A stretch of DNA of 64,000 nt from contig CAWKJD010000021.1 of NCBI GenBank assembly GCA_963849945.1, positions 3,978 to 67,977 of the forward strand. Direction: 5' to 3'. Made by a program: the position numbers and the translations under genes. Shown one piece after another: positions 1-64,000 of this stretch. Every line of letters begins with the position of its first letter. Within the stretch, counting starts at the first letter, position 1. The stretch comes from an uncultured Bacteroidales bacterium (GTDB lineage: Bacteria; Bacteroidota; Bacteroidia; Bacteroidales; VadinHA17). The notes beneath the pieces are model-generated. The model was not told the DNA's origin, ran no database searches, and saw nothing but the letters and a program-made list of their open reading frames with translations.

Positions 1-254
1 GTCGCATCTTTCCCTCTTGCTTCTAACCGTTCTGCCTTTGAGTCAAGTCTCTCTCCTCTTCTTTCAGCTCGTTTTACAATTCTCTCTGCTTTCTTTTCAT
101 TTTTATCATCAAACCATCTCCCGTCAGGGTCAATATATCTTATAGGATTATTCGCAGCATAGCAGTATGGCGAATATGAGTGGTCTTTTTCAGCACTTGG
201 GTCAATCACGTGCCACCTTCCAATCTGGGGATCATAGAACCGTGCTCCGTAATC
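1..254 (-). pseudogene. orphan Rhs C-terminal fragment (core end [14 protein letters not shown] plus start of the toxin tip), running off the left edge
   Basis: nt 1-254 align base-for-base with 10185-10438 inside the intact rhs gene. The first 221 nt are identical, followed by 3 synonymous mismatches. Upstream in-frame codons read [14 protein letters not shown], with no start codon. Confidence 0.8.
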
Positions 255-389
255 CTGTTGATCTACTCATATAAAACAACTCATCCAAAAGCTGCAGGAA
301 CTCCAAAAACAGGTGTTATTCAAAGAACGATCTAATATTTAAAGATACCTTTTTTCTTTTAATTGAGATTTTCAGTTAAAAAGAAAAAG

Positions 390-881
390 CTATTCTTCAT
401 CCACTATCGGGATTATTGATGCTAATTCCTTCTCGATGTCAAGACCATATGATACGGCTATCTTTGCGATATGGATTCCAAAGACACCTCTGAGTTCACC
501 TAATCCGCTGATAAATATCCAGGAACTGATATTGTCAAAAGGAGGCCTCAGGTATCTCATTTCATGTTTATTGTCTTGAGTCTTATCCAGGAACTTTCTG
601 CAAGCGGCTCTTAATGCTCTCAGGTTTGTTTCCAGTTCAGATCCGCTAGCTAGAGTGCCGATTTCATCAGTCAGATATCTTCTTATCTCAATGATAGATT
701 CAACGCAGTGCATCGGCATTTCCATATCGTATGGCGAGTATAATACTCTCCGGTCTTCCAGGAAAGATATTATTCTCTTGGCGACTTTTCTCTCGGATTC
801 AGGAGGATTCCAGGATACTCCGAAAAAAGGAACACTGATTCCGGTGATTCTTTTTGATACTTCTTTGAAGTTCATTTTCAT
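390..881 (-). CDS. hypothetical protein (164 aa from MKMNFKEV)
   Basis: ORF 390..995. The first 38 codons are Cys/Lys-rich and look non-coding, so the Met at 881 is preferred. No family recognised. Confidence 0.5.
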   Translation of the reverse strand: MKMNFKEVSKRITGISVPFFGVSWNPPESERKVAKRIISFLEDRRVLYSPYDMEMPMHCVESIIEIRRYLTDEIGTLASGSELETNLRALRAACRKFLDKTQDNKHEMRYLRPPFDNISSWIFISGLGELRGVFGIHIAKIAVSYGLDIEKELASIIPIVDEE

Positions 882-1100
882 GGGATTAATGAATGAGGAT
901 ACTAAAGTTAGTAAAAATACAGGATCCCATCGCTCGCCATCCCTTCTGCATTTATTTTTGTCATGGTTTTTGTGGCTGATGCACTTGCAGCACATGCCGG
1001 CTTTTGTTTTTGTGTTGGTTGATTTTTAAGTAGTAAAAACAAAACCGGCAAGAGCTGCGCCGCCCCTTTCCGGATACAAAAACTCACGCCAAAAATAAAT

Positions 1101-1211
1101 GCCCAAAGCTATAGTTACATAATGCAAGTTATACGCAGCCTGTCTTTCAGTGGTATTGATTTTTGTGTTTCGGCTGCCTATAACTGGCATTATGTACTTC
1201 GGGCTAAAGCC
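1101..1211. repeat. palindromic unit A: two inverted copies of a GGCTGCCTATAA-N-GCATTATGTA core
   Basis: The tail of 1101-1140 (tacataatgcaagttatacgcagcc) matches the reverse complement of 1172-1196 at 23 of 25 positions. The spacer is 31 nt. Confidence 0.7.
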
Positions 1212-1305
1212 AAATAGCCGCACTCCCTCCCCGCCTGACCCGGTAGCCAAAACCTCAAAAAAACAAAGCAAAGGTATGCAAGCTCCGCACTGGCCGACCC
1301 GCAGT

Positions 1306-1396
1306 AAAAAAGCAAGGCCAAGACAAGTCCCGTTAAATTTTTTTATTTAATTTTTATTTTCAATGGTAAAAATTTTAACGGGAGCCTTGCTTTTTT
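1306..1396. terminator. long hairpin flanked by A6/T6 runs; possible bidirectional terminator downstream of ORF 1460..1741
   Basis: AAAAAAGCAAGGC (1306-1318) pairs with GCCTTGCTTTTTT (1384-1396). An inner stem CCCGTTAAA / TTTAACGGG encloses an AT-rich loop. Confidence 0.45.
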
Positions 1397-1459
1397 CCCT
1401 CGCTTGCATGTCGCGAGAGCTTTCTTTTTTTCCGGTTTTTTCTTTGTGGAAATGGTTAA

Positions 1460-1741
1460 CTAAATCGTTTCGATTAATTTAATCGTCCATTTACCCGGTA
1501 AATTCTTGGTTACCCATTCAGTACATTTTTGATAAACACCTTCTTCAGAATGGTCCATGAACTGTTCCAGTTTCATATCCACTTGGATTTCATTTCCCTC
1601 TGACCAGTTTCCACTCCTTATATAGTACAGTACTCCTCCGAAGTAGTAATCGTTTGTATGTGATGACACATACACTTTAAAAAGTCCGTTCTGGTGGTCT
1701 AAAATATAGACCTTTGTCCAGTTGATGTAATTTTTTTTCAT
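1460..1741 (-). CDS. hypothetical protein (93 aa)
   Basis: Clean ATG ORF followed by the hairpin at 1306-1396. No family recognised. Confidence 0.45.
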   Translation of the reverse strand: MKKNYINWTKVYILDHQNGLFKVYVSSHTNDYYFGGVLYYIRSGNWSEGNEIQVDMKLEQFMDHSEEGVYQKCTEWVTKNLPGKWTIKLIETI

Positions 1742-1862
1742 GTTGTAAAAATTTTAATTGTTTATAATTATTATACTCATAAATAGTGAGGAGTTTCAAA
1801 AAATCGCATTTTTCGGAAAATATTTTTTGATGCAGTAATTTAGACAAAACTTTACACTATGG

Positions 1863-2038
1863 CTTAACTTTGGCTTAGATACAGACCTAGCGAGCGCGAG
1901 GGGAAGTGTCAAGGTTTTTGGGATATTTTTTTGATTCAATTAAAAAAAAAAAACAGCTATCAAAAAAATATTCCAAAATTCATTTTAACCTTGACTGTGC
2001 GAGGGCGGAAGCTACCTTTACTAAGCCAAAGTTTTAAG
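1863..2038. repeat. ~176-bp imperfect palindrome with an A12 tract near its centre
   Basis: Three nested arm pairs: cttaactttggcttag (1863-1878) with ctaagccaaagttttaag (2021-2038); gtcaaggtt (1908-1916) with aaccttgac (1987-1995); ttttgggatattttttt (1916-1932) with aaaaaaatattccaaaa (1962-1978). Confidence 0.75.
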
Positions 2039-2282
2039 ACTGCAAGATTGATATCACCTGCATAGGCGAACTCCAGGAATGACCAGGATAGTCATTTTTG
2101 ATTATAAGATTATGAGAAGGAGTATTGATAAAATTATGATAATGATGATACTACGATTTGTAGGGTTAATACATTTCATTTTAATAAACCAAAAAACTCA
2201 AAATTAAATTCTTCATCTTTTTTCATATACCGTTTTTATATATTATAGTCAGTTATTGTCCCAAAGTTTCCACTTTCTATTG

Positions 2283-2347
2283 AAAAAGTTGTGGATTAAT
2301 AATCCCAAAAATGTGCTTATTAAGCACAAAATGTGGTTTATTAATGC
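2283..2347. promoter_or_regulatory. three iteron-like direct repeats (AAAATGTGNNTTATTAA) at 20-22 bp spacing
   Basis: TGTGG at 2290, TGTGC at 2312 and TGTGG at 2332. The middle unit is the perfect palindrome GTGCTTATTAAGCAC. Confidence 0.5.
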
Positions 2348-2411
2348 AAGGTATGATACGGGATGCTTCGAAAAAAGGACAACCCTCTCTCAGGCTGGCA
2401 GCGTCAGGCTG

Positions 2412-2516
2412 AGCGGCTATTTAACATAATGACTCATTATAGGGCAGCTTTGGTTTTTGAGCGTTGGATTTGAGCGGCTGTGCCTATAATGCCGCATTAT
2501 GTTAATATAGCTTGGG
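2412..2516. repeat. palindromic unit B, a second copy of unit A in the same orientation
   Basis: 2412-2447 resembles 1101-1140 and 2475-2516 resembles 1172-1211 (ggctgtgcctataatgccgcattatgt versus ggctgcctataactggcattatgt). Confidence 0.6.
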
Positions 2517-2676
2517 GTAATTTTTTCGGGCATGTCTTTTTGCCTGACGGGTTAGCGCAGCTCTTTGCTTTTGGCTTTTTACCGCTAAAATCAATTAAAA
2601 GAAAAAACAAAAGCAATGTGCTGCAAGCGTGCTGAGCAAAAAGCATGACGGAAAAAATTACAGAAGGGGGCGGCGC

Positions 2677-2739
2677 GGGGAGCAGCTCCCAAAAATGCGG
2701 GAGCTAATGGAAGATTTTTGGGAGCTGCGTGGGACTAAG
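2677..2739. promoter_or_regulatory. three GGGAGC-headed direct repeats at exact 21-bp spacing
   Basis: GGGAGC at about 2677, 2698 and 2719. The first forms the palindrome GGGAGCAGCTCCC. The set abuts the 3' end of the ORF6N gene. Coordinates may be off by 1 nt. Confidence 0.45.
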
Positions 2740-3283
2740 GTTTGTCTGTATCGGAGTGTTTAAAACCTTTTACCTTCACGGGTTTATATGGTTCATGCTT
2801 CTCGATCATTTCATCAAGATAACTAAAGACAAGCTCTATGTTCTTGTCCTGGTTTACAAGCTTTTTCTTTATCTCTTCTATTTCAAGTCGCACACTTAAA
2901 TTATCCATCAGGATTTCCCGGACTTTGGTAAAGACACGCATGATCTGGATATTTACCGTTATTGCTCTTTCACTATTTAAAACACCTGATAACATAGCCA
3001 CACCCTGCTCAGTAAAAGCATATGGTAGTTTACGACGGCCTCCCCAACTTGATGCTCCAATCTGGAATATCAAGATATCGAACTCCTCCTTTGTGAGTTG
3101 GAACATAAAGTCTTCCGGGAAACGTCCTAAATTACGTTTTACCTGTTCATTTAATCTGCGAGTCTCAACTCCGTAAAGCTCTGCCAGATCTTCATCCAGC
3201 ATCACCTTTTTATCTCTTACCAAGTAGATCTTATTGGTTATTATCTCGTCCGGTATTGCAAGCTTGCTGGTCCCTTTTGCCAT
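2735..3283 (-). CDS. ORF6N (KilA-N-like) domain protein
   Basis: IYLVRDKKVMLDEDLAELYGVETRRLNEQVKRNLGRFPEDFMFQLTKEE ... GGRRKLPYAFTEQGVAMLSGVLNSERAI matches the ORF6N pattern common in Bacteroidota mobile DNA. Confidence 0.85.
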   Translation of the reverse strand: MAKGTSKLAIPDEIITNKIYLVRDKKVMLDEDLAELYGVETRRLNEQVKRNLGRFPEDFMFQLTKEEFDILIFQIGASSWGGRRKLPYAFTEQGVAMLSGVLNSERAITVNIQIMRVFTKVREILMDNLSVRLEIEEIKKKLVNQDKNIELVFSYLDEMIEKHEPYKPVKVKGFKHSDTDKP

Positions 3284-3373
3284 GTAGTAAGTGTTTGACG
3301 TTTGTAAATTTACTTATTTAATCTTGATGTCGCAATTTGCGATATCAAGTTTGTATGTGTCTGATTTTGTGAT

Positions 3374-4375
3374 TTATCCCAGCGGGTGACATTTATTTAT
3401 TGATTCCTGCAGATCTTCCAGGTAGTCGACCTGGTATCTTTCAGTGGAGCTGATCCACTTATGCCCGGACATGTACTGAACGGTCCTTAGATCATATCTC
3501 TTTAACCATCCGGTGACCACACTCTGGCGGATATGACTGCAGCTGCGGACCTTCGGATTGATCTGCTTTAATGCTTTTACCAGATGCATCAGGCTGTTCT
3601 TGATATCTTCAGATCCGTTCATGCTGATTAGTAACTGTCTGCTCAGCTTTTCCAGATCCGGATTCTCGGCTTTTCTTCCGGAAGTGATATTTTTCTTTTT
3701 AACTGATTCAAGTATTGCCGGTCTGGTTTTTAAAAGATAATCCTGCAGCTCTAATACCTGATGAGCTTCAAGCTTCAACGTGCGGCCTCCTTCATGACGA
3801 CTCCCGGGGATCCGGATCTTTCCTTCTCTTAAATGTATATCAGCAGGTTCCAGCCTTCGAAGATCATCCGTTGATAATCCCTGGCTCGTGAGCAGTGAAA
3901 GGATCACTTTGTTCCTGGCTGTTCTAAGATCAGTCACCTGGTAACTTTCATAAAGCTTTTGCAACTCTCCTTCGCTCATCATACCCGTTGGGATCCTCCG
4001 GGACCGGGTTCTTAAGTAAAGTCTATCGGCCGGGTTCTTTTCTACCCTGCCACGCTTTTGCAGGTAGCTGTAATACTTTCTTACTGCTGCCACCTTGCGG
4101 TTGATCAGCTTCGAAGAGTCACCCGCTGTCTTACACCGGGTGATATAATCATACATATCTGTTCGTTTTACATGGGTGTCAGATAAATACCTTTCTCTCA
4201 GATAAAATAAAAAAGCAGAGATGTAATTAATAAAAGCTTTTATGGTTGCCGGCGAGTATTCTTCTGTCCCTAACTCCGACAAATTGGCCAGAAGTTTTTT
4301 TCCAAACAGATCTTTCTGCTTTTGATACTTACTCCTGTTCATAAACGATATGGGTGTAAATCTGTGTTGTCTCAA
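3374..4375 (-). CDS. tyrosine recombinase / integrase
   Basis: Catalytic pattern R (DDLRRLEP), HxxR (HIRQSVV) and H...Y (GHKWISSTERY). Overlaps the upstream recombinase gene by up to 47 nt; the start may be a later Met. Confidence 0.85.
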   Translation of the reverse strand: MRQHRFTPISFMNRSKYQKQKDLFGKKLLANLSELGTEEYSPATIKAFINYISAFLFYLRERYLSDTHVKRTDMYDYITRCKTAGDSSKLINRKVAAVRKYYSYLQKRGRVEKNPADRLYLRTRSRRIPTGMMSEGELQKLYESYQVTDLRTARNKVILSLLTSQGLSTDDLRRLEPADIHLREGKIRIPGSRHEGGRTLKLEAHQVLELQDYLLKTRPAILESVKKKNITSGRKAENPDLEKLSRQLLISMNGSEDIKNSLMHLVKALKQINPKVRSCSHIRQSVVTGWLKRYDLRTVQYMSGHKWISSTERYQVDYLEDLQESINKCHPLG

Positions 4376-5225
4376 GGCTGCTGTGACCTAAAAAGTGTTT
4401 TATCTTCTCAGGTGATAACCCCGACTGCAGAAGGTGAGTTGCTATCGAGTGTCTTAGAGTGTGAAGGCTGCCCGGACGATCTATCAGAGCTTTTTCCTTA
4501 AGCGCCTTGAGCCTGTTCACCATGGCCTCCTCACATAGCCGGTTTCCTCTCTGGCTTAAAAAAAATGCCTGCTCATTTCCTTTTGCCAGCATCGGCCGGG
4601 CAAAGTGCAGGTAATTATAAAGATCTTCTTTTACTGCCCCTGTGAAAGGAACAAAGCGTTGTTTATAGTTCTTGCCCTTTCTAACGTACAAAAGACCCTT
4701 TTCAAAGTTTATATCTTCCTGGTCAAGACTTACTCCTTCACTTCTTCTTAGTCCACAGCCGTAATACACCCCAAGCATTGCCTTGTCTCTCACTCCAAGA
4801 AGATCTCCCTCACATGAGCGGTAAAGAGCTTTTATTTCTGATTTTGTAAATACGTTTACACTCTTTCGGCTAGTACCTGTGACAGCGATATCAGTCTCAA
4901 AGCCTTCATGGCCGTTTTCTCTTAAGTACCTTGACAGTTTTCTTAGAGATGTGAGATGTGTTCTCAGGTAGTTCCTGCTAAGCCTTCCACCTTTTACCCG
5001 GTTCTCTCTTGAGCTGAGATAATAAAAGTAGTCGCTGATGGTTCCGATTGTTAAATTATTAACACTAAGTATCTTATGACGTTCGAGCCAGTAAAAGAAC
5101 TCTCTTGCCTTAACCGGTGCATACCTCACGGTGCTTCGCTCGAAGTTTAACATTTCGAGCCACTCCCGGAAAGATTTTTCAAGAGCTGTAAATTCCTTGG
5201 ATTCTATCCTGATCTCGTGCATCAT
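4329..5225 (-). CDS. tyrosine recombinase, XerC/XerD-like
   Basis: GLRRSE, LHTLRHSIATHLL and LGHSSLETTQIYTH motifs. Confidence 0.9.
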   Translation of the reverse strand: MMHEIRIESKEFTALEKSFREWLEMLNFERSTVRYAPVKAREFFYWLERHKILSVNNLTIGTISDYFYYLSSRENRVKGGRLSRNYLRTHLTSLRKLSRYLRENGHEGFETDIAVTGTSRKSVNVFTKSEIKALYRSCEGDLLGVRDKAMLGVYYGCGLRRSEGVSLDQEDINFEKGLLYVRKGKNYKQRFVPFTGAVKEDLYNYLHFARPMLAKGNEQAFFLSQRGNRLCEEAMVNRLKALKEKALIDRPGSLHTLRHSIATHLLQSGLSPEKIKHFLGHSSLETTQIYTHIVYEQE

Positions 5226-5342
5226 TTTAGGGGGGTCTTGCTCTCTCCCGGTTATACATGTTATACTGTTATACTTGATTGTAACTTTTTTATTTTAACT
5301 GAGTTACGTACTGCGGGGAGCGATGTTATACTTCTGTTATAC

Positions 5343-8049
5343 TTATGTTAAACTTAAGCTTTTCTCTGTTATACTTACACTTTTTGATGTTATACTTAAC
5401 TTTTTTTCTTCCTTTTCTCTCAGTCCTTTAAGTATATCATCAAGGATATCGATTCCGGATTTAAGCTTATCGTATTCATCCCAGGCTGAGATCTCATACT
5501 CATAACCTGTCTTGCGGTTTCCACCAATCATCTGGAGATAACCCCGCTGCTCCAGTTCCCTCAGGTACCTGTTTGCCTTCATGGGGTGCATCCTGAAGTG
5601 TTCCCTGATATGTTTGGCATAAAGACTTCCCGGATTTCTGTTATTTCCTGCAAGCTCTTTCAGCCCTTCAAAGAACTGACGGACCTGTCCGCTTAGCTCA
5701 TCGGACTTTCTCAGAAGACTATCCTTTATCAGGTAGTTGGCCCACTCGATATCCTGCAGAGAGGATTCTATAAAAAGGATCCCGTTTTTGTTCTTTTGCC
5801 ACTTTCTTTGCCTTTGGTGATAAAACGTGATGATCTCTATGAGCCTGAGGTAATGCATGTTTGTCCGGAGCTTTTTAAAAACGCACTGAGGGATATCAAG
5901 CAGGGTGGCATAAGGATTGATAACTTTAACCGGACGCAGTAGCCTCTGGGCGTTCCTCAGGAGCTCACGCCAGGCGTTTTGTTCAGCATCATTAATAAGT
6001 CCTGCCTGTTGCCTTCGCTGGTAGTGCATGACCTGATCAGCGTGCTGCGGAGTCTCATCCACGTGTAGCAGGAACGAGCGGTTGGCATTATCCTCGTAGA
6101 TCTGCGTGTTTGTCGTGGCTCCTGACACGCATACCGGTCCTTCAACAACAAGCACCCTCTGGACGTTATTTCCCTTGATATCTTTATCCGTGGTTAGCTT
6201 GGTGATTGATTGCTTACTCATGAACTCCCGAAGCGGTAAAAACGCCTGGTAAACACCCTCGAGATCCTCGATCAGCAGGACCTTATGTTTCCAGAAGTCT
6301 TTTTCAGAGTAGTACAATGTATTTTCTGTAAGGCTGGTTATGGTTCTTAGACTTTCCTGCGGGAGGCACTCGCTGATCCTGGTCTGCAGGTAAGTTTTTC
6401 CACTGCCCGATTTGCCATAGATTATTGCATGAAGCGGTTCATCAAAAAGACGGCTCAGGTAAAGAAAAAAAAGCAGCAGACCGTTTTGCTCTTCCCCGAC
6501 AAGCCCGGTCTTTTCTATTGCCTTCATGGTATTTTTAACAAGATCCTGGGATGTTAAGAACTCACTCGCCCGGCTCTCTTCTTCCTGGCTCATGTGGTAG
6601 CTCTTTGGCTGAAGTGTTTTTCTTTCTCTCTCGATCTCCGAGAGCCGGTACTCTTCGAGCTGCAATTGAAGTCTCCGGATAACGGTTTTTAGCAATGTGG
6701 TGCTGATCTCAAGTTCCTCGGTAGCTCCTTTGATATATCTCTGCAGCTGACCATTACTGTAAAGGTTGACATCATCCTGGTAATACCTGCTCATTCCTTC
6801 AGTTTGTACCAGAAGATTGATCTTTAGCCTGTGTATGTTTTCTCTCTCAAGTCCTCCCCAGATTGTAAATAGCAGTTCCCCTTCACGGTAAGAGATCCTA
6901 TGGGGATTCTTTGTATTAAATTGAGTTTCCGTGTATGGTGTTTCGCTTTGTGATACCTGATCCGGGCTGTCATCATTTTTTATTTTATCTGAAGCATTTA
7001 CAGGTTTTCTGGTTCGGAGCAGGTGAGAAAGGATCTCAGCGTCATGACCCTGTACAAGACTGTTTATATCTTCATCATCCGGGGTTTCTACATTTGTAAT
7101 AAGGATATCCGGTTTAATGGCTCTAATCTTCTCGCTGATCTTTGTCACTGCTTCCCGGCCTCCTTCGTCTCCATCAAAAAACAGGATCACTTCATTAAGT
7201 TCCACAAGGGTTCTGATAGCTTCTGCATGTTCCGGAGTAAATCCGTTGGTTCCAAAAAGAGACATCATACCAAACTCATTTGTGATTGATTCCTGCTGCC
7301 TTAAGGTCTCGCAGTCGATGATACATTCCGTCAGGATCAGTTTCCTGGTTGCCGGTTCTGGATATCCGGGATAGATCCCCTGGTGGTTGCCATTCAGGTA
7401 AAAATGTTTCCCGGTTCCGTTCACGCTGATAGATCTTCCGTAGAGATCAATGACCTGGCCTTTTTCATTCTTTGTAAAGAACAGAACAACATTTTTAAAG
7501 GTCGGAACAATGGTATCCTGTCTCGATCGCCTGAGTATTCCAAGAGAGATGGCGCTCTCCTGAAGTTTCACATTCCATCCCTTGCCAAGGTCCGGACCAA
7601 GGTAACCGGCCTGGGTTTTATCCGGGTCAAGGTTTCGGGAGAGTAGATACTCCCTTGCTGCAGTAGTTCTCTTAAAGCTGCCACGGCTCTCCTGCATAAG
7701 CTTACCCATCACGGCAAGCCTTGGGAGCAGTTCCTTATCGTTTTCAGATTCATTAGTTTGTATCATGGCTCTTTGGATTATTCCTGCCGATGGATCTATA
7801 ATACTCTTTGCTTTTAATATAGCCTCATGTTTTCCTCTCTTGTCGTACCTTTCGATAAACTCTATCACATCCCCTGCAACTCCACAACCAAAGCAGTTAA
7901 ATGTGTTTGTCTCCGGGTAGATCTTCAGGCTGGGATCCTTGTCATCGTGGAAAGGACATTTCAGGAAGTGGTGCCGGTCGGGTTTCAGATCGTAATGACT
8001 TCAGAACTGTTTCTATTGATAATCGCTCCTTTATCTCCCGGATCTCCAT
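5343..8049 (-). CDS. DNA primase (CHC2 zinc finger + Toprim) fused to a P-loop helicase-like domain; N-terminus interrupted by a 1-nt frame change
   Basis: The ORF track starts at a GTG at 7868, but the frame stays open to 8000 and encodes CPFHDDKDPSLKIYPETNTFNCFGCGVAGD. Toprim motifs: LTECIIDCETL and FFDGDEGG. Walker A: GKSGSGKT. Walker B: VLLIED. The ATG with MEIREIKERLSIETVLK at 8049 is in another frame. Confidence 0.8.
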
Positions 8050-8167
8050 TGTTAATAAAATTTTATTTAAACATATCTGTTTACAAACATAACATATTAG
8101 TTCATTCAAAACAAAACCCTTTTATTAGACTTATTAACAACTATAAACTTATATGCTGCTAAAACCT

Positions 8168-8175
8168 TATATTTG
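8168..8175 (+). promoter_or_regulatory. candidate Bacteroidota -7 promoter box TATATTTG for the XRE gene
   Basis: Exact TAnnTTTG match 48 nt upstream of the ATG at 8223, in the divergent region between the primase and XRE genes. Confidence 0.35.
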
Positions 8176-8222
8176 CTGAACATTTCAGTTTGTTTATAAC
8201 TTTTTACAGAACCATTGAGCTT

Positions 8223-8573
8223 ATGAACGATTTCGCAGAAAATCTTAAAAAATGCAGGACCCAGAAGGGGATTTCCCAGGATGAGATAGCAAAGAAGATT
8301 AGTATACACCCTGTCCAGTTCTCAAGGTATGAACGTGGACAGAGCGCACCATCTATTGAAGTGGTACAGAAGATTGCAGATGCTCTTGAGGTTTCTATTG
8401 ACCAGCTCGTTTATGGAGATCAGGATAACAAGGCAGAACAATCTATCTCAGACAGGGAACTGCTATCTATGTTTCAGAAAATACAGCTGCTTAACGAAAG
8501 GCAGAAAGAGACAGTGAAGGATTTCCTTTCTTCATACATCCTAAAGTCAGATCTTAAACAAAAACTGGCATAG
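8223..8573 (+). CDS. XRE-family helix-turn-helix regulator
   Basis: LKKCRTQKGISQDEIAKKISIHPVQFSRYERGQSAPSIEVVQKIADALEVSIDQLV. The Met at 8223 is preferred over the ORF start at 8190. Confidence 0.85.
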   Translation: MNDFAENLKKCRTQKGISQDEIAKKISIHPVQFSRYERGQSAPSIEVVQKIADALEVSIDQLVYGDQDNKAEQSISDRELLSMFQKIQLLNERQKETVKDFLSSYILKSDLKQKLA

Positions 8574-8623
8574 GGCTTCCTGATCAGGATATTCTGAGGC
8601 ACTGTTTTTTCTGATTACACTCC

Positions 8624-9040
8624 ATGCAGGAAATTGAACCTAAAATACTTCCACTGGTACAGGCACTTAACTCTACAGGATTGGTCAGTACATTTTCAAG
8701 CTGTGAGGGGCATTTTGATGAAATTAGCAGATTCAATGATCATAACAAAGCTGATGTAAGGTTTGATCCTGAGGATAATATCTCAGATTACGACATTGAG
8801 AAGTTCATTTCTTATATTATTACCCGGTTTAGCAACTTACATAGCTTTTCTCCTGTAATAGCAACTGCTCACAAATTATATGGCCCAACAGGTCCGGAGG
8901 AAAATAAGGGAATTGACTTTGTTTATGTACTTCAATTAATACCCTTTGATCAGGGAGATTCTTCAATCAATAAAAGACAGTATATCGATAAGGCGATACT
9001 GGATGTATCTGCGATTGTAAAAGAGTATCACCATGCTTGA
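8624..9040 (+). CDS. hypothetical protein (138 aa)
   Basis: ATG ORF downstream of the XRE gene. No family recognised. Confidence 0.5.
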   Translation: MQEIEPKILPLVQALNSTGLVSTFSSCEGHFDEISRFNDHNKADVRFDPEDNISDYDIEKFISYIITRFSNLHSFSPVIATAHKLYGPTGPEENKGIDFVYVLQLIPFDQGDSSINKRQYIDKAILDVSAIVKEYHHA

Positions 9041-9050
9041 GGCTCAATAT

Positions 9051-9075
9051 AAAACAAAACCCCAGTCGCCCAGGG
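9051..9075 (-). terminator. GNRA-loop hairpin plus U-tract downstream of Rhs locus 1
   Basis: The minus strand reads CCCTGG-GCGA-CTGGGG-TTTTGTTTT. The same module recurs at 30516-30540. Confidence 0.5.
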
Positions 9076-9115
9076 TTCTGTTTATCTTTACAGGTTATTG
9101 TTTCTTTTTTTTGTT

Positions 9116-18304: not shown

Positions 18305-18679
18305 ATGCTTTCCCGGAATGATATTTTACCCAAATTGAAAGCCCGCGACAGGGCTACAATAGAGTTGATTTATAAATGTTTGTTTCCCAGCTTATATGGC
18401 TGGATCTCACAAAATTCCGGAACAAGAGAAGATACTGAAGATATTTTTCATGATTCTCTTCTGTGCCTGATAACCAAACTTGATTCACAAAGTGTACAAC
18501 TGACATGTGATTTTTCTACATACTTCATATCAATATGCCGTAATAAATGGTTTCAGATGCTTTATAAAAGGAAGAGGTTAGCGCATATCACCGTTGAAAA
18601 TTGTCAGACTCTTTTCTACGATATGAATGAAATGGCAGAAGAAGAGGAAATAGAGAATAAGAGATACTATGCTTCTTGA
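18305..18679 (+). CDS. ECF-type sigma-70 factor, region 2 part (split gene)
   Basis: RDRATIELIYKCLFPSLYGWISQNSGTREDTEDIFHDSLLCLITKL resembles sigma region 2. The ORF ends 11 nt after the start of the next one, in another frame. Confidence 0.6.
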   Translation: MLSRNDILPKLKARDRATIELIYKCLFPSLYGWISQNSGTREDTEDIFHDSLLCLITKLDSQSVQLTCDFSTYFISICRNKWFQMLYKRKRLAHITVENCQTLFYDMNEMAEEEEIENKRYYAS

Positions 18680-18905
18680 TGCACTGCATAAGCTTGACAG
18701 GAGATCTCTGGCAGTAATGGAAGCATCTCTGAATGGAAAGACAAACGATGAAATCGCCGCAAAAATGGGATTCCTAAACTCCCAGGCTGTTGCTGACAAA
18801 AAAAAGAATTGCAAGAAGAAACTGATACGGATACTTGCCGGTGATACAGAAAATAAAGAACTGACGAATGAAAAACTTCACCTACATAGAACATATTGTA
18901 AATGA
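18669..18905 (+). CDS. ECF-type sigma-70 factor, region 4 part (split gene)
   Basis: LLDALHKLDRRSLAVMEASLNGKTNDEIAAKMGFLNSQAVADKKKNCKKKL resembles the sigma region 4 HTH. Confidence 0.6.
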   Translation: MLLDALHKLDRRSLAVMEASLNGKTNDEIAAKMGFLNSQAVADKKKNCKKKLIRILAGDTENKELTNEKLHLHRTYCK

Positions 18906-19353
18906 TCCTGTCAATGATGAGGGAAAGAATTCTTTTATTACTCGACTGATTAATAATCCTGGGTTAAGAAAAGAATATCAGAAATATATCAAATTAGAAT
19001 ACTTAGTTAACGAGCAGGAAGAGAGGCTGGGAGGCATAATCAAAGAATTGGCAGACTTCACGTTTAATGTCAATCGCGCAATTGATGCCAGAGGGAATCC
19101 AGATGACCTGATTAACACTGTTCAGGATCAGGACACTTCACGATTAATTAGATCCGTTATTGCGTCAAACAGACCTCAGGATGCCCGTGAAAAGAAGAGA
19201 TGGTTCAGGGCAGCATCTGTACTGGGATTCCTTCTGTTTATTTTGAGCCCTGGTACTACCGCGACTGTAGTAGTCATTAACAAGATCAATTTGTTGAATG
19301 TCAGTTTTAATATGATTTTTCAATATTTGATTGAATCTAATTTCTTATTATGA
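18868..19353 (+). CDS. anti-sigma-like membrane protein (single TM)
   Basis: Follows and overlaps the sigma gene. One hydrophobic span, WFRAASVLGFLLFILSPG. Assignment is by context only. Confidence 0.4.
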   Translation: MKNFTYIEHIVNDPVNDEGKNSFITRLINNPGLRKEYQKYIKLEYLVNEQEERLGGIIKELADFTFNVNRAIDARGNPDDLINTVQDQDTSRLIRSVIASNRPQDAREKKRWFRAASVLGFLLFILSPGTTATVVVINKINLLNVSFNMIFQYLIESNFLL

Positions 19354-19763
19354 TGAAAAAGAAACCAAAGAATTTCCTGGCAGCATTTACCCTAACGGAA
19401 TTACTTGTTGTACTGATCATTATTGGAATACTTGTACTACTTGCACTGCCTAATCTCATGCCGCTGATTACAAAGGCCAAAAGCACTGAGGCACAACTCC
19501 AGCTAAACCATGTACACATGCTCGAAAAATCATATTACTACCTCTTTTCAAAATATTCCCCCAGCCTTGAAGAGATAGGTTTCGAGCAGGAAAAACTTAC
19601 AACTGAAGATGGGAAAGCGAATTATCTGATTGAAATCACTTCATCATCAGTAACAGGTTTTATCGTAAAAGCAACCGCGGTTGTTGATTTCGATGGTGAC
19701 GGTACATATAACGTGTGGGAAATTAATGAGAACAAAGACCTGAAAGAGGTAATAAAAGACTGA
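19350..19763 (+). CDS. major (pseudo)pilin with a prepilin-type N-terminal cleavage/methylation motif (GspG/PilA-like)
   Basis: KNFLAAFTLTELLVVLIIIGILVLLALPNL. 137 aa. Confidence 0.85.
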   Translation: MMKKKPKNFLAAFTLTELLVVLIIIGILVLLALPNLMPLITKAKSTEAQLQLNHVHMLEKSYYYLFSKYSPSLEEIGFEQEKLTTEDGKANYLIEITSSSVTGFIVKATAVVDFDGDGTYNVWEINENKDLKEVIKD

Positions 19764-19764
19764 A

Positions 19765-20286
19765 ATGGTGATTCGGGTAATAATATGTTTTGTTCTCCTG
19801 ATTGTTGTTATTCAGGATTTTAGATTCAGGGCAGTACACTGGATAATGTTCCCGGTACTATGGATATTACTTGTGGCTGATAGTCTTATCGGATTAAAAT
19901 TCATGCCTTACATTTCAGGCACAGCTATAAATCTTCTGATCATTTTAATTCAGAGTTTGATCTTATATACCTACTATATGCTTCAGGGCAAGAATCATAA
20001 ATTTATTATAACACGCATATTAGGCGTAGGTGACATGTTGTTCATCATCATTATGGCTTTTGCCTTTACCTGGACCAGTTTCATGTTCTATTATATTGCC
20101 GGGTTGCTTTTTGCACTGCTTGTGTGGATAATCATCAGAAAGATTGCCAAAGAGGAGACAGGGCTTGTTCCACTTGCAGGGTTGCTTGCATTATATATGA
20201 TAATAATAATGCTGGTCGACATTGCGCTGCCTGCATATGGCAGGAGCACGGATATCATTAACTGTTACAATGTTTATGGAAGCTGA
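19765..20286 (+). CDS. A24-family prepilin peptidase-like membrane protein (short, TadV/CpaA-sized)
   Basis: Polytopic membrane protein with the two Asp motifs VIQDFRFRAV and GVGDMLF. Confidence 0.65.
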   Translation: MVIRVIICFVLLIVVIQDFRFRAVHWIMFPVLWILLVADSLIGLKFMPYISGTAINLLIILIQSLILYTYYMLQGKNHKFIITRILGVGDMLFIIIMAFAFTWTSFMFYYIAGLLFALLVWIIIRKIAKEETGLVPLAGLLALYMIIIMLVDIALPAYGRSTDIINCYNVYGS

Positions 20287-21700
20287 CAAAATCGATATAA
20301 GTATCGATATCCTTCAGGTAATAAGCTCTGATCAGGCCTTTTATTACAATATTATTCCAAAGAAGGTAAACGGTACCGCAATTACATTTTATTGCAGCCT
20401 TAATACTGATAAGGCCACCCTCTCACAGGAACTAAAAGTACTGTTTGGGAAGACTATTCTTCTGGAATCTATTAATGAGGACCTGCTACAGCGTAATCTG
20501 GCAACGTATTATTGCAGGAACAAAGTATCCCCTGCGACAAAAACCAACACGCTTAACCATGAAGGATTTCTCGAAACGATTATTAATGAAGCCTACCAAG
20601 TAAATTCCTCTGATATTCATATTGAAGCTTCTGAAGAAAAAGGAAGGGTAAGGCTGCGTGTAGACGGCAAGCTTCTTGAAAGATTCAATATCAAAAAAGA
20701 AGATTATCCCGCTCTTGTTAATAAGGTTAAAATCCTGGCAAATCTTGATATTGCGGAGAAGCGCCTGCCCCAGGACGGCAGGATAAGCCTGAAGGATGCA
20801 CAAAATGTTCAGGATATAAGGGTTTCCGTAATCCCTTCCATCCATGGCGAAAAAGTTGTTTTAAGGCTACTTAAAAAAAGTACAATTGATATTACGCTGA
20901 AAGACCTCGGGATGTCAGCTGCACAACTTGATACATATTCCAGCGGCGTCAGAAAGAGCAATGGTATTGTCTTGATCAGTGGTCCAACCGGATCGGGCAA
21001 GACGACAACCCTGTATGCTACCCTGAACCTTCTCAACAGTAAAGAGGTCAATATCCTTACAATTGAAGATCCTGTTGAATACACAATTAACGGAGTGAAC
21101 CAGGTTAATCTGAGGGATGATATAGGACTTTCATTTTCGAGGGCTCTAAGAACCTTTCTGAGGCAGGACCCGGATATAATCATGTTGGGTGAGATACGTG
21201 ATGACGAGACAGCCCAGATGGCAATAAGAGCTGCTCTCACCGGCCATCTTGTTCTGTCAACTATACATACCAATTCTGCGTGGGGCATAATTACTAGGCT
21301 TCATGACATGGGCATACAGCCCTTCCTGCTTGCATCGACACTTAATATGGCTGTGGCTCAGAGACTTGTCAGGAAGCTGTGCATTCATTGCAGGCAGGAA
21401 GTCATTGATGAAAAGCAGTTAAAAATCCCGAAAACAAAGTTCTGCATGCCCAGGAAATATTATAAGCCAATCGGTTGCCCTGCATGCAACTTCACTGCAT
21501 ATTCCGGCCGGATAGCCGTATTTGAGATCATAGAGATATGTGAGGTGCTTCGGGAAGCAATTAAAACATCCAGGTCTGAGATAAATGAATATATGCATTC
21601 TAAACAGATACCAAAACTGTCAGCATCTGCTTATAACCTGTTTTGCAGGGGAGAGTCATCACTTGACGAAGTCTTCCCGATATTAACAATTGACTATTAA
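20270..21700 (+). CDS. GspE/PilB-family secretion ATPase
   Basis: Walker A SGPTGSGKTTTL, Asp box, Walker B DPDIIMLGEIRD, His box TGHLVLSTIHTN, and tetra-Cys CIHC...CPAC. The Met at 20270 avoids overlap with the peptidase gene. Confidence 0.95.
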   Translation: MFMEADKIDISIDILQVISSDQAFYYNIIPKKVNGTAITFYCSLNTDKATLSQELKVLFGKTILLESINEDLLQRNLATYYCRNKVSPATKTNTLNHEGFLETIINEAYQVNSSDIHIEASEEKGRVRLRVDGKLLERFNIKKEDYPALVNKVKILANLDIAEKRLPQDGRISLKDAQNVQDIRVSVIPSIHGEKVVLRLLKKSTIDITLKDLGMSAAQLDTYSSGVRKSNGIVLISGPTGSGKTTTLYATLNLLNSKEVNILTIEDPVEYTINGVNQVNLRDDIGLSFSRALRTFLRQDPDIIMLGEIRDDETAQMAIRAALTGHLVLSTIHTNSAWGIITRLHDMGIQPFLLASTLNMAVAQRLVRKLCIHCRQEVIDEKQLKIPKTKFCMPRKYYKPIGCPACNFTAYSGRIAVFEIIEICEVLREAIKTSRSEINEYMHSKQIPKLSASAYNLFCRGESSLDEVFPILTIDY

Positions 21701-21710
21701 TAGACAATCG

Positions 21711-23648
21711 ATGAAAAGGACAAATCAGGTTTTGAGAAGAACATTTATACTGACTTGGTTTTTGATGGTTTGTTTTTTTCCACAGAAAGCAAGAGCACAG
21801 GTTGTTGATGACCTGTTCGTGAGGTTGGATTCTGTTGAGAAGCAGATCAGGCGGCTTGAAGTCTCAGTGCCGGGTCTTAATGAAAAGGTAAATATCTCTC
21901 TGACAGATGTTCCTTTGAATGAGTTTCTCAGGGCGATCGCCAACAATTCAGGTCTGAATATGGATATAGATCCTTCTGTCAGTCAAAGGGTATCCAATAA
22001 CTTTTCTGATGTCCGTGTATCTGATGTTCTGATTTTTCTCAGCAGACAATTCAGGCTTGATATTTCAGAAATCAACAATATTTTAATAGTGAGGCCTATC
22101 AATGTGCCGGCACCCCTGCCATTGTGTTATGTGGAATACAACGATTCAACACAGAAGCTTACCCTGGAAGTAGAAGGTGAGCTGCTTTCCACTTTTCTAA
22201 AAGCAGTTACAATTAAAACGGGAAGAAACGTAATACCCTCTTATGATGCTGCTCAGGTACAGGTAAATGCCTTTATACTCTCCATGCCATTTCAGGATGC
22301 CATTGATAAGATGTCCTATGCGAACAACCTCCTTGCTAATCCCACTCCTGACGGTTTCATCCTCATTGAAAAGAAGCCTGTGGAAAAGGCTGAATTACAG
22401 GTCGTCCGTGAAATGCCCGGATCATCCCAGGTCTCAAGGGGTGGCAAGGCAACAGGTAATTCTGTGATAACGGTCAGGCAGCTGGGCCCGGACAGTGTCT
22501 ATGTGTTTGCTGAAAATGCGCAGCTGACAGATGTTATCAGGGATGTTGCCGGGAAATGCGGTATAAGTTACATCCTCTCATCTGAAAGTAAAAATCAGGT
22601 CAATCTTCTGATAGCAGGAGATAGCTTTGATAATGTTTTTGCCAATATACTTTCAGGATCAGATCTGGTATTAAAGAAATACAACGGGGTTTATATTATA
22701 GGTAATAAAGAAACAGCTGAACTTATGACCCAAAAGGTCATGCATCTTAAGTACCGGAGTGTAGACAGTATTGCCTTTGCTGTGCCTGAAGATCTTCTTG
22801 ACCAAGTTGATTTGCGTGTTTTCAAGGAACTAAATAGTGTCTTCTTAAGCGGACCTCATGACAAAGTTGAAACGGCGGCGGAATTCATTAACGCCATTGA
22901 CAGATCAGTTCCGGTTGTTTCTATAGAGCTGCTGATCATAGACTACAGCACATCATATACTATCAGCACGGGTATTGAGGCGGGGATAAGTGACCAGCCG
23001 GTCTCCACCGCCGGTGTTGTCTTTCCCAATTTAAATATCACCCTTGGCTCTCAATCAATCAATGACCTGATCAACAGGTTTAACGGCTTTGGATGGGCCA
23101 GGATAGGACAGGTGACTCCAAACTTCTATGCGTCCTTAAAAATGCTTGAAAACCAGGGCATCCTGAAGATAAGATCAACACCAATACTGTCAACACTTAA
23201 TGGACATACCGCTGAATTGAGTATTGGTAATACTGAATATTACCTTGAGGAGTCAGTGAATATTATTGGAACACAAAATCCTCAGACGGCAACAACACAG
23301 ACTTATAAGCCTATCACCGCTGAGCTCGCAGTGATAATAACTCCCCAGGTTTCCGGGGATGACCAGATAACGCTTGAGGTAGAAGTTACTCAGTCTGATT
23401 TCACTAAAAGGATTTCAACCACTGCACCTCCGGGAAAGTCTTCACGAACTTTCAAATCACTTATAAGGGTGAAGAATGGAGAAATGATTCTGTTAGGTGG
23501 GCTGGAGGAGAAACGGGATAATAAGACCAGTCATGGTACCCCGTTCCTGTCACGTATCCCGGTTATCAAGTGGTTATTCTCATCACGCGATGAGATGAAT
23601 TCAAAATCAAAGCTTAACATATTTATTAAGCCAACAATATTAAACTGA
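21711..23648 (+). CDS. secretin (GspD/PilQ family)
   Basis: Signal peptide from MKRTNQVLRRTFILTWFLMVCFFPQKARAQ. C-terminal secretin pattern LLGGLEEKRDNKTSHGTPFLSRIPVIKWLFSSRDEMNSKSKLNIFIKPTIL. Confidence 0.9.
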   Translation: MKRTNQVLRRTFILTWFLMVCFFPQKARAQVVDDLFVRLDSVEKQIRRLEVSVPGLNEKVNISLTDVPLNEFLRAIANNSGLNMDIDPSVSQRVSNNFSDVRVSDVLIFLSRQFRLDISEINNILIVRPINVPAPLPLCYVEYNDSTQKLTLEVEGELLSTFLKAVTIKTGRNVIPSYDAAQVQVNAFILSMPFQDAIDKMSYANNLLANPTPDGFILIEKKPVEKAELQVVREMPGSSQVSRGGKATGNSVITVRQLGPDSVYVFAENAQLTDVIRDVAGKCGISYILSSESKNQVNLLIAGDSFDNVFANILSGSDLVLKKYNGVYIIGNKETAELMTQKVMHLKYRSVDSIAFAVPEDLLDQVDLRVFKELNSVFLSGPHDKVETAAEFINAIDRSVPVVSIELLIIDYSTSYTISTGIEAGISDQPVSTAGVVFPNLNITLGSQSINDLINRFNGFGWARIGQVTPNFYASLKMLENQGILKIRSTPILSTLNGHTAELSIGNTEYYLEESVNIIGTQNPQTATTQTYKPITAELAVIITPQVSGDDQITLEVEVTQSDFTKRISTTAPPGKSSRTFKSLIRVKNGEMILLGGLEEKRDNKTSHGTPFLSRIPVIKWLFSSRDEMNSKSKLNIFIKPTILN

Positions 23649-23652
23649 GACA

Positions 23653-24867
23653 ATGAGCTTTTATGAAGACATAGCGTTTCGAAAAATGCGAAAGTGTGCA
23701 GGTCTATATTTTTGGTTCGGCGTTGAGAAGGATCTGTATGCAACACTGACTGTCACAACCCTGAAAAAAGGCAAGGTGACCATTAAGAGTGCCTGCACTG
23801 CGAATTCACTTGAGGAGATCATCCGGAAGATACCTCCCAATTTGCCTTTAATAATTTCTGTCGACGGTATAAACGTTATTCATCGTATTGTCAGTCAGAC
23901 CTCTTACGATAACCCTCTCCTTCAAACTTTCCCGGGCATAAAAGTCAAAGATTTTATTGTCAGGAAGAATGTTGCGGCTGAAGAAAAAATAATTATCTCA
24001 CTGGTAAGGAGAGAAGATATCAATGCGCTTGTTAAATCATTGAATGAAGCGGGGATTTTAATTTATGATATAAACGTGGGTCCTTTCAGTATTGAGAACC
24101 TTCCAGGTATAGCTGCCGGAACTGGTGAAGTCCATATCCCTTTTTATGACCTGCATTTTGAGCATGACAGGATGTGTGACTTTGAACGAACCCTCTATAA
24201 TAGTATTGAGAACAACTGTCTTCTGGAATTTGGCGATGAACAGATGTCTTCCGAATTCCTTGTTCCTCTTTCTCTGTGCTATGGCTTCTATCAGACCGGC
24301 GGTAAAGGTGAGACTGAAGAGCAGTTGGTTGAACAGCGAAAAGAGTTTGCCGCAAAAAAAATACTGGCTGTCTCCGTGCTGCCCTTCTTCCTTCTGGTTT
24401 TCACAGCCCTGCTCATCAATTTTCTGGTTATGATGAAGTACGGGAAAGAAAGCCGTCTGCTCGAACAATCGGTGGTCGCTGGCAAACAGTATCTGACACA
24501 GATTGATTCTCTCAGGAAAGCTGTTATGATAAGGCAGAAGGTGCTTGAAACCAAACATAACCGGCAGGCAAGATACATGGCATTCTATTCTGACAGGATC
24601 GCTTCGTGCGTACGGCCGGGAATATTACTGACTGAGATGACCATTCATCCCCAGGTGTCAACGTCTCAGAAAAGAGATCACTATATTTTCCGCGATGACG
24701 TAATTACTATCAATGGGATAACAGATAATTCGGTGTCACTTGAAGCTTTCGTCAAACGACTGTCGGCCTTAGGATGGATTGAAAGTGTAAAGATACTGAG
24801 CTTCACTGAAGCAAAAGACGGCGTACGATCATTCCAGGTTGAAATCAATATAGGAGAAGGACAATGA
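23653..24867 (+). CDS. GspL-like (PilM-PilN-like) bitopic assembly protein
   Basis: 404 aa with about 230 cytoplasmic aa, one TM (ILAVSVLPFFLLVFTALLINFLVMM) and a periplasmic tail. Assigned by architecture and position, not by a motif. Confidence 0.45.
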   Translation: MSFYEDIAFRKMRKCAGLYFWFGVEKDLYATLTVTTLKKGKVTIKSACTANSLEEIIRKIPPNLPLIISVDGINVIHRIVSQTSYDNPLLQTFPGIKVKDFIVRKNVAAEEKIIISLVRREDINALVKSLNEAGILIYDINVGPFSIENLPGIAAGTGEVHIPFYDLHFEHDRMCDFERTLYNSIENNCLLEFGDEQMSSEFLVPLSLCYGFYQTGGKGETEEQLVEQRKEFAAKKILAVSVLPFFLLVFTALLINFLVMMKYGKESRLLEQSVVAGKQYLTQIDSLRKAVMIRQKVLETKHNRQARYMAFYSDRIASCVRPGILLTEMTIHPQVSTSQKRDHYIFRDDVITINGITDNSVSLEAFVKRLSALGWIESVKILSFTEAKDGVRSFQVEINIGEGQ

Positions 24868-24893
24868 CAATGACAATGACGATGACGATGACA
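24864..24893 (+). repeat. (ATGACR)x5 hexanucleotide tandem repeat at the start codon
   Basis: atgaca atgaca atgacg atgacg atgaca, encoding MTMTMTMTMT. Confidence 0.9.
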
Positions 24894-25415
24894 GGAAATA
24901 CCACATACCGTAAAAAACTTGTGTTCTTTACCTGCGGGGCTCTTGTTGTAATATCTCTTGCATACGCTTTCGGCTTCAAAAAGACTCTTAAAACCGCGAA
25001 AACACTGGCATATACAAGAGAGCAGTCAGGAGTAATCATCAGGTCAGAATCTCTTAAAAAGGAGCTTGAAACTAACCTTATTGAAATCAATGACAAGCTG
25101 GGAAATGTGCAAGTTATTGACGACGATCAGGAATTCGTGCTCAGCACAGTGCATCATAGTAGCAATGGAAGTAAGATCAGGGTTATAGAAGTTACGGGAA
25201 CAACAGCCCAGTCTGATAACGGAATTGTAAAAAGCACCTATGGAGCTACAGCTGAAGGCAGTTTTACAGACCTGGTAACCCTTATCAGAGCTTTTGAAGA
25301 GTCTGGTCATGAGGGCGATATCGCTTCCGCAACCTTTACTCGCTATTTTGATAACAAATCAAAGAAGACAGCAACAAGACTGAAGTTTTATATACAGGAA
25401 TATAATGCCCGGTAA
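24864..25415 (+). CDS. GspM/PilO-like bitopic protein
   Basis: 183 aa with one N-terminal TM (LVFFTCGALVVISLAYAFGF). ATGA start/stop overlap with the upstream gene. Assigned by architecture. Confidence 0.4.
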   Translation: MTMTMTMTMTGNTTYRKKLVFFTCGALVVISLAYAFGFKKTLKTAKTLAYTREQSGVIIRSESLKKELETNLIEINDKLGNVQVIDDDQEFVLSTVHHSSNGSKIRVIEVTGTTAQSDNGIVKSTYGATAEGSFTDLVTLIRAFEESGHEGDIASATFTRYFDNKSKKTATRLKFYIQEYNAR

Positions 25416-25417
25416 GG

Positions 25418-25786
25418 ATGAATAAAACTGCATGGTACTCATCGATTATTATTGTCGCAGTGAGTTTTACTGCATGTGATGATATTTTTGAGAAGGATAT
25501 TTCTGCAGAAGTACCGGAGATCATTACGCCGGCTGACGGTCAGAGTCTCAGCGGCACAGATCTTCTATTCTGGTGGAACTATATGAACGGCGCTGACTAT
25601 TACCAGCTCCAGGTCGCCAAACCCGGCTTTGAACTAATTGAGAAGCTTGTAGCTGATACCGTCATTGAGATAAACAAGTTCATTTTCACTTTTGAGGCCG
25701 GCACTTATGAGTGGAGAATAAGAGCATGCAATAACGCTTATTGTACCGGTTTTATCTATCGCACCGTGATTGTTACCGGTAAGTAA
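25418..25786 (+). CDS. small lipoprotein (possible pilotin/PilP-like accessory)
   Basis: MNKTAWYSSIIIVAVSFTACDD lipobox. No family recognised. Confidence 0.5.
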   Translation: MNKTAWYSSIIIVAVSFTACDDIFEKDISAEVPEIITPADGQSLSGTDLLFWWNYMNGADYYQLQVAKPGFELIEKLVADTVIEINKFIFTFEAGTYEWRIRACNNAYCTGFIYRTVIVTGK

Positions 25787-25819
25787 GCTGTCCTGAAAAA
25801 CCAATAGGCCAGACCACTG

Positions 25820-26299
25820 ATGAATAAAAAGAGACTGAACATAATACTGGTACCTCTGGCTGTCATTCTCTGGATAGTGATCGTGATGAAGGTTATATCA
25901 TTTACAAAGCCCAAATCCTCAGATGATATTATTTATTTACCAGGCACTGCACATTTAGAGGATGCGGGCACAGTCGATACGCTTAGTCTCCTTCTTAATT
26001 ATCCTGACCCGTTCAACCATAGTGTGAGCAGCTCTTCATATGTGGATAACAATATTGCAAAACCAAAGAACATTCCGTCTGACTTCTTTGCCAGACCACC
26101 TGAAATGCCTTTGCCTGACATCGCATTCAAAGGGGTTATTGCAACGGATAATAATGAAAAGGCCGTAGGACTTATGATAGTTAATGGCAGGTCTGTACTT
26201 GTCTCTGAAAACGACACTGTGGCCGGATTAAGAGTTATGGATTGCTGGTCTGACTCTGTCAGACTGAAGTTTAATGGCAGGACGTTTACTGTCAGATGA
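25820..26299 (+). CDS. GspC/PilP-like protein (N-terminal TM plus C-terminal beta domain)
   Basis: TM LNIILVPLAVILWIVIVM. The C-terminus FKGVIATDNNEKAVGLMIVNGRSVLVSENDTVAGLRVMDCWSDSVRLKFNGRTFTV resembles the HR/PilP domain pattern. Confidence 0.5.
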   Translation: MNKKRLNIILVPLAVILWIVIVMKVISFTKPKSSDDIIYLPGTAHLEDAGTVDTLSLLLNYPDPFNHSVSSSSYVDNNIAKPKNIPSDFFARPPEMPLPDIAFKGVIATDNNEKAVGLMIVNGRSVLVSENDTVAGLRVMDCWSDSVRLKFNGRTFTVR

Positions 26300-26303
26300 T
26301 GAT

Positions 26304-27560
26304 ATGATCATGGTGAGAGGCGGAATATTATATTATACTTTGTTCCTTATGGTGATCTCGGTTACGGTTATCACCCTGATACTGATGAGACATTCGCTCT
26401 ACCAGCAGACATTCGTCAACAGAAGCAAGGGCGATGAGCTTGACTGCAACATCAGGTCGGCATTTCTTCTTTATAAACAATATCCTAGGGTCCTGTCAGA
26501 AGAAGATAGTCTCATGATTGACCTTTTTAAAGACAGCCTGGCAATGGTTAAGCTGTCAAAAGAGAACTGGGGCATTTTTGATATTGTCACTGCATCTGCC
26601 CGATGGAAAAACCTTTCGATATGCCGCACAGGCCTTTTTGGTGAGGTCATTGACGCAGAGGACCCTGCGTTATATGTTACAGATCATGGTATAAGCGTCT
26701 CCCTTAATGGTAACACATTGATAAAAGGGGAGTCGTATATACCTGCCGGGGCTTTCAGAACGGCCTCCATTGAAGGCCAGCCGTTCATTTACACGCAAAC
26801 CTCCATAGGGAATGTGAAACAATCCCGGTCACTTCTTCCTGACCTCGATCCTATGATTGACAGCACTGTTACACACCTTTTCAGTGGGATAAACCCGGAA
26901 ATAAATTTGCCTGAAATAAACAGGAAATCAGACAATCTTTTTGAGAACCCTTTTACTAACCGTCCTGTTACATATTATGCGCTGCAGGATGCAATTCTTT
27001 CAGGATTTTCATTCAAGGGCAGGATAATGATATTTGCGTCAGGCACTATTTTCATTGACCGGACTACCACTTTGGAAGATGTGCTACTCGTTGCCAGGAG
27101 GATAGTGGTTGACGACGGCTTCAGAGGTTCATTCCAGGGCTTTGCGATAGATTCCATAAGGGTAGGCGATAATGTGACGCTTAACTATCCAAGTGTGATA
27201 AGTATCATCTCCCGCAGGGAGGATGATGGTGTTTCATTATATCCCGCCATTACCCTGGGCAGAAACAGTAGTATTGCAGGGTGTATCATCCTGAGGGCCT
27301 GGAATGAGAATTGTAAAGTGGTGGTTCCTGAAACATCTCTTGTAACAGGCCAGGTCTATTGCAATGGCAGGGTTGAATTGCTGGGCGATGTGCACGGATC
27401 ACTATTTTGCGACGGTTTTTCTTTTACCCGTGAGAGCTCAACGTATATTAATCACCTTCTGAACAGCGATATAAATATGGAATTGCTGCCCGCTGGATTT
27501 GCAGGGTTCCATGCGGGCGACGATCAATCCATAAGAACCTTGATCAGATGGCTCGATTAA
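26304..27560 (+). CDS. GspK/PilX-like large minor pseudopilin candidate
   Basis: N-terminus MIMVRGGILYYTLFLMVISVTVITLIL is like the RG-x-hydrophobic start of GspK/PilX proteins. The rest is not recognised. Confidence 0.4.
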   Translation: MIMVRGGILYYTLFLMVISVTVITLILMRHSLYQQTFVNRSKGDELDCNIRSAFLLYKQYPRVLSEEDSLMIDLFKDSLAMVKLSKENWGIFDIVTASARWKNLSICRTGLFGEVIDAEDPALYVTDHGISVSLNGNTLIKGESYIPAGAFRTASIEGQPFIYTQTSIGNVKQSRSLLPDLDPMIDSTVTHLFSGINPEINLPEINRKSDNLFENPFTNRPVTYYALQDAILSGFSFKGRIMIFASGTIFIDRTTTLEDVLLVARRIVVDDGFRGSFQGFAIDSIRVGDNVTLNYPSVISIISRREDDGVSLYPAITLGRNSSIAGCIILRAWNENCKVVVPETSLVTGQVYCNGRVELLGDVHGSLFCDGFSFTRESSTYINHLLNSDINMELLPAGFAGFHAGDDQSIRTLIRWLD

Positions 27561-27904
27561 CGAAACATCTTAAAGGCAGCACACTCGTTGAGACACTCGT
27601 CTCCATGGCACTGATTGTAATAATATTAGGTGCCTCATTTACTGCGCTTACGGGTATAGCACACAGCACGTTGAACCAGACAAGGTTCTACGCCCGTTTT
27701 GTTGTTAAGAATCTTATGGCAGAAGATTTTCTAGCCCATAAGAAAGATACTTTAAAGACCGATTTCGGCGGGTTTTCTATTGAGCAGGAACTTATTCTGT
27801 ATGATGACACAGACAAGCTGCAGATACTGGTGGTGAATGCTGTTACACCTGACGGCAGAATAATTTATACCGGAAGGAGGATAATTATCAGGAATGATGA
27901 ATGA
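27548..27904 (+). CDS. minor pseudopilin with a prepilin-type N-terminus
   Basis: LKGSTLVETLVSMALIVIILG. Confidence 0.75.
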   Translation: MARLTKHLKGSTLVETLVSMALIVIILGASFTALTGIAHSTLNQTRFYARFVVKNLMAEDFLAHKKDTLKTDFGGFSIEQELILYDDTDKLQILVVNAVTPDGRIIYTGRRIIIRNDE

Positions 27905-27916
27905 TACCATGGAAGT

Positions 27917-28423
27917 GTGAAGAAAATGCGCATTCCTCTGATAAATCATAGCAGGAAGTTAAGGTCATTCACCCTTACTGAGATACTTGTCGCTACATTG
28001 CTCTCGGCCATACTGCTGGCATTTGTTGTAACGGTATTCTCATTCTTTATGAACAGGGTGCGTTCTGAAAATAATAACATGAATCAGATGGAGGCTATTT
28101 TCTTACTGGAATCCTCCCTTGATGAAGTGATGAGGAAGTGTGATTCGATACTGGTTGAGAATCATCAGCTTCTGTTTTTCACTTCCGGAGAAAAAGATTC
28201 ATATGCTGAATTTGGTGACAGCATGATAGTAGTCTGTCTCAGAGAGACCTGTGATACTTTCAGATTGTCTCACAAAGATATGCACTCAACATATTTGACT
28301 GAAACAGGATTGATATCCAGGATTGACTTTAACATTGATCTCGGAACATTCAGTGTTCCGGTTTCATTACTTAAGGAATATGAGGGTGCTGTATTGGTTA
28401 ATTCAAAAGTTTCAGCGCGATGA
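27917..28423 (+). CDS. minor pseudopilin with a prepilin-type N-terminus
   Basis: RKLRSFTLTEILVATLLSAILLAFVV. GTG at 27917 or ATG at 27926 as the start. Confidence 0.75.
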   Translation: MKKMRIPLINHSRKLRSFTLTEILVATLLSAILLAFVVTVFSFFMNRVRSENNNMNQMEAIFLLESSLDEVMRKCDSILVENHQLLFFTSGEKDSYAEFGDSMIVVCLRETCDTFRLSHKDMHSTYLTETGLISRIDFNIDLGTFSVPVSLLKEYEGAVLVNSKVSAR

Positions 28424-29568
28424 AGATAGATACGACATTGTCACGGGTAATTAAAAAAGATGCCATTCAGGTGGAGAAAGAAGAGAAGAAAAGAAGTATA
28501 TGGTCAAAAGAGATAACATTTACACCTTCAGCAGGCAAAAATACTTTTAAAGCTCACTTTTTTGCCGAATTGGCACTGTTGATAAGTTCAGGCATGGATG
28601 TCCGGAGATCACTTGATATAATTGAGGGTGGCACGGCAAAGGAGAAGGAGCGCAACCTGCTGGCACGGATAAAAGAATCGGTTGTCAATGGTTCATCGTT
28701 ATCAGAAGCCATGGGTGAGACTGGCAGGTTTGAGCTGTATGATACCATGACGCTGACAATAGGAGAAGAGACTGGCGCATTATCTGAGGTGCTGAACAGC
28801 CTGTCAGTTTATTATTCAAAGAAAATTTCCCAGCGACGGCAGATTGTAGGCGCTCTGACATATCCGACTCTTGTGCTTGCAACAACATTAGTTAGTCTTG
28901 TTTTCATGCTGAACTACATAGTACCCATGTTTGAGGATGTCTTTCAGCGGTTCCGGGGAGAGCTGCCACCGCTCACAAAGGCCATTATTGCTGTCTCTGA
29001 TTCATTCATGAATGTATTCTGGGTACTATTGATAATCATGTTGATAGTCATATATATTTCCCTGACAAATCGCAAAAGGGATTGGTTCAGGTCTTTAAAG
29101 GCAAGCCTTTCGGGCAGGACGCCAGTTTTCGGAGAGATAGTAATGCTCACCTATAAGGTCAGGTATTGTCAGACGCTGGCGCTGCTGGTTTCTTCCAGGA
29201 TACATCTGCTTAAAGCCCTAGGGATGATAAAGAATATTATTGGTTATTATCCCCTTGAAAAAGACATGGATGAGATAATTGAGAAGATATCCGCCGGCCT
29301 ATCCTTGTCAGAGGCTATGGAGTCAAGCGCCTTTTTTGACAGGAAGATGATAGCAATGACAAAGGTAGGTGAGGAGGTTAATCGACTTGACACGATTTAT
29401 GGGCAATTATACAGGCAATACAGTGATGAGCTGGATGTTAAGATCAAGACCATGAACAACCTGCTTGAGCCTCTGCTAATTATTTTTGTTGGCCTGATGG
29501 TTGGTGTTATCCTTATTGCAATGTACCTGCCGATATTTCAGCTGGGGGTAAATATTAGCGGAAGCTAG
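28420..29568 (+). CDS. GspF/PilC-family inner-membrane platform protein
   Basis: Duplicated T2SS-F type repeats. The C-terminus LLEPLLIIFVGLMVGVILIAMYLPIFQL is typical. Confidence 0.9.
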   Translation: MKIDTTLSRVIKKDAIQVEKEEKKRSIWSKEITFTPSAGKNTFKAHFFAELALLISSGMDVRRSLDIIEGGTAKEKERNLLARIKESVVNGSSLSEAMGETGRFELYDTMTLTIGEETGALSEVLNSLSVYYSKKISQRRQIVGALTYPTLVLATTLVSLVFMLNYIVPMFEDVFQRFRGELPPLTKAIIAVSDSFMNVFWVLLIIMLIVIYISLTNRKRDWFRSLKASLSGRTPVFGEIVMLTYKVRYCQTLALLVSSRIHLLKALGMIKNIIGYYPLEKDMDEIIEKISAGLSLSEAMESSAFFDRKMIAMTKVGEEVNRLDTIYGQLYRQYSDELDVKIKTMNNLLEPLLIIFVGLMVGVILIAMYLPIFQLGVNISGS

Positions 29569-29737
29569 ACCGGATTTGATGTCTTGATCATACGCCACTT
29601 GAGTAGTATTATTAGTTAATGTGATGTGGTATAAAAGAGGAAGGTTAGATTAAATTGTGTCATGTTTACATCTTGTCATCATCATCATTAATCGGTTTCT
29701 TTGCGTCAAGATAACTACATTATTTTGAATAAAATGA

Positions 29738-30312
29738 ATCCAATACCATTATACACTCAGGGCTTCATATCCTGATCAGATATGGCATGCCGATATAACC
29801 ATTGTAAAAACCCGTGATGGCATGAAATACTTTGTTTATCTGCTTAGGATAATTTTCCAAGGTTCATTCTCAGTTGGAGGATTGAAGAGGTGGTTTCTGG
29901 CAGAATAAGAGTAGAGACAATCAGGGAAGCCTATAATAAATATCACAACAAACATACTGCCACAACACTTTTAACAGACGGCGGTCCTGAAAATGACAAT
30001 AATGAGATGGAACGGTTCATTTTAAATGAAGCTACCGGATTTAATTCTGCTGTTGAATTAAAAGATATTCCGTTTTCAAACTCCATGATTGAAGCTCAAA
30101 ACAAACCTTTCAAATATCGGTATCTGTTCCGTCAGGAATATTCCACAGGCAGCGACCTAAAACGAATCTTTGCGGAAGATCTGTTTGACTACAATATTCG
30201 AAGGCCACATGTCTCACTACGTGGTTATACACCGGGAGAAGCTTATTCCGGATTGTCGGAAATGGAAATGATATGGTCTAACCAGATCAGACAGGCCAAA
30301 AGGGATAGGTAG
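29738..30312 (+). pseudogene. 5'-truncated, frameshifted DDE (rve-type) transposase remnant
   Basis: PDQIWHADITIVKT (first D), then a frame change at about 29845 before DNFPRFILSWRI (second D). Then TDGGPEN (E) and YNIRRPHVSLRGYTPGEAY. No N-terminal HTH part. Confidence 0.75.
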
Positions 30313-30336
30313 GCAGCGAACAGAATTGAGGCATGC

Positions 30337-30502
30337 AACCTGTGTCGGTAGATATGAAGAGAAACAGGAAAGAACAGCAACAACAATTGCTATAGTACTT
30401 CATGGCTGGAGATATCCCAACATAACATATTAATATTTAAGACCTTATTGTCACTTGTTGCAATATTGCAGCAAATTTTCTAAATTTACCTTAGAAATAG
30501 CT
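30337..30502 (+). repeat. ~166-bp direct repeat, copy 1 (partner at 39212-39378)
   Basis: 34 identical nt (tgtcggtagatatgaagagaaacaggaaagaaca), then roughly 85% identity by eye. Contains the near-palindrome TTGTTGCAATATTGCAGCAA. Confidence 0.8.
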
Positions 30503-30515
30503 CGGCTGGCCTCTT

Positions 30516-30540
30516 AAAGCAAAACCCCGGTCGCCCAGGG
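30516..30540 (-). terminator. GNRA-loop hairpin plus U-tract, second copy of the module at 9051-9075
   Basis: The minus strand reads CCCTGG-GCGA-CCGGGG-TTTTGCTTT. Confidence 0.45.
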
Positions 30541-30587
30541 TTCTGACTTATCCCTGCAATAATACCATAGAAGAGAAAACACATAAC

Positions 30588-31001
30588 ATGGATTCACAAA
30601 ACATTCATGAAATAGGATTCATCAAGTCTTTTGTTGTTAAAGAAAAGCAAGAACGCTTTTTATCATTGATACAAAACAAAAAAAAAAGAAAAAAACTCCG
30701 TCTATTATTAGCTCATAATATTGTCCTAAATGAAAAGGATAATATTCTTAAAAAGGAAGATTACTCCGAAGAAAGAATCTACATGCTGTTGAAAAAATAT
30801 GGGGCCCCAAGTATTTGCCATATAATATGTGAAAGTTCAAAGTATGATTATACTGAAACTGATTTGAAAGAAGCTTTACATGAACTATATACTTTAGATT
30901 TTGGATATATTATTTCATGCATTCCAGGAAAATTAGCCTATTATCAAGGAGAGCACCCTTCTTGTCGAGTAATATTACTTAATCAAATATCAAATGTGTG
31001 A
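30588..31001 (+). CDS. hypothetical protein (137 aa) with internal A10 and A7 tracts
   Basis: ATG ORF convergent with, and overlapping by 19 nt, the immunity gene of locus 2. NKKKRKK is encoded by aac-A10-g-A7. Confidence 0.45.
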   Translation: MDSQNIHEIGFIKSFVVKEKQERFLSLIQNKKKRKKLRLLLAHNIVLNEKDNILKKEDYSEERIYMLLKKYGAPSICHIICESSKYDYTETDLKEALHELYTLDFGYIISCIPGKLAYYQGEHPSCRVILLNQISNV

Positions 31002-31294
31002 AAATCCCCAAAACGTAACTCACCTGATTCGCTTACATCTATTGCTATGTTCATTATACCCGCATTTATTTCGTAACTTTTACATCTTTCAGAAAAAGGT
31101 TCAACATCTTCTATATGAATAAAATCGAGATTTAAATCTTTTACGGCTTTTTTCACTTTATCTATAAAATCCTCAGCACTAACAGCAATCGCTAATATAT
31201 TTACATATGCCCCCTTTGAACCACCCAGTAGATCATTGTCTGGTCTACTGGATACTTGTGCTAATCCAATCCAAATATTATGGTTAATATTCAT
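30983..31294 (-). CDS. candidate Rhs immunity protein of locus 2 (104 aa, no signal peptide)
   Basis: The Met at 31294 (MNINHNIWIGLAQV) overlaps the rhs stop codon (31284-31286) by 11 nt. The longer ORF to 31441 would lie inside the rhs coding sequence. Confidence 0.6.
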   Translation of the reverse strand: MNINHNIWIGLAQVSSRPDNDLLGGSKGAYVNILAIAVSAEDFIDKVKKAVKDLNLDFIHIEDVEPFSERCKSYEINAGIMNIAIDVSESGELRFGDFHTFDI

Positions 31295-34200
31295 GGTGTG
31301 TGCTATTTGGCTTCTTTTCGCCGTCTTTATTAGTTGGATGATAATGGTCTCCTCCTTTTTTAGGATTTGTATGTTTAACCGGGGCACCTTTACCGTAATT
31401 CCTTGCAGCGTCTTTAGCTCCTTTTTGGGTTGAATGTTCAACAGTATTTACTTGTGGTTCTCCACTAGGGCCCAATTTGTTGCCATACTTATCTGTTGCC
31501 CTACCTGCAGATGTTTGACTCGCAGGTTTTGAACTTGTTGTACCAGGTTTATTTTCGGGTAGTCTCCCTTTTTGAGCTGCAAGATTTTTTGTACCTTGAA
31601 CAGCTAAAACCGTACCCTCTGCCACGTTTGCCATTCCACTGAGAACTAAACCGCCACCTCCAGCAAGAGTTACAGTCGAAGTGCCACCAGATTCTAATTC
31701 AACTGCAACAGAAGCCGTTGCAGTTGCAGTACCCAAAGCAATTTGGTCTTTACCCCCTTCTACCATTGAAGCACCTAAAAGGACACTAAAAGAATCACCC
31801 AGGTTCTGTCCCCTATTAAAATCATCTGCATCCGTTACATGGCTTGCAGCATTCGTGCGAGCATTAGTTAATCCACCAGTAGCATTATCAACAACAGCAG
31901 CAAAAAAACCAAGAACAACATCCCAAGCAGTGTCTCCGGCAGGATCAATTCTTCTAATAGGATTATTCCCTACATATACATAAGGACCATATGCAAAATA
32001 ACTTTCAGCATCAGGATCCACTACATGCCATCTCCCAATCTGTGGGTCATAGAACCTGGCGCCGTAATCATACCATTGCAAGCTCGCTCCTCCAAAGTCA
32101 TCATCCTGCAATTCTTTTTCATTGTAAAGGTATTTATTATTAGAAGCCCCATTTGCATAAGCTATCATACCAAAAGGATAGTAGTCTACCTTCTGCGTTG
32201 AGATCAATGTATCTCCAGATGGTTTAAATGAAGCTCTGATATTGCCCAAATGATCTTTCAGAAAATACTCATAATCATAAGTAGAGCCTGTTACGTTAAC
32301 GACTCCTTCATCAAAATGAATTAATACAGGTAACATATTGTTATCATACTCATAAGTGCCTGTATAGTACCTGTCAGTGATATTTCCGTCTGATATCAAA
32401 CGCTTCTTAAGCTTAACTCCAGTAGCATCGTAGGTGTACATCACCTTATGTGTTGCATCATGTATGACTTCCGAAGGTAAATTTAAGTAATTATATTTAA
32501 TTTTAACAATACCTTTATTAAGATCCTTTATCATGTTACCATTACTATCATACTCGTACTCCTGTCCGCTTGAATACTCATGCCCATCAATAAATCCGTG
32601 ACCCTTCTGACCTTGATCTTCAACTGCAATTAACATATTTCCTTCATAATAATATCCTAGATTGTCAAGGTCAGTATAAACAGTATCGCTCTCCTCCCCT
32701 GATCGGTTCAGACTTAAGATGTTTCCGTTGAGGTCGTAGCTCCCTACCGACTCATTATATTTACCACTTAATTGATCAAGTTCCGGACCTTGTCCATAAA
32801 CAGATGTCGTTAGTCTGTTGAGTGCATCATATCTGAAGCTATAGCCCTTAAGATCTTCGGCGTTTTGCTTCCACTTCATTCCCGAAATATTACCATTGTA
32901 CATTGGCAGGGCACCAAGTGATCCTACTCCTGTAGTGTCATTGTACTGCAGGCTCAGAGCAAACAGGTTGTCACTGGTGGTCTCTGGATCGTTTATATCT
33001 GTAAGCCAGCCCCTGATATTGTAAGTGTAATCAATATTCTGGAGATAATAGCCATTTGAAGTTTCATGCAGTTGTTTTGTCTTAAGCTGCCCTATCTCAT
33101 TATACGACATCTTAGCCATATGGACGGTATCTTTACCTACAATTTCATGGTAAATGTCCTTTGGTCTATATACATGGTCAAGATCATTCCAACGGTTTAT
33201 AATAACAGGGGAAGTGGTAGCGGTATCCTTGTAGATGACAAGCCTTGATTTTAAAACATTACCAATAAAGTCGTATTTGTTCAAAGTAACCTCTTTCCCT
33301 CCAAAGATATTTTCATTGAACACACGAAGAACTCTGTACTTATCATCATAGTATGTAGCCGTCAGCAGGTACTTTTCTTCTCCGAGGACTTTTGCCAAAA
33401 ATCCGGTAACCTTCCCTTTTATGTAATAATTTACAAGGCTATCCGGATAATCACCATCAATGTTAAAACTTCCGGTAAAGCTGGTAATGATATTGCCAGC
33501 GTCAAAGTCATAATTATCATAGTAAGTTACCGTTAGTATCTCATCGCCGGCTCCCAATACGGGAAACGATTGGTTGGTGTAACCAAAGTTCTCGTCTGTG
33601 AAGTCACCGGTCATATCTTCATAATAAACAGTCATACTGGCATTTACCAGTGACTGCATACTGTCACGGGTAATGACGACATTATTATGGTGGAGACCTG
33701 TCATTACCGGCCTGTTAAGCCTGTCGTATTTAGTAAACAACCATTTTGTGCTGTCACGCAGGTTGCCATCCTGAGTCATGACAAGACGATCTCGTTTATC
33801 ATAGACCATATAAACAGGTGCCACACCCGGAAGCTTTTTTACCGACATGCGCTTGCGGGTATCATACTCGTAATAATAGCACAGAGAATCTATTAAAGAA
33901 TCCGAAGTATCCAGTGTATCAACTGACGTCATGAAAACTGCTGCCTTGGGGGGAATGACATATCGCAATAATCCGAAGTCATCATACACATAATAGGTCT
34001 TTGCTTTCAAGGTATCTGAATCCGATACTTTCAGCACAACCTGGCCCTGTAAATCCTTATACTCCGAGTTCCACACTCCGTTCTCGTCACGTAGCTCATT
34101 CTTATATAAAGTACCTGCATCATAATAATCCGTACTTACCAGTTGGTCATTTGCATTGACACTGAACATTATTACCTCGTCTGCTACAATGGTGCCATAA

Positions 34201-34682
34201 TTTAAATGCATAGCATGATCATTACCCGATTCTTCCGGTTGCCATAACACTCCCGGTGCTCCCTGTTTAAGTACCCGGTTAAGTGGTGAGGCTTCAAAGA
34301 TTGTCTCAGACCATGGATTGGCATCCCGGGCAACCGTTGAGTCCACAGCTGTGTAAAATGCCAGCTGTTCATTCTTGGCCGATGTGTGCAATACCCTCGA
34401 TGTGGCGTCAGATACATAGGGCAGATATTTTCGACTTTCTCTTCCAAAGGCATCGTACTCAATATGCTGGACTATGTCACTCATCTCCGGGCTGGCTGAC
34501 ACATCTATTACCTGCACCGGTCGGCCGAGACCATCATAATAAGTGAGCGTCGGATTGTAACTTTCTCCATTATAGACTTTCTCAATGATGTAGTTGTAAC
34601 TGGTCTGAGAATACAGGTATTCTACTCTGCATATCAAGACCATTAAGATCACGGTGGCTTGTATAAATTGTTTTACTTTCAT
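31284..34682 (-). CDS. RHS repeat toxin, paralog of 9644..13051 with a different C-terminal tip
   Basis: Same signal peptide and DUF6443-like start. Core end [20 protein letters not shown]. The tip has a Gly/Ala-rich hydrophobic stretch and a basic His/Lys-rich end, GGDHYHPTNKDGEKKPNSTHHEY. Confidence 0.9.
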   Translation of the reverse strand: MKVKQFIQATVILMVLICRVEYLYSQTSYNYIIEKVYNGESYNPTLTYYDGLGRPVQVIDVSASPEMSDIVQHIEYDAFGRESRKYLPYVSDATSRVLHTSAKNEQLAFYTAVDSTVARDANPWSETIFEASPLNRVLKQGAPGVLWQPEESGNDHAMHLNYGTIVADEVIMFSVNANDQLVSTDYYDAGTLYKNELRDENGVWNSEYKDLQGQVVLKVSDSDTLKAKTYYVYDDFGLLRYVIPPKAAVFMTSVDTLDTSDSLIDSLCYYYEYDTRKRMSVKKLPGVAPVYMVYDKRDRLVMTQDGNLRDSTKWLFTKYDRLNRPVMTGLHHNNVVITRDSMQSLVNASMTVYYEDMTGDFTDENFGYTNQSFPVLGAGDEILTVTYYDNYDFDAGNIITSFTGSFNIDGDYPDSLVNYYIKGKVTGFLAKVLGEEKYLLTATYYDDKYRVLRVFNENIFGGKEVTLNKYDFIGNVLKSRLVIYKDTATTSPVIINRWNDLDHVYRPKDIYHEIVGKDTVHMAKMSYNEIGQLKTKQLHETSNGYYLQNIDYTYNIRGWLTDINDPETTSDNLFALSLQYNDTTGVGSLGALPMYNGNISGMKWKQNAEDLKGYSFRYDALNRLTTSVYGQGPELDQLSGKYNESVGSYDLNGNILSLNRSGEESDTVYTDLDNLGYYYEGNMLIAVEDQGQKGHGFIDGHEYSSGQEYEYDSNGNMIKDLNKGIVKIKYNYLNLPSEVIHDATHKVMYTYDATGVKLKKRLISDGNITDRYYTGTYEYDNNMLPVLIHFDEGVVNVTGSTYDYEYFLKDHLGNIRASFKPSGDTLISTQKVDYYPFGMIAYANGASNNKYLYNEKELQDDDFGGASLQWYDYGARFYDPQIGRWHVVDPDAESYFAYGPYVYVGNNPIRRIDPAGDTAWDVVLGFFAAVVDNATGGLTNARTNAASHVTDADDFNRGQNLGDSFSVLLGASMVEGGKDQIALGTATATASVAVELESGGTSTVTLAGGGGLVLSGMANVAEGTVLAVQGTKNLAAQKGRLPENKPGTTSSKPASQTSAGRATDKYGNKLGPSGEPQVNTVEHSTQKGAKDAARNYGKGAPVKHTNPKKGGDHYHPTNKDGEKKPNSTHHEY

Positions 34683-34701
34683 GATGGTCATCATTACAGG
34701 T

Positions 34702-37700
34702 TTACTCTTCCAAATAATCTCCCTGGAACACGGTAATCGTTTTGGTAATACCTCCACCGCTGACAGTGATGGTGCCCGTCCTAGACCCTGAAAACAGCCT
34801 GGAACAATTCACGGTAATTGAAGAGGAATTACTTCCACTGGTCGGAGAAACACTTATCCAACTAAGGTTCTCCGTGACGGTCCAATTCACATTGGAAGAA
34901 ATTGTAACAGAACTGGAACCATAGGAAAGATTAAAATAGAGATGATCTGTGCTTAAATTGAGGAAGTTAGGACACTCAAAGATGACAGATATTGTGTGGT
35001 TAGAAATTACTCCGTTAAAGGTATAACTTGTCACAGCACCAACGGATACCCCGTCAACAAGTACATCGGCTATGGAACAGCCTGTGTCAGCAGTAAAGCT
35101 ATATGTTATGTCCGAACCATAGATAACATTAGTACTTCCAGAAGGGGTGATAGTACCATTGCCGGTCTTGCCGGCTGTAATCGTATATGTGCCTATAACC
35201 CTATCGTTAAACTCGTCTTGTATATGATAGGAATAATCCTTAATGAGATTATATTCATTATCCCGCACTGCACAAAGGCGACCGAAAGAATCATATTCAT
35301 AATATGTCGCCTTACCATTAGCATCTGTCACAGAAGAAATGCCATAAGGTAAATTATATGTATATGTTGTTACTAAAGAATTTGGAAGCAATTGCCTCAA
35401 TAGACTTAGGGAATCACGTAATTCATCTTCATCTGTCTTAGTATTTTCCGAATTTGATTTAGACATAATGTTTGATACCAATTGAGTAATTGATGCTGAC
35501 ATTTCCGAGTAAGAGAAACCCTCAATTTTGGCTATCGGTTGAGTTTGCTTATAACCCCAGATGTAAACTGTTGAGATATCATCAACTTTTTTAACCTCAA
35601 CGGGATTCCCATTTTCATCATAAACGTTTATAAAGACCTTGTCTTCCAAAGGATTTTCATCAAAGGACGACTGTATCTTTTGAGGTAATAGCTCTGAATT
35701 ATAAATCGTTCTTTGTGTTGACAATTTCTTCTGTGAAAGACCACCTTCGATAATTGTATCGTTATACTCAGGAAGAGTGAAGTAATTTCCTATATAACGT
35801 TCTGTCTGGACTGGTACAGACCATATATGTGACGAACTTAACAATTGATAATTGTTCACCTCAGTTTCGCTCAATCCGGTTATGGGAGCATGTGGAGGAT
35901 AATAATATTTTGTCTCATAGACTTTTTCAATATTGCTGGTTTTAATATAGATTTCTGTTGGTAGTCCAACTAAACTTCCATATCGAAACTTCTTTTTCGA
36001 TACCAACTTTCTGTAAGAAAAGTCATCAATACTATCTAAATGAATAGGATCAATATAATCTTTAGATATGATAGAATCAATATTGAACTTGTGAGAGAAT
36101 GTCCTATAAAGACCTAAATAAAGGCCGCCTGTTGTGGTCGAATTATCTTGCTCACAGCAGATATCAAATAATCTTCTGATGATCATATTTGTGACAGGTT
36201 TATTCGGTATTTCTTTATAAGTATAATCAACGCTTTGAATCTTATATAACTGATTATTATTCCCTCTTTCTATAAAGGTTTGATTTTCAAGTTTCGAATT
36301 GAACATATCAGAATTCTCTAATTCATTATCATATTGTTTGCCATCGTTCCCAAAATATGAGTATGGACCACTAGGTTCGACGATCTTGAATTTCTTCTGA
36401 ATGCCCCCATTTTCCAAGCTATCTCCTCCATAACTTACTGTAACATATCGATAAAGCCAGGCATTATCATTTGAAGGAAATAATGACTTTATGGTATTAG
36501 ATTGCAAGTTAGCTACTTCATAAGTGGTAACATATGAGTCCCATGACGATGTGGGGCAAATTGAAACAATTCTGCTGAGATAATAATAAGAGCCACTGCT
36601 TGGAATTGCGGAGGAAGATTCAGCACTTTCAAGGATATCTTTGGCTTGTTTGTAATAGTATCTTTTAATAATAGGCTCTGCAGAGGCAGAGGGATAATCA
36701 TAAACCCTTTTAATTCTGATCCCTAGGCCATTATTGGCCACATTACTCTCAGTTAAATAATCGAAAAAAGCATTAACATAAACAAAGCAAGGATCAGAAG
36801 TATTCTGGGAATTTGGATCCAATTCAAGGCTAACCCGATAAACGTGGTCTTTTTCAAAATTAAATAAGAAATCTGCACTTCGAAGTGTATCTCCTGGCAA
36901 AAGATTAAATGAACGGACGGTATCTGTTAAATATTCTAAGTCCTGTACCTTCACATATATTATATAGTGGTGATTTACATCTTCACTAGAGGTTACATTA
37001 ACATGTACATTGATTTGTTGATCTAAAATGTCATTATTTGTATTTCCATATTCATCAAGCTCTGGTGCAATAAAAACATTATCTTCCAGCTTTGTATCAG
37101 GAATCAAGCCCTGATAGCTACAGTAAGTTTCAAGAAATGCTCTGGAATTAGACTGATAAATTCCTGTTGAGGGGGCTTCATATTCAAAGTAAGTATATCC
37201 CCCAGTTGGATAATACAAAGTATCTAATGTTCCCTTAGAAGCATAGGTGAAATCCGGTTCCCGATCAGCCAGGTAACTATTTATTTCCTCAAAGTTTGTT
37301 GATATATTCTTGGGTAGTAAAGTTTGATTGTTTTTGCCATTAAAATAACCTAAATGATCTTGACTAAAAGCAAATCTGTCGGGTAATCCCCCCAGATCAT
37401 TATAGGCCATCATATAGGAATATGAGGCTGAACTTGTTGGATTATTGTTGAAAGTTGCTTTGGTAAGGAAAAAACGCTGATAGTCTGAATAGTATTCCAG
37501 ATCTACTTGTAAGAAAATATTTCCAATATCTATATTTTTTACCTTAATGTTTTCCACTATCCTTCTATATTGATAACTTGAGTCAGTAAGCGTAGATTGA
37601 AAATAAATACCTACATTAGATCTTGGTGACCAGATGCTGTATAAATATCGGCCATTTGTGATTTTGTTTAACAAAGTAGTCGACTCTAAATAATTCATGT

Positions 37701-38601
37701 CAGAGTAGGATTGCGAAAGATTAGGGCAATTTAACTCAGGAGGAGGTTCCTGATCATGTGCGTAAATTTTTGAGATATGCTGATAGGTCCCAAGCCTGTT
37801 AATATAATCACTTTCCGGGCTGTAGGAAAAAAAGATAGTGTCACCTTTGGGATGTACCATTGATGTTAAATAAAAGGCGGTAGTGGCACTCCTTTTTCCG
37901 GTTGGTGACTCGTAATTCATAATAGTAGTTTCTACATTATAATTCTCACCAAAATTGTATATAACCCCATCAGGATCCCTAATAAAAAAACCTTGTATCC
38001 CATTTTCATTTGTTGAACTTATTCTTATTTCAAGTTCATATTCATAGTTACTCAATACGGGCGTAAGAGTTGCATCGAGATAAAAACTCCCCGCAAATCC
38101 TGGCATAGAGAATTGAAAACCATCTAGTTCTGTGTCGCAATGAGAGCTCCGCTCAATAGAATTAAGCAATATTGTGCCATTGCCACCGTCTGATAAGTCT
38201 AGGGAATCAAGACCTACCTTATCATAAAACACCCGCTCAGCAGCTAGTTCATCAGGTAAGTCTTTTACGAACCTCGTAATAACCCCACCAGCGTGCAAAT
38301 TCCAGTTAATTCCTGTCCAACTGCACTGTTGGTCAACCTTTACTCCGTTTCCCACATAGTCCAAGCTTATAGGAACTGTCAAGTTACCTGCCACATAGTT
38401 AAAAATAGGAATTGTAGGACTAATCCTTCCTGAAGATTCGTTGATTGGAACGTTTCCGTACTTTGTCATTGCGTACGCCGTTGGAGATGGCATTATTATC
38501 GTATCCTGTGAATAGGAAATGTGACTAATGAATGCAAGAAGTAGAAGTAATCTTACTCTCTTGATGAACAATTCATTGTGGCCAATTGCTAATTTATTCA
38601 T
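34702..38601 (-). CDS. large secreted Rhs-partner protein, paralog of 13071..16547 (divergent body, near-identical last ~130 aa, more loosely conserved over the last ~210)
   Basis: Signal peptide LLLLLAFISHISYSQ. GRISPTIPIFNYVAGNLTVPISLDYVGNG...WTGINWNLHAGG. DANGKATYYEYDSFGRLCAV. Same Ig-like/BACON-like C-terminus. Confidence 0.65.
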   Translation of the reverse strand: MNKLAIGHNELFIKRVRLLLLLAFISHISYSQDTIIMPSPTAYAMTKYGNVPINESSGRISPTIPIFNYVAGNLTVPISLDYVGNGVKVDQQCSWTGINWNLHAGGVITRFVKDLPDELAAERVFYDKVGLDSLDLSDGGNGTILLNSIERSSHCDTELDGFQFSMPGFAGSFYLDATLTPVLSNYEYELEIRISSTNENGIQGFFIRDPDGVIYNFGENYNVETTIMNYESPTGKRSATTAFYLTSMVHPKGDTIFFSYSPESDYINRLGTYQHISKIYAHDQEPPPELNCPNLSQSYSDMNYLESTTLLNKITNGRYLYSIWSPRSNVGIYFQSTLTDSSYQYRRIVENIKVKNIDIGNIFLQVDLEYYSDYQRFFLTKATFNNNPTSSASYSYMMAYNDLGGLPDRFAFSQDHLGYFNGKNNQTLLPKNISTNFEEINSYLADREPDFTYASKGTLDTLYYPTGGYTYFEYEAPSTGIYQSNSRAFLETYCSYQGLIPDTKLEDNVFIAPELDEYGNTNNDILDQQINVHVNVTSSEDVNHHYIIYVKVQDLEYLTDTVRSFNLLPGDTLRSADFLFNFEKDHVYRVSLELDPNSQNTSDPCFVYVNAFFDYLTESNVANNGLGIRIKRVYDYPSASAEPIIKRYYYKQAKDILESAESSSAIPSSGSYYYLSRIVSICPTSSWDSYVTTYEVANLQSNTIKSLFPSNDNAWLYRYVTVSYGGDSLENGGIQKKFKIVEPSGPYSYFGNDGKQYDNELENSDMFNSKLENQTFIERGNNNQLYKIQSVDYTYKEIPNKPVTNMIIRRLFDICCEQDNSTTTGGLYLGLYRTFSHKFNIDSIISKDYIDPIHLDSIDDFSYRKLVSKKKFRYGSLVGLPTEIYIKTSNIEKVYETKYYYPPHAPITGLSETEVNNYQLLSSSHIWSVPVQTERYIGNYFTLPEYNDTIIEGGLSQKKLSTQRTIYNSELLPQKIQSSFDENPLEDKVFINVYDENGNPVEVKKVDDISTVYIWGYKQTQPIAKIEGFSYSEMSASITQLVSNIMSKSNSENTKTDEDELRDSLSLLRQLLPNSLVTTYTYNLPYGISSVTDANGKATYYEYDSFGRLCAVRDNEYNLIKDYSYHIQDEFNDRVIGTYTITAGKTGNGTITPSGSTNVIYGSDITYSFTADTGCSIADVLVDGVSVGAVTSYTFNGVISNHTISVIFECPNFLNLSTDHLYFNLSYGSSSVTISSNVNWTVTENLSWISVSPTSGSNSSSITVNCSRLFSGSRTGTITVSGGGITKTITVFQGDYLEE

Positions 38602-39211
38602 AACAAAACCTTATAATTAATAGTTAGTTCCCTTTCATCTATTTATTAATCCCAAAAACCTCTTCTTATAGATGCTGCATAGGGGAAATGGCTCTATAAT
38701 AAATTCATGGTATAACTAACATTTAAAAGTTCTCACTCTGTCAACCATATCTTTTAAAATGACTATAAGTCGTTATGCTTAGTAGATGCGAGGTTTCAAA
38801 GATTTTTGGAGACATAGATGTCCGTTGACTATGAAGCATGCAAAACAAGTCAGCAGGTACAATAAGCAGACTGGCTATGTTGAATGCTTTTAAATTCCTC
38901 ATTTAATAGGTCATATTTGGGTTTTTACATACTTACAATGGTCCTCATACATTGCTGATCATCAAGGTTTAATCTATGTTGAAATATGATAAAGTATATT
39001 GAAAATAAAATTACTTCGACCATCAGAACCACGAAAATTTTCAAGGCAGGTTATAGCAAGCTTTCAATAGACATTATCTTTACATCAAGCTCATTGCAGT
39101 ATTGTGTAAAATCCGATAATATTAAGCACCCTGGTCAGGTATCAGCTGCTCAGTCTGACCGGATTTTCAAAATTCGTCATCAATTCCGTCAACATCTTAA
39201 GCACAAAATCA

Positions 39212-39378
39212 CACCTATGTCGGTAGATATGAAGAGAAACAGGAAAGAACATTAACAGCAATCGCAACAGAACTGCCTGGCTGGAGATAATCCCTCATAA
39301 CATATTAATACTTAAGACATTATTGTCATTTGTTGTAATATTGCAACAAATTTTTCCAATTTTACCTTAGAAATAGCT
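39212..39378 (+). repeat. ~166-bp direct repeat, copy 2
   Basis: See 30337-30502. It lies at the accessory/core boundary. Confidence 0.8.
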
Positions 39379-39609
39379 GAGCAATCAAAAGGTGTTCTTA
39401 ATTACGAATTAATGATTAAATTTGGTAATTGAGATGACGTTCTTTAAACCTGGCCGTTGCCCGTTTCCCCGGAAATCACGAGTTATTATATATCAATTTT
39501 TAAGAAACTTTGCTTTTGCCATTAATTAAAAACTTAATAGACTGAAGCAGTGACACACAGATTAGTCACTGAATAATTAACCCGATCAACTTAATCCTAT
39601 CAACTATTT

Positions 39610-41193
39610 ATGAAAAAAACTCTCTTCCCTGCTCTTGGTATTATTTTACTCATGACAATTGGTTCATGCAGAAATGAATCTCAAAAGCCCGCAACTGCAA
39701 TTGAACCATTCCGGTTTGCAGAATACACAATTGACCAGCTGCAGCAGGGCTACAAAAACGGTGACTTTACGGTGACCGACGTTGTGCAGGCCTATCTTGA
39801 CCGCATAAAGGCTATTGATGACAACGGCCCGATGCTCAACGCTGTCATACAGGTCAATCCTGACGCTCTGTCAATAGCCGCACAGCTTGACAAGGAACTG
39901 AAGGAAGGAAAGATACGCGGTTCGATGCACGGCGTGCCTGTCCTCCTGAAAGATAATATTGATACTCATGACGGCATGGAGACGACAGCGGGGTCAAGAG
40001 CCCTTAGTGGGTCCCATCCGCCGAAGGACAGCTTTGTGGCTCAGAAGCTGCGTGATGCCGGTGCCGTAATCGTCGGCAAGACGAACCTGAGCGAGTGGGC
40101 CAACTTCCGCGGAAACCTGTCGTCCAGCGGATGGAGCGGGGTCGGAGGGCAGACAAAGAACCCATATATCCTTGACCGTAATCCGTGCGGCTCCAGCTCG
40201 GGCTCCGGCGTTGCCGTATCCTCCAACCTGTGCATGACAGCTGTTGGCACTGAGACCAACGGCTCCATCGTGTGCCCATCGACGGCTAACGGTATCGTAG
40301 GAATAAAACCTACTGTCGGCCTGCTCAGCCGCAGCGGCATCGTACCCATTTCTTTCACCCAGGACACTCCGGGACCAATGGCACGCACCGTACGTGACGC
40401 GGCAATAATGCTGGGCGCCATGACAGGCATTGACTCAACTGACAGCAAGACGGCAGCCTCCGAAGGGAAGATGTTCAGCGATTACACGCAATTTCTTAAG
40501 GAAGACGGACTGCAAGGCAAAAGGATAGGATGGTATACATCCGGAAGAGGCACCCACTTTAAGGTTGACACACTGATGCAGAAGGCTGTCGACTACATCA
40601 GGAGCCGGGGGGCAGAGGTTGTTGAGATAGAAAAGATTTATGACAACGAGGTGGGCTCGCTGTCCTTCCAGGTGCTCCTGTATGAATTCAAGGACGGACT
40701 GAATAAATACTTTGCTTCACTGGGTGCTGCTGCCCCGGTGAAAAACACCGAGGAACTGATTGAGTTCAACAGGAAAGATAGTGTTGAACTAAGATATTAT
40801 GATCAGGAGCTGCTTCTTGAAGCGCAGAAGAAAGGGAGTGTTGAATCCAAAGAGTTTCAGGACATACTTACGAAGATGAACCGTCTTGCACGCGGGGAGG
40901 GAATCGATAAGGTGATGGCTGAAAACCGACTTGACGCCTTCATGGCGCCTACCGGGTCACCTGCGTGGAAGACTGATCTTATCAACGGCGATGCATTTTT
41001 ATTGAGCAGCTCATCGCCTGCCGCAATTTCCGGTTACCCTGCCATCACTATCCCAATGGGCTTTGTGGAAGGTCTCCCGGTAGGCATCTCATTCTTCGGG
41101 AGAGCGTGGAGTGAACCTTTGCTCCTGGAGATAGCCTATGCCTACGAGACCGGAACAAGGCATCGCATGGCGCCTTTGTTCATTACTGAGTGA
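39610..41193 (+). CDS. amidase-signature family protein, lipoprotein-type signal
   Basis: MKKTLFPALGIILLMTIGSC. The amidase signature region contains GSSSGSGVAV and TETNGSI. Confidence 0.85.
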   Translation: MKKTLFPALGIILLMTIGSCRNESQKPATAIEPFRFAEYTIDQLQQGYKNGDFTVTDVVQAYLDRIKAIDDNGPMLNAVIQVNPDALSIAAQLDKELKEGKIRGSMHGVPVLLKDNIDTHDGMETTAGSRALSGSHPPKDSFVAQKLRDAGAVIVGKTNLSEWANFRGNLSSSGWSGVGGQTKNPYILDRNPCGSSSGSGVAVSSNLCMTAVGTETNGSIVCPSTANGIVGIKPTVGLLSRSGIVPISFTQDTPGPMARTVRDAAIMLGAMTGIDSTDSKTAASEGKMFSDYTQFLKEDGLQGKRIGWYTSGRGTHFKVDTLMQKAVDYIRSRGAEVVEIEKIYDNEVGSLSFQVLLYEFKDGLNKYFASLGAAAPVKNTEELIEFNRKDSVELRYYDQELLLEAQKKGSVESKEFQDILTKMNRLARGEGIDKVMAENRLDAFMAPTGSPAWKTDLINGDAFLLSSSSPAAISGYPAITIPMGFVEGLPVGISFFGRAWSEPLLLEIAYAYETGTRHRMAPLFITE

Positions 41194-43246
41194 CACCTGA
41201 AGGTGCCTCATTGACTTTTGTGAGATAACTGTGGACCTCGACCTGTGACCGGAGGGGCTTTTTCTGAGACCTGACAAATTTATTTGACTGAGCCTCGTCG
41301 AAGATCCTCGCCTTCACATTGTCATTCCACTGTATCTCAAACACATCCGTGATCTCCTTCTTAATGGCCGGATCAAAGACAGGGCATGACACCTCTATTC
41401 TTCGATCAAGATTTCTTGGCATTATGTCAGCTGAGGTAATATACACCAGTTCATCACCCCCGTTGCAAAAGATCGTAAATCTTGAATGCTCAAGGAACCT
41501 GTCAACAATGCCGATGGCCCTGATATTCTCACTGAGCCCCTTGATCCCGGGGATAAGAGAAAACATACCTCTTACTATCAGCCTGATCTTTACACCGGCC
41601 TTGCTTGCCTTATAGAGCCTGCCGATTATTTCCTCATCCGTCAGATTGTTGATCTTAATGGAGATATAGGCTTCTTTCCCTGCCTTTGCATTTTTGGTTT
41701 CACTTTCAATAAGCATCAGCAGCTTATTGCGGAGACCGAACGGCGACACCAGGAGATGGTAAAACTTATCCTTCCGGTAATTGGCAATGAAAAAATTGAA
41801 TGCTTTAAGTACCTCGTTGGTTATCTTCTTTTCTGAGGTAAGCAGCAAATGGTCAGTATATACCCTGGCTGTGTCCTCATTGAAGTTGCCGGTACCCACA
41901 GCAGCAAATCTCTGTGTGACATCATTCTTGACCCTGGTGATAAGACAGAGTTTTGAATGCACCTTCAGTCCGGGTACACCATAAATCACCTTCACACCTT
42001 CATCAAGCAGTTTATTGCCCCACAGGATGTTAGCCTCTTCATCAAAGCGTGCCTGCAGTTCAACTACGGTAGTTACACTCTTGCCATTTCGCGCAGCATT
42101 TAGCAGGGCGTTGATGACACTTGAGTTCCGTGCAAGCCTGTAAAGGGTGATATGTATCGAGGTCACATTCGGGTCAATGGATGCTTCCCTCAGAAGGTCG
42201 ATGAAATGATCAAACGGGTTATATGGAAAATAAAGCAGGACATCCTTCTTTTTAATGACCGAAAGGATGCTTTTACCGCGTTGAATATCACGATGATATA
42301 TAGGCGGCAATTTCTTATAATAAAGATCTTCATCCAGATGTATGAAGTTCATGAAATCCTTGAAATTATGATACCTGTCTCCGGGTATCATGACATCGTC
42401 AGGGCCAAGGTTTAGTTTCTTTGCGAGGGTTTTGAAAAGATTCTGAGGAATATTCCTGTCGTACACGAACCTTACCGGAGTTCCCTTCTTGCGCTGCTGC
42501 AGACTTTTTGAGAGTTTGTCAATGTAGCTTTCAGAAATATCGTCTGCTATATCGAGCTCGGCATCTTTGGTCAGCTTGATAGTATAGGCTTCCAGTTCAT
42601 CAAAGGGAAAGATAAAGAAAAGGTCCCTGAGCCCGAACCTTATCACATCGTCAAGAAAGATTATGTACTTAGCTCCATCCTTGCCCGGAAGCATTATAAA
42701 CCTGGGAAGCAAATCTGTTGGTATCTCCAGCAGCGAATGCCATTTCTTATCCGTAACAGTGTTCTTTATAAGAATGGCGAAGTAGATCGCATCATCAGTG
42801 AGGTCAGGCAGCTTGCCGTCTTTGGTTATCATCAGGGGCATCAGCCTGTTTCTGACCTCTTTGTGGAAATAATTCTGAACGAACTCTGCCTGTTCAGCAT
42901 TCAGTTGCTGCTCATTGACAAAATGAATGTTGTGCTTTTTCAGCTCTTTCAGGAGGTCCGAGTAGGTCTTTTCGAACCTTGTATTCTGCTCAATAACAAT
43001 TTTCTGTACACTTTTAAGCGTCTTTTTGGGGTCGTATCCCAGGATGTTCTTCGACTTGCTGCCGAAAAGGGATAATCTCTTAAGAGTAGCCACTCTCACC
43101 CTGAAGTATTCGTCGAGGTTATTGGAATAAATACCAAGGAAATTGAACCTGTCCATCAGGGGTACTTCCCTGTTTTCTGCTTCCTGCAGAACCCGTTCAT
43201 TAAAAGATAACCAGCTTACTTCCTTGGGGATATACGCCTTGCTCAT
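41183..43246 (-). CDS. ppk1: polyphosphate kinase 1
   Basis: EVSWLSFNERVLQEAENREVPLMDRFNFLGIYSNNLDEYFRVRV is the typical PPK1 N-terminus. 687 aa. Confidence 0.95.
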   Translation of the reverse strand: MSKAYIPKEVSWLSFNERVLQEAENREVPLMDRFNFLGIYSNNLDEYFRVRVATLKRLSLFGSKSKNILGYDPKKTLKSVQKIVIEQNTRFEKTYSDLLKELKKHNIHFVNEQQLNAEQAEFVQNYFHKEVRNRLMPLMITKDGKLPDLTDDAIYFAILIKNTVTDKKWHSLLEIPTDLLPRFIMLPGKDGAKYIIFLDDVIRFGLRDLFFIFPFDELEAYTIKLTKDAELDIADDISESYIDKLSKSLQQRKKGTPVRFVYDRNIPQNLFKTLAKKLNLGPDDVMIPGDRYHNFKDFMNFIHLDEDLYYKKLPPIYHRDIQRGKSILSVIKKKDVLLYFPYNPFDHFIDLLREASIDPNVTSIHITLYRLARNSSVINALLNAARNGKSVTTVVELQARFDEEANILWGNKLLDEGVKVIYGVPGLKVHSKLCLITRVKNDVTQRFAAVGTGNFNEDTARVYTDHLLLTSEKKITNEVLKAFNFFIANYRKDKFYHLLVSPFGLRNKLLMLIESETKNAKAGKEAYISIKINNLTDEEIIGRLYKASKAGVKIRLIVRGMFSLIPGIKGLSENIRAIGIVDRFLEHSRFTIFCNGGDELVYITSADIMPRNLDRRIEVSCPVFDPAIKKEITDVFEIQWNDNVKARIFDEAQSNKFVRSQKKPLRSQVEVHSYLTKVNEAPSGVTQ

Positions 43247-43770
43247 ACAAGAGATTTAGGTGTCAGGAAATATTTGATCTTACCGCCGGCCTGTTTGAGC
43301 GACGACCAGCTTTCTGCCGGAAAGGTAATGCATAATACTCCGGATTTCGGAAGGTCTTCAGTTTCATCAGCGGAGAAAAATGCCGGCATCGCCGAAATAA
43401 GCGGATTATGTCCGAAGAGAGTGATGGTGTCCGTCTCGTCACTCTGTGAACTGAAGAAGGATACATAAGATTTGCGCTCAAACATTGAATAAAGGTCAGA
43501 GCATATTTTTATGCTATCGGGGTTTATTTTGAATTCCTTTCCGAAGATCATGGCTGTTTCAAGGGCTCTGAATGCAGGACTGGAGATCACCAGTCCGAGG
43601 TCTTTTTCCTTTGAGGCAAGGAGTTGCGCCATCAGCTTCGACTGACTTTTGCCTTTGAGAGTAAGTGACCTTTCAAAGTCAGTGATCTCGTTTACCTGGT
43701 CTTCAGCCTTTGCATGCCTTATGAAGATCAGTTTTTTAATATTGCCTTGTTTGTTCCGGACCGTTTTCAT
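43243..43770 (-). CDS. histidine phosphatase family protein (SixA-like)
   Basis: LIFIRHAKAE (RHG-type motif) and TLFGHNP. 4-nt overlap with ppk1. Confidence 0.75.
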   Translation of the reverse strand: MKTVRNKQGNIKKLIFIRHAKAEDQVNEITDFERSLTLKGKSQSKLMAQLLASKEKDLGLVISSPAFRALETAMIFGKEFKINPDSIKICSDLYSMFERKSYVSFFSSQSDETDTITLFGHNPLISAMPAFFSADETEDLPKSGVLCITFPAESWSSLKQAGGKIKYFLTPKSLV

Positions 43771-43788
43771 CGCTTAATGTTAAAAGAT

Positions 43789-44829
43789 TTATACTCCGAA
43801 GCATGTCCCCATTTCTCTGGCCTGTTTAACCATGGGGTCATTCTGTTCAACAAGTTTCGTTTTGCCTGCCACTTCTCCAAGCTTTACTGAGGAGATCTCA
43901 CCTTTACGGTGGGCAACCATTTTGCCGAAATCGTTCTCTGCAATCAGGTTAGCTGCTGCAGCTCCAAACCTTGATGCCAGAACTCTGTCCATCGGTGACG
44001 GCGATCCGCCTCTCTGAACATAACCAAGCACGGTTTCTCTTGTCTCAAGGCCCGTGACTTCTTCTATCTTCCGTGCCAGGTATCTTCCGGCTGAGGTTTC
44101 ACCTTCAGGAATTTCTATTCCTTCAGCTGTAACTACTATACTATAAGGTTTGTTGTCGTCTGCTCTTTTCTTAAGGTAATTCATAATGACATCTTCATCA
44201 TGCGGTATTTCGGGTATCAGGATGACATCACCGCCTCCCGCCATGCCGGAATAAAGTGCGAGCCACCCGGCATTATGCCCCATAATTTCAATCACCATTA
44301 TCCTTTTATGAGAGTTGGCTGTTGAATGGAGCCTGTCAATAGCCTCTGTGGCAATATTGACGGCCGAATCAAATCCGAAAGTCATATCTGTTCCCCATAC
44401 ATCATTGTCAATCGTCTTGGGTATTCCGACAACATTCAGTCCTTCCTGTGACAGCATGTAGGCAGTCTTCATGGTGCCGTTACCGCCGATGCAAACGAGG
44501 CAGTCGAGCCCGAGCTGCTCATAATGTTCTTTAATAAGCAGGGGCTTTGCATTGTCATTTTTCTTTTTGCTGTCACTTTTAAAAGGTTTTTCGCGGGAGG
44601 TGCCAAGTATTGTTCCGCCAAGTGTCAGTATGCCTGACAGGTGGCTCTCAGTCAGCTCAAACCAGTCTTTGGTTATCAGGCCTGAAAAGCCGTCACTGAT
44701 TCCGATGACTTTCATGCCATACTTTACGATGGCTGTTTTTCCGACTCCCCTGATTGCGGCATTTATCCCAGGGCAATCGCCGCCGGCCGTCAAAATACCA
44801 ATTCTCGTGGGTACAGTGTTCTTGCTCAT
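43789..44829 (-). CDS. pfkA: 6-phosphofructokinase
   Basis: IGILTAGGDCPGINAAIRGV, CIGGNGTMK, IPKTIDNDV, GYVQRGG. Confidence 0.9.
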   Translation of the reverse strand: MSKNTVPTRIGILTAGGDCPGINAAIRGVGKTAIVKYGMKVIGISDGFSGLITKDWFELTESHLSGILTLGGTILGTSREKPFKSDSKKKNDNAKPLLIKEHYEQLGLDCLVCIGGNGTMKTAYMLSQEGLNVVGIPKTIDNDVWGTDMTFGFDSAVNIATEAIDRLHSTANSHKRIMVIEIMGHNAGWLALYSGMAGGGDVILIPEIPHDEDVIMNYLKKRADDNKPYSIVVTAEGIEIPEGETSAGRYLARKIEEVTGLETRETVLGYVQRGGSPSPMDRVLASRFGAAAANLIAENDFGKMVAHRKGEISSVKLGEVAGKTKLVEQNDPMVKQAREMGTCFGV

Positions 44830-44926
44830 GTCGCTCTTTAGTAATAGTCGCTGATTAATTATTAGTAAAAGTATTAAATTTAGCCATACAAATGTGTAAC
44901 TTTATGAGGCACTTGCATTCGGCCTG

Positions 44927-45817
44927 ATGACAGATACCGCACTAAAACAGCTAAAAGAGATCAAACCTGCACTTGCCGGTTATATAAGGGATTCTCTCAC
45001 ATTACTTGGCCAATTGCCATTGCCTGATGATAATGCCATTCATGATATCAGGGTCCTGATGAAACGGCAGCGCGCAACCATCAGGCTGATCAGGCCGCTG
45101 CTTGATGAGCAGGTGTATAACCGTGAGTACCTTGAAGGACGGGAGGTGGGCCGGATACTGTGCTCATGGCGTGAGATGTCAGTGCTGTACAAGACAATGA
45201 AGGCGCTCAAAAAGGAGAACCCTAAGCTCTTTGTGAAACTCTGGGATAATGAAAAGATACAGAACCTGCTGCGCAAGCCTTATTCAACGTGGACGATAGC
45301 AGGGGAGAAGAGCAGATCAATAAAAGAAATCAATGCACGACTGAATAAAGCCCGTTACAGGGTAAGGTTTCTGAACCTGGATAATCCTGATATACACTTG
45401 CTTCTGGAGGAGCTTGAGCGAAACTACCTTATTACCGCAAAGGCATATCTTGACTGCAGGATGACTCCCCGGCCGGCCCTGCTGCATAACTTCCGGAAGA
45501 AATCCAAGACCTTCATGTACCAGTTGTACTACTTCCGTTCAATTAATCAGCCCAGGATAAAATCGCTTGAGAAAAAACTTGATCTTCTGACACAAAATCT
45601 CGGAAAGTACAATGATCTTGCCCAGATAACGGACCTGATCGGCTATAAGTACCATAATGCTGCCGGTAATGCCGTTATGGATGAGCTGGCGGTGGTGATC
45701 AGGGATAAGCAGGATAAATACCTTTTAAAGGTATGGCCTTCGGCATACCGTATCTTTTCTCCCGGGAAGAATCTCGGAGACCTTATCGGCTTCACACTAC
45801 AGAAGAGGTCATCCTGA
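44927..45817 (+). CDS. CHAD domain protein
   Basis: IHDIRVLMKRQRATIRLIRPLL and further helical KK/R-rich repeats typical of CHAD. Confidence 0.7.
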   Translation: MTDTALKQLKEIKPALAGYIRDSLTLLGQLPLPDDNAIHDIRVLMKRQRATIRLIRPLLDEQVYNREYLEGREVGRILCSWREMSVLYKTMKALKKENPKLFVKLWDNEKIQNLLRKPYSTWTIAGEKSRSIKEINARLNKARYRVRFLNLDNPDIHLLLEELERNYLITAKAYLDCRMTPRPALLHNFRKKSKTFMYQLYYFRSINQPRIKSLEKKLDLLTQNLGKYNDLAQITDLIGYKYHNAAGNAVMDELAVVIRDKQDKYLLKVWPSAYRIFSPGKNLGDLIGFTLQKRSS

Positions 45818-46747
45818 CAATCCGTTTCCGATTGCCTGTACCATAGTCATCAGCTGCATCCTGTTCCTTACATTAGTCTTGGAATAGATGCGTGATGTGT
45901 GGTCTTTTACCGTCTGAAGGCTGATGAACAGCTTATTGGCTATTTCCTGGTTGCTGAGTCCGTTGCAGATCTCCCTTATAATGTCAGCTTCTCTTGGCGA
46001 GATCTCATGCTTTTTGCAGAAGTCCTCGATACCGGTGATCAGCTGATGCTGTTCAGAGACCTGACCTGCCTTCAGGTCTGCCTGGTAAGTAAGATAGACG
46101 GGCAGCAGGGTTGTGCCGGCAAAAAGCAGGAAGACAAATACCAGAGCCATCCATATTGAATGAGGCAGGAGCAGAAGGACTGCTGCCTGCGAAAACGCTC
46201 CTGCTGCTATTATTATTGCCAGGGCCATCCGGTCAGCTTTTCCGAAAGGACCTGACTTTCCCCTGACGAGGATAAATGATGCAATCAGAGAGAAAATCAC
46301 GGCTGCGCAGCAGTAATATAATTTGAACAGCGGCAGTGCTTCGCTGAAAACTATATCGCGTGATACAAGACCAAGGACTGCAATGAACCCGATATTAAAC
46401 AAAAGATAAAGAATGACGGGATAGCCTTTAAAACTCAGCCCTGCAGCATCAGATCCGAACCTGAGCAGCATCATCCATCCCAATATAATAAAAGGAAGGC
46501 CGAGCAGCAATGAGACCACAGACACGGTAGTGAGCAGTTCAGGGGTGAGCCGAGTACCTGCTACGGCACCTATGATGAACTGTCCCCAGATGCCATAGAA
46601 GCCGAAGGCAAACATGAAGATTACATAATAAAAGAGTGATTTGTTGAAAGGCAAAGGGTGTTCTTTAAGCAGACGCGACGTCAGTAAAAAGCTCCCCGCA
46701 GCCATTGCAACACAAAAAATAAATACGACCAGACTGATCAGTTCCAT
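45809..46747 (-). CDS. membrane-anchored LuxR-type HTH regulator
   Basis: About 230 aa of multiple TM helices, then SPREADIIREICNGLSNQEIANKLFISLQTVKDHTSRIYSK. Confidence 0.8.
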   Translation of the reverse strand: MELISLVVFIFCVAMAAGSFLLTSRLLKEHPLPFNKSLFYYVIFMFAFGFYGIWGQFIIGAVAGTRLTPELLTTVSVVSLLLGLPFIILGWMMLLRFGSDAAGLSFKGYPVILYLLFNIGFIAVLGLVSRDIVFSEALPLFKLYYCCAAVIFSLIASFILVRGKSGPFGKADRMALAIIIAAGAFSQAAVLLLLPHSIWMALVFVFLLFAGTTLLPVYLTYQADLKAGQVSEQHQLITGIEDFCKKHEISPREADIIREICNGLSNQEIANKLFISLQTVKDHTSRIYSKTNVRNRMQLMTMVQAIGNGLSG

Positions 46748-46916
46748 ATCGGAGTCAATGTAACAATTTGAAAATCAATAACTACCAAAGTAGTGAAGTG
46801 CATACTTAAGTAGGATTCTGTAAAATCACTACTAAGGTATGAAATCCATTTCAGGAAGCCGGTATAGATTTGCTATGACAATTAAAATTTTATGGAACAG
46901 TAAAAAGCAAAAGAAA

Positions 46917-47696
46917 ATGGAAACAAAAAGAACCTATCGCCTAATTCCTTCTTTCGGTGCCTCATACAACACCGGCTGGAAGGTTATGTCGGACAACTTC
47001 CTGAGATTATTGCTCGTGGTACTGGTTCTCGCCATCATCACCGGACCGGCGGGGTTATTCAGCCATAGCAACTGGAAGGTTGACCACTTCGATTTTGACA
47101 GCATCCCCTTTGACATGGATAATTTCTTTAAGTTCGGGGCGCTCGGCATTGCTGCCGTTTTCGCCGGACTGATAGGACTGCTGTATTTTTTTCTGCTGGT
47201 ACCGGTCTTCAAGTACGGAGCCAAAATGATGTTCGTACAGTCAGTTCGTCAGCAGACACCTGACTTTGACATGCTGATCAACGGATTCCGCAAGAACTAC
47301 CTTAATATAGTGCTGGCCAATCTTCTGGTCACTGCCCTCGTAGGCATAGGCATGGTCTGCCTGTTCGTTCCGGGCATAATCATCGCATGCCGCCTGGCAT
47401 TCACACCTTATCTGGTCGTCGACAGGGATCTTGATCCCATAAAGGCAGCGGAAGAAAGCTGGAGACTGACACGTGGCCACGGCTGGACAATTTTCTTCAT
47501 GGGATTTATCAGCTTCTTTATCTACATCGCAGGGTTTATCTGCTTCTTTATAGGGGTGCTGATATCTGATATGTGGGTCAAGAGTTCATACGCTACCCTT
47601 TACCAGTCAGTTCTGATAGAAAAAGGATTGTACCAGCCTGTTGAAGCTCCGGTTACTGAAGCTCCGGCTCCCGACGCACCGGTTTCGCAAGCATAA
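46917..47696 (+). CDS. polytopic membrane protein (DUF975-like topology)
   Basis: Several TM spans. The Met at 46917 (METKRTYRL) is preferred over 46839. Confidence 0.55.
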   Translation: METKRTYRLIPSFGASYNTGWKVMSDNFLRLLLVVLVLAIITGPAGLFSHSNWKVDHFDFDSIPFDMDNFFKFGALGIAAVFAGLIGLLYFFLLVPVFKYGAKMMFVQSVRQQTPDFDMLINGFRKNYLNIVLANLLVTALVGIGMVCLFVPGIIIACRLAFTPYLVVDRDLDPIKAAEESWRLTRGHGWTIFFMGFISFFIYIAGFICFFIGVLISDMWVKSSYATLYQSVLIEKGLYQPVEAPVTEAPAPDAPVSQA

Positions 47697-47752
47697 ATTT
47701 ATTCATCACCTTCATACTTGAACAATGGGTACAGGGCATCATGTCCTGTACC

Positions 47753-48487
47753 CTATTGTTTTAATGCAGCTTTGGAGAAAATATAGTCCGGTATCTGCTG
47801 GTTGAATTTGATGGAAGTGACATTGAATTCTGTTCCGTCACCCTGTTTGAGAACATCCTTGTAAACTATTTTAGCAGGGAACCACCGCCCGTCAATCTTT
47901 TTCACATCTGACATGGTGGTACGCTTCAGTAGCTGGCCGCTTCTGGCAAACAACTCCTCTTTCAGAGGTACATACCTTTCAGCGTCAACCCACATTTTTG
48001 CAGAATAATAAGCCACATCACTGACTTTGGCAGTAAGTTTCATGATCCATGTCTTCCTTCCGTCAATCACTTCATGCCCGTCAATTACTGCTGAATAGAT
48101 CTCAGTCAGTTTTCTGTCATCCATCATATCCTCATAGGAAAGATCAGAGCCCATGACCGACTGTCTGAGCATATGTCCCGATATCTGGATGGTACGGTCT
48201 GTGGAAGGCGAATAAATCCATAGCTGGCCCTCAAGCTTGAGCATCTTTGTTCCCTGCTCCCGCGGAGGGGTCAGGTATTCGGTAAATGACTTCTTATCTC
48301 CTGCGGAATAGGTACGGGAAGTGATTGTCCTGCTTGACCGTGCTCCATGAATTGTCATTGTTGACTCAAATATTCTGTTCTCCGATGACATGTTCTGTTC
48401 AACCCTCTTCAGGATATCATCAGCGCTTTGTCCGGCCATTGATGCCGTTAGCGTATATGTGGCGAATAAGAGTAAAAACTGTCTCAT
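47753..48487 (-). CDS. outer-membrane lipoprotein-sorting (LolA-like) protein
   Basis: Signal peptide, then ADDILKRVEQN...TMTIHGARSSRTITSRTYSAGDKKSFTEYLTPPREQGTKMLKLEGQLWIYSP. Confidence 0.75.
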   Translation of the reverse strand: MRQFLLLFATYTLTASMAGQSADDILKRVEQNMSSENRIFESTMTIHGARSSRTITSRTYSAGDKKSFTEYLTPPREQGTKMLKLEGQLWIYSPSTDRTIQISGHMLRQSVMGSDLSYEDMMDDRKLTEIYSAVIDGHEVIDGRKTWIMKLTAKVSDVAYYSAKMWVDAERYVPLKEELFARSGQLLKRTTMSDVKKIDGRWFPAKIVYKDVLKQGDGTEFNVTSIKFNQQIPDYIFSKAALKQ

Positions 48488-48498
48488 ACTTCTGTGAA

Positions 48499-49773
48499 TT
48501 ATACTTCAAGTTCCTTAAATAACCTGGCCGTTTGCCTTTTATATATGCCTATTCCTGAAAGCAGGGTACCTATTATGGTAGAAAACAGTCCCGGGAAAAA
48601 TCCCAGGTAGAAATCCACCGGTGTGATCCTGGCCCTGATCTCAGTTGGCATCATAATGGATGAACCCTTCATCAATCCCGCTATGTCTATTCCGTACTTC
48701 TGTATCAGCCATGCAAAGAACAGGCCAAAGGCAGTGCCAATCACTGAGCCTGCAATTCCGATCATCATCAATTCATAAATCATAGTGCGGTAGACATGAT
48801 CTTTATTTTCGCCCATAGCCAGACGTATGCCGACTTCGCCGTATCGCCGCAGTCCTCCAAGCAGTCCGGCGTTCCATAGGACAAGAGACATAGCCAGGAT
48901 GAATATCAGTGAGATATATTTCGACCATGATTTTGTCAGGTTAACATAAGTACCCATCGTCCCCTGCTGGCTCAGGCTCTTCATCACCGGAGTAAATTCA
49001 TCACCTCCGGGACTGTTGGCTGAATTGAAGGTTTGAGCGTCGCTGACAGCAATTTCATCAAGATAAAAGCCGCCATTGAAAAATCCCAGGATTTCACCTG
49101 CAGCATCCTCCATGTCAAGGGCAAGCCTTACGTCTTCGATATCAGCAATGATTGTTCCGCGGTCAAGAGCTTCAATCCCCATCGATACTGTACCGGCGAG
49201 GGTGAAATTATATATGGTCATGCTGCCAGCTGCCGTTGAACCTATGAATGTGATTTTATCTCCCGGATTCACATTGAGTTTTTTTGAAAAGGCCTCGCTC
49301 AGCAGTACCTCCCCACGTTTCTTCGGCAGATGTCCTCTCACAAGTGATTTCTCCAGTTTAAGCCTCTTTATCTCCTCCGAGCCGGGAGTAAGCAGGTCAA
49401 GACCGATACCTGCTGTCGGTCCCTGTGACCTGGTCTCGCCGTTCGCGTCAGGTACATCGACAAGACCGGCAAACTGTATTCTTGGCGACCATTCCAGGCC
49501 GGTAAACTGTTTTTTCAGGTCTGCGGTCAAAGAAGTTACATCAGGAAGAGCAAGGTCATTTGGCAACTGCTGCATGTTGTCTGCATAACCCCTGGTTGTA
49601 ACCTTAAGATGTCCGTATGAAAACCTGGCATTAAGTTCAATAAGGTCACCCATGAAACCCGTGATATAAGCATGCATCATTACAGTCAGCGCAACGCCTA
49701 TCGTCACAACCAATACGGGAATCCGGCTCCGGCTCTTGTCCCTTAATAATCCTTTGAGCAAAAACTTTATCAT
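48499..49773 (-). CDS. ABC transporter permease, FtsX/MacB-LolC type
   Basis: TM1, a large periplasmic domain, then three C-terminal TM helices. 424 aa. Confidence 0.85.
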   Translation of the reverse strand: MIKFLLKGLLRDKSRSRIPVLVVTIGVALTVMMHAYITGFMGDLIELNARFSYGHLKVTTRGYADNMQQLPNDLALPDVTSLTADLKKQFTGLEWSPRIQFAGLVDVPDANGETRSQGPTAGIGLDLLTPGSEEIKRLKLEKSLVRGHLPKKRGEVLLSEAFSKKLNVNPGDKITFIGSTAAGSMTIYNFTLAGTVSMGIEALDRGTIIADIEDVRLALDMEDAAGEILGFFNGGFYLDEIAVSDAQTFNSANSPGGDEFTPVMKSLSQQGTMGTYVNLTKSWSKYISLIFILAMSLVLWNAGLLGGLRRYGEVGIRLAMGENKDHVYRTMIYELMMIGIAGSVIGTAFGLFFAWLIQKYGIDIAGLMKGSSIMMPTEIRARITPVDFYLGFFPGLFSTIIGTLLSGIGIYKRQTARLFKELEV

Positions 49774-50947
49774 TGTATTTTCCCCCTTAATGCTTCAGTT
49801 GGGTTCATTTTAGCGATCCGTCTTGACGGATAATAACTTACGATAGCGGTGACCGTCATTATTATAAGCACGGTAGAGATCACAAGGCCGGCACTGTAGA
49901 CCGGATACAGGGTCTGTGCCATAGCCATCCCAAACTGGCTGGCATCCATTGGCATTGTCCATCCCACTTTGGCCTGCCATGCAAGAAAGGGCATCCCGTA
50001 TGCGGCAGAAAGGAGAGCTGCGAGAACTGAGTACATTGTCCCTTCAACGGTAAAGAGCCCAACCACTTCCTTCCGGGTGTATCCGAGAGCTATATATGTG
50101 CCAATTTCCTTCTGTCTCCTGAATATTGAAAGTACCTGTGTATCGAAAATAGCGAGCATTGCCAGTAAAATAAGGATGACATAGAACAATGAAGTGCCGG
50201 CCGATTTAACTTTGATAAGATCATCAACTGCTTTTGTCAGCTCCGCCTTGCTTTTATTGACCCATCCGTCATATACCGGCCTGCCGGCTACAGCGTTCCT
50301 GTATGTTATTATTGTGGCCTCATCTCCCAGTGAAAGCATAGACCGGAGCTTCTCAAGAGGTATGTAAATCTGGCCCTGGTCGACCGCAGGGACGTTGGTA
50401 AAAAAGACGTCTGTAATGTAAATCTCCGCAGCGTCAAATGTTCCGCCCGCGTCCCTCCACTGTATCATGACCCTGTCACCGATCCCCGCCTTCAGATTTT
50501 TTGCCATGAGCGATCCGATAACCGAAGGAATGGCATCGTTTATAACAGTATCAAGCTTATGAGTCGGAAGAGGAAAATATTCTGTCCGGGATTTATTCCC
50601 TTTATAATTACTGATTGCATCCTTTCCTGCGGGTAAATGGAGCCCTGGGCAATGAGGACCGGTTCTGCATCACCTTTTTCAATTTCACCCCTGAGTTCTG
50701 CGGGGACCGGTGCATGGCTGTCACTGAAAGTGAACGGATCATAAGGATCATAATCCTTCTGCCAGGACTGTCCTTCGCCAATTTCCCAGTTGGTCATGTC
50801 AATTTTTGCCTGGTGATCCCAGCCCGTTATTATTCCTTTCATCCAGATGATGATAACAAAGGAAAATGAGAGCACTATAACATTCAGCCAGGTTCGCAGG
50901 CCGGCACCCATGAGGTTCCGGTATGCCAGTTTAAATGCCAGTTTCAT
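49770..50947 (-). pseudogene. second FtsX/MacB-LolC type permease, split by a frame change near 50575-50590
   Basis: ORFs 50540..50947 (TM1 plus the start of the periplasmic domain) and 49770..50507 (the rest) are in different frames. The frame of the second ORF reads EYFPLPTHKLDTVINDAIPSVIGSLMAKNL upstream of its Met. Confidence 0.75.
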
Positions 50948-50958
50948 GTTTACCCTTA

Positions 50959-51657
50959 TTAGTTGGATACCAGCTCATCATTAATCACTCTCCCGTCAGC
51001 CAGGTAGACTTTCCGGCGCAGGTAACTTATTACCTTTTCGTCATGGGTGGCGAACAGGAATGTGGTTTTAAGCTCTCTGTTCAGCGCTTCCATGGTCTTG
51101 AGAATATTATGCGAGTTTGCCGCATCAAGATTGGCCGTCGGCTCATCTGCCAGGACCAGGGAAGGTTTCTTCACCATTGCTCTTGCAATTGCCACTCTCT
51201 GGCATTCACCTCCTGAAAGCTGAGGAGGTTTTGACCTTATCTTGTCAGTAAGCCCCAGCCATTCGATAGCTTCAAGGACCATCTTTTTTCTTTCAGCCGG
51301 GCCATACTTCAGCAGCAAAAGGGGAAACTCAATATTCTCGTACACCGTATGAACCGCGAAGAGATTATAACTCTGGAAGATAAACCCAAGGCTCTTCTTG
51401 CGCAGCACTGCCGCTTCCTTAGCTGACAGACTGCCTATTGAATTATCAAGCACGGTGACACTGCCCTCCGACGGAACATCAAGTGACCCGACAACATTAA
51501 GGAGAGTGGTCTTGCCTGATCCGCTTGGTCCTATCAGCCCCGCAAACTCTCCTCTGCTGATTGTCAGGTCAATTCCGTTCAGCGCCGTGAATTCACCCTT
51601 TCCCATCGGGAACTTCTTGACCAGTTTTTCAATTCTGATGATAGTTGAATTTTCCAT
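50959..51657 (-). CDS. ABC transporter ATP-binding protein (LolD/MacB-like)
   Basis: GPSGSGKTTLLN, LSGGECQRVAIARA, LVLADEPTANLD. The Met at 51657 (MENSTIIRIEKL) is preferred. Confidence 0.9.
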   Translation of the reverse strand: MENSTIIRIEKLVKKFPMGKGEFTALNGIDLTISRGEFAGLIGPSGSGKTTLLNVVGSLDVPSEGSVTVLDNSIGSLSAKEAAVLRKKSLGFIFQSYNLFAVHTVYENIEFPLLLLKYGPAERKKMVLEAIEWLGLTDKIRSKPPQLSGGECQRVAIARAMVKKPSLVLADEPTANLDAANSHNILKTMEALNRELKTTFLFATHDEKVISYLRRKVYLADGRVINDELVSN

Positions 51658-51667
51658 TCCTGAGATA

Positions 51668-52808
51668 TTAATGATTAAAGACAAACATCAGCTGAACGCC
51701 TTTGCCTGCATATATCGTTTTTGAATCATTTTGTGCCGGAAGCCCATATAGATCCGGATTCCAGTAAGCCATAAGATACAGGGAGATCCTGTCAAATTCC
51801 TTCTGCCACGTAAGAAAACTGTAAATATTTCTGACCTTCCCATCCGTAGTAAAAGATAGCGCTTAACTTGTCGGACAGCCCCAGAGGATAAGAGACGGTA
51901 ACAAGGGAAAAATTGTTCGGATCTGAAAATGCAAAAGGACTCTCGTCATAAGTGTACAAAAGATGTTCAAAGGCAGTATAAAGTCCATTCCCGGCAGAAA
52001 ATGTATAATCGATACCAGCGCTTACTGCCAGCAGGTTTGATAATGGTCCGAGATTGACATGCTTATGTGTGAACGATCCCTCAATCCAGAAACCCGCTTT
52101 GAGATCCCATTTTGCATCAAAACCGTATTTGTCTTCAGGTATTTTCTCAAATTGAGGGACTGATCCTCCTGTTGCGCGGCTGTCAGCAACCCGGTGATGG
52201 TAAGTAAATGCCATTTCGCCTGCAGGCACGGGTAGCTGCAAACGACCGCCGAACTCAGGTATGCTGCTGTTGACATTAACCGGCTCCAGGCCGCTTTTGT
52301 TCTTATTGCCATACAATACCCACAGCCATAAGTTGGCATTATTAAGGAAATAGTACCGTCCCAGCAATCCCCATACACCATCAGTCATCTGAAGAGGATC
52401 CCGCGGATCTAGCTGATCAAACCACCTAAGGGGCCTGAGCATGGCTGCGGAACCGAAGTTGAGTTGCTGCAGGCCAAGTCTTATCTCAAACTGGTCACCG
52501 GAATATCTTAACCAGGCACGGTATGGCTTAAGTATCCCTTCCGTATGCAGTGAATCAAAAGGCCTCATTCCTGCGGTACCGGATATATTTCCGGAAAATT
52601 CAGCATCAAACAGCTGTCCTGACCGGGTCTTCAGTCCGTAGTTCACCTGCGGAATGTACCTGGCGCCAGCCCAAAGAGGCAGATCATTGCTCAGATTAAG
52701 GTTTATCCATGATGACAGCTGCCCGCTGAATCTGAAACCTTCCTGGGCCGTGAGTGACAGTGCGGATGAAATCAGAAGGAATAATATGCAAGCCGTTTTA
52801 TTCAGCAT
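51668..52808 (-). CDS. outer-membrane protein (beta-barrel-like) with a probable 3' frame change
   Basis: Signal peptide MLNKTACILFLLISSALSLTAQ. The ORF stops at 51792, but a shift at the A3 run (51828-51830) opens ...NIYSFLTWQKEFDRISLYLMAYWNPDLYGLPAQNDSKTIYAGKGVQLMFVFNH, ending 10 nt before the ABC ATPase start. Confidence 0.6.
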
Positions 52809-52845
52809 TCCTTAATTATTACTGTATCAGGAAATAACGGTTCAC

Positions 52846-55164
52846 TTACATTTTTGTCAGCCTGGCAAACCTCAGGAGCAGTTTCTTTGATCCGGAGGTT
52901 TCAAATTCAATTAATGCGGTTGTATTTGGAGCTTCTCCTTCCACGGAGATGACTTTGCCCGTACCAAAACGTTCATGCGAGACGGTGTCGCCGGGAGCAA
53001 GTTCAATGATTGAAGGGGTAACGGCAGACACGGTAAAGCCGGCAGTTTTTTTCATCTGCGTCAGTTTCTTTTCTGTTGCGGTACCTGTAAATGTCTCATT
53101 TCTTTCCCTGAAAGCATGATCATCAGGGCGTCCGGCATTTCTGAACGGACTGCCTCCGCTATGCGGATAGTACAGGAATTCATTTTCTATCTCACCGATG
53201 AAACGGCTGGGAGAGCTTCTCTCGAGCGACCCCCATTTGTACCTGTTGAGGGCATAGCTGAGGGTGACGCGCCTGCATGCCCTTGTCAGTGCAACATAGA
53301 ACAGGCGGCGCTCCTCCTCCAGCTCACGGGGGTTATACAGGTTCATATTCGAAGGAAAAAGGTTTTCCTCCAGACCGACAATGTAAACATATTTAAACTC
53401 GAGGCCCTTGGCTGAATGGATTGTCATCAGGGCTACCTTGTTCTTATCCTCCGGCTTTTCCATATCCTGGTCAGTCAGCAGTGATACCGTCTGCAGCCAG
53501 GTGGCAATGTCAGCCGGTTCGCCGTTATTCACCGCAGCATCGGTAAATTCCCTGATGCCGTTGAGGAGTTCCTGTATATTCTCAAGCCTGTCTATCTCTT
53601 CGGGCACCTGTCCCTGTCTGAGGTCAGTGATGATACCGCTGGCCGCTGCGATCCTGTCAGTGACTTCGTAGGCTGTCGCCGTCGCGGCCATTGACATGAC
53701 AGGCAGAATCAGGCCGGTGAACCCTGCCAGTTTGGTGCGCAGGGCAGGAGTGAGCCAGGTATTGCTTAGCTCAGGCGATGAAATGATTGCCCATATACTG
53801 ACATCCAGGCTTCTGGCAAGCTCCATCAGCTTCTGAACGGTGGTGTCGCCAATGCCCCTTTTGGGATAGTTTATTATACGTCTCAGAGCTTCCTCATCAT
53901 CCGGATTCACCACCATCCTGAGGTATGCTATCAGGTCACGTATCTCCCTTCGTTCATAGAACGACTGCCCTCCGTATATTTTGTAGGGGATGTTCCGTTT
54001 ACGCAGCATCTCCTCGAAGATCCGCGACTGAGCGTTGGTACGGTACAGGATCGCAAAGTCCTTCCATTCAAGCCGTTCACGCATCCGGGTGTCAAGGATA
54101 TCTGATGCCGTGACAATTCCTTCCTCGCTGTCAATGGTTGTCTGCACGACCCTGATCTTTTCACCCTCTTCGTTCTTTGAATATATGGTCTTCTTTATCT
54201 GGCCGATGTTCTTTTCAATGACACTGTTTGCTGCATTGACGATTGTACGGGTCGAACGGTAGTTCTGTTCAAGCTTGAAGAGACGGTAGTCGGGGTAGTC
54301 ATTTTTAAAATTGAGAATGTTCTCGATACGTGCTCCGCGGAACGAGTAGATGCTTTGTGCGTCATCACCCACCACACACAGGTTACGGTGCAGTTCGGAA
54401 AGCTTATGGACGATTACATACTGAGCATAGTTGGTATCCTGGTATTCATCCACGAGAACGTAGTCAAAACGTTTACGGTACTGCTCGAGCACTGCAGGGA
54501 AGTCACGGAAAAGTATATTGATGTTCATCAGCAGGTCGTCAAAGTCCATCGCGTTAGCTTTGAAGCATCTTGCTGCATAACGTCTGTATATCGCTCCAAG
54601 CTCGGGTATCCTTGATGCTTTGTCAGCCTCAAGCAGCTGATCTGTCGAACCATACTGCTGGGCAGTTATAAGGTTGTTTTTTGCATGTGATATCCTGGCA
54701 GCTATTGAGGCAGGTTTATAAACAGAGTCATCAAGGTTCATCTCCCTGATTATAGTGCGTATCAGGCTGCGGGTGTTATCCTGGTCATAGATGGTAAAAT
54801 TGCTCTTATATCCGAGGTAATGGCCATCAATTCTCAGGAACCGCGCAAAAATGGAATGAAATGTACCCATCCATAGGCTGCGCGCTGTTTCAAAACCCAC
54901 TATTTTATTGATCCGCTCCTTCATCTCCCCGGCGGCTTTATTGGTAAAAGTAAGAGCAAGGATACGGTAGGCAGGAATGCCTTTCTGGAGAAGGTGAGCC
55001 ACACGGTAGGTCAGGACGCGTGTCTTCCCTGATCCGGCTCCGGCAATGACCAGTGCCGGGCCTTCAGTGTTGATAACGGCATCCTGTTGTGCCTCATTAA
55101 GCTCTTTCAAATAATCGCGAAACATGTGCGAGAAAGCAGATTTACGAACCTCAAAGAACGGCAT
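52846..55164 (-). CDS. UvrD/PcrA/Rep-family ATP-dependent DNA helicase
   Basis: LNEAQQDAVINTEGPALVIAGAGSGKTRVLTYRVAHLL, VDEYQDTN and further SF1 motifs. Confidence 0.95.
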   Translation of the reverse strand: MPFFEVRKSAFSHMFRDYLKELNEAQQDAVINTEGPALVIAGAGSGKTRVLTYRVAHLLQKGIPAYRILALTFTNKAAGEMKERINKIVGFETARSLWMGTFHSIFARFLRIDGHYLGYKSNFTIYDQDNTRSLIRTIIREMNLDDSVYKPASIAARISHAKNNLITAQQYGSTDQLLEADKASRIPELGAIYRRYAARCFKANAMDFDDLLMNINILFRDFPAVLEQYRKRFDYVLVDEYQDTNYAQYVIVHKLSELHRNLCVVGDDAQSIYSFRGARIENILNFKNDYPDYRLFKLEQNYRSTRTIVNAANSVIEKNIGQIKKTIYSKNEEGEKIRVVQTTIDSEEGIVTASDILDTRMRERLEWKDFAILYRTNAQSRIFEEMLRKRNIPYKIYGGQSFYERREIRDLIAYLRMVVNPDDEEALRRIINYPKRGIGDTTVQKLMELARSLDVSIWAIISSPELSNTWLTPALRTKLAGFTGLILPVMSMAATATAYEVTDRIAAASGIITDLRQGQVPEEIDRLENIQELLNGIREFTDAAVNNGEPADIATWLQTVSLLTDQDMEKPEDKNKVALMTIHSAKGLEFKYVYIVGLEENLFPSNMNLYNPRELEEERRLFYVALTRACRRVTLSYALNRYKWGSLERSSPSRFIGEIENEFLYYPHSGGSPFRNAGRPDDHAFRERNETFTGTATEKKLTQMKKTAGFTVSAVTPSIIELAPGDTVSHERFGTGKVISVEGEAPNTTALIEFETSGSKKLLLRFARLTKM

Positions 55165-55194
55165 TTTTTTATTAGGTTTGCATATCATTTTTGA

Positions 55195-56430
55195 TTGTTA
55201 ATCCGTTTAGTAAGCGTGTCAAGATACCTGACCTTCATAATCATGCTTTTACCGCTTGCCCTGCAGGCGCAGATAACTGCCCCTGAAAGCCATGCCACGC
55301 GTATGACTGACTATCCGGTGACAGCAAGGCATGACCCGGTGTTCATTTTCTGCGTCACAGGTCCCGGAGACACAGGCACGCTCACCGCCGCCAGCCCGGG
55401 AGGCACAGCGCCGTTTACATTTACCTGGACCATGTACGATCAGACAGGCAAGAGCTACTCTATACCTGTTAAGACTGAGACAGGAGTGACCTCCACCGCC
55501 GGCGGTCTCGCTGAAGGAGGATACCTGGTAAGCATAACAGACGGTGGTGGCTACAGTACTGAACTGTATGCCTGGGTGAACCTTGACAAACCTGTCGCTA
55601 ATGCTGCACTGCTGAATTTCACCTGTGACTATGTCGCTCTTGATGGCACGGCGGCACCCGATAACTTTGACTATTTTGATCCTTCTTCCGGCGCTTCAAA
55701 GAGATTGCCGGACGGAATCAGACATCTCTGGTCTTCAACTCCCGAGTCGCTAATTCCGCATGCTGATGTGTTGCTCGATCCTGTGATAGGCACTCCGCCC
55801 CTGGTCGATGTCAGGTATATGTTACAGGTGACTGACAGTTTCGGTTGTGTCAGCTCATCATCATTTGACTACACTTCAATCCAGGTTAAAGCCGAGTTTG
55901 ATGCAGAGCCGATATCAGGCGAAGCTCCGCTTGAAGTGATTTTTACGGATAAATCAGTCAGGGCTAATAAATATGCATGGGATTTCGGGGATGATTCAAC
56001 CTCTGTTTCATCAGATCCGGGATCACATTTCTATTATGTTCCCGGAGAATACACGGTAACACTGACCATAGAAAGCGTGCTTTACTGCACTGATACCTAT
56101 ACGAAAACAATAACGGTGGAGCCTTCCGGTCTGAGCGCGCCAAATGTCTTCACTCCAAATGATGACGGCATCAATGACTACTTCGTCCCTGAAAAAAAAT
56201 CATTGAAATTCATCAACCTGCAGATCTTCTCAAAGAGCGGACGCAGGGTATATAATTATGAGGGTAACGGTGAGGAAATTCAAAACTGGCAGGGATGGGA
56301 CGGTAAAATAAACCATTCGGAACGCTTTGCCGAGCCCGGGGCATACTACTTCGTTCTAAGGGCTGTCGGATATGATGACGTAAATTACGAAGGGAGTAAT
56401 TACAGGGGTGTTGTCTACCTCTACCGATAA
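55195..56430 (+). CDS. secreted PKD-domain protein with a T9SS type-B (gliding-motility-associated) C-terminal sorting domain
   Basis: GEAPLEVIFTDKS...WDFGDDS...GEYTVTLTI (PKD). APNVFTPNDDGINDYFVP...WDGKINHSERFAEPGAYYFVLRA...GVVYLYR. The start is uncertain (TTG at 55195 or GTG at 55216). Confidence 0.85.
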   Translation: MLIRLVSVSRYLTFIIMLLPLALQAQITAPESHATRMTDYPVTARHDPVFIFCVTGPGDTGTLTAASPGGTAPFTFTWTMYDQTGKSYSIPVKTETGVTSTAGGLAEGGYLVSITDGGGYSTELYAWVNLDKPVANAALLNFTCDYVALDGTAAPDNFDYFDPSSGASKRLPDGIRHLWSSTPESLIPHADVLLDPVIGTPPLVDVRYMLQVTDSFGCVSSSSFDYTSIQVKAEFDAEPISGEAPLEVIFTDKSVRANKYAWDFGDDSTSVSSDPGSHFYYVPGEYTVTLTIESVLYCTDTYTKTITVEPSGLSAPNVFTPNDDGINDYFVPEKKSLKFINLQIFSKSGRRVYNYEGNGEEIQNWQGWDGKINHSERFAEPGAYYFVLRAVGYDDVNYEGSNYRGVVYLYR

Positions 56431-56560
56431 GTTTCAGGTTCCTGGTTCCTGGTTCCTTGTTTCTTGTCTGAAGGTCTTCTGTCCAAAGGTCTGCGGGTCA
56501 TTGCTCCATTCGCTGTTAGCCGGCATTTTCCGTTGACCTGACGGAGTTTTATACTTTTTT

Positions 56561-56599
56561 ATCTGATAAAACTTGCGAAACTAAAAAAGTTTTCTGATT
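56561..56599. promoter_or_regulatory. imperfect palindrome, candidate TetR operator
   Basis: ATCTGATAAAACTT ... AAGTTTTCTGAT, 24 nt upstream of the TetR start codon. Confidence 0.3.
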
Positions 56600-56622
56600 T
56601 TTGCGGGCGTTTTCAAACCAAC

Positions 56623-57240
56623 ATGAATCAGTCAGAAGATTACGATGCCAGAATTCTTGCCGGAGCGGCTGAATTATTCCGCATCTATGGCATCAAGGCC
56701 GTTACGATGGATACCATAGCCAATCATCTTGGTATCTCAAAACGTACCATATACGAAAGGTTCAAAGATAAAGATGAGATGCTTTTTGCCGTATTGGATT
56801 CCATGATCTTAAGGCAGAAGGAAAAAATCGACGATATTTTAAATTCATCTCCAAATGTAATTGCTGCAATATTTACTCTGTTGACCATAGGAAGAGAACA
56901 CGCGGCCTTATTGAACCCGTTGATAAGCTCGGACCTTCGGAAATATCACAGTGCTGTCCTCCTCCGGATGAAAGAAAAGTGTGAGGACCCAAATTATGAG
57001 GGATCTCTGAAAATCATTATAAAAGGAAAGGAGCAGGGCCTTTTCAGGCAGGATGTAAATAATGAGATCGTAAGCAGGTTCATTTCGGAATTGAACTCAA
57101 TGATTTCAGACAACAGGCTTTTCCCGCCGGAAATGTTTTTACAGCGTGATCTGATGAAGAATGTGATTATAAACTTTCTGAGGGGCATTTCAACCCGTGA
57201 GGGGATTAAGATTATTGACAAAATGGAACCTGATTTATAG
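56623..57240 (+). CDS. TetR/AcrR-family transcriptional regulator
   Basis: ILAGAAELFRIYGIKAVTMDTIANHLGISKRTIYERFKDKDEML. Confidence 0.9.
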   Translation: MNQSEDYDARILAGAAELFRIYGIKAVTMDTIANHLGISKRTIYERFKDKDEMLFAVLDSMILRQKEKIDDILNSSPNVIAAIFTLLTIGREHAALLNPLISSDLRKYHSAVLLRMKEKCEDPNYEGSLKIIIKGKEQGLFRQDVNNEIVSRFISELNSMISDNRLFPPEMFLQRDLMKNVIINFLRGISTREGIKIIDKMEPDL

Positions 57241-57270
57241 AAAAAATAAATAACAGTTAAACAGGATTAT

Positions 57271-64000: not shown

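Follow-up and report, generated by a model that had tools for sequence, protein, structure and literature searches.

A mirror-symmetric non-coding region with a putative control function and dif-mimicking hairpins in an apparently undescribed element located between Rhs toxin tips of Bacteroidia

The 1.7-kb gap between the recombinase genes and the first cassette in a 64-kb stretch of DNA from a Bacteroidales bacterium (the window, i.e. the whole stretch analysed) is a conserved non-coding control region of an element with a primase-helicase and two Xer-type recombinases. The carrier element is widespread, apparently undescribed so far, and located between Rhs toxin tips in Bacteroidia. Two modules of ~300 nt, 935-1223 (L-type) and 2411-2674 (R-type), are inverted copies of each other, ~75% alike, and each is made up of one long Hairpin A and one Hairpin B. 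They flank a central palindrome, so that the region reads Hairpin A, Hairpin B, palindrome, Hairpin B, Hairpin A (Table 1). The hairpins, which resemble the dif site of the host chromosome, probably work in folded single-stranded form. We tentatively interpret the block, from its sequence, as replication origin plus folded-strand Xer sites of an integrated element, giving this interpretation slightly less than an even chance of being correct.

Table 1. Positions of genes, hairpins and repeats in the part of the window occupied by the element
Feature	Position	Strand	Remarks
Rhs core-end stub and start of orphan toxin tip	1-254	-	right end of a 1617-bp direct repeat
Inverted pair of motif TTCAATTAAAAGAAAAAAG	346-396		promoter-like block, conserved
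DUF6650 gene	390-995	-	first cassette gene past the non-coding region; GC 40.9%
Hairpin A, L-type (distal)	935-1111	-	minus strand folds
Hairpin B, L-type	1102-1223	-	closed by GGCTAT/ATAGCT
TACCTTTG, TAnnTTTG match	1269-1276	-	53 nt upstream of Hairpin B, folding strand
Hairpin H	1306-1396		bidirectional-terminator-like, A6-GCAAGGC…GCCTTGC-T6
Conserved spacer piece	1418-1457	-	found in G003, G031, L050 and L052
orf93	1460-1741	-	small protein family; optional insertion 1458-1842 here
Central palindrome	1863-2038		outer arms AACTTTGGCTTAG, middle arms GTCAAGGT
Optional AT-rich segment	2043-2406		holds AAAATGTG repeats and inverted repeat 2292-2348
Hairpin B, R-type (recombinase-proximal)	2411-2517	+	plus strand folds
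Hairpin A, R-type	2508-2674	+	outer helix GTAATTTTTTC/GAAAAAATTAC
Three GGGAGC heads	2678-2728		between Hairpin A and ORF6N stop codon
ORF6N-domain protein gene	2735-3283	-	optional in family
IntB, Xer-family tyrosine recombinase	3374-4375	-	NCBIfam best: XerD, XerC, under equivalog cut-offs
IntA, second Xer-family tyrosine recombinase	4329-5225	-	
DnaG/Toprim primase gene, C-terminal Walker A (P-loop) motif	5343-7868	-	
XRE-type HTH gene	8190-8573	+	divergent from primase gene; family-conserved

An IntB profile search found at least 559 relatives in metagenome contigs, and 80 loci fetched in this way all (80/80) share the gene order HTH/primase, IntA, IntB, (ORF6N), non-coding region, Rhs tip. 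In full, the XRE-HTH gene and the primase-helicase gene are followed by IntA, IntB, the facultative ORF6N gene, the non-coding region and an Rhs core-end stub with toxin tip and immunity. From IntB to the Rhs core-end stub, the succession of one module (A, B), the centre and the other module (B, A) recurs in no fewer than 14 loci, which represent several families and orders of Bacteroidia. Both recombinases align over their full length to XerC/XerD models, and the integron-integrase model TIGR02249 (NCBIfam) gave 97.9 and 41.1 bits for IntA/IntB against a cut-off of 265. The gene combining DnaG/Toprim and P-loop domains is read here as a putative primase-helicase. The element of the window is 8.6 kb long and sits in an rhs locus on contig C21. 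Such elements stand in series behind rhs genes, bringing spare toxin tips, with six units in tandem in one genome (G309). Within this six-unit array, homology breaks off at two places, the stop codon of IntB and the Rhs stub. No break coincides with Hairpin B and no recombination event there was caught; Hairpin B was accordingly rejected as cassette or unit junction. Neither a rolling-circle Rep nor a relaxase, either of which could be a source of single strands, is encoded in the element, and relaxase and mating genes are absent from its 8.6 kb as well as from the 80 related loci. IMG/VR held no IntB relatives and PLSDB plasmids gave a single distant match (28.7% identity) and no DNA match, for which reasons a phage or plasmid origin was rejected. 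We also rejected a genome-wide repeat or MITE, as the region is unique in the genome except for its own inverted copy. The 64-kb window contains no tRNA or tmRNA genes.

The repeat structures of the region are far beyond chance and are conserved, with compensatory changes, across other genera, families and orders. The inverted repeat of ~930-1235 and ~2400-2680 shows a mean column identity of 77% over its first ~200 columns and 73% over 185 nt by BLAST. The G/C-rich patches that the original prediction had seen in opposite orientation are real, and they are only a fraction of this longer repeat, which it had missed. On the folding strand Hairpin B always precedes Hairpin A, the latter traced with an nhmmer profile. 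Matches to a model of Hairpin B (R1) lie solely downstream of IntB, with the minus-strand match first and the plus-strand match second; this order holds for 9 metagenome loci as well as for G000, G003, G261, L041, G309-X and G545. About half of the family loci having the long gap give no R1 match, indicating that an origin built of these modules could not be universal. L and R are paralogous modules that have diverged, being told apart by the length of their centres (6 nt versus 7 nt) and by an insert of 15 nt, and their identities are retained in G000, G003 and L041. The segment between them ranges from 450 to 2060 nt and is variable in content; optional inserts fall here, away from the core sites, and may include a gene such as orf93. 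Relatives of this 93-aa protein comprise 84 cluster representatives at E<=1e-3, nearly all of ~90 aa, indicating that the one clean small ORF of the block is a real gene; the insertion that carries it (1458-1842) is missing from G003, L050 and L052. Ten other short ORFs gave zero Pfam matches at E<=0.1, and hidden coding sequence was rejected. The original prediction had named two findings that would speak against it, unconserved repeats or spacing in homologues and coding sequence concealed in the block, and neither was encountered.

The stem of Hairpin B recreates an Xer/dif core. Its two copies correspond to the palindromic units noted before at 1101-1211 and 2412-2516, which are genuine, the arms 1116-1140/1172-1196 being 92% and 2421-2443/2483-2505 87% complementary. 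In the L-type the arms are two inverted dif-like cores of 11-6-11 arrangement (~1112-1140 and 1172-1200), and the folded stem has a 1x1 mismatch at its centre; in the R-type the cores span ~2417-2447 and 2478-2508, and the centre is a 3x3 bubble. The core TATAA-N6/7-TTATG occurs four times in the region and six times in the 64-kb window, where 0.6 copies are expected and 0/100 shuffles reach six; dif-like core sites are confined to the non-coding region. The GGCTGCCTATAA-N-GCATTATGT core, which adjoins the two Xer-family recombinase genes, is by sequence resemblance an Xer/dif-type recombinase core. Outer arm TTATGTTAAATAG and inner CCTATAAT of the R-type hairpin are identical to the genome's probable dif, a match of 8+13 bases. 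This site, the sole other close core match in the genome, is TTTGCCTATAA-TTAATA-TTATGTTAAAT at C3:174900, ~5-10 kb away from where the cumulative GC skew of the contig peaks, and is the probable chromosomal dif of the host. The XerD arm is 11/11 identical to that of E. coli dif as printed (PMC3025954).

In 54/55 copies of Hairpin B the folded core has an imperfect centre, most often a 2-nt bulge (20 copies), followed by 1x1 (13), 2x2 (11) and 3x3 (4) mismatches, and the flanking stem is 95-98% paired. Copies of the 5/7 class have the canonical spacing of a duplex site in one arm only. Among 39 distinct metagenome copies 94.7% of positions are paired and 13/23 pairs have changed on both sides, values reached by 0/500 shuffles. 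Hairpin A is conserved in the same manner. In the L-type copy it consists of the nested helices GCATTTATTTTTG/CAAAAATAAATGC, CATGGTTTTTGT/ACAAAAAC, GCAGC/GCTGC and GCCGG…CCGGC; the outer helix of the R-type copy pairs as in the L copy with an entirely different sequence, and across copies the outermost helix has at least seven unrelated sequences, every one of which pairs. Pair counts on a MAFFT alignment (A6) gave 92.5% paired cells, with 23/52 pairs changed on both sides; 0/500 shuffles were as high and slid controls reached 47-54%. Compensatory changes, which the original prediction had proposed to look for in homologous elements as a sign of RNA, are strong in both hairpins.

Hairpins A and B are kept via compensatory change, whereas the central palindrome is kept as sequence. 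This three-tier palindrome with its A12 run at the centre is as originally described, the arms 1866-1878/2021-2033 and 1916-1935/1959-1978 being complementary at 100% and 95%, respectively. Across 11 loci the sequence of its outer and middle arms never changes and covariation is absent, suggesting DNA to which proteins bind. Conservation extends to the pyrimidine-rich inner loops; the innermost stem occurs in two versions, which covary, and the AT-rich tip bears a TTTTTnTTTTAAyTGA motif. Hairpin H, the 91-nt hairpin of the original prediction, was likewise borne out by matching outer arms (13/13), inner arms of 16 nt at 94% and a DNA-fold z of ~-6 on both strands. Its inner stem shows compensatory change, reading CCCGTTAAA in the window, CCCGGTAAA in L050 and CGCCGATA in G003.

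Both short-repeat sets proposed as iterons are present. Exact copies of AAAATGTG at 2308 and 2328 are contained in a 28-nt inverted repeat (2292-2319/2321-2348) and are accompanied by a less exact one at 2284-2293, and GGGAGC lies at 2678, 2699 and 2720 with exact 21-bp spacing as part of a perfect 15-bp inverted repeat (2682-2696/2714-2728). The GGGAGC block is identical in L042 and absent from G003, and the optional segment with the AAAATGTG repeats is found in L052 and L058 and missing from G003 and L050, so that the iterons are not general features of the family. This lack of conservation counts against the origin and folded-site interpretation, as do the array breakpoints away from Hairpin B, the long-gap loci without an R1 match and the absence of a gene that could supply single strands. 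The conserved elements of the region are inverted, not direct.

Transition-type imperfections in the stems are nearly always G.T on one strand, with G.T to A.C counts of 35:2 in Hairpin A and 41:6 in Hairpin B and 30:1 in a symmetric wobble test. Such one-sided wobble pairing suggests that one specific strand folds, and the favoured strands of the two modules point outward from the centre. With RNA parameters the minimum free energy favours the same strand in 18/18 copies, the difference being 20.9 +/- 6.2 kcal/mol. Under DNA parameters neither strand of the G000 hairpins folds markedly better than the other. The one-sided G.T might partly reflect strand-biased C->T mutation instead of selection.

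On the folding strand, TACCTTTG matches TAnnTTTG, the -7 box of Bacteroidetes, and its position is the same in G003, L041, L050 and L052. Many L-type modules have such a box 48-106 nt upstream on this strand, and within 250 nt upstream it occurs in 22/52 copies on the folding strand versus 6/52 on the other. Its presence upstream of L-type modules, like that of a terminator-like hairpin ahead of it in the G000 clade, suits an RNA leader equally well and in this respect speaks against the origin and folded-site interpretation. The joint between Hairpins B and A, TAGCTTTG, was rejected as a -7 box, since TTT is retained in only ~40% of copies and TAGCTTG takes its place about as often.

Modules mirrored about an AT-centred palindrome of conserved sequence, next to the primase-helicase gene, fit an origin, one of the readings of the original prediction. 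In the origin and folded-site interpretation the primase-helicase would open the DNA at the central palindrome, where conserved inverted sites surround the AT-rich tip, and forks departing from the centre would expose the folding strand of each module as lagging-strand template. Folded Hairpin B could then offer IntA/IntB or host XerCD a single dif-like duplex with a bulged centre, i.e. a single-strand recombination substrate comparable to CTXphi attP(+) or integron attC, which might be used for integration or excision of the element or for multimer resolution. Hairpin A may have an accessory role or serve in priming (ssi-like). Toxin tips themselves would be exchanged farther along, at the Rhs stub and not at Hairpin B.

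Alternatively, both modules may be transcribed outward from the centre, with the hairpins acting as RNA helices that control expression or stability, the L-type as highly folded leader or small RNA before the toxin-tip cassettes and the R-type as an antisense RNA against the 3' end of ORF6N/IntB. The strong covariation, in which the many G.U pairs keep to one strand, the order of terminator-like Hairpin H, TACCTTTG and module in the G000 clade, the excess of TAnnTTTG on the folding strand and the shared direction of L-type module and cassettes would all agree with structured RNAs, which we nevertheless consider rather unlikely. An RNA has no reason to mimic both arms of the host dif, properly spaced, beside Xer-type recombinase genes; fewer than half of the copies have the -7 box, which is missing above all from the R-type; the B/A joint is no consistent substitute for it; no U-tract terminator follows Hairpin A; and the cassettes have their own promoter block downstream of the module. 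Long near-perfect stems are, moreover, more typical of DNA hairpin sites, and the covariance-model search that had been suggested (Rfam 15, E<=1, positions 1-9000) yielded no family, only chance-level microRNA and SprX matches (E 0.27-0.71). It is improbable, too, that the arms bind recombinases or other proteins solely as double strands and owe their palindromy to template-switch correction between close inverted repeats, with no folded form in use. Classic duplex sites for proteins are indeed seen in the dif-like cores and in the central palindrome with its invariant sequence, and the equal folding of both G000 strands under DNA parameters is compatible with this, but template-switch correction would remove the imperfection that nearly every core centre retains, and 20 copies have one arm spaced by 5 nt, non-canonical for a duplex site. 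In addition, the 30:1 to 17:1 one-sided wobble requires an extra assumption, and the helices of Hairpin A have no recognisable conserved binding sequence and are still paired through complete sequence turnover.

That the block is a recombination substrate is upheld as far as the Xer/dif-type core beside two Xer-family recombinase genes is concerned; the inversion and oriT variants of the original prediction are not supported. Inverted dif-like sites around a variable centre with room for a gene would suit a segment of ~1.2 kb flipped or removed by IntA/IntB as a switch or as a dif-module-like cassette, similar to the pdif modules of Acinetobacter. Given that the centre points the same way relative to IntB in 6/6 homologous loci examined, inversion of 1212-2411 finds no support, and with L and R modules that keep their separate identities and inserts located between the modules rather than at the core sites we grant this alternative only a slim chance. 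An oriT or Frpo-like single-strand promoters active after conjugative entry are the least probable reading; strand-specific hairpins are compatible with such transfer signals, as is the recurrence of the promoter-block motif TTCAATTAAAAGAAAAAAG at the hairpin tips. An oriT is not supported because the element has no relaxase gene, its relatives were not found on PLSDB plasmids, inspection by eye placed no Frpo-like -33/-7 pair within a stem, and the modules lie on opposite strands, whereas the transferred strand is a single one.

Several known systems share parts of this arrangement. Integron attC sites are conserved in the form of imperfect hairpins and not in sequence, with unpaired or extrahelical central bases and strand preference, and IntI belongs to the Xer branch. 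The element resembles integrons in imperfect hairpins that are likewise conserved in form and have unpaired central bases and a strand preference, in its Xer-branch recombinase and in the adjacent array of small accessory genes. It differs from them in that IntA/IntB are far below the integron-integrase model (97.9 vs 265 bits), that its hairpins are restricted to the stretch from IntB to the first cassette and do not mark the 3' end of each cassette, that its cassette breakpoints are at the Rhs stub, and that its arm sequence is dif-like. The oriV of RSF1010/IncQ plasmids combines iterons, AT-rich DNA, an own primase and the ssiA/ssiB hairpins (~40 nt) on opposite strands. Similarly, the element encodes a primase and has two hairpin signals on opposite strands by AT-rich DNA and short repeats, a likeness of geometry only; its primase is a DnaG/Toprim protein fused to a P-loop domain, its modules have ~300 nt instead of ~40 nt, and its GGGAGC x3 (21 bp) and AAAATGTG repeats are absent from close relatives. 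Acinetobacter pdif modules are 11-6-11 dif-like sites in alternating orientation around variable gene content. The 11-6-11 sites of the element also alternate in orientation and flank a variable segment, yet they are hairpin pairs within larger conserved modules, chromosomal and beside own Xer-type genes, and, in contrast to pdif modules, we found no evidence of module movement.

In the available text on CTXphi, two inverted dif-like sites of attP(+) fold on one strand into an Xer-type hairpin with imperfect centre (PMC3091885, PMC6744903). Hairpin B has the same design as CTXphi attP(+) and further integrative elements that exploit Xer (IMEX), being a pair of inverted dif-like sites foldable into one site with imperfect centre. 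Whereas CTXphi-type IMEX have no recombinase of their own and use host XerCD, the element encodes IntA/IntB beside its sites, and it resides in an rhs locus and not at the chromosomal dif (probably on contig C3). Unlike CTXphi it is no filamentous phage and has no rolling-circle Rep, and it bears a pair of such hairpins, one per strand, with another long hairpin attached to each. The rAID-1 and polyimmunity loci of Bacteroidales, as described in the available parts of three papers, consist of an XerD-like recombinase gene, a conserved non-coding stretch and then toxin-immunity-type genes (10.1101/471110; PMC12247911; PMC3482391), and rAID-1 is defined there by a XerD-like recombinase on the 5' side that shares 44% identity or more with BF9343_RS08045 (10.1101/471110). 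Judged by the layout given in those parts, the element is similar, with a recombinase gene, a conserved non-coding stretch, co-directional lower-GC toxin-immunity-type genes and repeated intergenic motifs, and it has the two or more co-directional downstream genes of GC <=41% by which rAID-1 is recognised. As far as the same parts go, it differs in having two recombinase genes plus primase-helicase and XRE genes, in the tandem arrangement of its units and in its cargo of Rhs core-end stubs with toxin tips rather than immunity arrays only. Those parts describe motifs, not hairpins or dif mimicry (10.1101/471110; PMC12247911; PMC3482391).

How arrays of orphan toxin tips and immunity genes are built in Bacteroidales is under study, and rAID biogenesis is called 'an area of active research' in the available text of one paper (PMC12247911). 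The region offers candidate DNA sites beside recombinases, namely a dif-mimicking hairpin with conserved central imperfection, a sequence-conserved palindrome and a fixed mirror layout. A bolder proposal, possible though doubtful, is that the element represents a third natural system of single-strand site-specific recombination, in Bacteroidia, beside integrons and CTX-type phages, in which a dedicated Xer-family pair would act on bulged-centre, dif-mimicking hairpins within a primase-helicase element that replicates itself and piles up Rhs toxin tips behind rhs genes, and which may be ancestor or engine of rAID-type arrays. If the folded-strand interpretation is true, hairpin-substrate tyrosine recombination also occurs in a phylum and a type of element new to it; should the modules be RNAs, recombinase genes are associated with large structured RNAs of a class that is new and widespread. 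The family is abundant either way, its metagenome relatives coming from several orders of one class.

On the cassette side, the promoter-like block stands upstream of every Rhs stub examined, and in the window the TTCAATTAAAAGAAAAAAG pair is followed on the minus strand by TATCTTTA and then ACGTTCTTTGAA. The true start of the DUF6650 gene is probably Met39/41, near 881. The orphan tip has a GC content of 39.9% and the immunity-like gene one of 28.2%, compared with 43-45% for the recombinase and primase genes. The second copy of the 1617-bp direct repeat lies at 8822-10438.

Every repeat that the original prediction had listed in this block was located in the window sequence. The arms of the two palindromic units are 25 nt (92% complementary) and 23 nt (87%) long, the hairpin termed H and the central palindrome match their description, GGGAGC occurs at 2678, 2699 and 2720, i.e. 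at exact 21-bp spacing and within a perfect 15-bp inverted repeat, and AAAATGTG is found at 2308 and 2328, the third copy being looser. The G/C-rich patches described for the two ends are present as well, but they are part of a long imperfect inverted repeat that had been missed, in which ~930-1235 pairs with ~2400-2680, so that the whole block is mirror-symmetric. Within the 3.1-Mb genome the block is single-copy.

BLAST detected homologous pieces in 18 of 61 relatives, and a sample of 401 genomes from across the order contained 14 with such pieces. Alignment and folding of 15-21 copies resolved each arm into a ~300-nt module of two hairpins: Hairpin A, ~170 nt with nested helices, and Hairpin B, ~110 nt with a GGCTAT/ATAGCT closing helix, which corresponds to the predicted palindromic unit. 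Both optional inserts between the modules are missing in one relative (G003) and in locus L050, and locus L052 is without the orf93 insert and has the AT-rich one. The 93-aa ORF, orf93 (1460-1741), proved to be a real gene of an uncharacterised family of ~90-aa proteins with 84 cluster representatives; one relative carries a fused N-terminal HTH domain, and within the mirror region orf93 is an optional insert. A Pfam search with the other short ORFs of the block gave no match, and no tRNA gene was found in the block.

Features of the block and its flank
Feature	Position	Location
Promoter-like block	window 255-400; loci L050-L124	ahead of each Rhs stub
Hairpin H, terminator-like	1306-1396	between modules
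Conserved spacer	1418-1457	between modules
Optional insert holding orf93	1458-1842	between modules
Central palindrome	1863-2038	between modules
Optional insert, AT-rich, with AAAATGTG repeats	2043-2406	between modules

Examination of homologous copies for compensatory changes revealed covariation in Hairpins A and B (related sequences are not independent, so that the counts overstate significance). Among 14 copies of Hairpin A standard pairs occupy 92.5% of the cells and both sides have changed in 23 of 52 pairs, values matched by 0 of 500 shuffles; sliding the partners by 1-3 columns as a control lowered pairing to 47-54%. Its outermost helix exists as at least seven unrelated sequences, each pairing with its own partner (e.g. 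GCATTTATTTTTG, GTAATTTTTTC, GCCCGGTTTGCCTG and GTTGTTTTTACCG). For Hairpin B, metagenome loci outside model building supplied 39 distinct copies, which were 94.7% paired, with both sides changed in 13 of 23 pairs (0 of 500 shuffles), in an alignment that was fitted to the model and hence leans toward structure; slid controls gave only 24-44%. The outer and middle arms of the central palindrome, in contrast, are kept as sequence, being invariant without covariation in 11 loci, and the innermost stem alone occurs in two covarying versions. This invariance makes the palindrome look like a duplex protein-binding site.

When both strands were folded with RNA parameters, the G/T-rich one was favoured by 20.9 ± 6.2 kcal/mol in 18 of 18 copies. 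In a symmetric test, confined to single mismatches inside helices common to both strands, G·T was counted 30 times on the favoured strand versus once on the other; the same counts for the curated helices were 35:2 (Hairpin A) and 41:6 (Hairpin B). The folding strand is the minus strand in the left module, read from 1223 to 935, and the plus strand in the right module, read from 2411 to 2674, so both modules point away from the centre, and B always precedes A along the folding strand. We consider single-strand folding of the modules likely rather than proven, as strand-biased C-to-T mutation could add to the asymmetry.

Each arm of Hairpin B reads as an 11-6/7-11 core, GCTGCCTATAA-CTGGCA-TTATGTACTTC in the left and CTGCCCTATAA-TGAGTCA-TTATGTTAAAT in the right module; Escherichia coli dif is GGTGCGCATAA-TGTATA-TTATGTTAAAT (PMC3025954). 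A genome-wide pattern search returned one more close match, TTTGCCTATAA-TTAATA-TTATGTTAAAT, at position 174900 of contig C3, where a 28-bp dif-like site outside the window (AATTTGCCTATAATTAATATTATGTTAAATAGA) is located. As this site lies ~5-10 kb from the point on the contig where cumulative GC skew peaks, sequence and GC skew together suggest that it is probably the chromosomal dif of the source Bacteroidales genome. The right module has CCTATAAT and TTATGTTAAATAG in common with it, and the centre alone differs. Across 80 related loci, dif-like cores as inverted pairs are confined to the gap downstream of IntB, the sole other recurrent core match being a coincidental coding motif inside IntA. 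In folded Hairpin B the two arms form one dif-like duplex with an imperfect central region in 54 of 55 distinct copies (2-nt bulge, 20; 1x1, 13; 2x2, 11; 3x3, 4) and a flanking stem that is 95-98% paired; read as a duplex site, one arm of the copies with a bulge would be spaced by a non-canonical 5 nt. Judged from these motifs, Hairpin B is a dif mimic. Integron attC sites are palindromes that keep an imperfect centre while the remainder is corrected. Hairpin B is like both attC and CTXphi attP(+) in that the imperfect centre is conserved and the rest of the palindrome corrected; the attP(+) features are those summarised in PMC3091885. By analogy, the block would work like these two sites, and it is a member of neither class because, unlike CTXphi, its element has its own recombinases and the site is not at dif, and, unlike in integrons, IntA and IntB are not IntI and the hairpins lie away from the cassette junctions.

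The minus-strand neighbours of the block are ORF6N, the two tyrosine recombinase genes and a Toprim/DnaG-like primase whose C-terminal part has a P-loop motif; an XRE gene is divergent. IntA and IntB align end to end to XerC and XerD models with scores under the equivalog cut-offs. On the opposite flank, a DUF6650 gene is accompanied by a promoter-like block and by an Rhs core-end stub that carries an orphan toxin tip with an immunity-like gene. A 1617-bp direct repeat (99.75% identical) links the orphan tip to the 3' end of an intact rhs gene (9644-13126); since its left copy is interrupted by IS21, the repeat may once have reached further, and so, perhaps, may a second element unit. The IS21-type element (istA, 521 aa; istB, 248 aa) occupies 155-2471 of locus L023 on contig C21 of the source genome (G000), just upstream of the window, in the left copy of a 138-aa gene.

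An IntB profile search yielded 80 metagenome loci, the best 80 of at least 559 relatives, and 80 of 80 have the order (Rhs tip) - HTH - primase - IntA - IntB - (ORF6N) - gap - Rhs core-end motif YDPxxGRWxxxDP. In one genome, G309, six such units are arranged head to tail, and their toxin tips all differ. In this array (G309:C1:5068774-5115748; loci L043 and L046-L048) the Rhs stub, toxin tip and immunity pair that follow each primase-IntA-IntB unit differ from one unit to the next; near-identical non-coding regions are nevertheless found in units with differing IntB genes and cargo, a pattern suggestive of gene conversion or of repeated swapping of tips at the stub. Conserved across subfamilies, TTCAATTAAAAGAAAAAAG, TAnnTTT(G/A) and ACGTTCTTTGAA, in this order, stand ahead of every orphan Rhs stub and likely constitute a private cassette promoter for the orphan tips. 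The A/T motif of this block recurs at the Hairpin A tip and the palindrome centre; it is also found between the primase and IntA genes (5287-5303).

The non-coding block is best read as a control region that belongs to an integrated element, self-replicating in the past or still so, by which Rhs toxin tips are shuttled; this reading is based on the observed mirror layout, strand-specific covarying hairpins, dif mimicry with a bulged centre, sequence-conserved central palindrome and fixed place between the Xer-type pair and the cargo. The primase-helicase would open the DNA at the centre, an origin function suggested by geometry alone, and the folding strands would be the lagging-strand templates of forks departing from it. 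Folded Hairpin B might then serve as single-strand substrate of IntA/IntB or host XerCD in integration, excision or multimer resolution, and Hairpin A as an accessory or priming structure. Toxin-tip exchange appears to occur elsewhere than at Hairpin B, as the inter-unit homology in the G309 array begins at the stop codon of IntB, extends as far as the stub and has its precise breakpoint at GGTATGATTACGG (encoding WYDYG). The rAID-1/polyimmunity loci have in common with the element an XerD-like recombinase, a conserved downstream non-coding stretch and lower-GC cargo, to which the element adds a second recombinase, the primase-helicase, Rhs stubs and tandem units; the available papers on these loci describe intergenic motifs, and hairpins or a dif-like site do not appear in them.

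The strongest rival to a control region is that the modules are structured RNA. In the clade of the source genome the folding strand has a terminator-like hairpin and a TACCTTTG box ahead of the L-type (left) module, and in 22 of 52 copies a TAnnTTTG box lies at most 250 nt upstream, versus 6 of 52 on the other strand; the T/G-richness of the folding strand, however, is alone enough to favour this box, which is missing from most R-type (right) copies, and an RNA leaves the dif mimicry unexplained. For the large RNA considered in the original prediction, the block gave no match to an Rfam family at E<=1. Sites acting only as duplex would account neither for the imperfect centre that persists nor for the one-sided wobble. 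Inversion of the centre, also proposed originally, is not supported because the CCATAGTGTAAAG palindrome flank has the same orientation relative to IntB in six of six loci examined, and the suggested oriT and single-strand promoters have no relaxase context; such a reading could not be confirmed.

A search of the 80 loci with R1, the model of Hairpin B, gave 41 sites in 32 loci, 41 of 41 downstream of IntB; about half of the long gaps of the family give no R1 match. The module pair is arranged in the same mirror fashion as in the window in 9 of the 80 loci, and at least 14 loci have it when G000, G003, G261, L041, G309-X and G545 are added. Three more carriers, all from other orders of the same class, were found among 150 further genomes across the phylum. 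IntB has no relatives in IMG/VR and one distant match only (28.7% identity) in PLSDB, where the module DNA gave no match. Two short contigs with these modules and an 80% identical IntB (L040, DIWC01000029.1; L041, DIWC01000060.1) are filed under the 'Peptococcaceae bacterium UBA6116' MAG and are probably mis-binned Bacteroidales contigs. A lone A+B module is located at the distal end of a short array of orphan Rhs tips (L132, contig G103:C11, 2759-5778), adjoining a PIN-domain-like (VapC-like) gene and ordinary chromosomal genes, with no recombinase gene seen in the 12 kb fetched. A different context for the A+B module is a ~5-kb repeat in G214, a complete genome without primase homologue, where two 97% identical copies (L130, 6151-11131; L131, 6163-11141) start ~100 nt ahead of a full module and encode a DUF6943 protein and a protein of 420 aa that has no Pfam match.

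Follow-up and report, generated by a model that had tools for sequence, protein, structure and literature searches.

The DNA analysed here is a stretch of 64,000 nucleotides from an uncultured Bacteroidales bacterium (hereafter the window). At 18305-29568, on the forward strand, it carries an ECF sigma factor gene, an anti-sigma candidate and then 12 tightly packed type IV filament genes, whose starts and stops overlap or lie no more than 35 nt apart in an operon-like manner. The inventory comprises a pilin, an A24 peptidase, a GspE/PilB ATPase, a secretin, a bitopic protein with a PilN domain, three small envelope proteins, a beta-solenoid minor pilin, two prepilins and GspF. All 12 co-oriented genes that the original prediction had placed behind the sigma/anti-sigma pair are present.

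18305..18905, +, ECF sigma gene, frameshifted (Sigma70_r2 1.8e-5; r4/GerE weak)
18868..19353, +, anti-sigma candidate, 161 aa, one hydrophobic stretch on the C-terminal side read as transmembrane (position, topology, conservation across loci)
19350..19763, +, major (pseudo)pilin, 137 aa (N_methyl motif; PilA/ComGC/GspG N-terminal matches)
19765..20286, +, short A24-type prepilin peptidase, 173 aa (orthologues match PF01478)
20276..21700, +, assembly ATPase of the GspE/PilB class, 474 aa, two CxxC pairs (T2SSE 2.7e-125)
21711..23648, +, secretin, 645 aa (Secretin 1.1e-36; weak N0/STN and Secretin_N)
23653..24867, +, GspL-type bitopic platform protein, 404 aa (PilN 25.8 bits, cut-off 22.8)
24864..25415, +, 183-aa protein at the GspM/PilO position, N-terminal hydrophobic stretch read as transmembrane (position and topology)
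25418..25786, +, small conserved lipoprotein, 122 aa (lipobox ...FTAC)
25820..26299, +, GspC/PilP-like protein, 159 aa, N-terminal transmembrane-like stretch and HR-like domain (TIGR01713 GspC, E 3e-4)
26274..27560, +, large minor pilin, 428 aa, predicted beta-solenoid head, GspK position (AF2 model, Foldseek)
27548..27904, +, minor prepilin, 118 aa, G/STLVE (N_methyl 21.5 bits, cut-off 21.2)
27917..28423, +, minor prepilin, 165-168 aa, S/FTLTE (N_methyl 19.7 bits; weak ComGF/ComGE)
28420..29568, +, platform protein GspF/PilC (T2SSF 6.4e-45, two repeats)

Components of the filament machine

The matches listed above bear out the predicted GspG/PilA-like pilin, GspE/PilB ATPase, secretin, small lipoprotein, two further prepilin-type proteins and GspF/PilC. 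The major pilin has the prepilin motif A/FTLTE, no cysteine and a DFDGDG loop. It shows 59-84% identity among all lineages, more than any other protein of the cluster, a degree of conservation that would be expected if it forms a periplasmic endopilus and not an exposed pilus. For the A24-like peptidase the case comes from its relatives, since 12 of 13 orthologues, though not the window copy itself, match Pfam Peptidase_A24 (PF01478), and the catalytic-type aspartates D18 and D90 are invariant among them. At 173 aa, judged on its length, it is too short for a methyltransferase domain.

The GspL-like assignment agrees with both domain content and topology: a cytoplasmic domain of about 235 aa is followed by a hydrophobic stretch (residues ~237-260) read as transmembrane and by a periplasmic PilN domain, which all 15 members of the family match. 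A weak match of the 159-aa protein to profile positions 79-142 of TIGR01713, the GspC HR region, falls under the cut-off and is consistent with the GspC/PilP-like call. No HMM supported GspM/PilO for the 183-aa protein, and that part of the original prediction has position and topology in its favour but no sequence match. The 122-aa lipoprotein has an orthologue in nearly every locus and is a candidate pilotin or PilP-like protein.

The large protein proposed as GspK/PilX-like, which probably starts at 26310 and lacks Glu5, appears from its AF2 model (pLDDT 88.6, pTM 0.85) to be a minor pilin, with a pilin-type N-terminal helix (residues 2-57) followed by beta-sheet and beta-helix. Its top Foldseek match is ComZ, a DNA-receptor pilin (6qvi, E 2e-4), a predicted likeness in fold with a TM score of only ~0.2. 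The best PDB profile match of the major pilin is M. xanthus PilA (7e-14), nearer than GspG. Both likenesses were counted against an export function.

Only one T2SSE ATPase and no PilT were found in the 64-kb window, as predicted. Profile scores favour GspE over PilB (NCBIfam 469 vs 437 bits; in the PDB, EpsE 346 vs PilB 333 bits) and GspF over PilC (230 vs 180 bits), but PilQ and GspD are tied (117 vs 116.5 bits; both 69.8 bits in the PDB), and all these NCBIfam scores are under their cut-offs. None of the cluster proteins reaches a Gsp equivalog threshold in NCBIfam. No AMIN domain was detected in the secretin, and the nearest PDB match of GspF is M. xanthus PilC. The gene order G-O-E-D-L-...-minor pilins-F matches that of T2SS-like clusters of Bacteroidetes that have been little studied, namely those in C. 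hutchinsonii, F. johnsoniae and P. heparinus. In C. hutchinsonii, mutants of the cluster are defective in cellulose utilisation, which the authors attribute to a secretion defect (PMC5553014).

Rhs modules and genomic setting

The cluster is flanked on both sides by modules made of a partner protein, a DUF6443-Rhs toxin and a candidate immunity gene, and by several relics.

9116..9640, -, candidate immunity gene of module A, 174 aa (position, directly downstream of toxin A)
9644..13126, -, DUF6443-Rhs toxin A (PF20041 2.5e-38; TIGR03696 Rhs_assc_core 1.7e-16)
13071..16547, -, partner protein A (BACON 5e-9; RHS_repeat 2.8e-5)
16755..17375, +, thiN (thiamin pyrophosphokinase) pseudogene (tblastn with the intact thiN of L001)
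29741..30354, +, 3' remnant of an rve-family IS transposase (rve_3 3.8e-8)
30983..31294, -, candidate immunity gene of module B, ~103 aa (directly after toxin B; 103 aa called in L002)
31284..34757, -, DUF6443-Rhs toxin B (PF20041 6.6e-39; Rhs_assc_core 2.4e-12)
34702..38601, -, partner protein B, 1299 aa (signal peptide, YD repeat, BACON)
38955..39110, -, 3' end of a second, decayed gspF gene (tblastn against residues 331-382 of the cluster GspF)

Toxin A consists of a signal peptide, DUF6443, an Rhs core (859-941) and a C-terminal toxin of ~215 aa, and partner A of a signal peptide, ~940 novel residues, one YD repeat and a C-terminal BACON domain. Neither the immunity candidate of module A (Pfam, NCBIfam) nor that of module B matched a family. 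As read from the sequence, all four large flanking proteins begin with Sec-type signal peptides, and no PAAR, VgrG or T9SS-CTD matches were found in them, in agreement with the prediction of Sec-dependent proteins that lack T6SS markers. T6SS-like cytoplasmic loading is thus excluded, and it is the outer-membrane step that is left to explain.

The gene described as a relic thiN is indeed a pseudogene, with one in-frame stop and no start codon, but it is near full length rather than short (residues 4-203 aligned with L001 thiN, 72.5% identity). The predicted IS remnant is real and corresponds to residues 214-418 of a transposase of 418 aa that is intact in L005, where it occupies the same site. 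The gspF relic (50% identity, E 1e-8, one in-frame stop) lies just upstream of Rhs module B and in the same orientation, mirroring the gspF-then-partner order of L027. An integrase/primase element adjoins module A. The cluster is lower in GC, as proposed (0.417 vs 0.468 in the right-hand 25 kb); in relatives it stands at 0.43 vs 0.49-0.535 in adjacent core genes. However, the suggestion that it was probably acquired finds no support as regards recent acquisition, because it adjoins thiN in at least eight diverged lineages. The gene at 55195-56430, taken for T9SS cargo, does match a type B CTD, but at 29.5 bits, under the threshold of 35.

A shared motif and linkage to Rhs modules in relatives

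The motif TCTAT-N15-GGATWAA occurs exactly three times in the 64-kb window, against 0.07 copies expected, with one copy each upstream of the genes for the sigma factor, partner A and partner B.

16613..16639, -, TCTAT-N15-GGATAAA, promoter-like (exact match; 66 nt ahead of the start codon of partner A)
18081..18107, +, TCTAT-N15-GGATAAA, putative autoregulated promoter of the filament operon (exact match; 198 nt upstream of the sigma gene)
38646..38672, -, TCTAT-N15-GGATTAA, promoter-like (45 nt ahead of the start codon of partner B)

In 541,820 nt of related loci there are 21 exact copies, all 37-197 nt upstream of sigma or partner genes and on the correct strand; copies precede sigma genes also in L001, L003, L005, L011, L012, L016/25, L021, L022 and L028. 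Elsewhere than upstream of sigma and partner genes the motif was not found, either in the 64 kb or in the 542 kb. It is absent from L030, L033, L034 and L037, near whose clusters no sigma gene was seen. This comparison suggests that the sigma operon and the Rhs modules are co-regulated, and the motif is presumably the promoter of the sigma factor.

A 1-nt frameshift at ~18669-18679, placed by comparing frames with orthologues, splits the sigma gene into a region-2 ORF (18305-18679, 124 aa) and a region-4 ORF (18669-18905, 78 aa). The gene is unbroken in every relative, and an intact 195-aa orthologue passes TIGR02937. A further assembly shows the identical split, and the 78-aa ORF is also among the genes called in two Logan assemblies. 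Because of this break the unit could be silent in this genome, or could rely on a two-piece sigma factor; the predicted sigma control agrees with the common motif but may not hold here. Profile searches gave no family match for the anti-sigma candidate. Its counterparts in L012, L025 and L029 have 285-296 aa, with TPR repeats in the L012 and L016/L025 versions.

The filament cluster adjoins a partner + DUF6443-Rhs module in 14 of the 16 lineages with readable flanks, in seven arrangements, and this adjacency persists where secretin identity has fallen to 32-38%. Genes for partner and/or DUF6443-Rhs proteins lie beside the cluster in the window (both sides), L001, L003, L004, L005, L024, L012, L016/25, L027, L028 and L029, in convergent, divergent and co-oriented layouts, and in L029 the sigma pair lies inside the Rhs operon. 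Three of the 14 linked lineages were reached from the Rhs side, where the partner homologues P0052 and P0047 and the DUF6443 representative P0076 led to L033 (Flavobacterium sp. W4I14), L034 and L037; three of the four loci from these searches adjoin a filament cluster, and the fourth is cut at a contig end. Homologues of partner A adjoin type IV filament clusters in L012, L025, L027, L028, L029, L033, L034 and L037. In L027, L028, L033 and L037 no IS separates the cluster from the Rhs-module genes.

The original prediction would have been refuted by wide occurrence of the cluster without Rhs loci and vice versa; with both together in 14 of 16 lineages and three of four loci from the Rhs side, the outcome is largely in its favour. 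Against it, L030, a more distant T2SS-like cluster, has housekeeping neighbours, no Rhs and no sigma gene, and the DUF6443 set is far larger: its N-terminal region forms 7,004 clusters at 50% identity, compared with the 16-30 clusters that a word-limited search returned for the family-specific filament proteins. Consequently, many DUF6443 toxins may use another route.

Proposed role and alternative explanations

The prediction of a machine of the T2SS-like type IV filament class, with one ATPase, on lower-GC DNA beside Sec-dependent Rhs loci is supported. The gene content and its conservation, the physical linkage that persists through rearrangements and the common motif lead us to favour, with roughly even confidence, the view that the region is a complete Bacteroidota-type T2SS-like machine forming one functional unit with the sigma/anti-sigma pair and the partner/DUF6443-Rhs/immunity modules. 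The machine probably exports or displays the Sec-dependent Rhs toxins. A signal would free the sigma factor from the membrane anti-sigma, and sigma would then fire TTCTATAAA-N11-GGATTAAT promoters ahead of its own operon, which encodes the machine, and of each Rhs module. Partner and Rhs toxin would cross the inner membrane by their Sec signal peptides and fold in the periplasm. A short filament capped by minor pilins might push them through the secretin as in the T2SS piston or, alternatively, the filament tip might carry them out, as PilY1 in type IVa pili. BACON and Ig-like domains could anchor the complex on a glycan surface; the C-terminal toxin of Rhs would hit a neighbouring cell, and the small downstream gene would protect the producer. 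We infer both that the Rhs proteins are the cargo and every step after export. There is precedent for T2SS loci dedicated to a cargo whose gene lies beside them and is co-regulated, for example in Klebsiella, where pulA is divergent from pulC-O, and in the E. coli T2SS-beta with sslE. A point against export is size, as an Rhs cocoon measures ~86 x 65 Å (PMC8765631). Judging by GspD structures, such dimensions equal or exceed the width that T2SS cargo usually has.

The machine could instead be a competence-type pseudopilus for DNA uptake, with the Rhs proteins as co-regulated 'fratricide' weapons that free the DNA of neighbours and are exported otherwise. Killing and competence are co-regulated in Vibrio cholerae, Com pseudopili likewise have one ATPase without PilT, weak ComP_DUS, ComGC, ComGE and ComGF matches are obtained with the major and minor pilins, and ComZ belongs to the Thermus competence pilus. 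However, the ComZ match mostly reflects 'pilin helix plus beta-solenoid', ComGA scores far under GspE and PilB, and comEA, comEC, dprA and comF were absent in or adjoining all loci examined. The sole characterised natural competence of Flavobacteriaceae found in the literature reportedly works without pilus homologues (PMC8459023). We consider DNA uptake very unlikely, and it would still leave unexplained how Sec-dependent Rhs proteins pass the outer membrane. The same gap affects a surface pilus that would bind prey or kin and aid contact-dependent delivery of Rhs proteins reaching the surface independently, for which no other outer-membrane route is offered. The M. xanthus matches of pilin (type IVa) and GspF and the equal PilQ and GspD scores favour such a pilus, and a Tad-like Kil type IV filament is known to mediate contact killing in myxobacteria (PMC10433427). 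Yet no retraction ATPase, AMIN-domain PilQ or separate PilM was found, and it would be unusual for an exposed pilus that the most conserved protein is the pilin, without a disulfide-bonded variable region. We regard this explanation as unlikely, though somewhat less so than DNA uptake.

It has also to be considered that the cargo of the machine is of another kind, for instance the hydrolases proposed in C. hutchinsonii, and that Rhs modules accumulate beside it in a shared IS-rich, low-GC variable island. The cluster is bordered by IS or IS remnants in the window, L001, L003, L004, L005, L009, L011, L014 and L024, the low GC is common to cluster and Rhs modules, the integrase/primase element sits beside module A, and L030 is such a cluster without Rhs. 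This explanation is already disfavoured and has, in our view, a very low probability, since the adjacency outlasts seven rearrangements and deep secretin divergence, also where no IS intervenes, the motif is private to the sigma operon and Rhs modules, the sigma/anti-sigma pair of L029 belongs to the Rhs operon, and searches from the Rhs side arrive at filament clusters. More plausible than these, but still on the unlikely side, is that machine and Rhs modules are a decaying remnant no longer expressed in this genome, as the repeatedly observed sigma frameshift and the nearby thiN pseudogene, gspF relic and IS remnant would suggest. Nevertheless, none of the 12 machine genes is broken, nor is either partner, either Rhs toxin or any of the three motifs, and the frameshift may have arisen recently. 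Sigma factors made of two subunits are known, for example SigO-RsoA of B. subtilis, and the region-4 ORF has its own ATG. Decay would in any case bear on the activity of one strain, not on the nature of the system.

In our literature search no paper was found that describes a T2SS-like machine as an export route for Rhs toxins. The name Flavobacterium sp. W4I14 is in the style of an isolate, so experiments may be possible in that strain. In summary, the linkage of the filament cluster to the Rhs modules and their common motif point to a previously undescribed export route for Rhs toxins.

The filament genes and their Rhs neighbours

Between positions 18305 and 29568 of the window, all sizeable ORFs lie on the plus strand, and neighbouring starts and stops overlap or are at most 35 nt apart. 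The genes of this cluster are as follows.

Genes of the filament cluster (all plus strand)
18305-18679 (region-2 ORF) and 18669-18905 (region-4 ORF): ECF-type sigma gene, found by profile search
18868-19353: 161-aa protein at the anti-sigma position, with one hydrophobic, TM-like stretch
Prepilin of 137 aa, found by profile search
19765-20286: polytopic 173-aa protein, putative prepilin peptidase
Assembly ATPase (T2SSE, 2.7e-125), with two CxxC pairs in its sequence
Secretin (Secretin domain, 1.1e-36)
23653-24867: 404-aa protein of GspL-like layout
24864-25415: 183-aa envelope protein, followed by envelope proteins of 122 and 159 aa, all three between the 404-aa and 428-aa genes
26274-27560: 428-aa protein in the GspK position
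Two prepilins after the 428-aa gene, found by profile search
GspF platform protein (T2SSF, 6.4e-45, two repeats)

The original prediction of a single assembly ATPase holds, as one T2SSE-family gene is present within 64 kb; no second one that could represent PilT was found there or in any fetched cluster flank. The 173-aa protein of the window has no profile match itself, but Peptidase_A24 is matched by 12 of its 13 orthologues, among which two aspartates are invariant (QD18F... and GxGD90). In the 404-aa protein, a cytoplasmic part of about 235 residues is followed by a hydrophobic stretch resembling a TM segment and by a PilN domain, the latter matched by all 15 members of the family. The 428-aa protein gave no match in the profile search. 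Its structural model, built from 25 homologues (pLDDT 88.6, pTM 0.85), shows a 56-residue pilin-type N-terminal helix, then a small sheet and then a beta-solenoid, and a fold search of the PDB ranked ComZ, a minor pilin of Thermus, first (E 2e-4, with a TM-score of only about 0.2). The earlier description of this protein as GspK/PilX-like was thus right in spirit, since it is a large tip-type minor pilin lacking Glu5. The GspC call for the 159-aa protein is weak (HR match, E 3e-4), and the GspM call for the 183-aa protein found no sequence support in a Pfam scan of the family or in hhalign comparison with the PilN region. PDB sequence searches with the 404-aa, 428-aa, partner and DUF6443-Rhs proteins returned nothing significant.

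Each flank of the cluster carries a two-gene Rhs module on the minus strand, module A on the left and module B on the right. The first gene encodes a partner protein of 1158 or 1299 aa with a signal peptide, one YD repeat and a C-terminal BACON domain, of which some 940 residues match no family; the AlphaFold model of partner A, based on an eight-sequence alignment, was unusable (pLDDT 38.5). The second encodes a DUF6443 protein of about 1160 aa that begins with a signal peptide, has its Rhs-associated core at residues 859-941 and carries a variable toxin region of about 215 aa. Both DUF6443 proteins exceed the TIGR03696 cut-off of 32.5 bits (60.5 and 47.2 bits), their C-termini diverge past the core, and a small ORF downstream of each is a candidate immunity gene. 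In these four large proteins we found neither PAAR nor VgrG, nor any TIGR04183 or TIGR04131 T9SS sorting domain at E <= 0.01, and the window contains no T6SS genes.

The DUF6443 N-terminal region defines a large family of 7,004 clusters at 50% identity, and no fusion to the partner occurs among its 150 best representatives. About 20 of these 150 are longer than 1,600 aa, P0054, P0058 and P0060 among them, and hold the domain internally (for example, at residues 921-1157 of 2,085) behind N-terminal extensions unlike the partner. In two related loci, L029 (~1-1230, minus strand) and L025 (~1-1900, minus strand), BACON is unfused from the partner and is encoded by a separate downstream gene, together with a signal peptide and many Ig-like repeats. 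The equivalent position is occupied by a DUF5977 protein in locus L033 and by a Flg_new-repeat protein in locus L034.

Linkage and regulation across related loci

The 404-aa and 428-aa proteins have few homologues (16 and 30 clusters, respectively, among 5.8 billion proteins in a word-indexed search). Related loci were collected from the contigs of these homologues, one genome scan and one metagenome scan, and the window proteins were mapped on them by tblastn. The scan of genome contigs with the 404-aa family returned two Bacteroidales MAGs only. Carriers of related clusters are Bacteroidales MAGs and one Flavobacterium sp. The machine genes are the same in every locus; the Rhs genes are placed in seven different ways.

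Arrangements of Rhs genes relative to the filament cluster
A (window clade: L001, L003, L004, L005, L024): DUF6443-Rhs gene convergent, downstream of gspF, with an IS or IS remnant in between where one is seen
B (L012, L016/25, L028 and module A of the window): partner (and DUF6443) gene divergent from the sigma gene
C (L029): sigma, anti-sigma and partner genes in one leftward operon, divergent from the pilin operon
D (L027): partner gene straight after gspF on the same strand
E (L033, Flavobacterium sp. W4I14, from partner homologue P0052): pilin through platform genes, partner, DUF5977 and DUF6443-Rhs genes on one strand
F (L034, from partner homologue P0047): cluster divergent from partner and DUF6443 genes, no sigma gene
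G (L037, a 4.77-Mb contig, from P0076): minor pilins, gspF, pilin, peptidase, ATPase, partner and DUF6443-Rhs genes

Arrangements E, F and G were reached from the Rhs side, and P0076 is a DUF6443 representative picked solely for its architecture. The two loci of another representative, P0061 (L035 and L036), lie on contigs that stop at the module and are uninformative. The original prediction proposed phylogenetic co-occurrence of the cluster with partner-Rhs modules as a check, and the association is present in 14 of the 16 lineages with readable flanks. The exceptions are L030, which has glycosyltransferase neighbours and no sigma gene, and L014, of which the downstream side alone is visible. 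Conserved synteny by itself proves little, because thiN is equally conserved beside the cluster in the window clade. However, the Rhs genes have stayed adjacent despite seven rearrangements, even where the secretins share 32-38%, which would be difficult to account for had linkage not been selected.

A decayed 3' end of a second, divergent gspF lies in the window at 38955-39110 on the minus strand, just upstream of partner B and co-oriented with it. It is 50% identical to residues 331-382 of the cluster GspF, with one in-frame stop, and is a fossil of arrangement D. This suggests that Rhs module B came in with the terminal part of a different filament cluster. In L024, a Mutator-family transposase and a type I R-M system (8660-9868, minus strand, and 9803-11773) replace everything upstream of the secretin; the cluster is thus shortened, and its downstream DUF6443-Rhs gene is kept.

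The flanks also bear on the age of the cluster. What had been called a relic thiN is a near full-length pseudogene (16755-17375, plus strand) with one internal stop and a missing start. The gene adjoins the cluster in at least eight diverged lineages (the window, L001, L003, L004, L005, L009, L011 and L022), and the cluster is therefore old in this clade. In relatives, pnuC and a TonB-dependent receptor gene precede thiN, a place taken in the window by Rhs module A and a recombinase/primase element. The latter comprises a tyrosine recombinase gene (3374-4375, minus strand) and a Toprim/DnaG-like primase gene (5343-7868, minus strand) to the left of module A, at a GC content of 0.41, and positions 1-9000 look like an integrative mobile element adjoining that module. 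The foreign composition attributed to the cluster is borne out (GC 0.417, against 0.468 in the right-hand 25 kb), and relatives show the same trend, with about 0.43 in the cluster and 0.49-0.535 in adjoining core genes. The predicted IS remnant was confirmed and could be defined further: at this site L005 has an intact rve transposase of 418 aa, of which 29741-30354 retains residues 214-418. The same rve-family IS follows gspF directly in the window, L003 (16137-16556), L004 (16635-17054) and L005 (15931-17187), and its proteins are 82-87% identical across lineages whose cluster proteins share 47-76%. This may reflect one old insertion that the lineages share, or a hot spot.

The sigma gene of the window has a 1-nt frameshift at about 18669-18679. 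In all relatives it is one intact ORF of 192-216 aa, as called or translated, and an intact orthologue passes the NCBIfam ECF model TIGR02937 (48.8, cut-off 42.9). L002, a second assembly, is split identically, and the same 78-aa ORF is called in two Logan assemblies. The split gene could be a pseudogene or encode a two-piece sigma factor. Programmed +1 frameshifting was considered and set aside: the TCT-TGA site is unlike the CUU-UGA slippery site of prfB, and a plain indel is more likely. The anti-sigma candidate was assigned from position and topology. It measures 147-161 aa in the window clade and 285-296 aa in distant lineages (L012, 2145-3032; L025, 6214-7104; L029, 4985-5842, minus strand), with TPR repeats in L012 and L016/L025, so that the window clade seems to have lost a putative sensor domain.

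A two-block word search upstream of the sigma, partner and pilin genes picked out TTCTATAAA-N11-GGATTAAT. In its searchable form, TCTAT-N15-GGATWAA, the motif occurs exactly three times in the 64-kb window, where 0.07 copies are expected and three were reached in 0 of 100 shuffles.

Copies of the motif in the window
18081-18107, plus strand: 198 nt before the sigma ATG
16613-16639, minus strand: 66 nt before partner A
38646-38672, minus strand: 45 nt before partner B

Throughout the 541,820 nt of fetched loci we counted 21 exact copies, all 21 on the correct strand and 37-197 nt upstream of sigma or partner genes. Copies with one mismatch precede the sigma gene in L004 and L009 and the partner gene in L012, and a weak variant precedes the pilin gene in L029. 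The motif is absent from L030, L033, L034 and L037, four loci that showed no sigma gene in the vicinity of the cluster. A scan for E. coli-type sigma-70 promoters, a consensus not applicable to Bacteroidota, and for terminators gave nothing above shuffles. The conserved motif upstream of the sigma gene would fit autoregulation. As the simplest reading we infer an autoregulated promoter that is cognate to the ECF sigma factor and would drive the Rhs modules too.

Class of the machine and known relatives

No cluster protein reached an NCBIfam equivalog cut-off. Profile models had been proposed as a means to tell GspE from PilB and GspD from PilQ, and they separated neither pair clearly. For the ATPase, GspE was the best NCBIfam model (469 bits, cut-off 630), only 32 bits ahead of PilB (437), and among PDB entries EpsE scored 346 bits and PilB 333. 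For the secretin there was a tie, with 117 bits for PilQ and 116.5 for GspD, both far under their cut-offs, and with 69.8 bits for each in the PDB; its secretin domain is clear, while the N0/STN and Secretin_N matches are sub-threshold. The platform protein fits GspF best in NCBIfam (230 bits, cut-off 424; PilC, 180), while its top PDB match is M. xanthus PilC (3.5e-39). The pilin profile is closer to M. xanthus PilA (7e-14) than to GspG (5e-4), and the major pilin reaches 34 bits against the GspG model, whose cut-off is 88.9. One major and three minor pilins are present, short of the four minor pilins (GspH, I, J and K) of a canonical Gsp system. PilM, PilO and AMIN were without match, and PilN is fused behind the 235-aa cytoplasmic domain.

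Its sequences thus place the machine between T2SS and type IVa pili, with an architecture closer to T2SS: it has one ATPase, a fused GspL-type protein, no AMIN and a short pilin that lacks cysteine and has a DFDGDG loop. No protein of the cluster is more conserved than the major pilin, which keeps 59-84% identity where the secretin drops to 32-41%; such conservation is easier to reconcile with an endopilus in the periplasm than with an exposed pilus.

Similar clusters have been described in Bacteroidetes, namely chu_3191-3201 of Cytophaga hutchinsonii, Fjoh_0611-0622, Phep_1100-1112 of P. heparinus and Odosp_1507-1529 of O. splanchnicus, and C. hutchinsonii mutants in the first of these are defective in cellulose utilisation (PMC5553014). 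They share with the window the phylum, the order of pilin, A24 peptidase, ATPase, secretin and divergent L/M/C-like genes, the minor pilins and gspF at one end, the lack of PilT and non-core components beyond BLAST recognition; this match is one of gene order, as given in Table 2 and the text of PMC5553014. They differ in that neither a sigma/anti-sigma pair nor Rhs neighbours are given in PMC5553014, and in their phenotype, which is cellulose utilisation. Among our loci, the distant relative L030, whose secretin is 41% identical, is laid out F-G-O-E-D as in F. johnsoniae and lacks Rhs genes. Based on gene order, we file the window cluster in this loosely defined Bacteroidetes T2SS-like group and not as a canonical Gsp T2SS.

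The Pul T2SS of Klebsiella oxytoca, in which the cargo gene pulA is divergent from pulC-O and co-regulated with it, and the E. coli T2SS-beta with sslE offer a second comparison. There, as here, a dedicated machine adjoins a divergent or co-directional (putative) cargo gene with promoters under one regulator, and the cargo is a large Sec-dependent protein, which in Pul and T2SS-beta reaches the cell surface. In contrast, the regulator in Pul is MalT and would here be an ECF sigma factor, and the cargo in Pul is an enzyme, whereas the putative cargo here consists of two polymorphic Rhs toxin proteins, accompanied by a candidate immunity gene.

The type IVa pili of Myxococcus xanthus and Thermus resemble the machine in that PilA, PilC and, jointly, PilQ are the best PDB matches for pilin, GspF and secretin, the ATPase is nearly as near PilB as GspE, and the 428-aa minor pilin shares the helix-plus-beta-solenoid form of ComZ. 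However, the machine has no PilT/PilU, separate PilM or AMIN, its PilM/N function lies in one GspL-type protein, and its pilin is short, cysteine-free and better conserved than any other protein of the cluster. PilY1 shows that a type IV filament can carry a large Sec-dependent protein outward. At the superfamily level, Kil of Myxococcus is reported to be a secretin-bearing machine of the type IV filament family that kills neighbouring cells (PMC10433427). Kil is a Tad system and belongs to another filament family. We know of no Rhs cargo of Kil. Riemerella, considered as a model of a Bacteroidota competence pilus, was rejected, its natural competence being reported without pilus homologues.

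A possible export route for Rhs toxins

Rhs proteins are known from the BC cocoons of Tc toxins and from the Sec-dependent WapA. Further routes are the T6SS, with PAAR-Rhs proteins (PMC8765631), and the T7SSb (PMC10327511). The DUF6443 proteins share with known Rhs toxins the Rhs-associated core with a DPxG-type cleavage region, the variable C-terminal toxin of about 215 aa and the small downstream gene. They differ by a cleavable Sec signal peptide, the lack of PAAR, VgrG, LXG or TcA context, the N-terminal DUF6443, the novel partner of about 1,150-1,300 aa and the linkage to a secretin/ATPase/pilin machine. Signal-peptide Rhs toxins were labelled 'T2SS' by Zhang et al. in 2012, Firmicutes and Actinobacteria included (PMC3482391). 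We did not take this as export by a secretin machine, since a label spanning Gram-positive phyla evidently denotes signal-peptide-dependent export.

Sec signal peptides would deliver the partner and the Rhs toxin to the periplasm. The secretin machine is the only outer-membrane conduit tied genetically and regulatorily to these proteins, and T9SS and T6SS signals are absent from them; we therefore propose the filament machine as their exporter. For the putative T9SS cargo at 55195-56430 (plus strand, 411 aa), the match to the type B sorting domain is sub-threshold (29.5 against 35 bits). That gene adjoins a PcrA-type helicase gene, and the same helicase/CHU_C neighbourhood is found beside a different Rhs module in L035/L036. 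The machine could export the partner and Rhs protein as a T2SS piston, or carry them at the tip of a short filament through the minor-pilin complex, in the manner of PilY1. The size of the Rhs cocoon, 86 x 65 A in RhsA (PMC8765631), is a caveat for export, being near the limit of passage through a secretin. So is the broken sigma gene of this particular genome.

Other roles can be considered for the machine. The ComZ-like pilin and weak Com matches suggest a competence pseudopilus whose regulation is shared with killing, but ComGA (263 bits) and ComGB (133 bits) score well under GspE and GspF, and DNA-translocation genes accompany no locus: comEA and comEC were found neither in the window cluster nor in the flanks of the other loci. 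The PilA-like pilin is also compatible with a contact pilus, a role against which the extreme conservation of the pilin and the lack of PilT speak. Pure hitch-hiking of the Rhs modules in an IS-rich island is contradicted by an adjacency that survives rearrangement and by a motif private to these genes.

We tentatively favour export, with somewhat less than even confidence: an ECF-sigma-controlled, T2SS-like filament machine would be a dedicated Bacteroidota pathway that secretes or tip-displays a two-protein Rhs toxin, with DUF6443 and/or the partner N-terminus acting as trafficking signal. The very large size of the DUF6443 family is a caveat here too, and dependence of the whole family on such machines would be an assumption. 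We found no paper on DUF6443, and literature searches on Rhs with T2SS, secretin or type IV filaments in Bacteroidota and on the F. johnsoniae locus tags found this coupling described nowhere. Each component belongs to a known kind, and what appears to be new is how they are combined and regulated.

Rhs toxins rank among the major weapons of competing bacteria. To our knowledge, no route has been described by which the many signal-peptide Rhs proteins of Bacteroidota cross the outer membrane, and almost no function has been assigned to the Bacteroidetes T2SS-like clusters. Their conserved physical and regulatory coupling merges both questions into a single testable hypothesis, and supplies a candidate promoter and sigma factor for turning the system on. 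Moreover, Flavobacterium sp. W4I14, with its isolate-style strain designation, may permit genetics. If the proposal is true, this would be a fourth bacterial Rhs route beside T6SS, T7SS and Tc, and the orphan Bacteroidetes 'T2SS' would gain a role in interbacterial antagonism. Confirmation would broaden the known cargo range of type IV filament machines and would be relevant to competition among Bacteroidota of sludge, soil and sediment.
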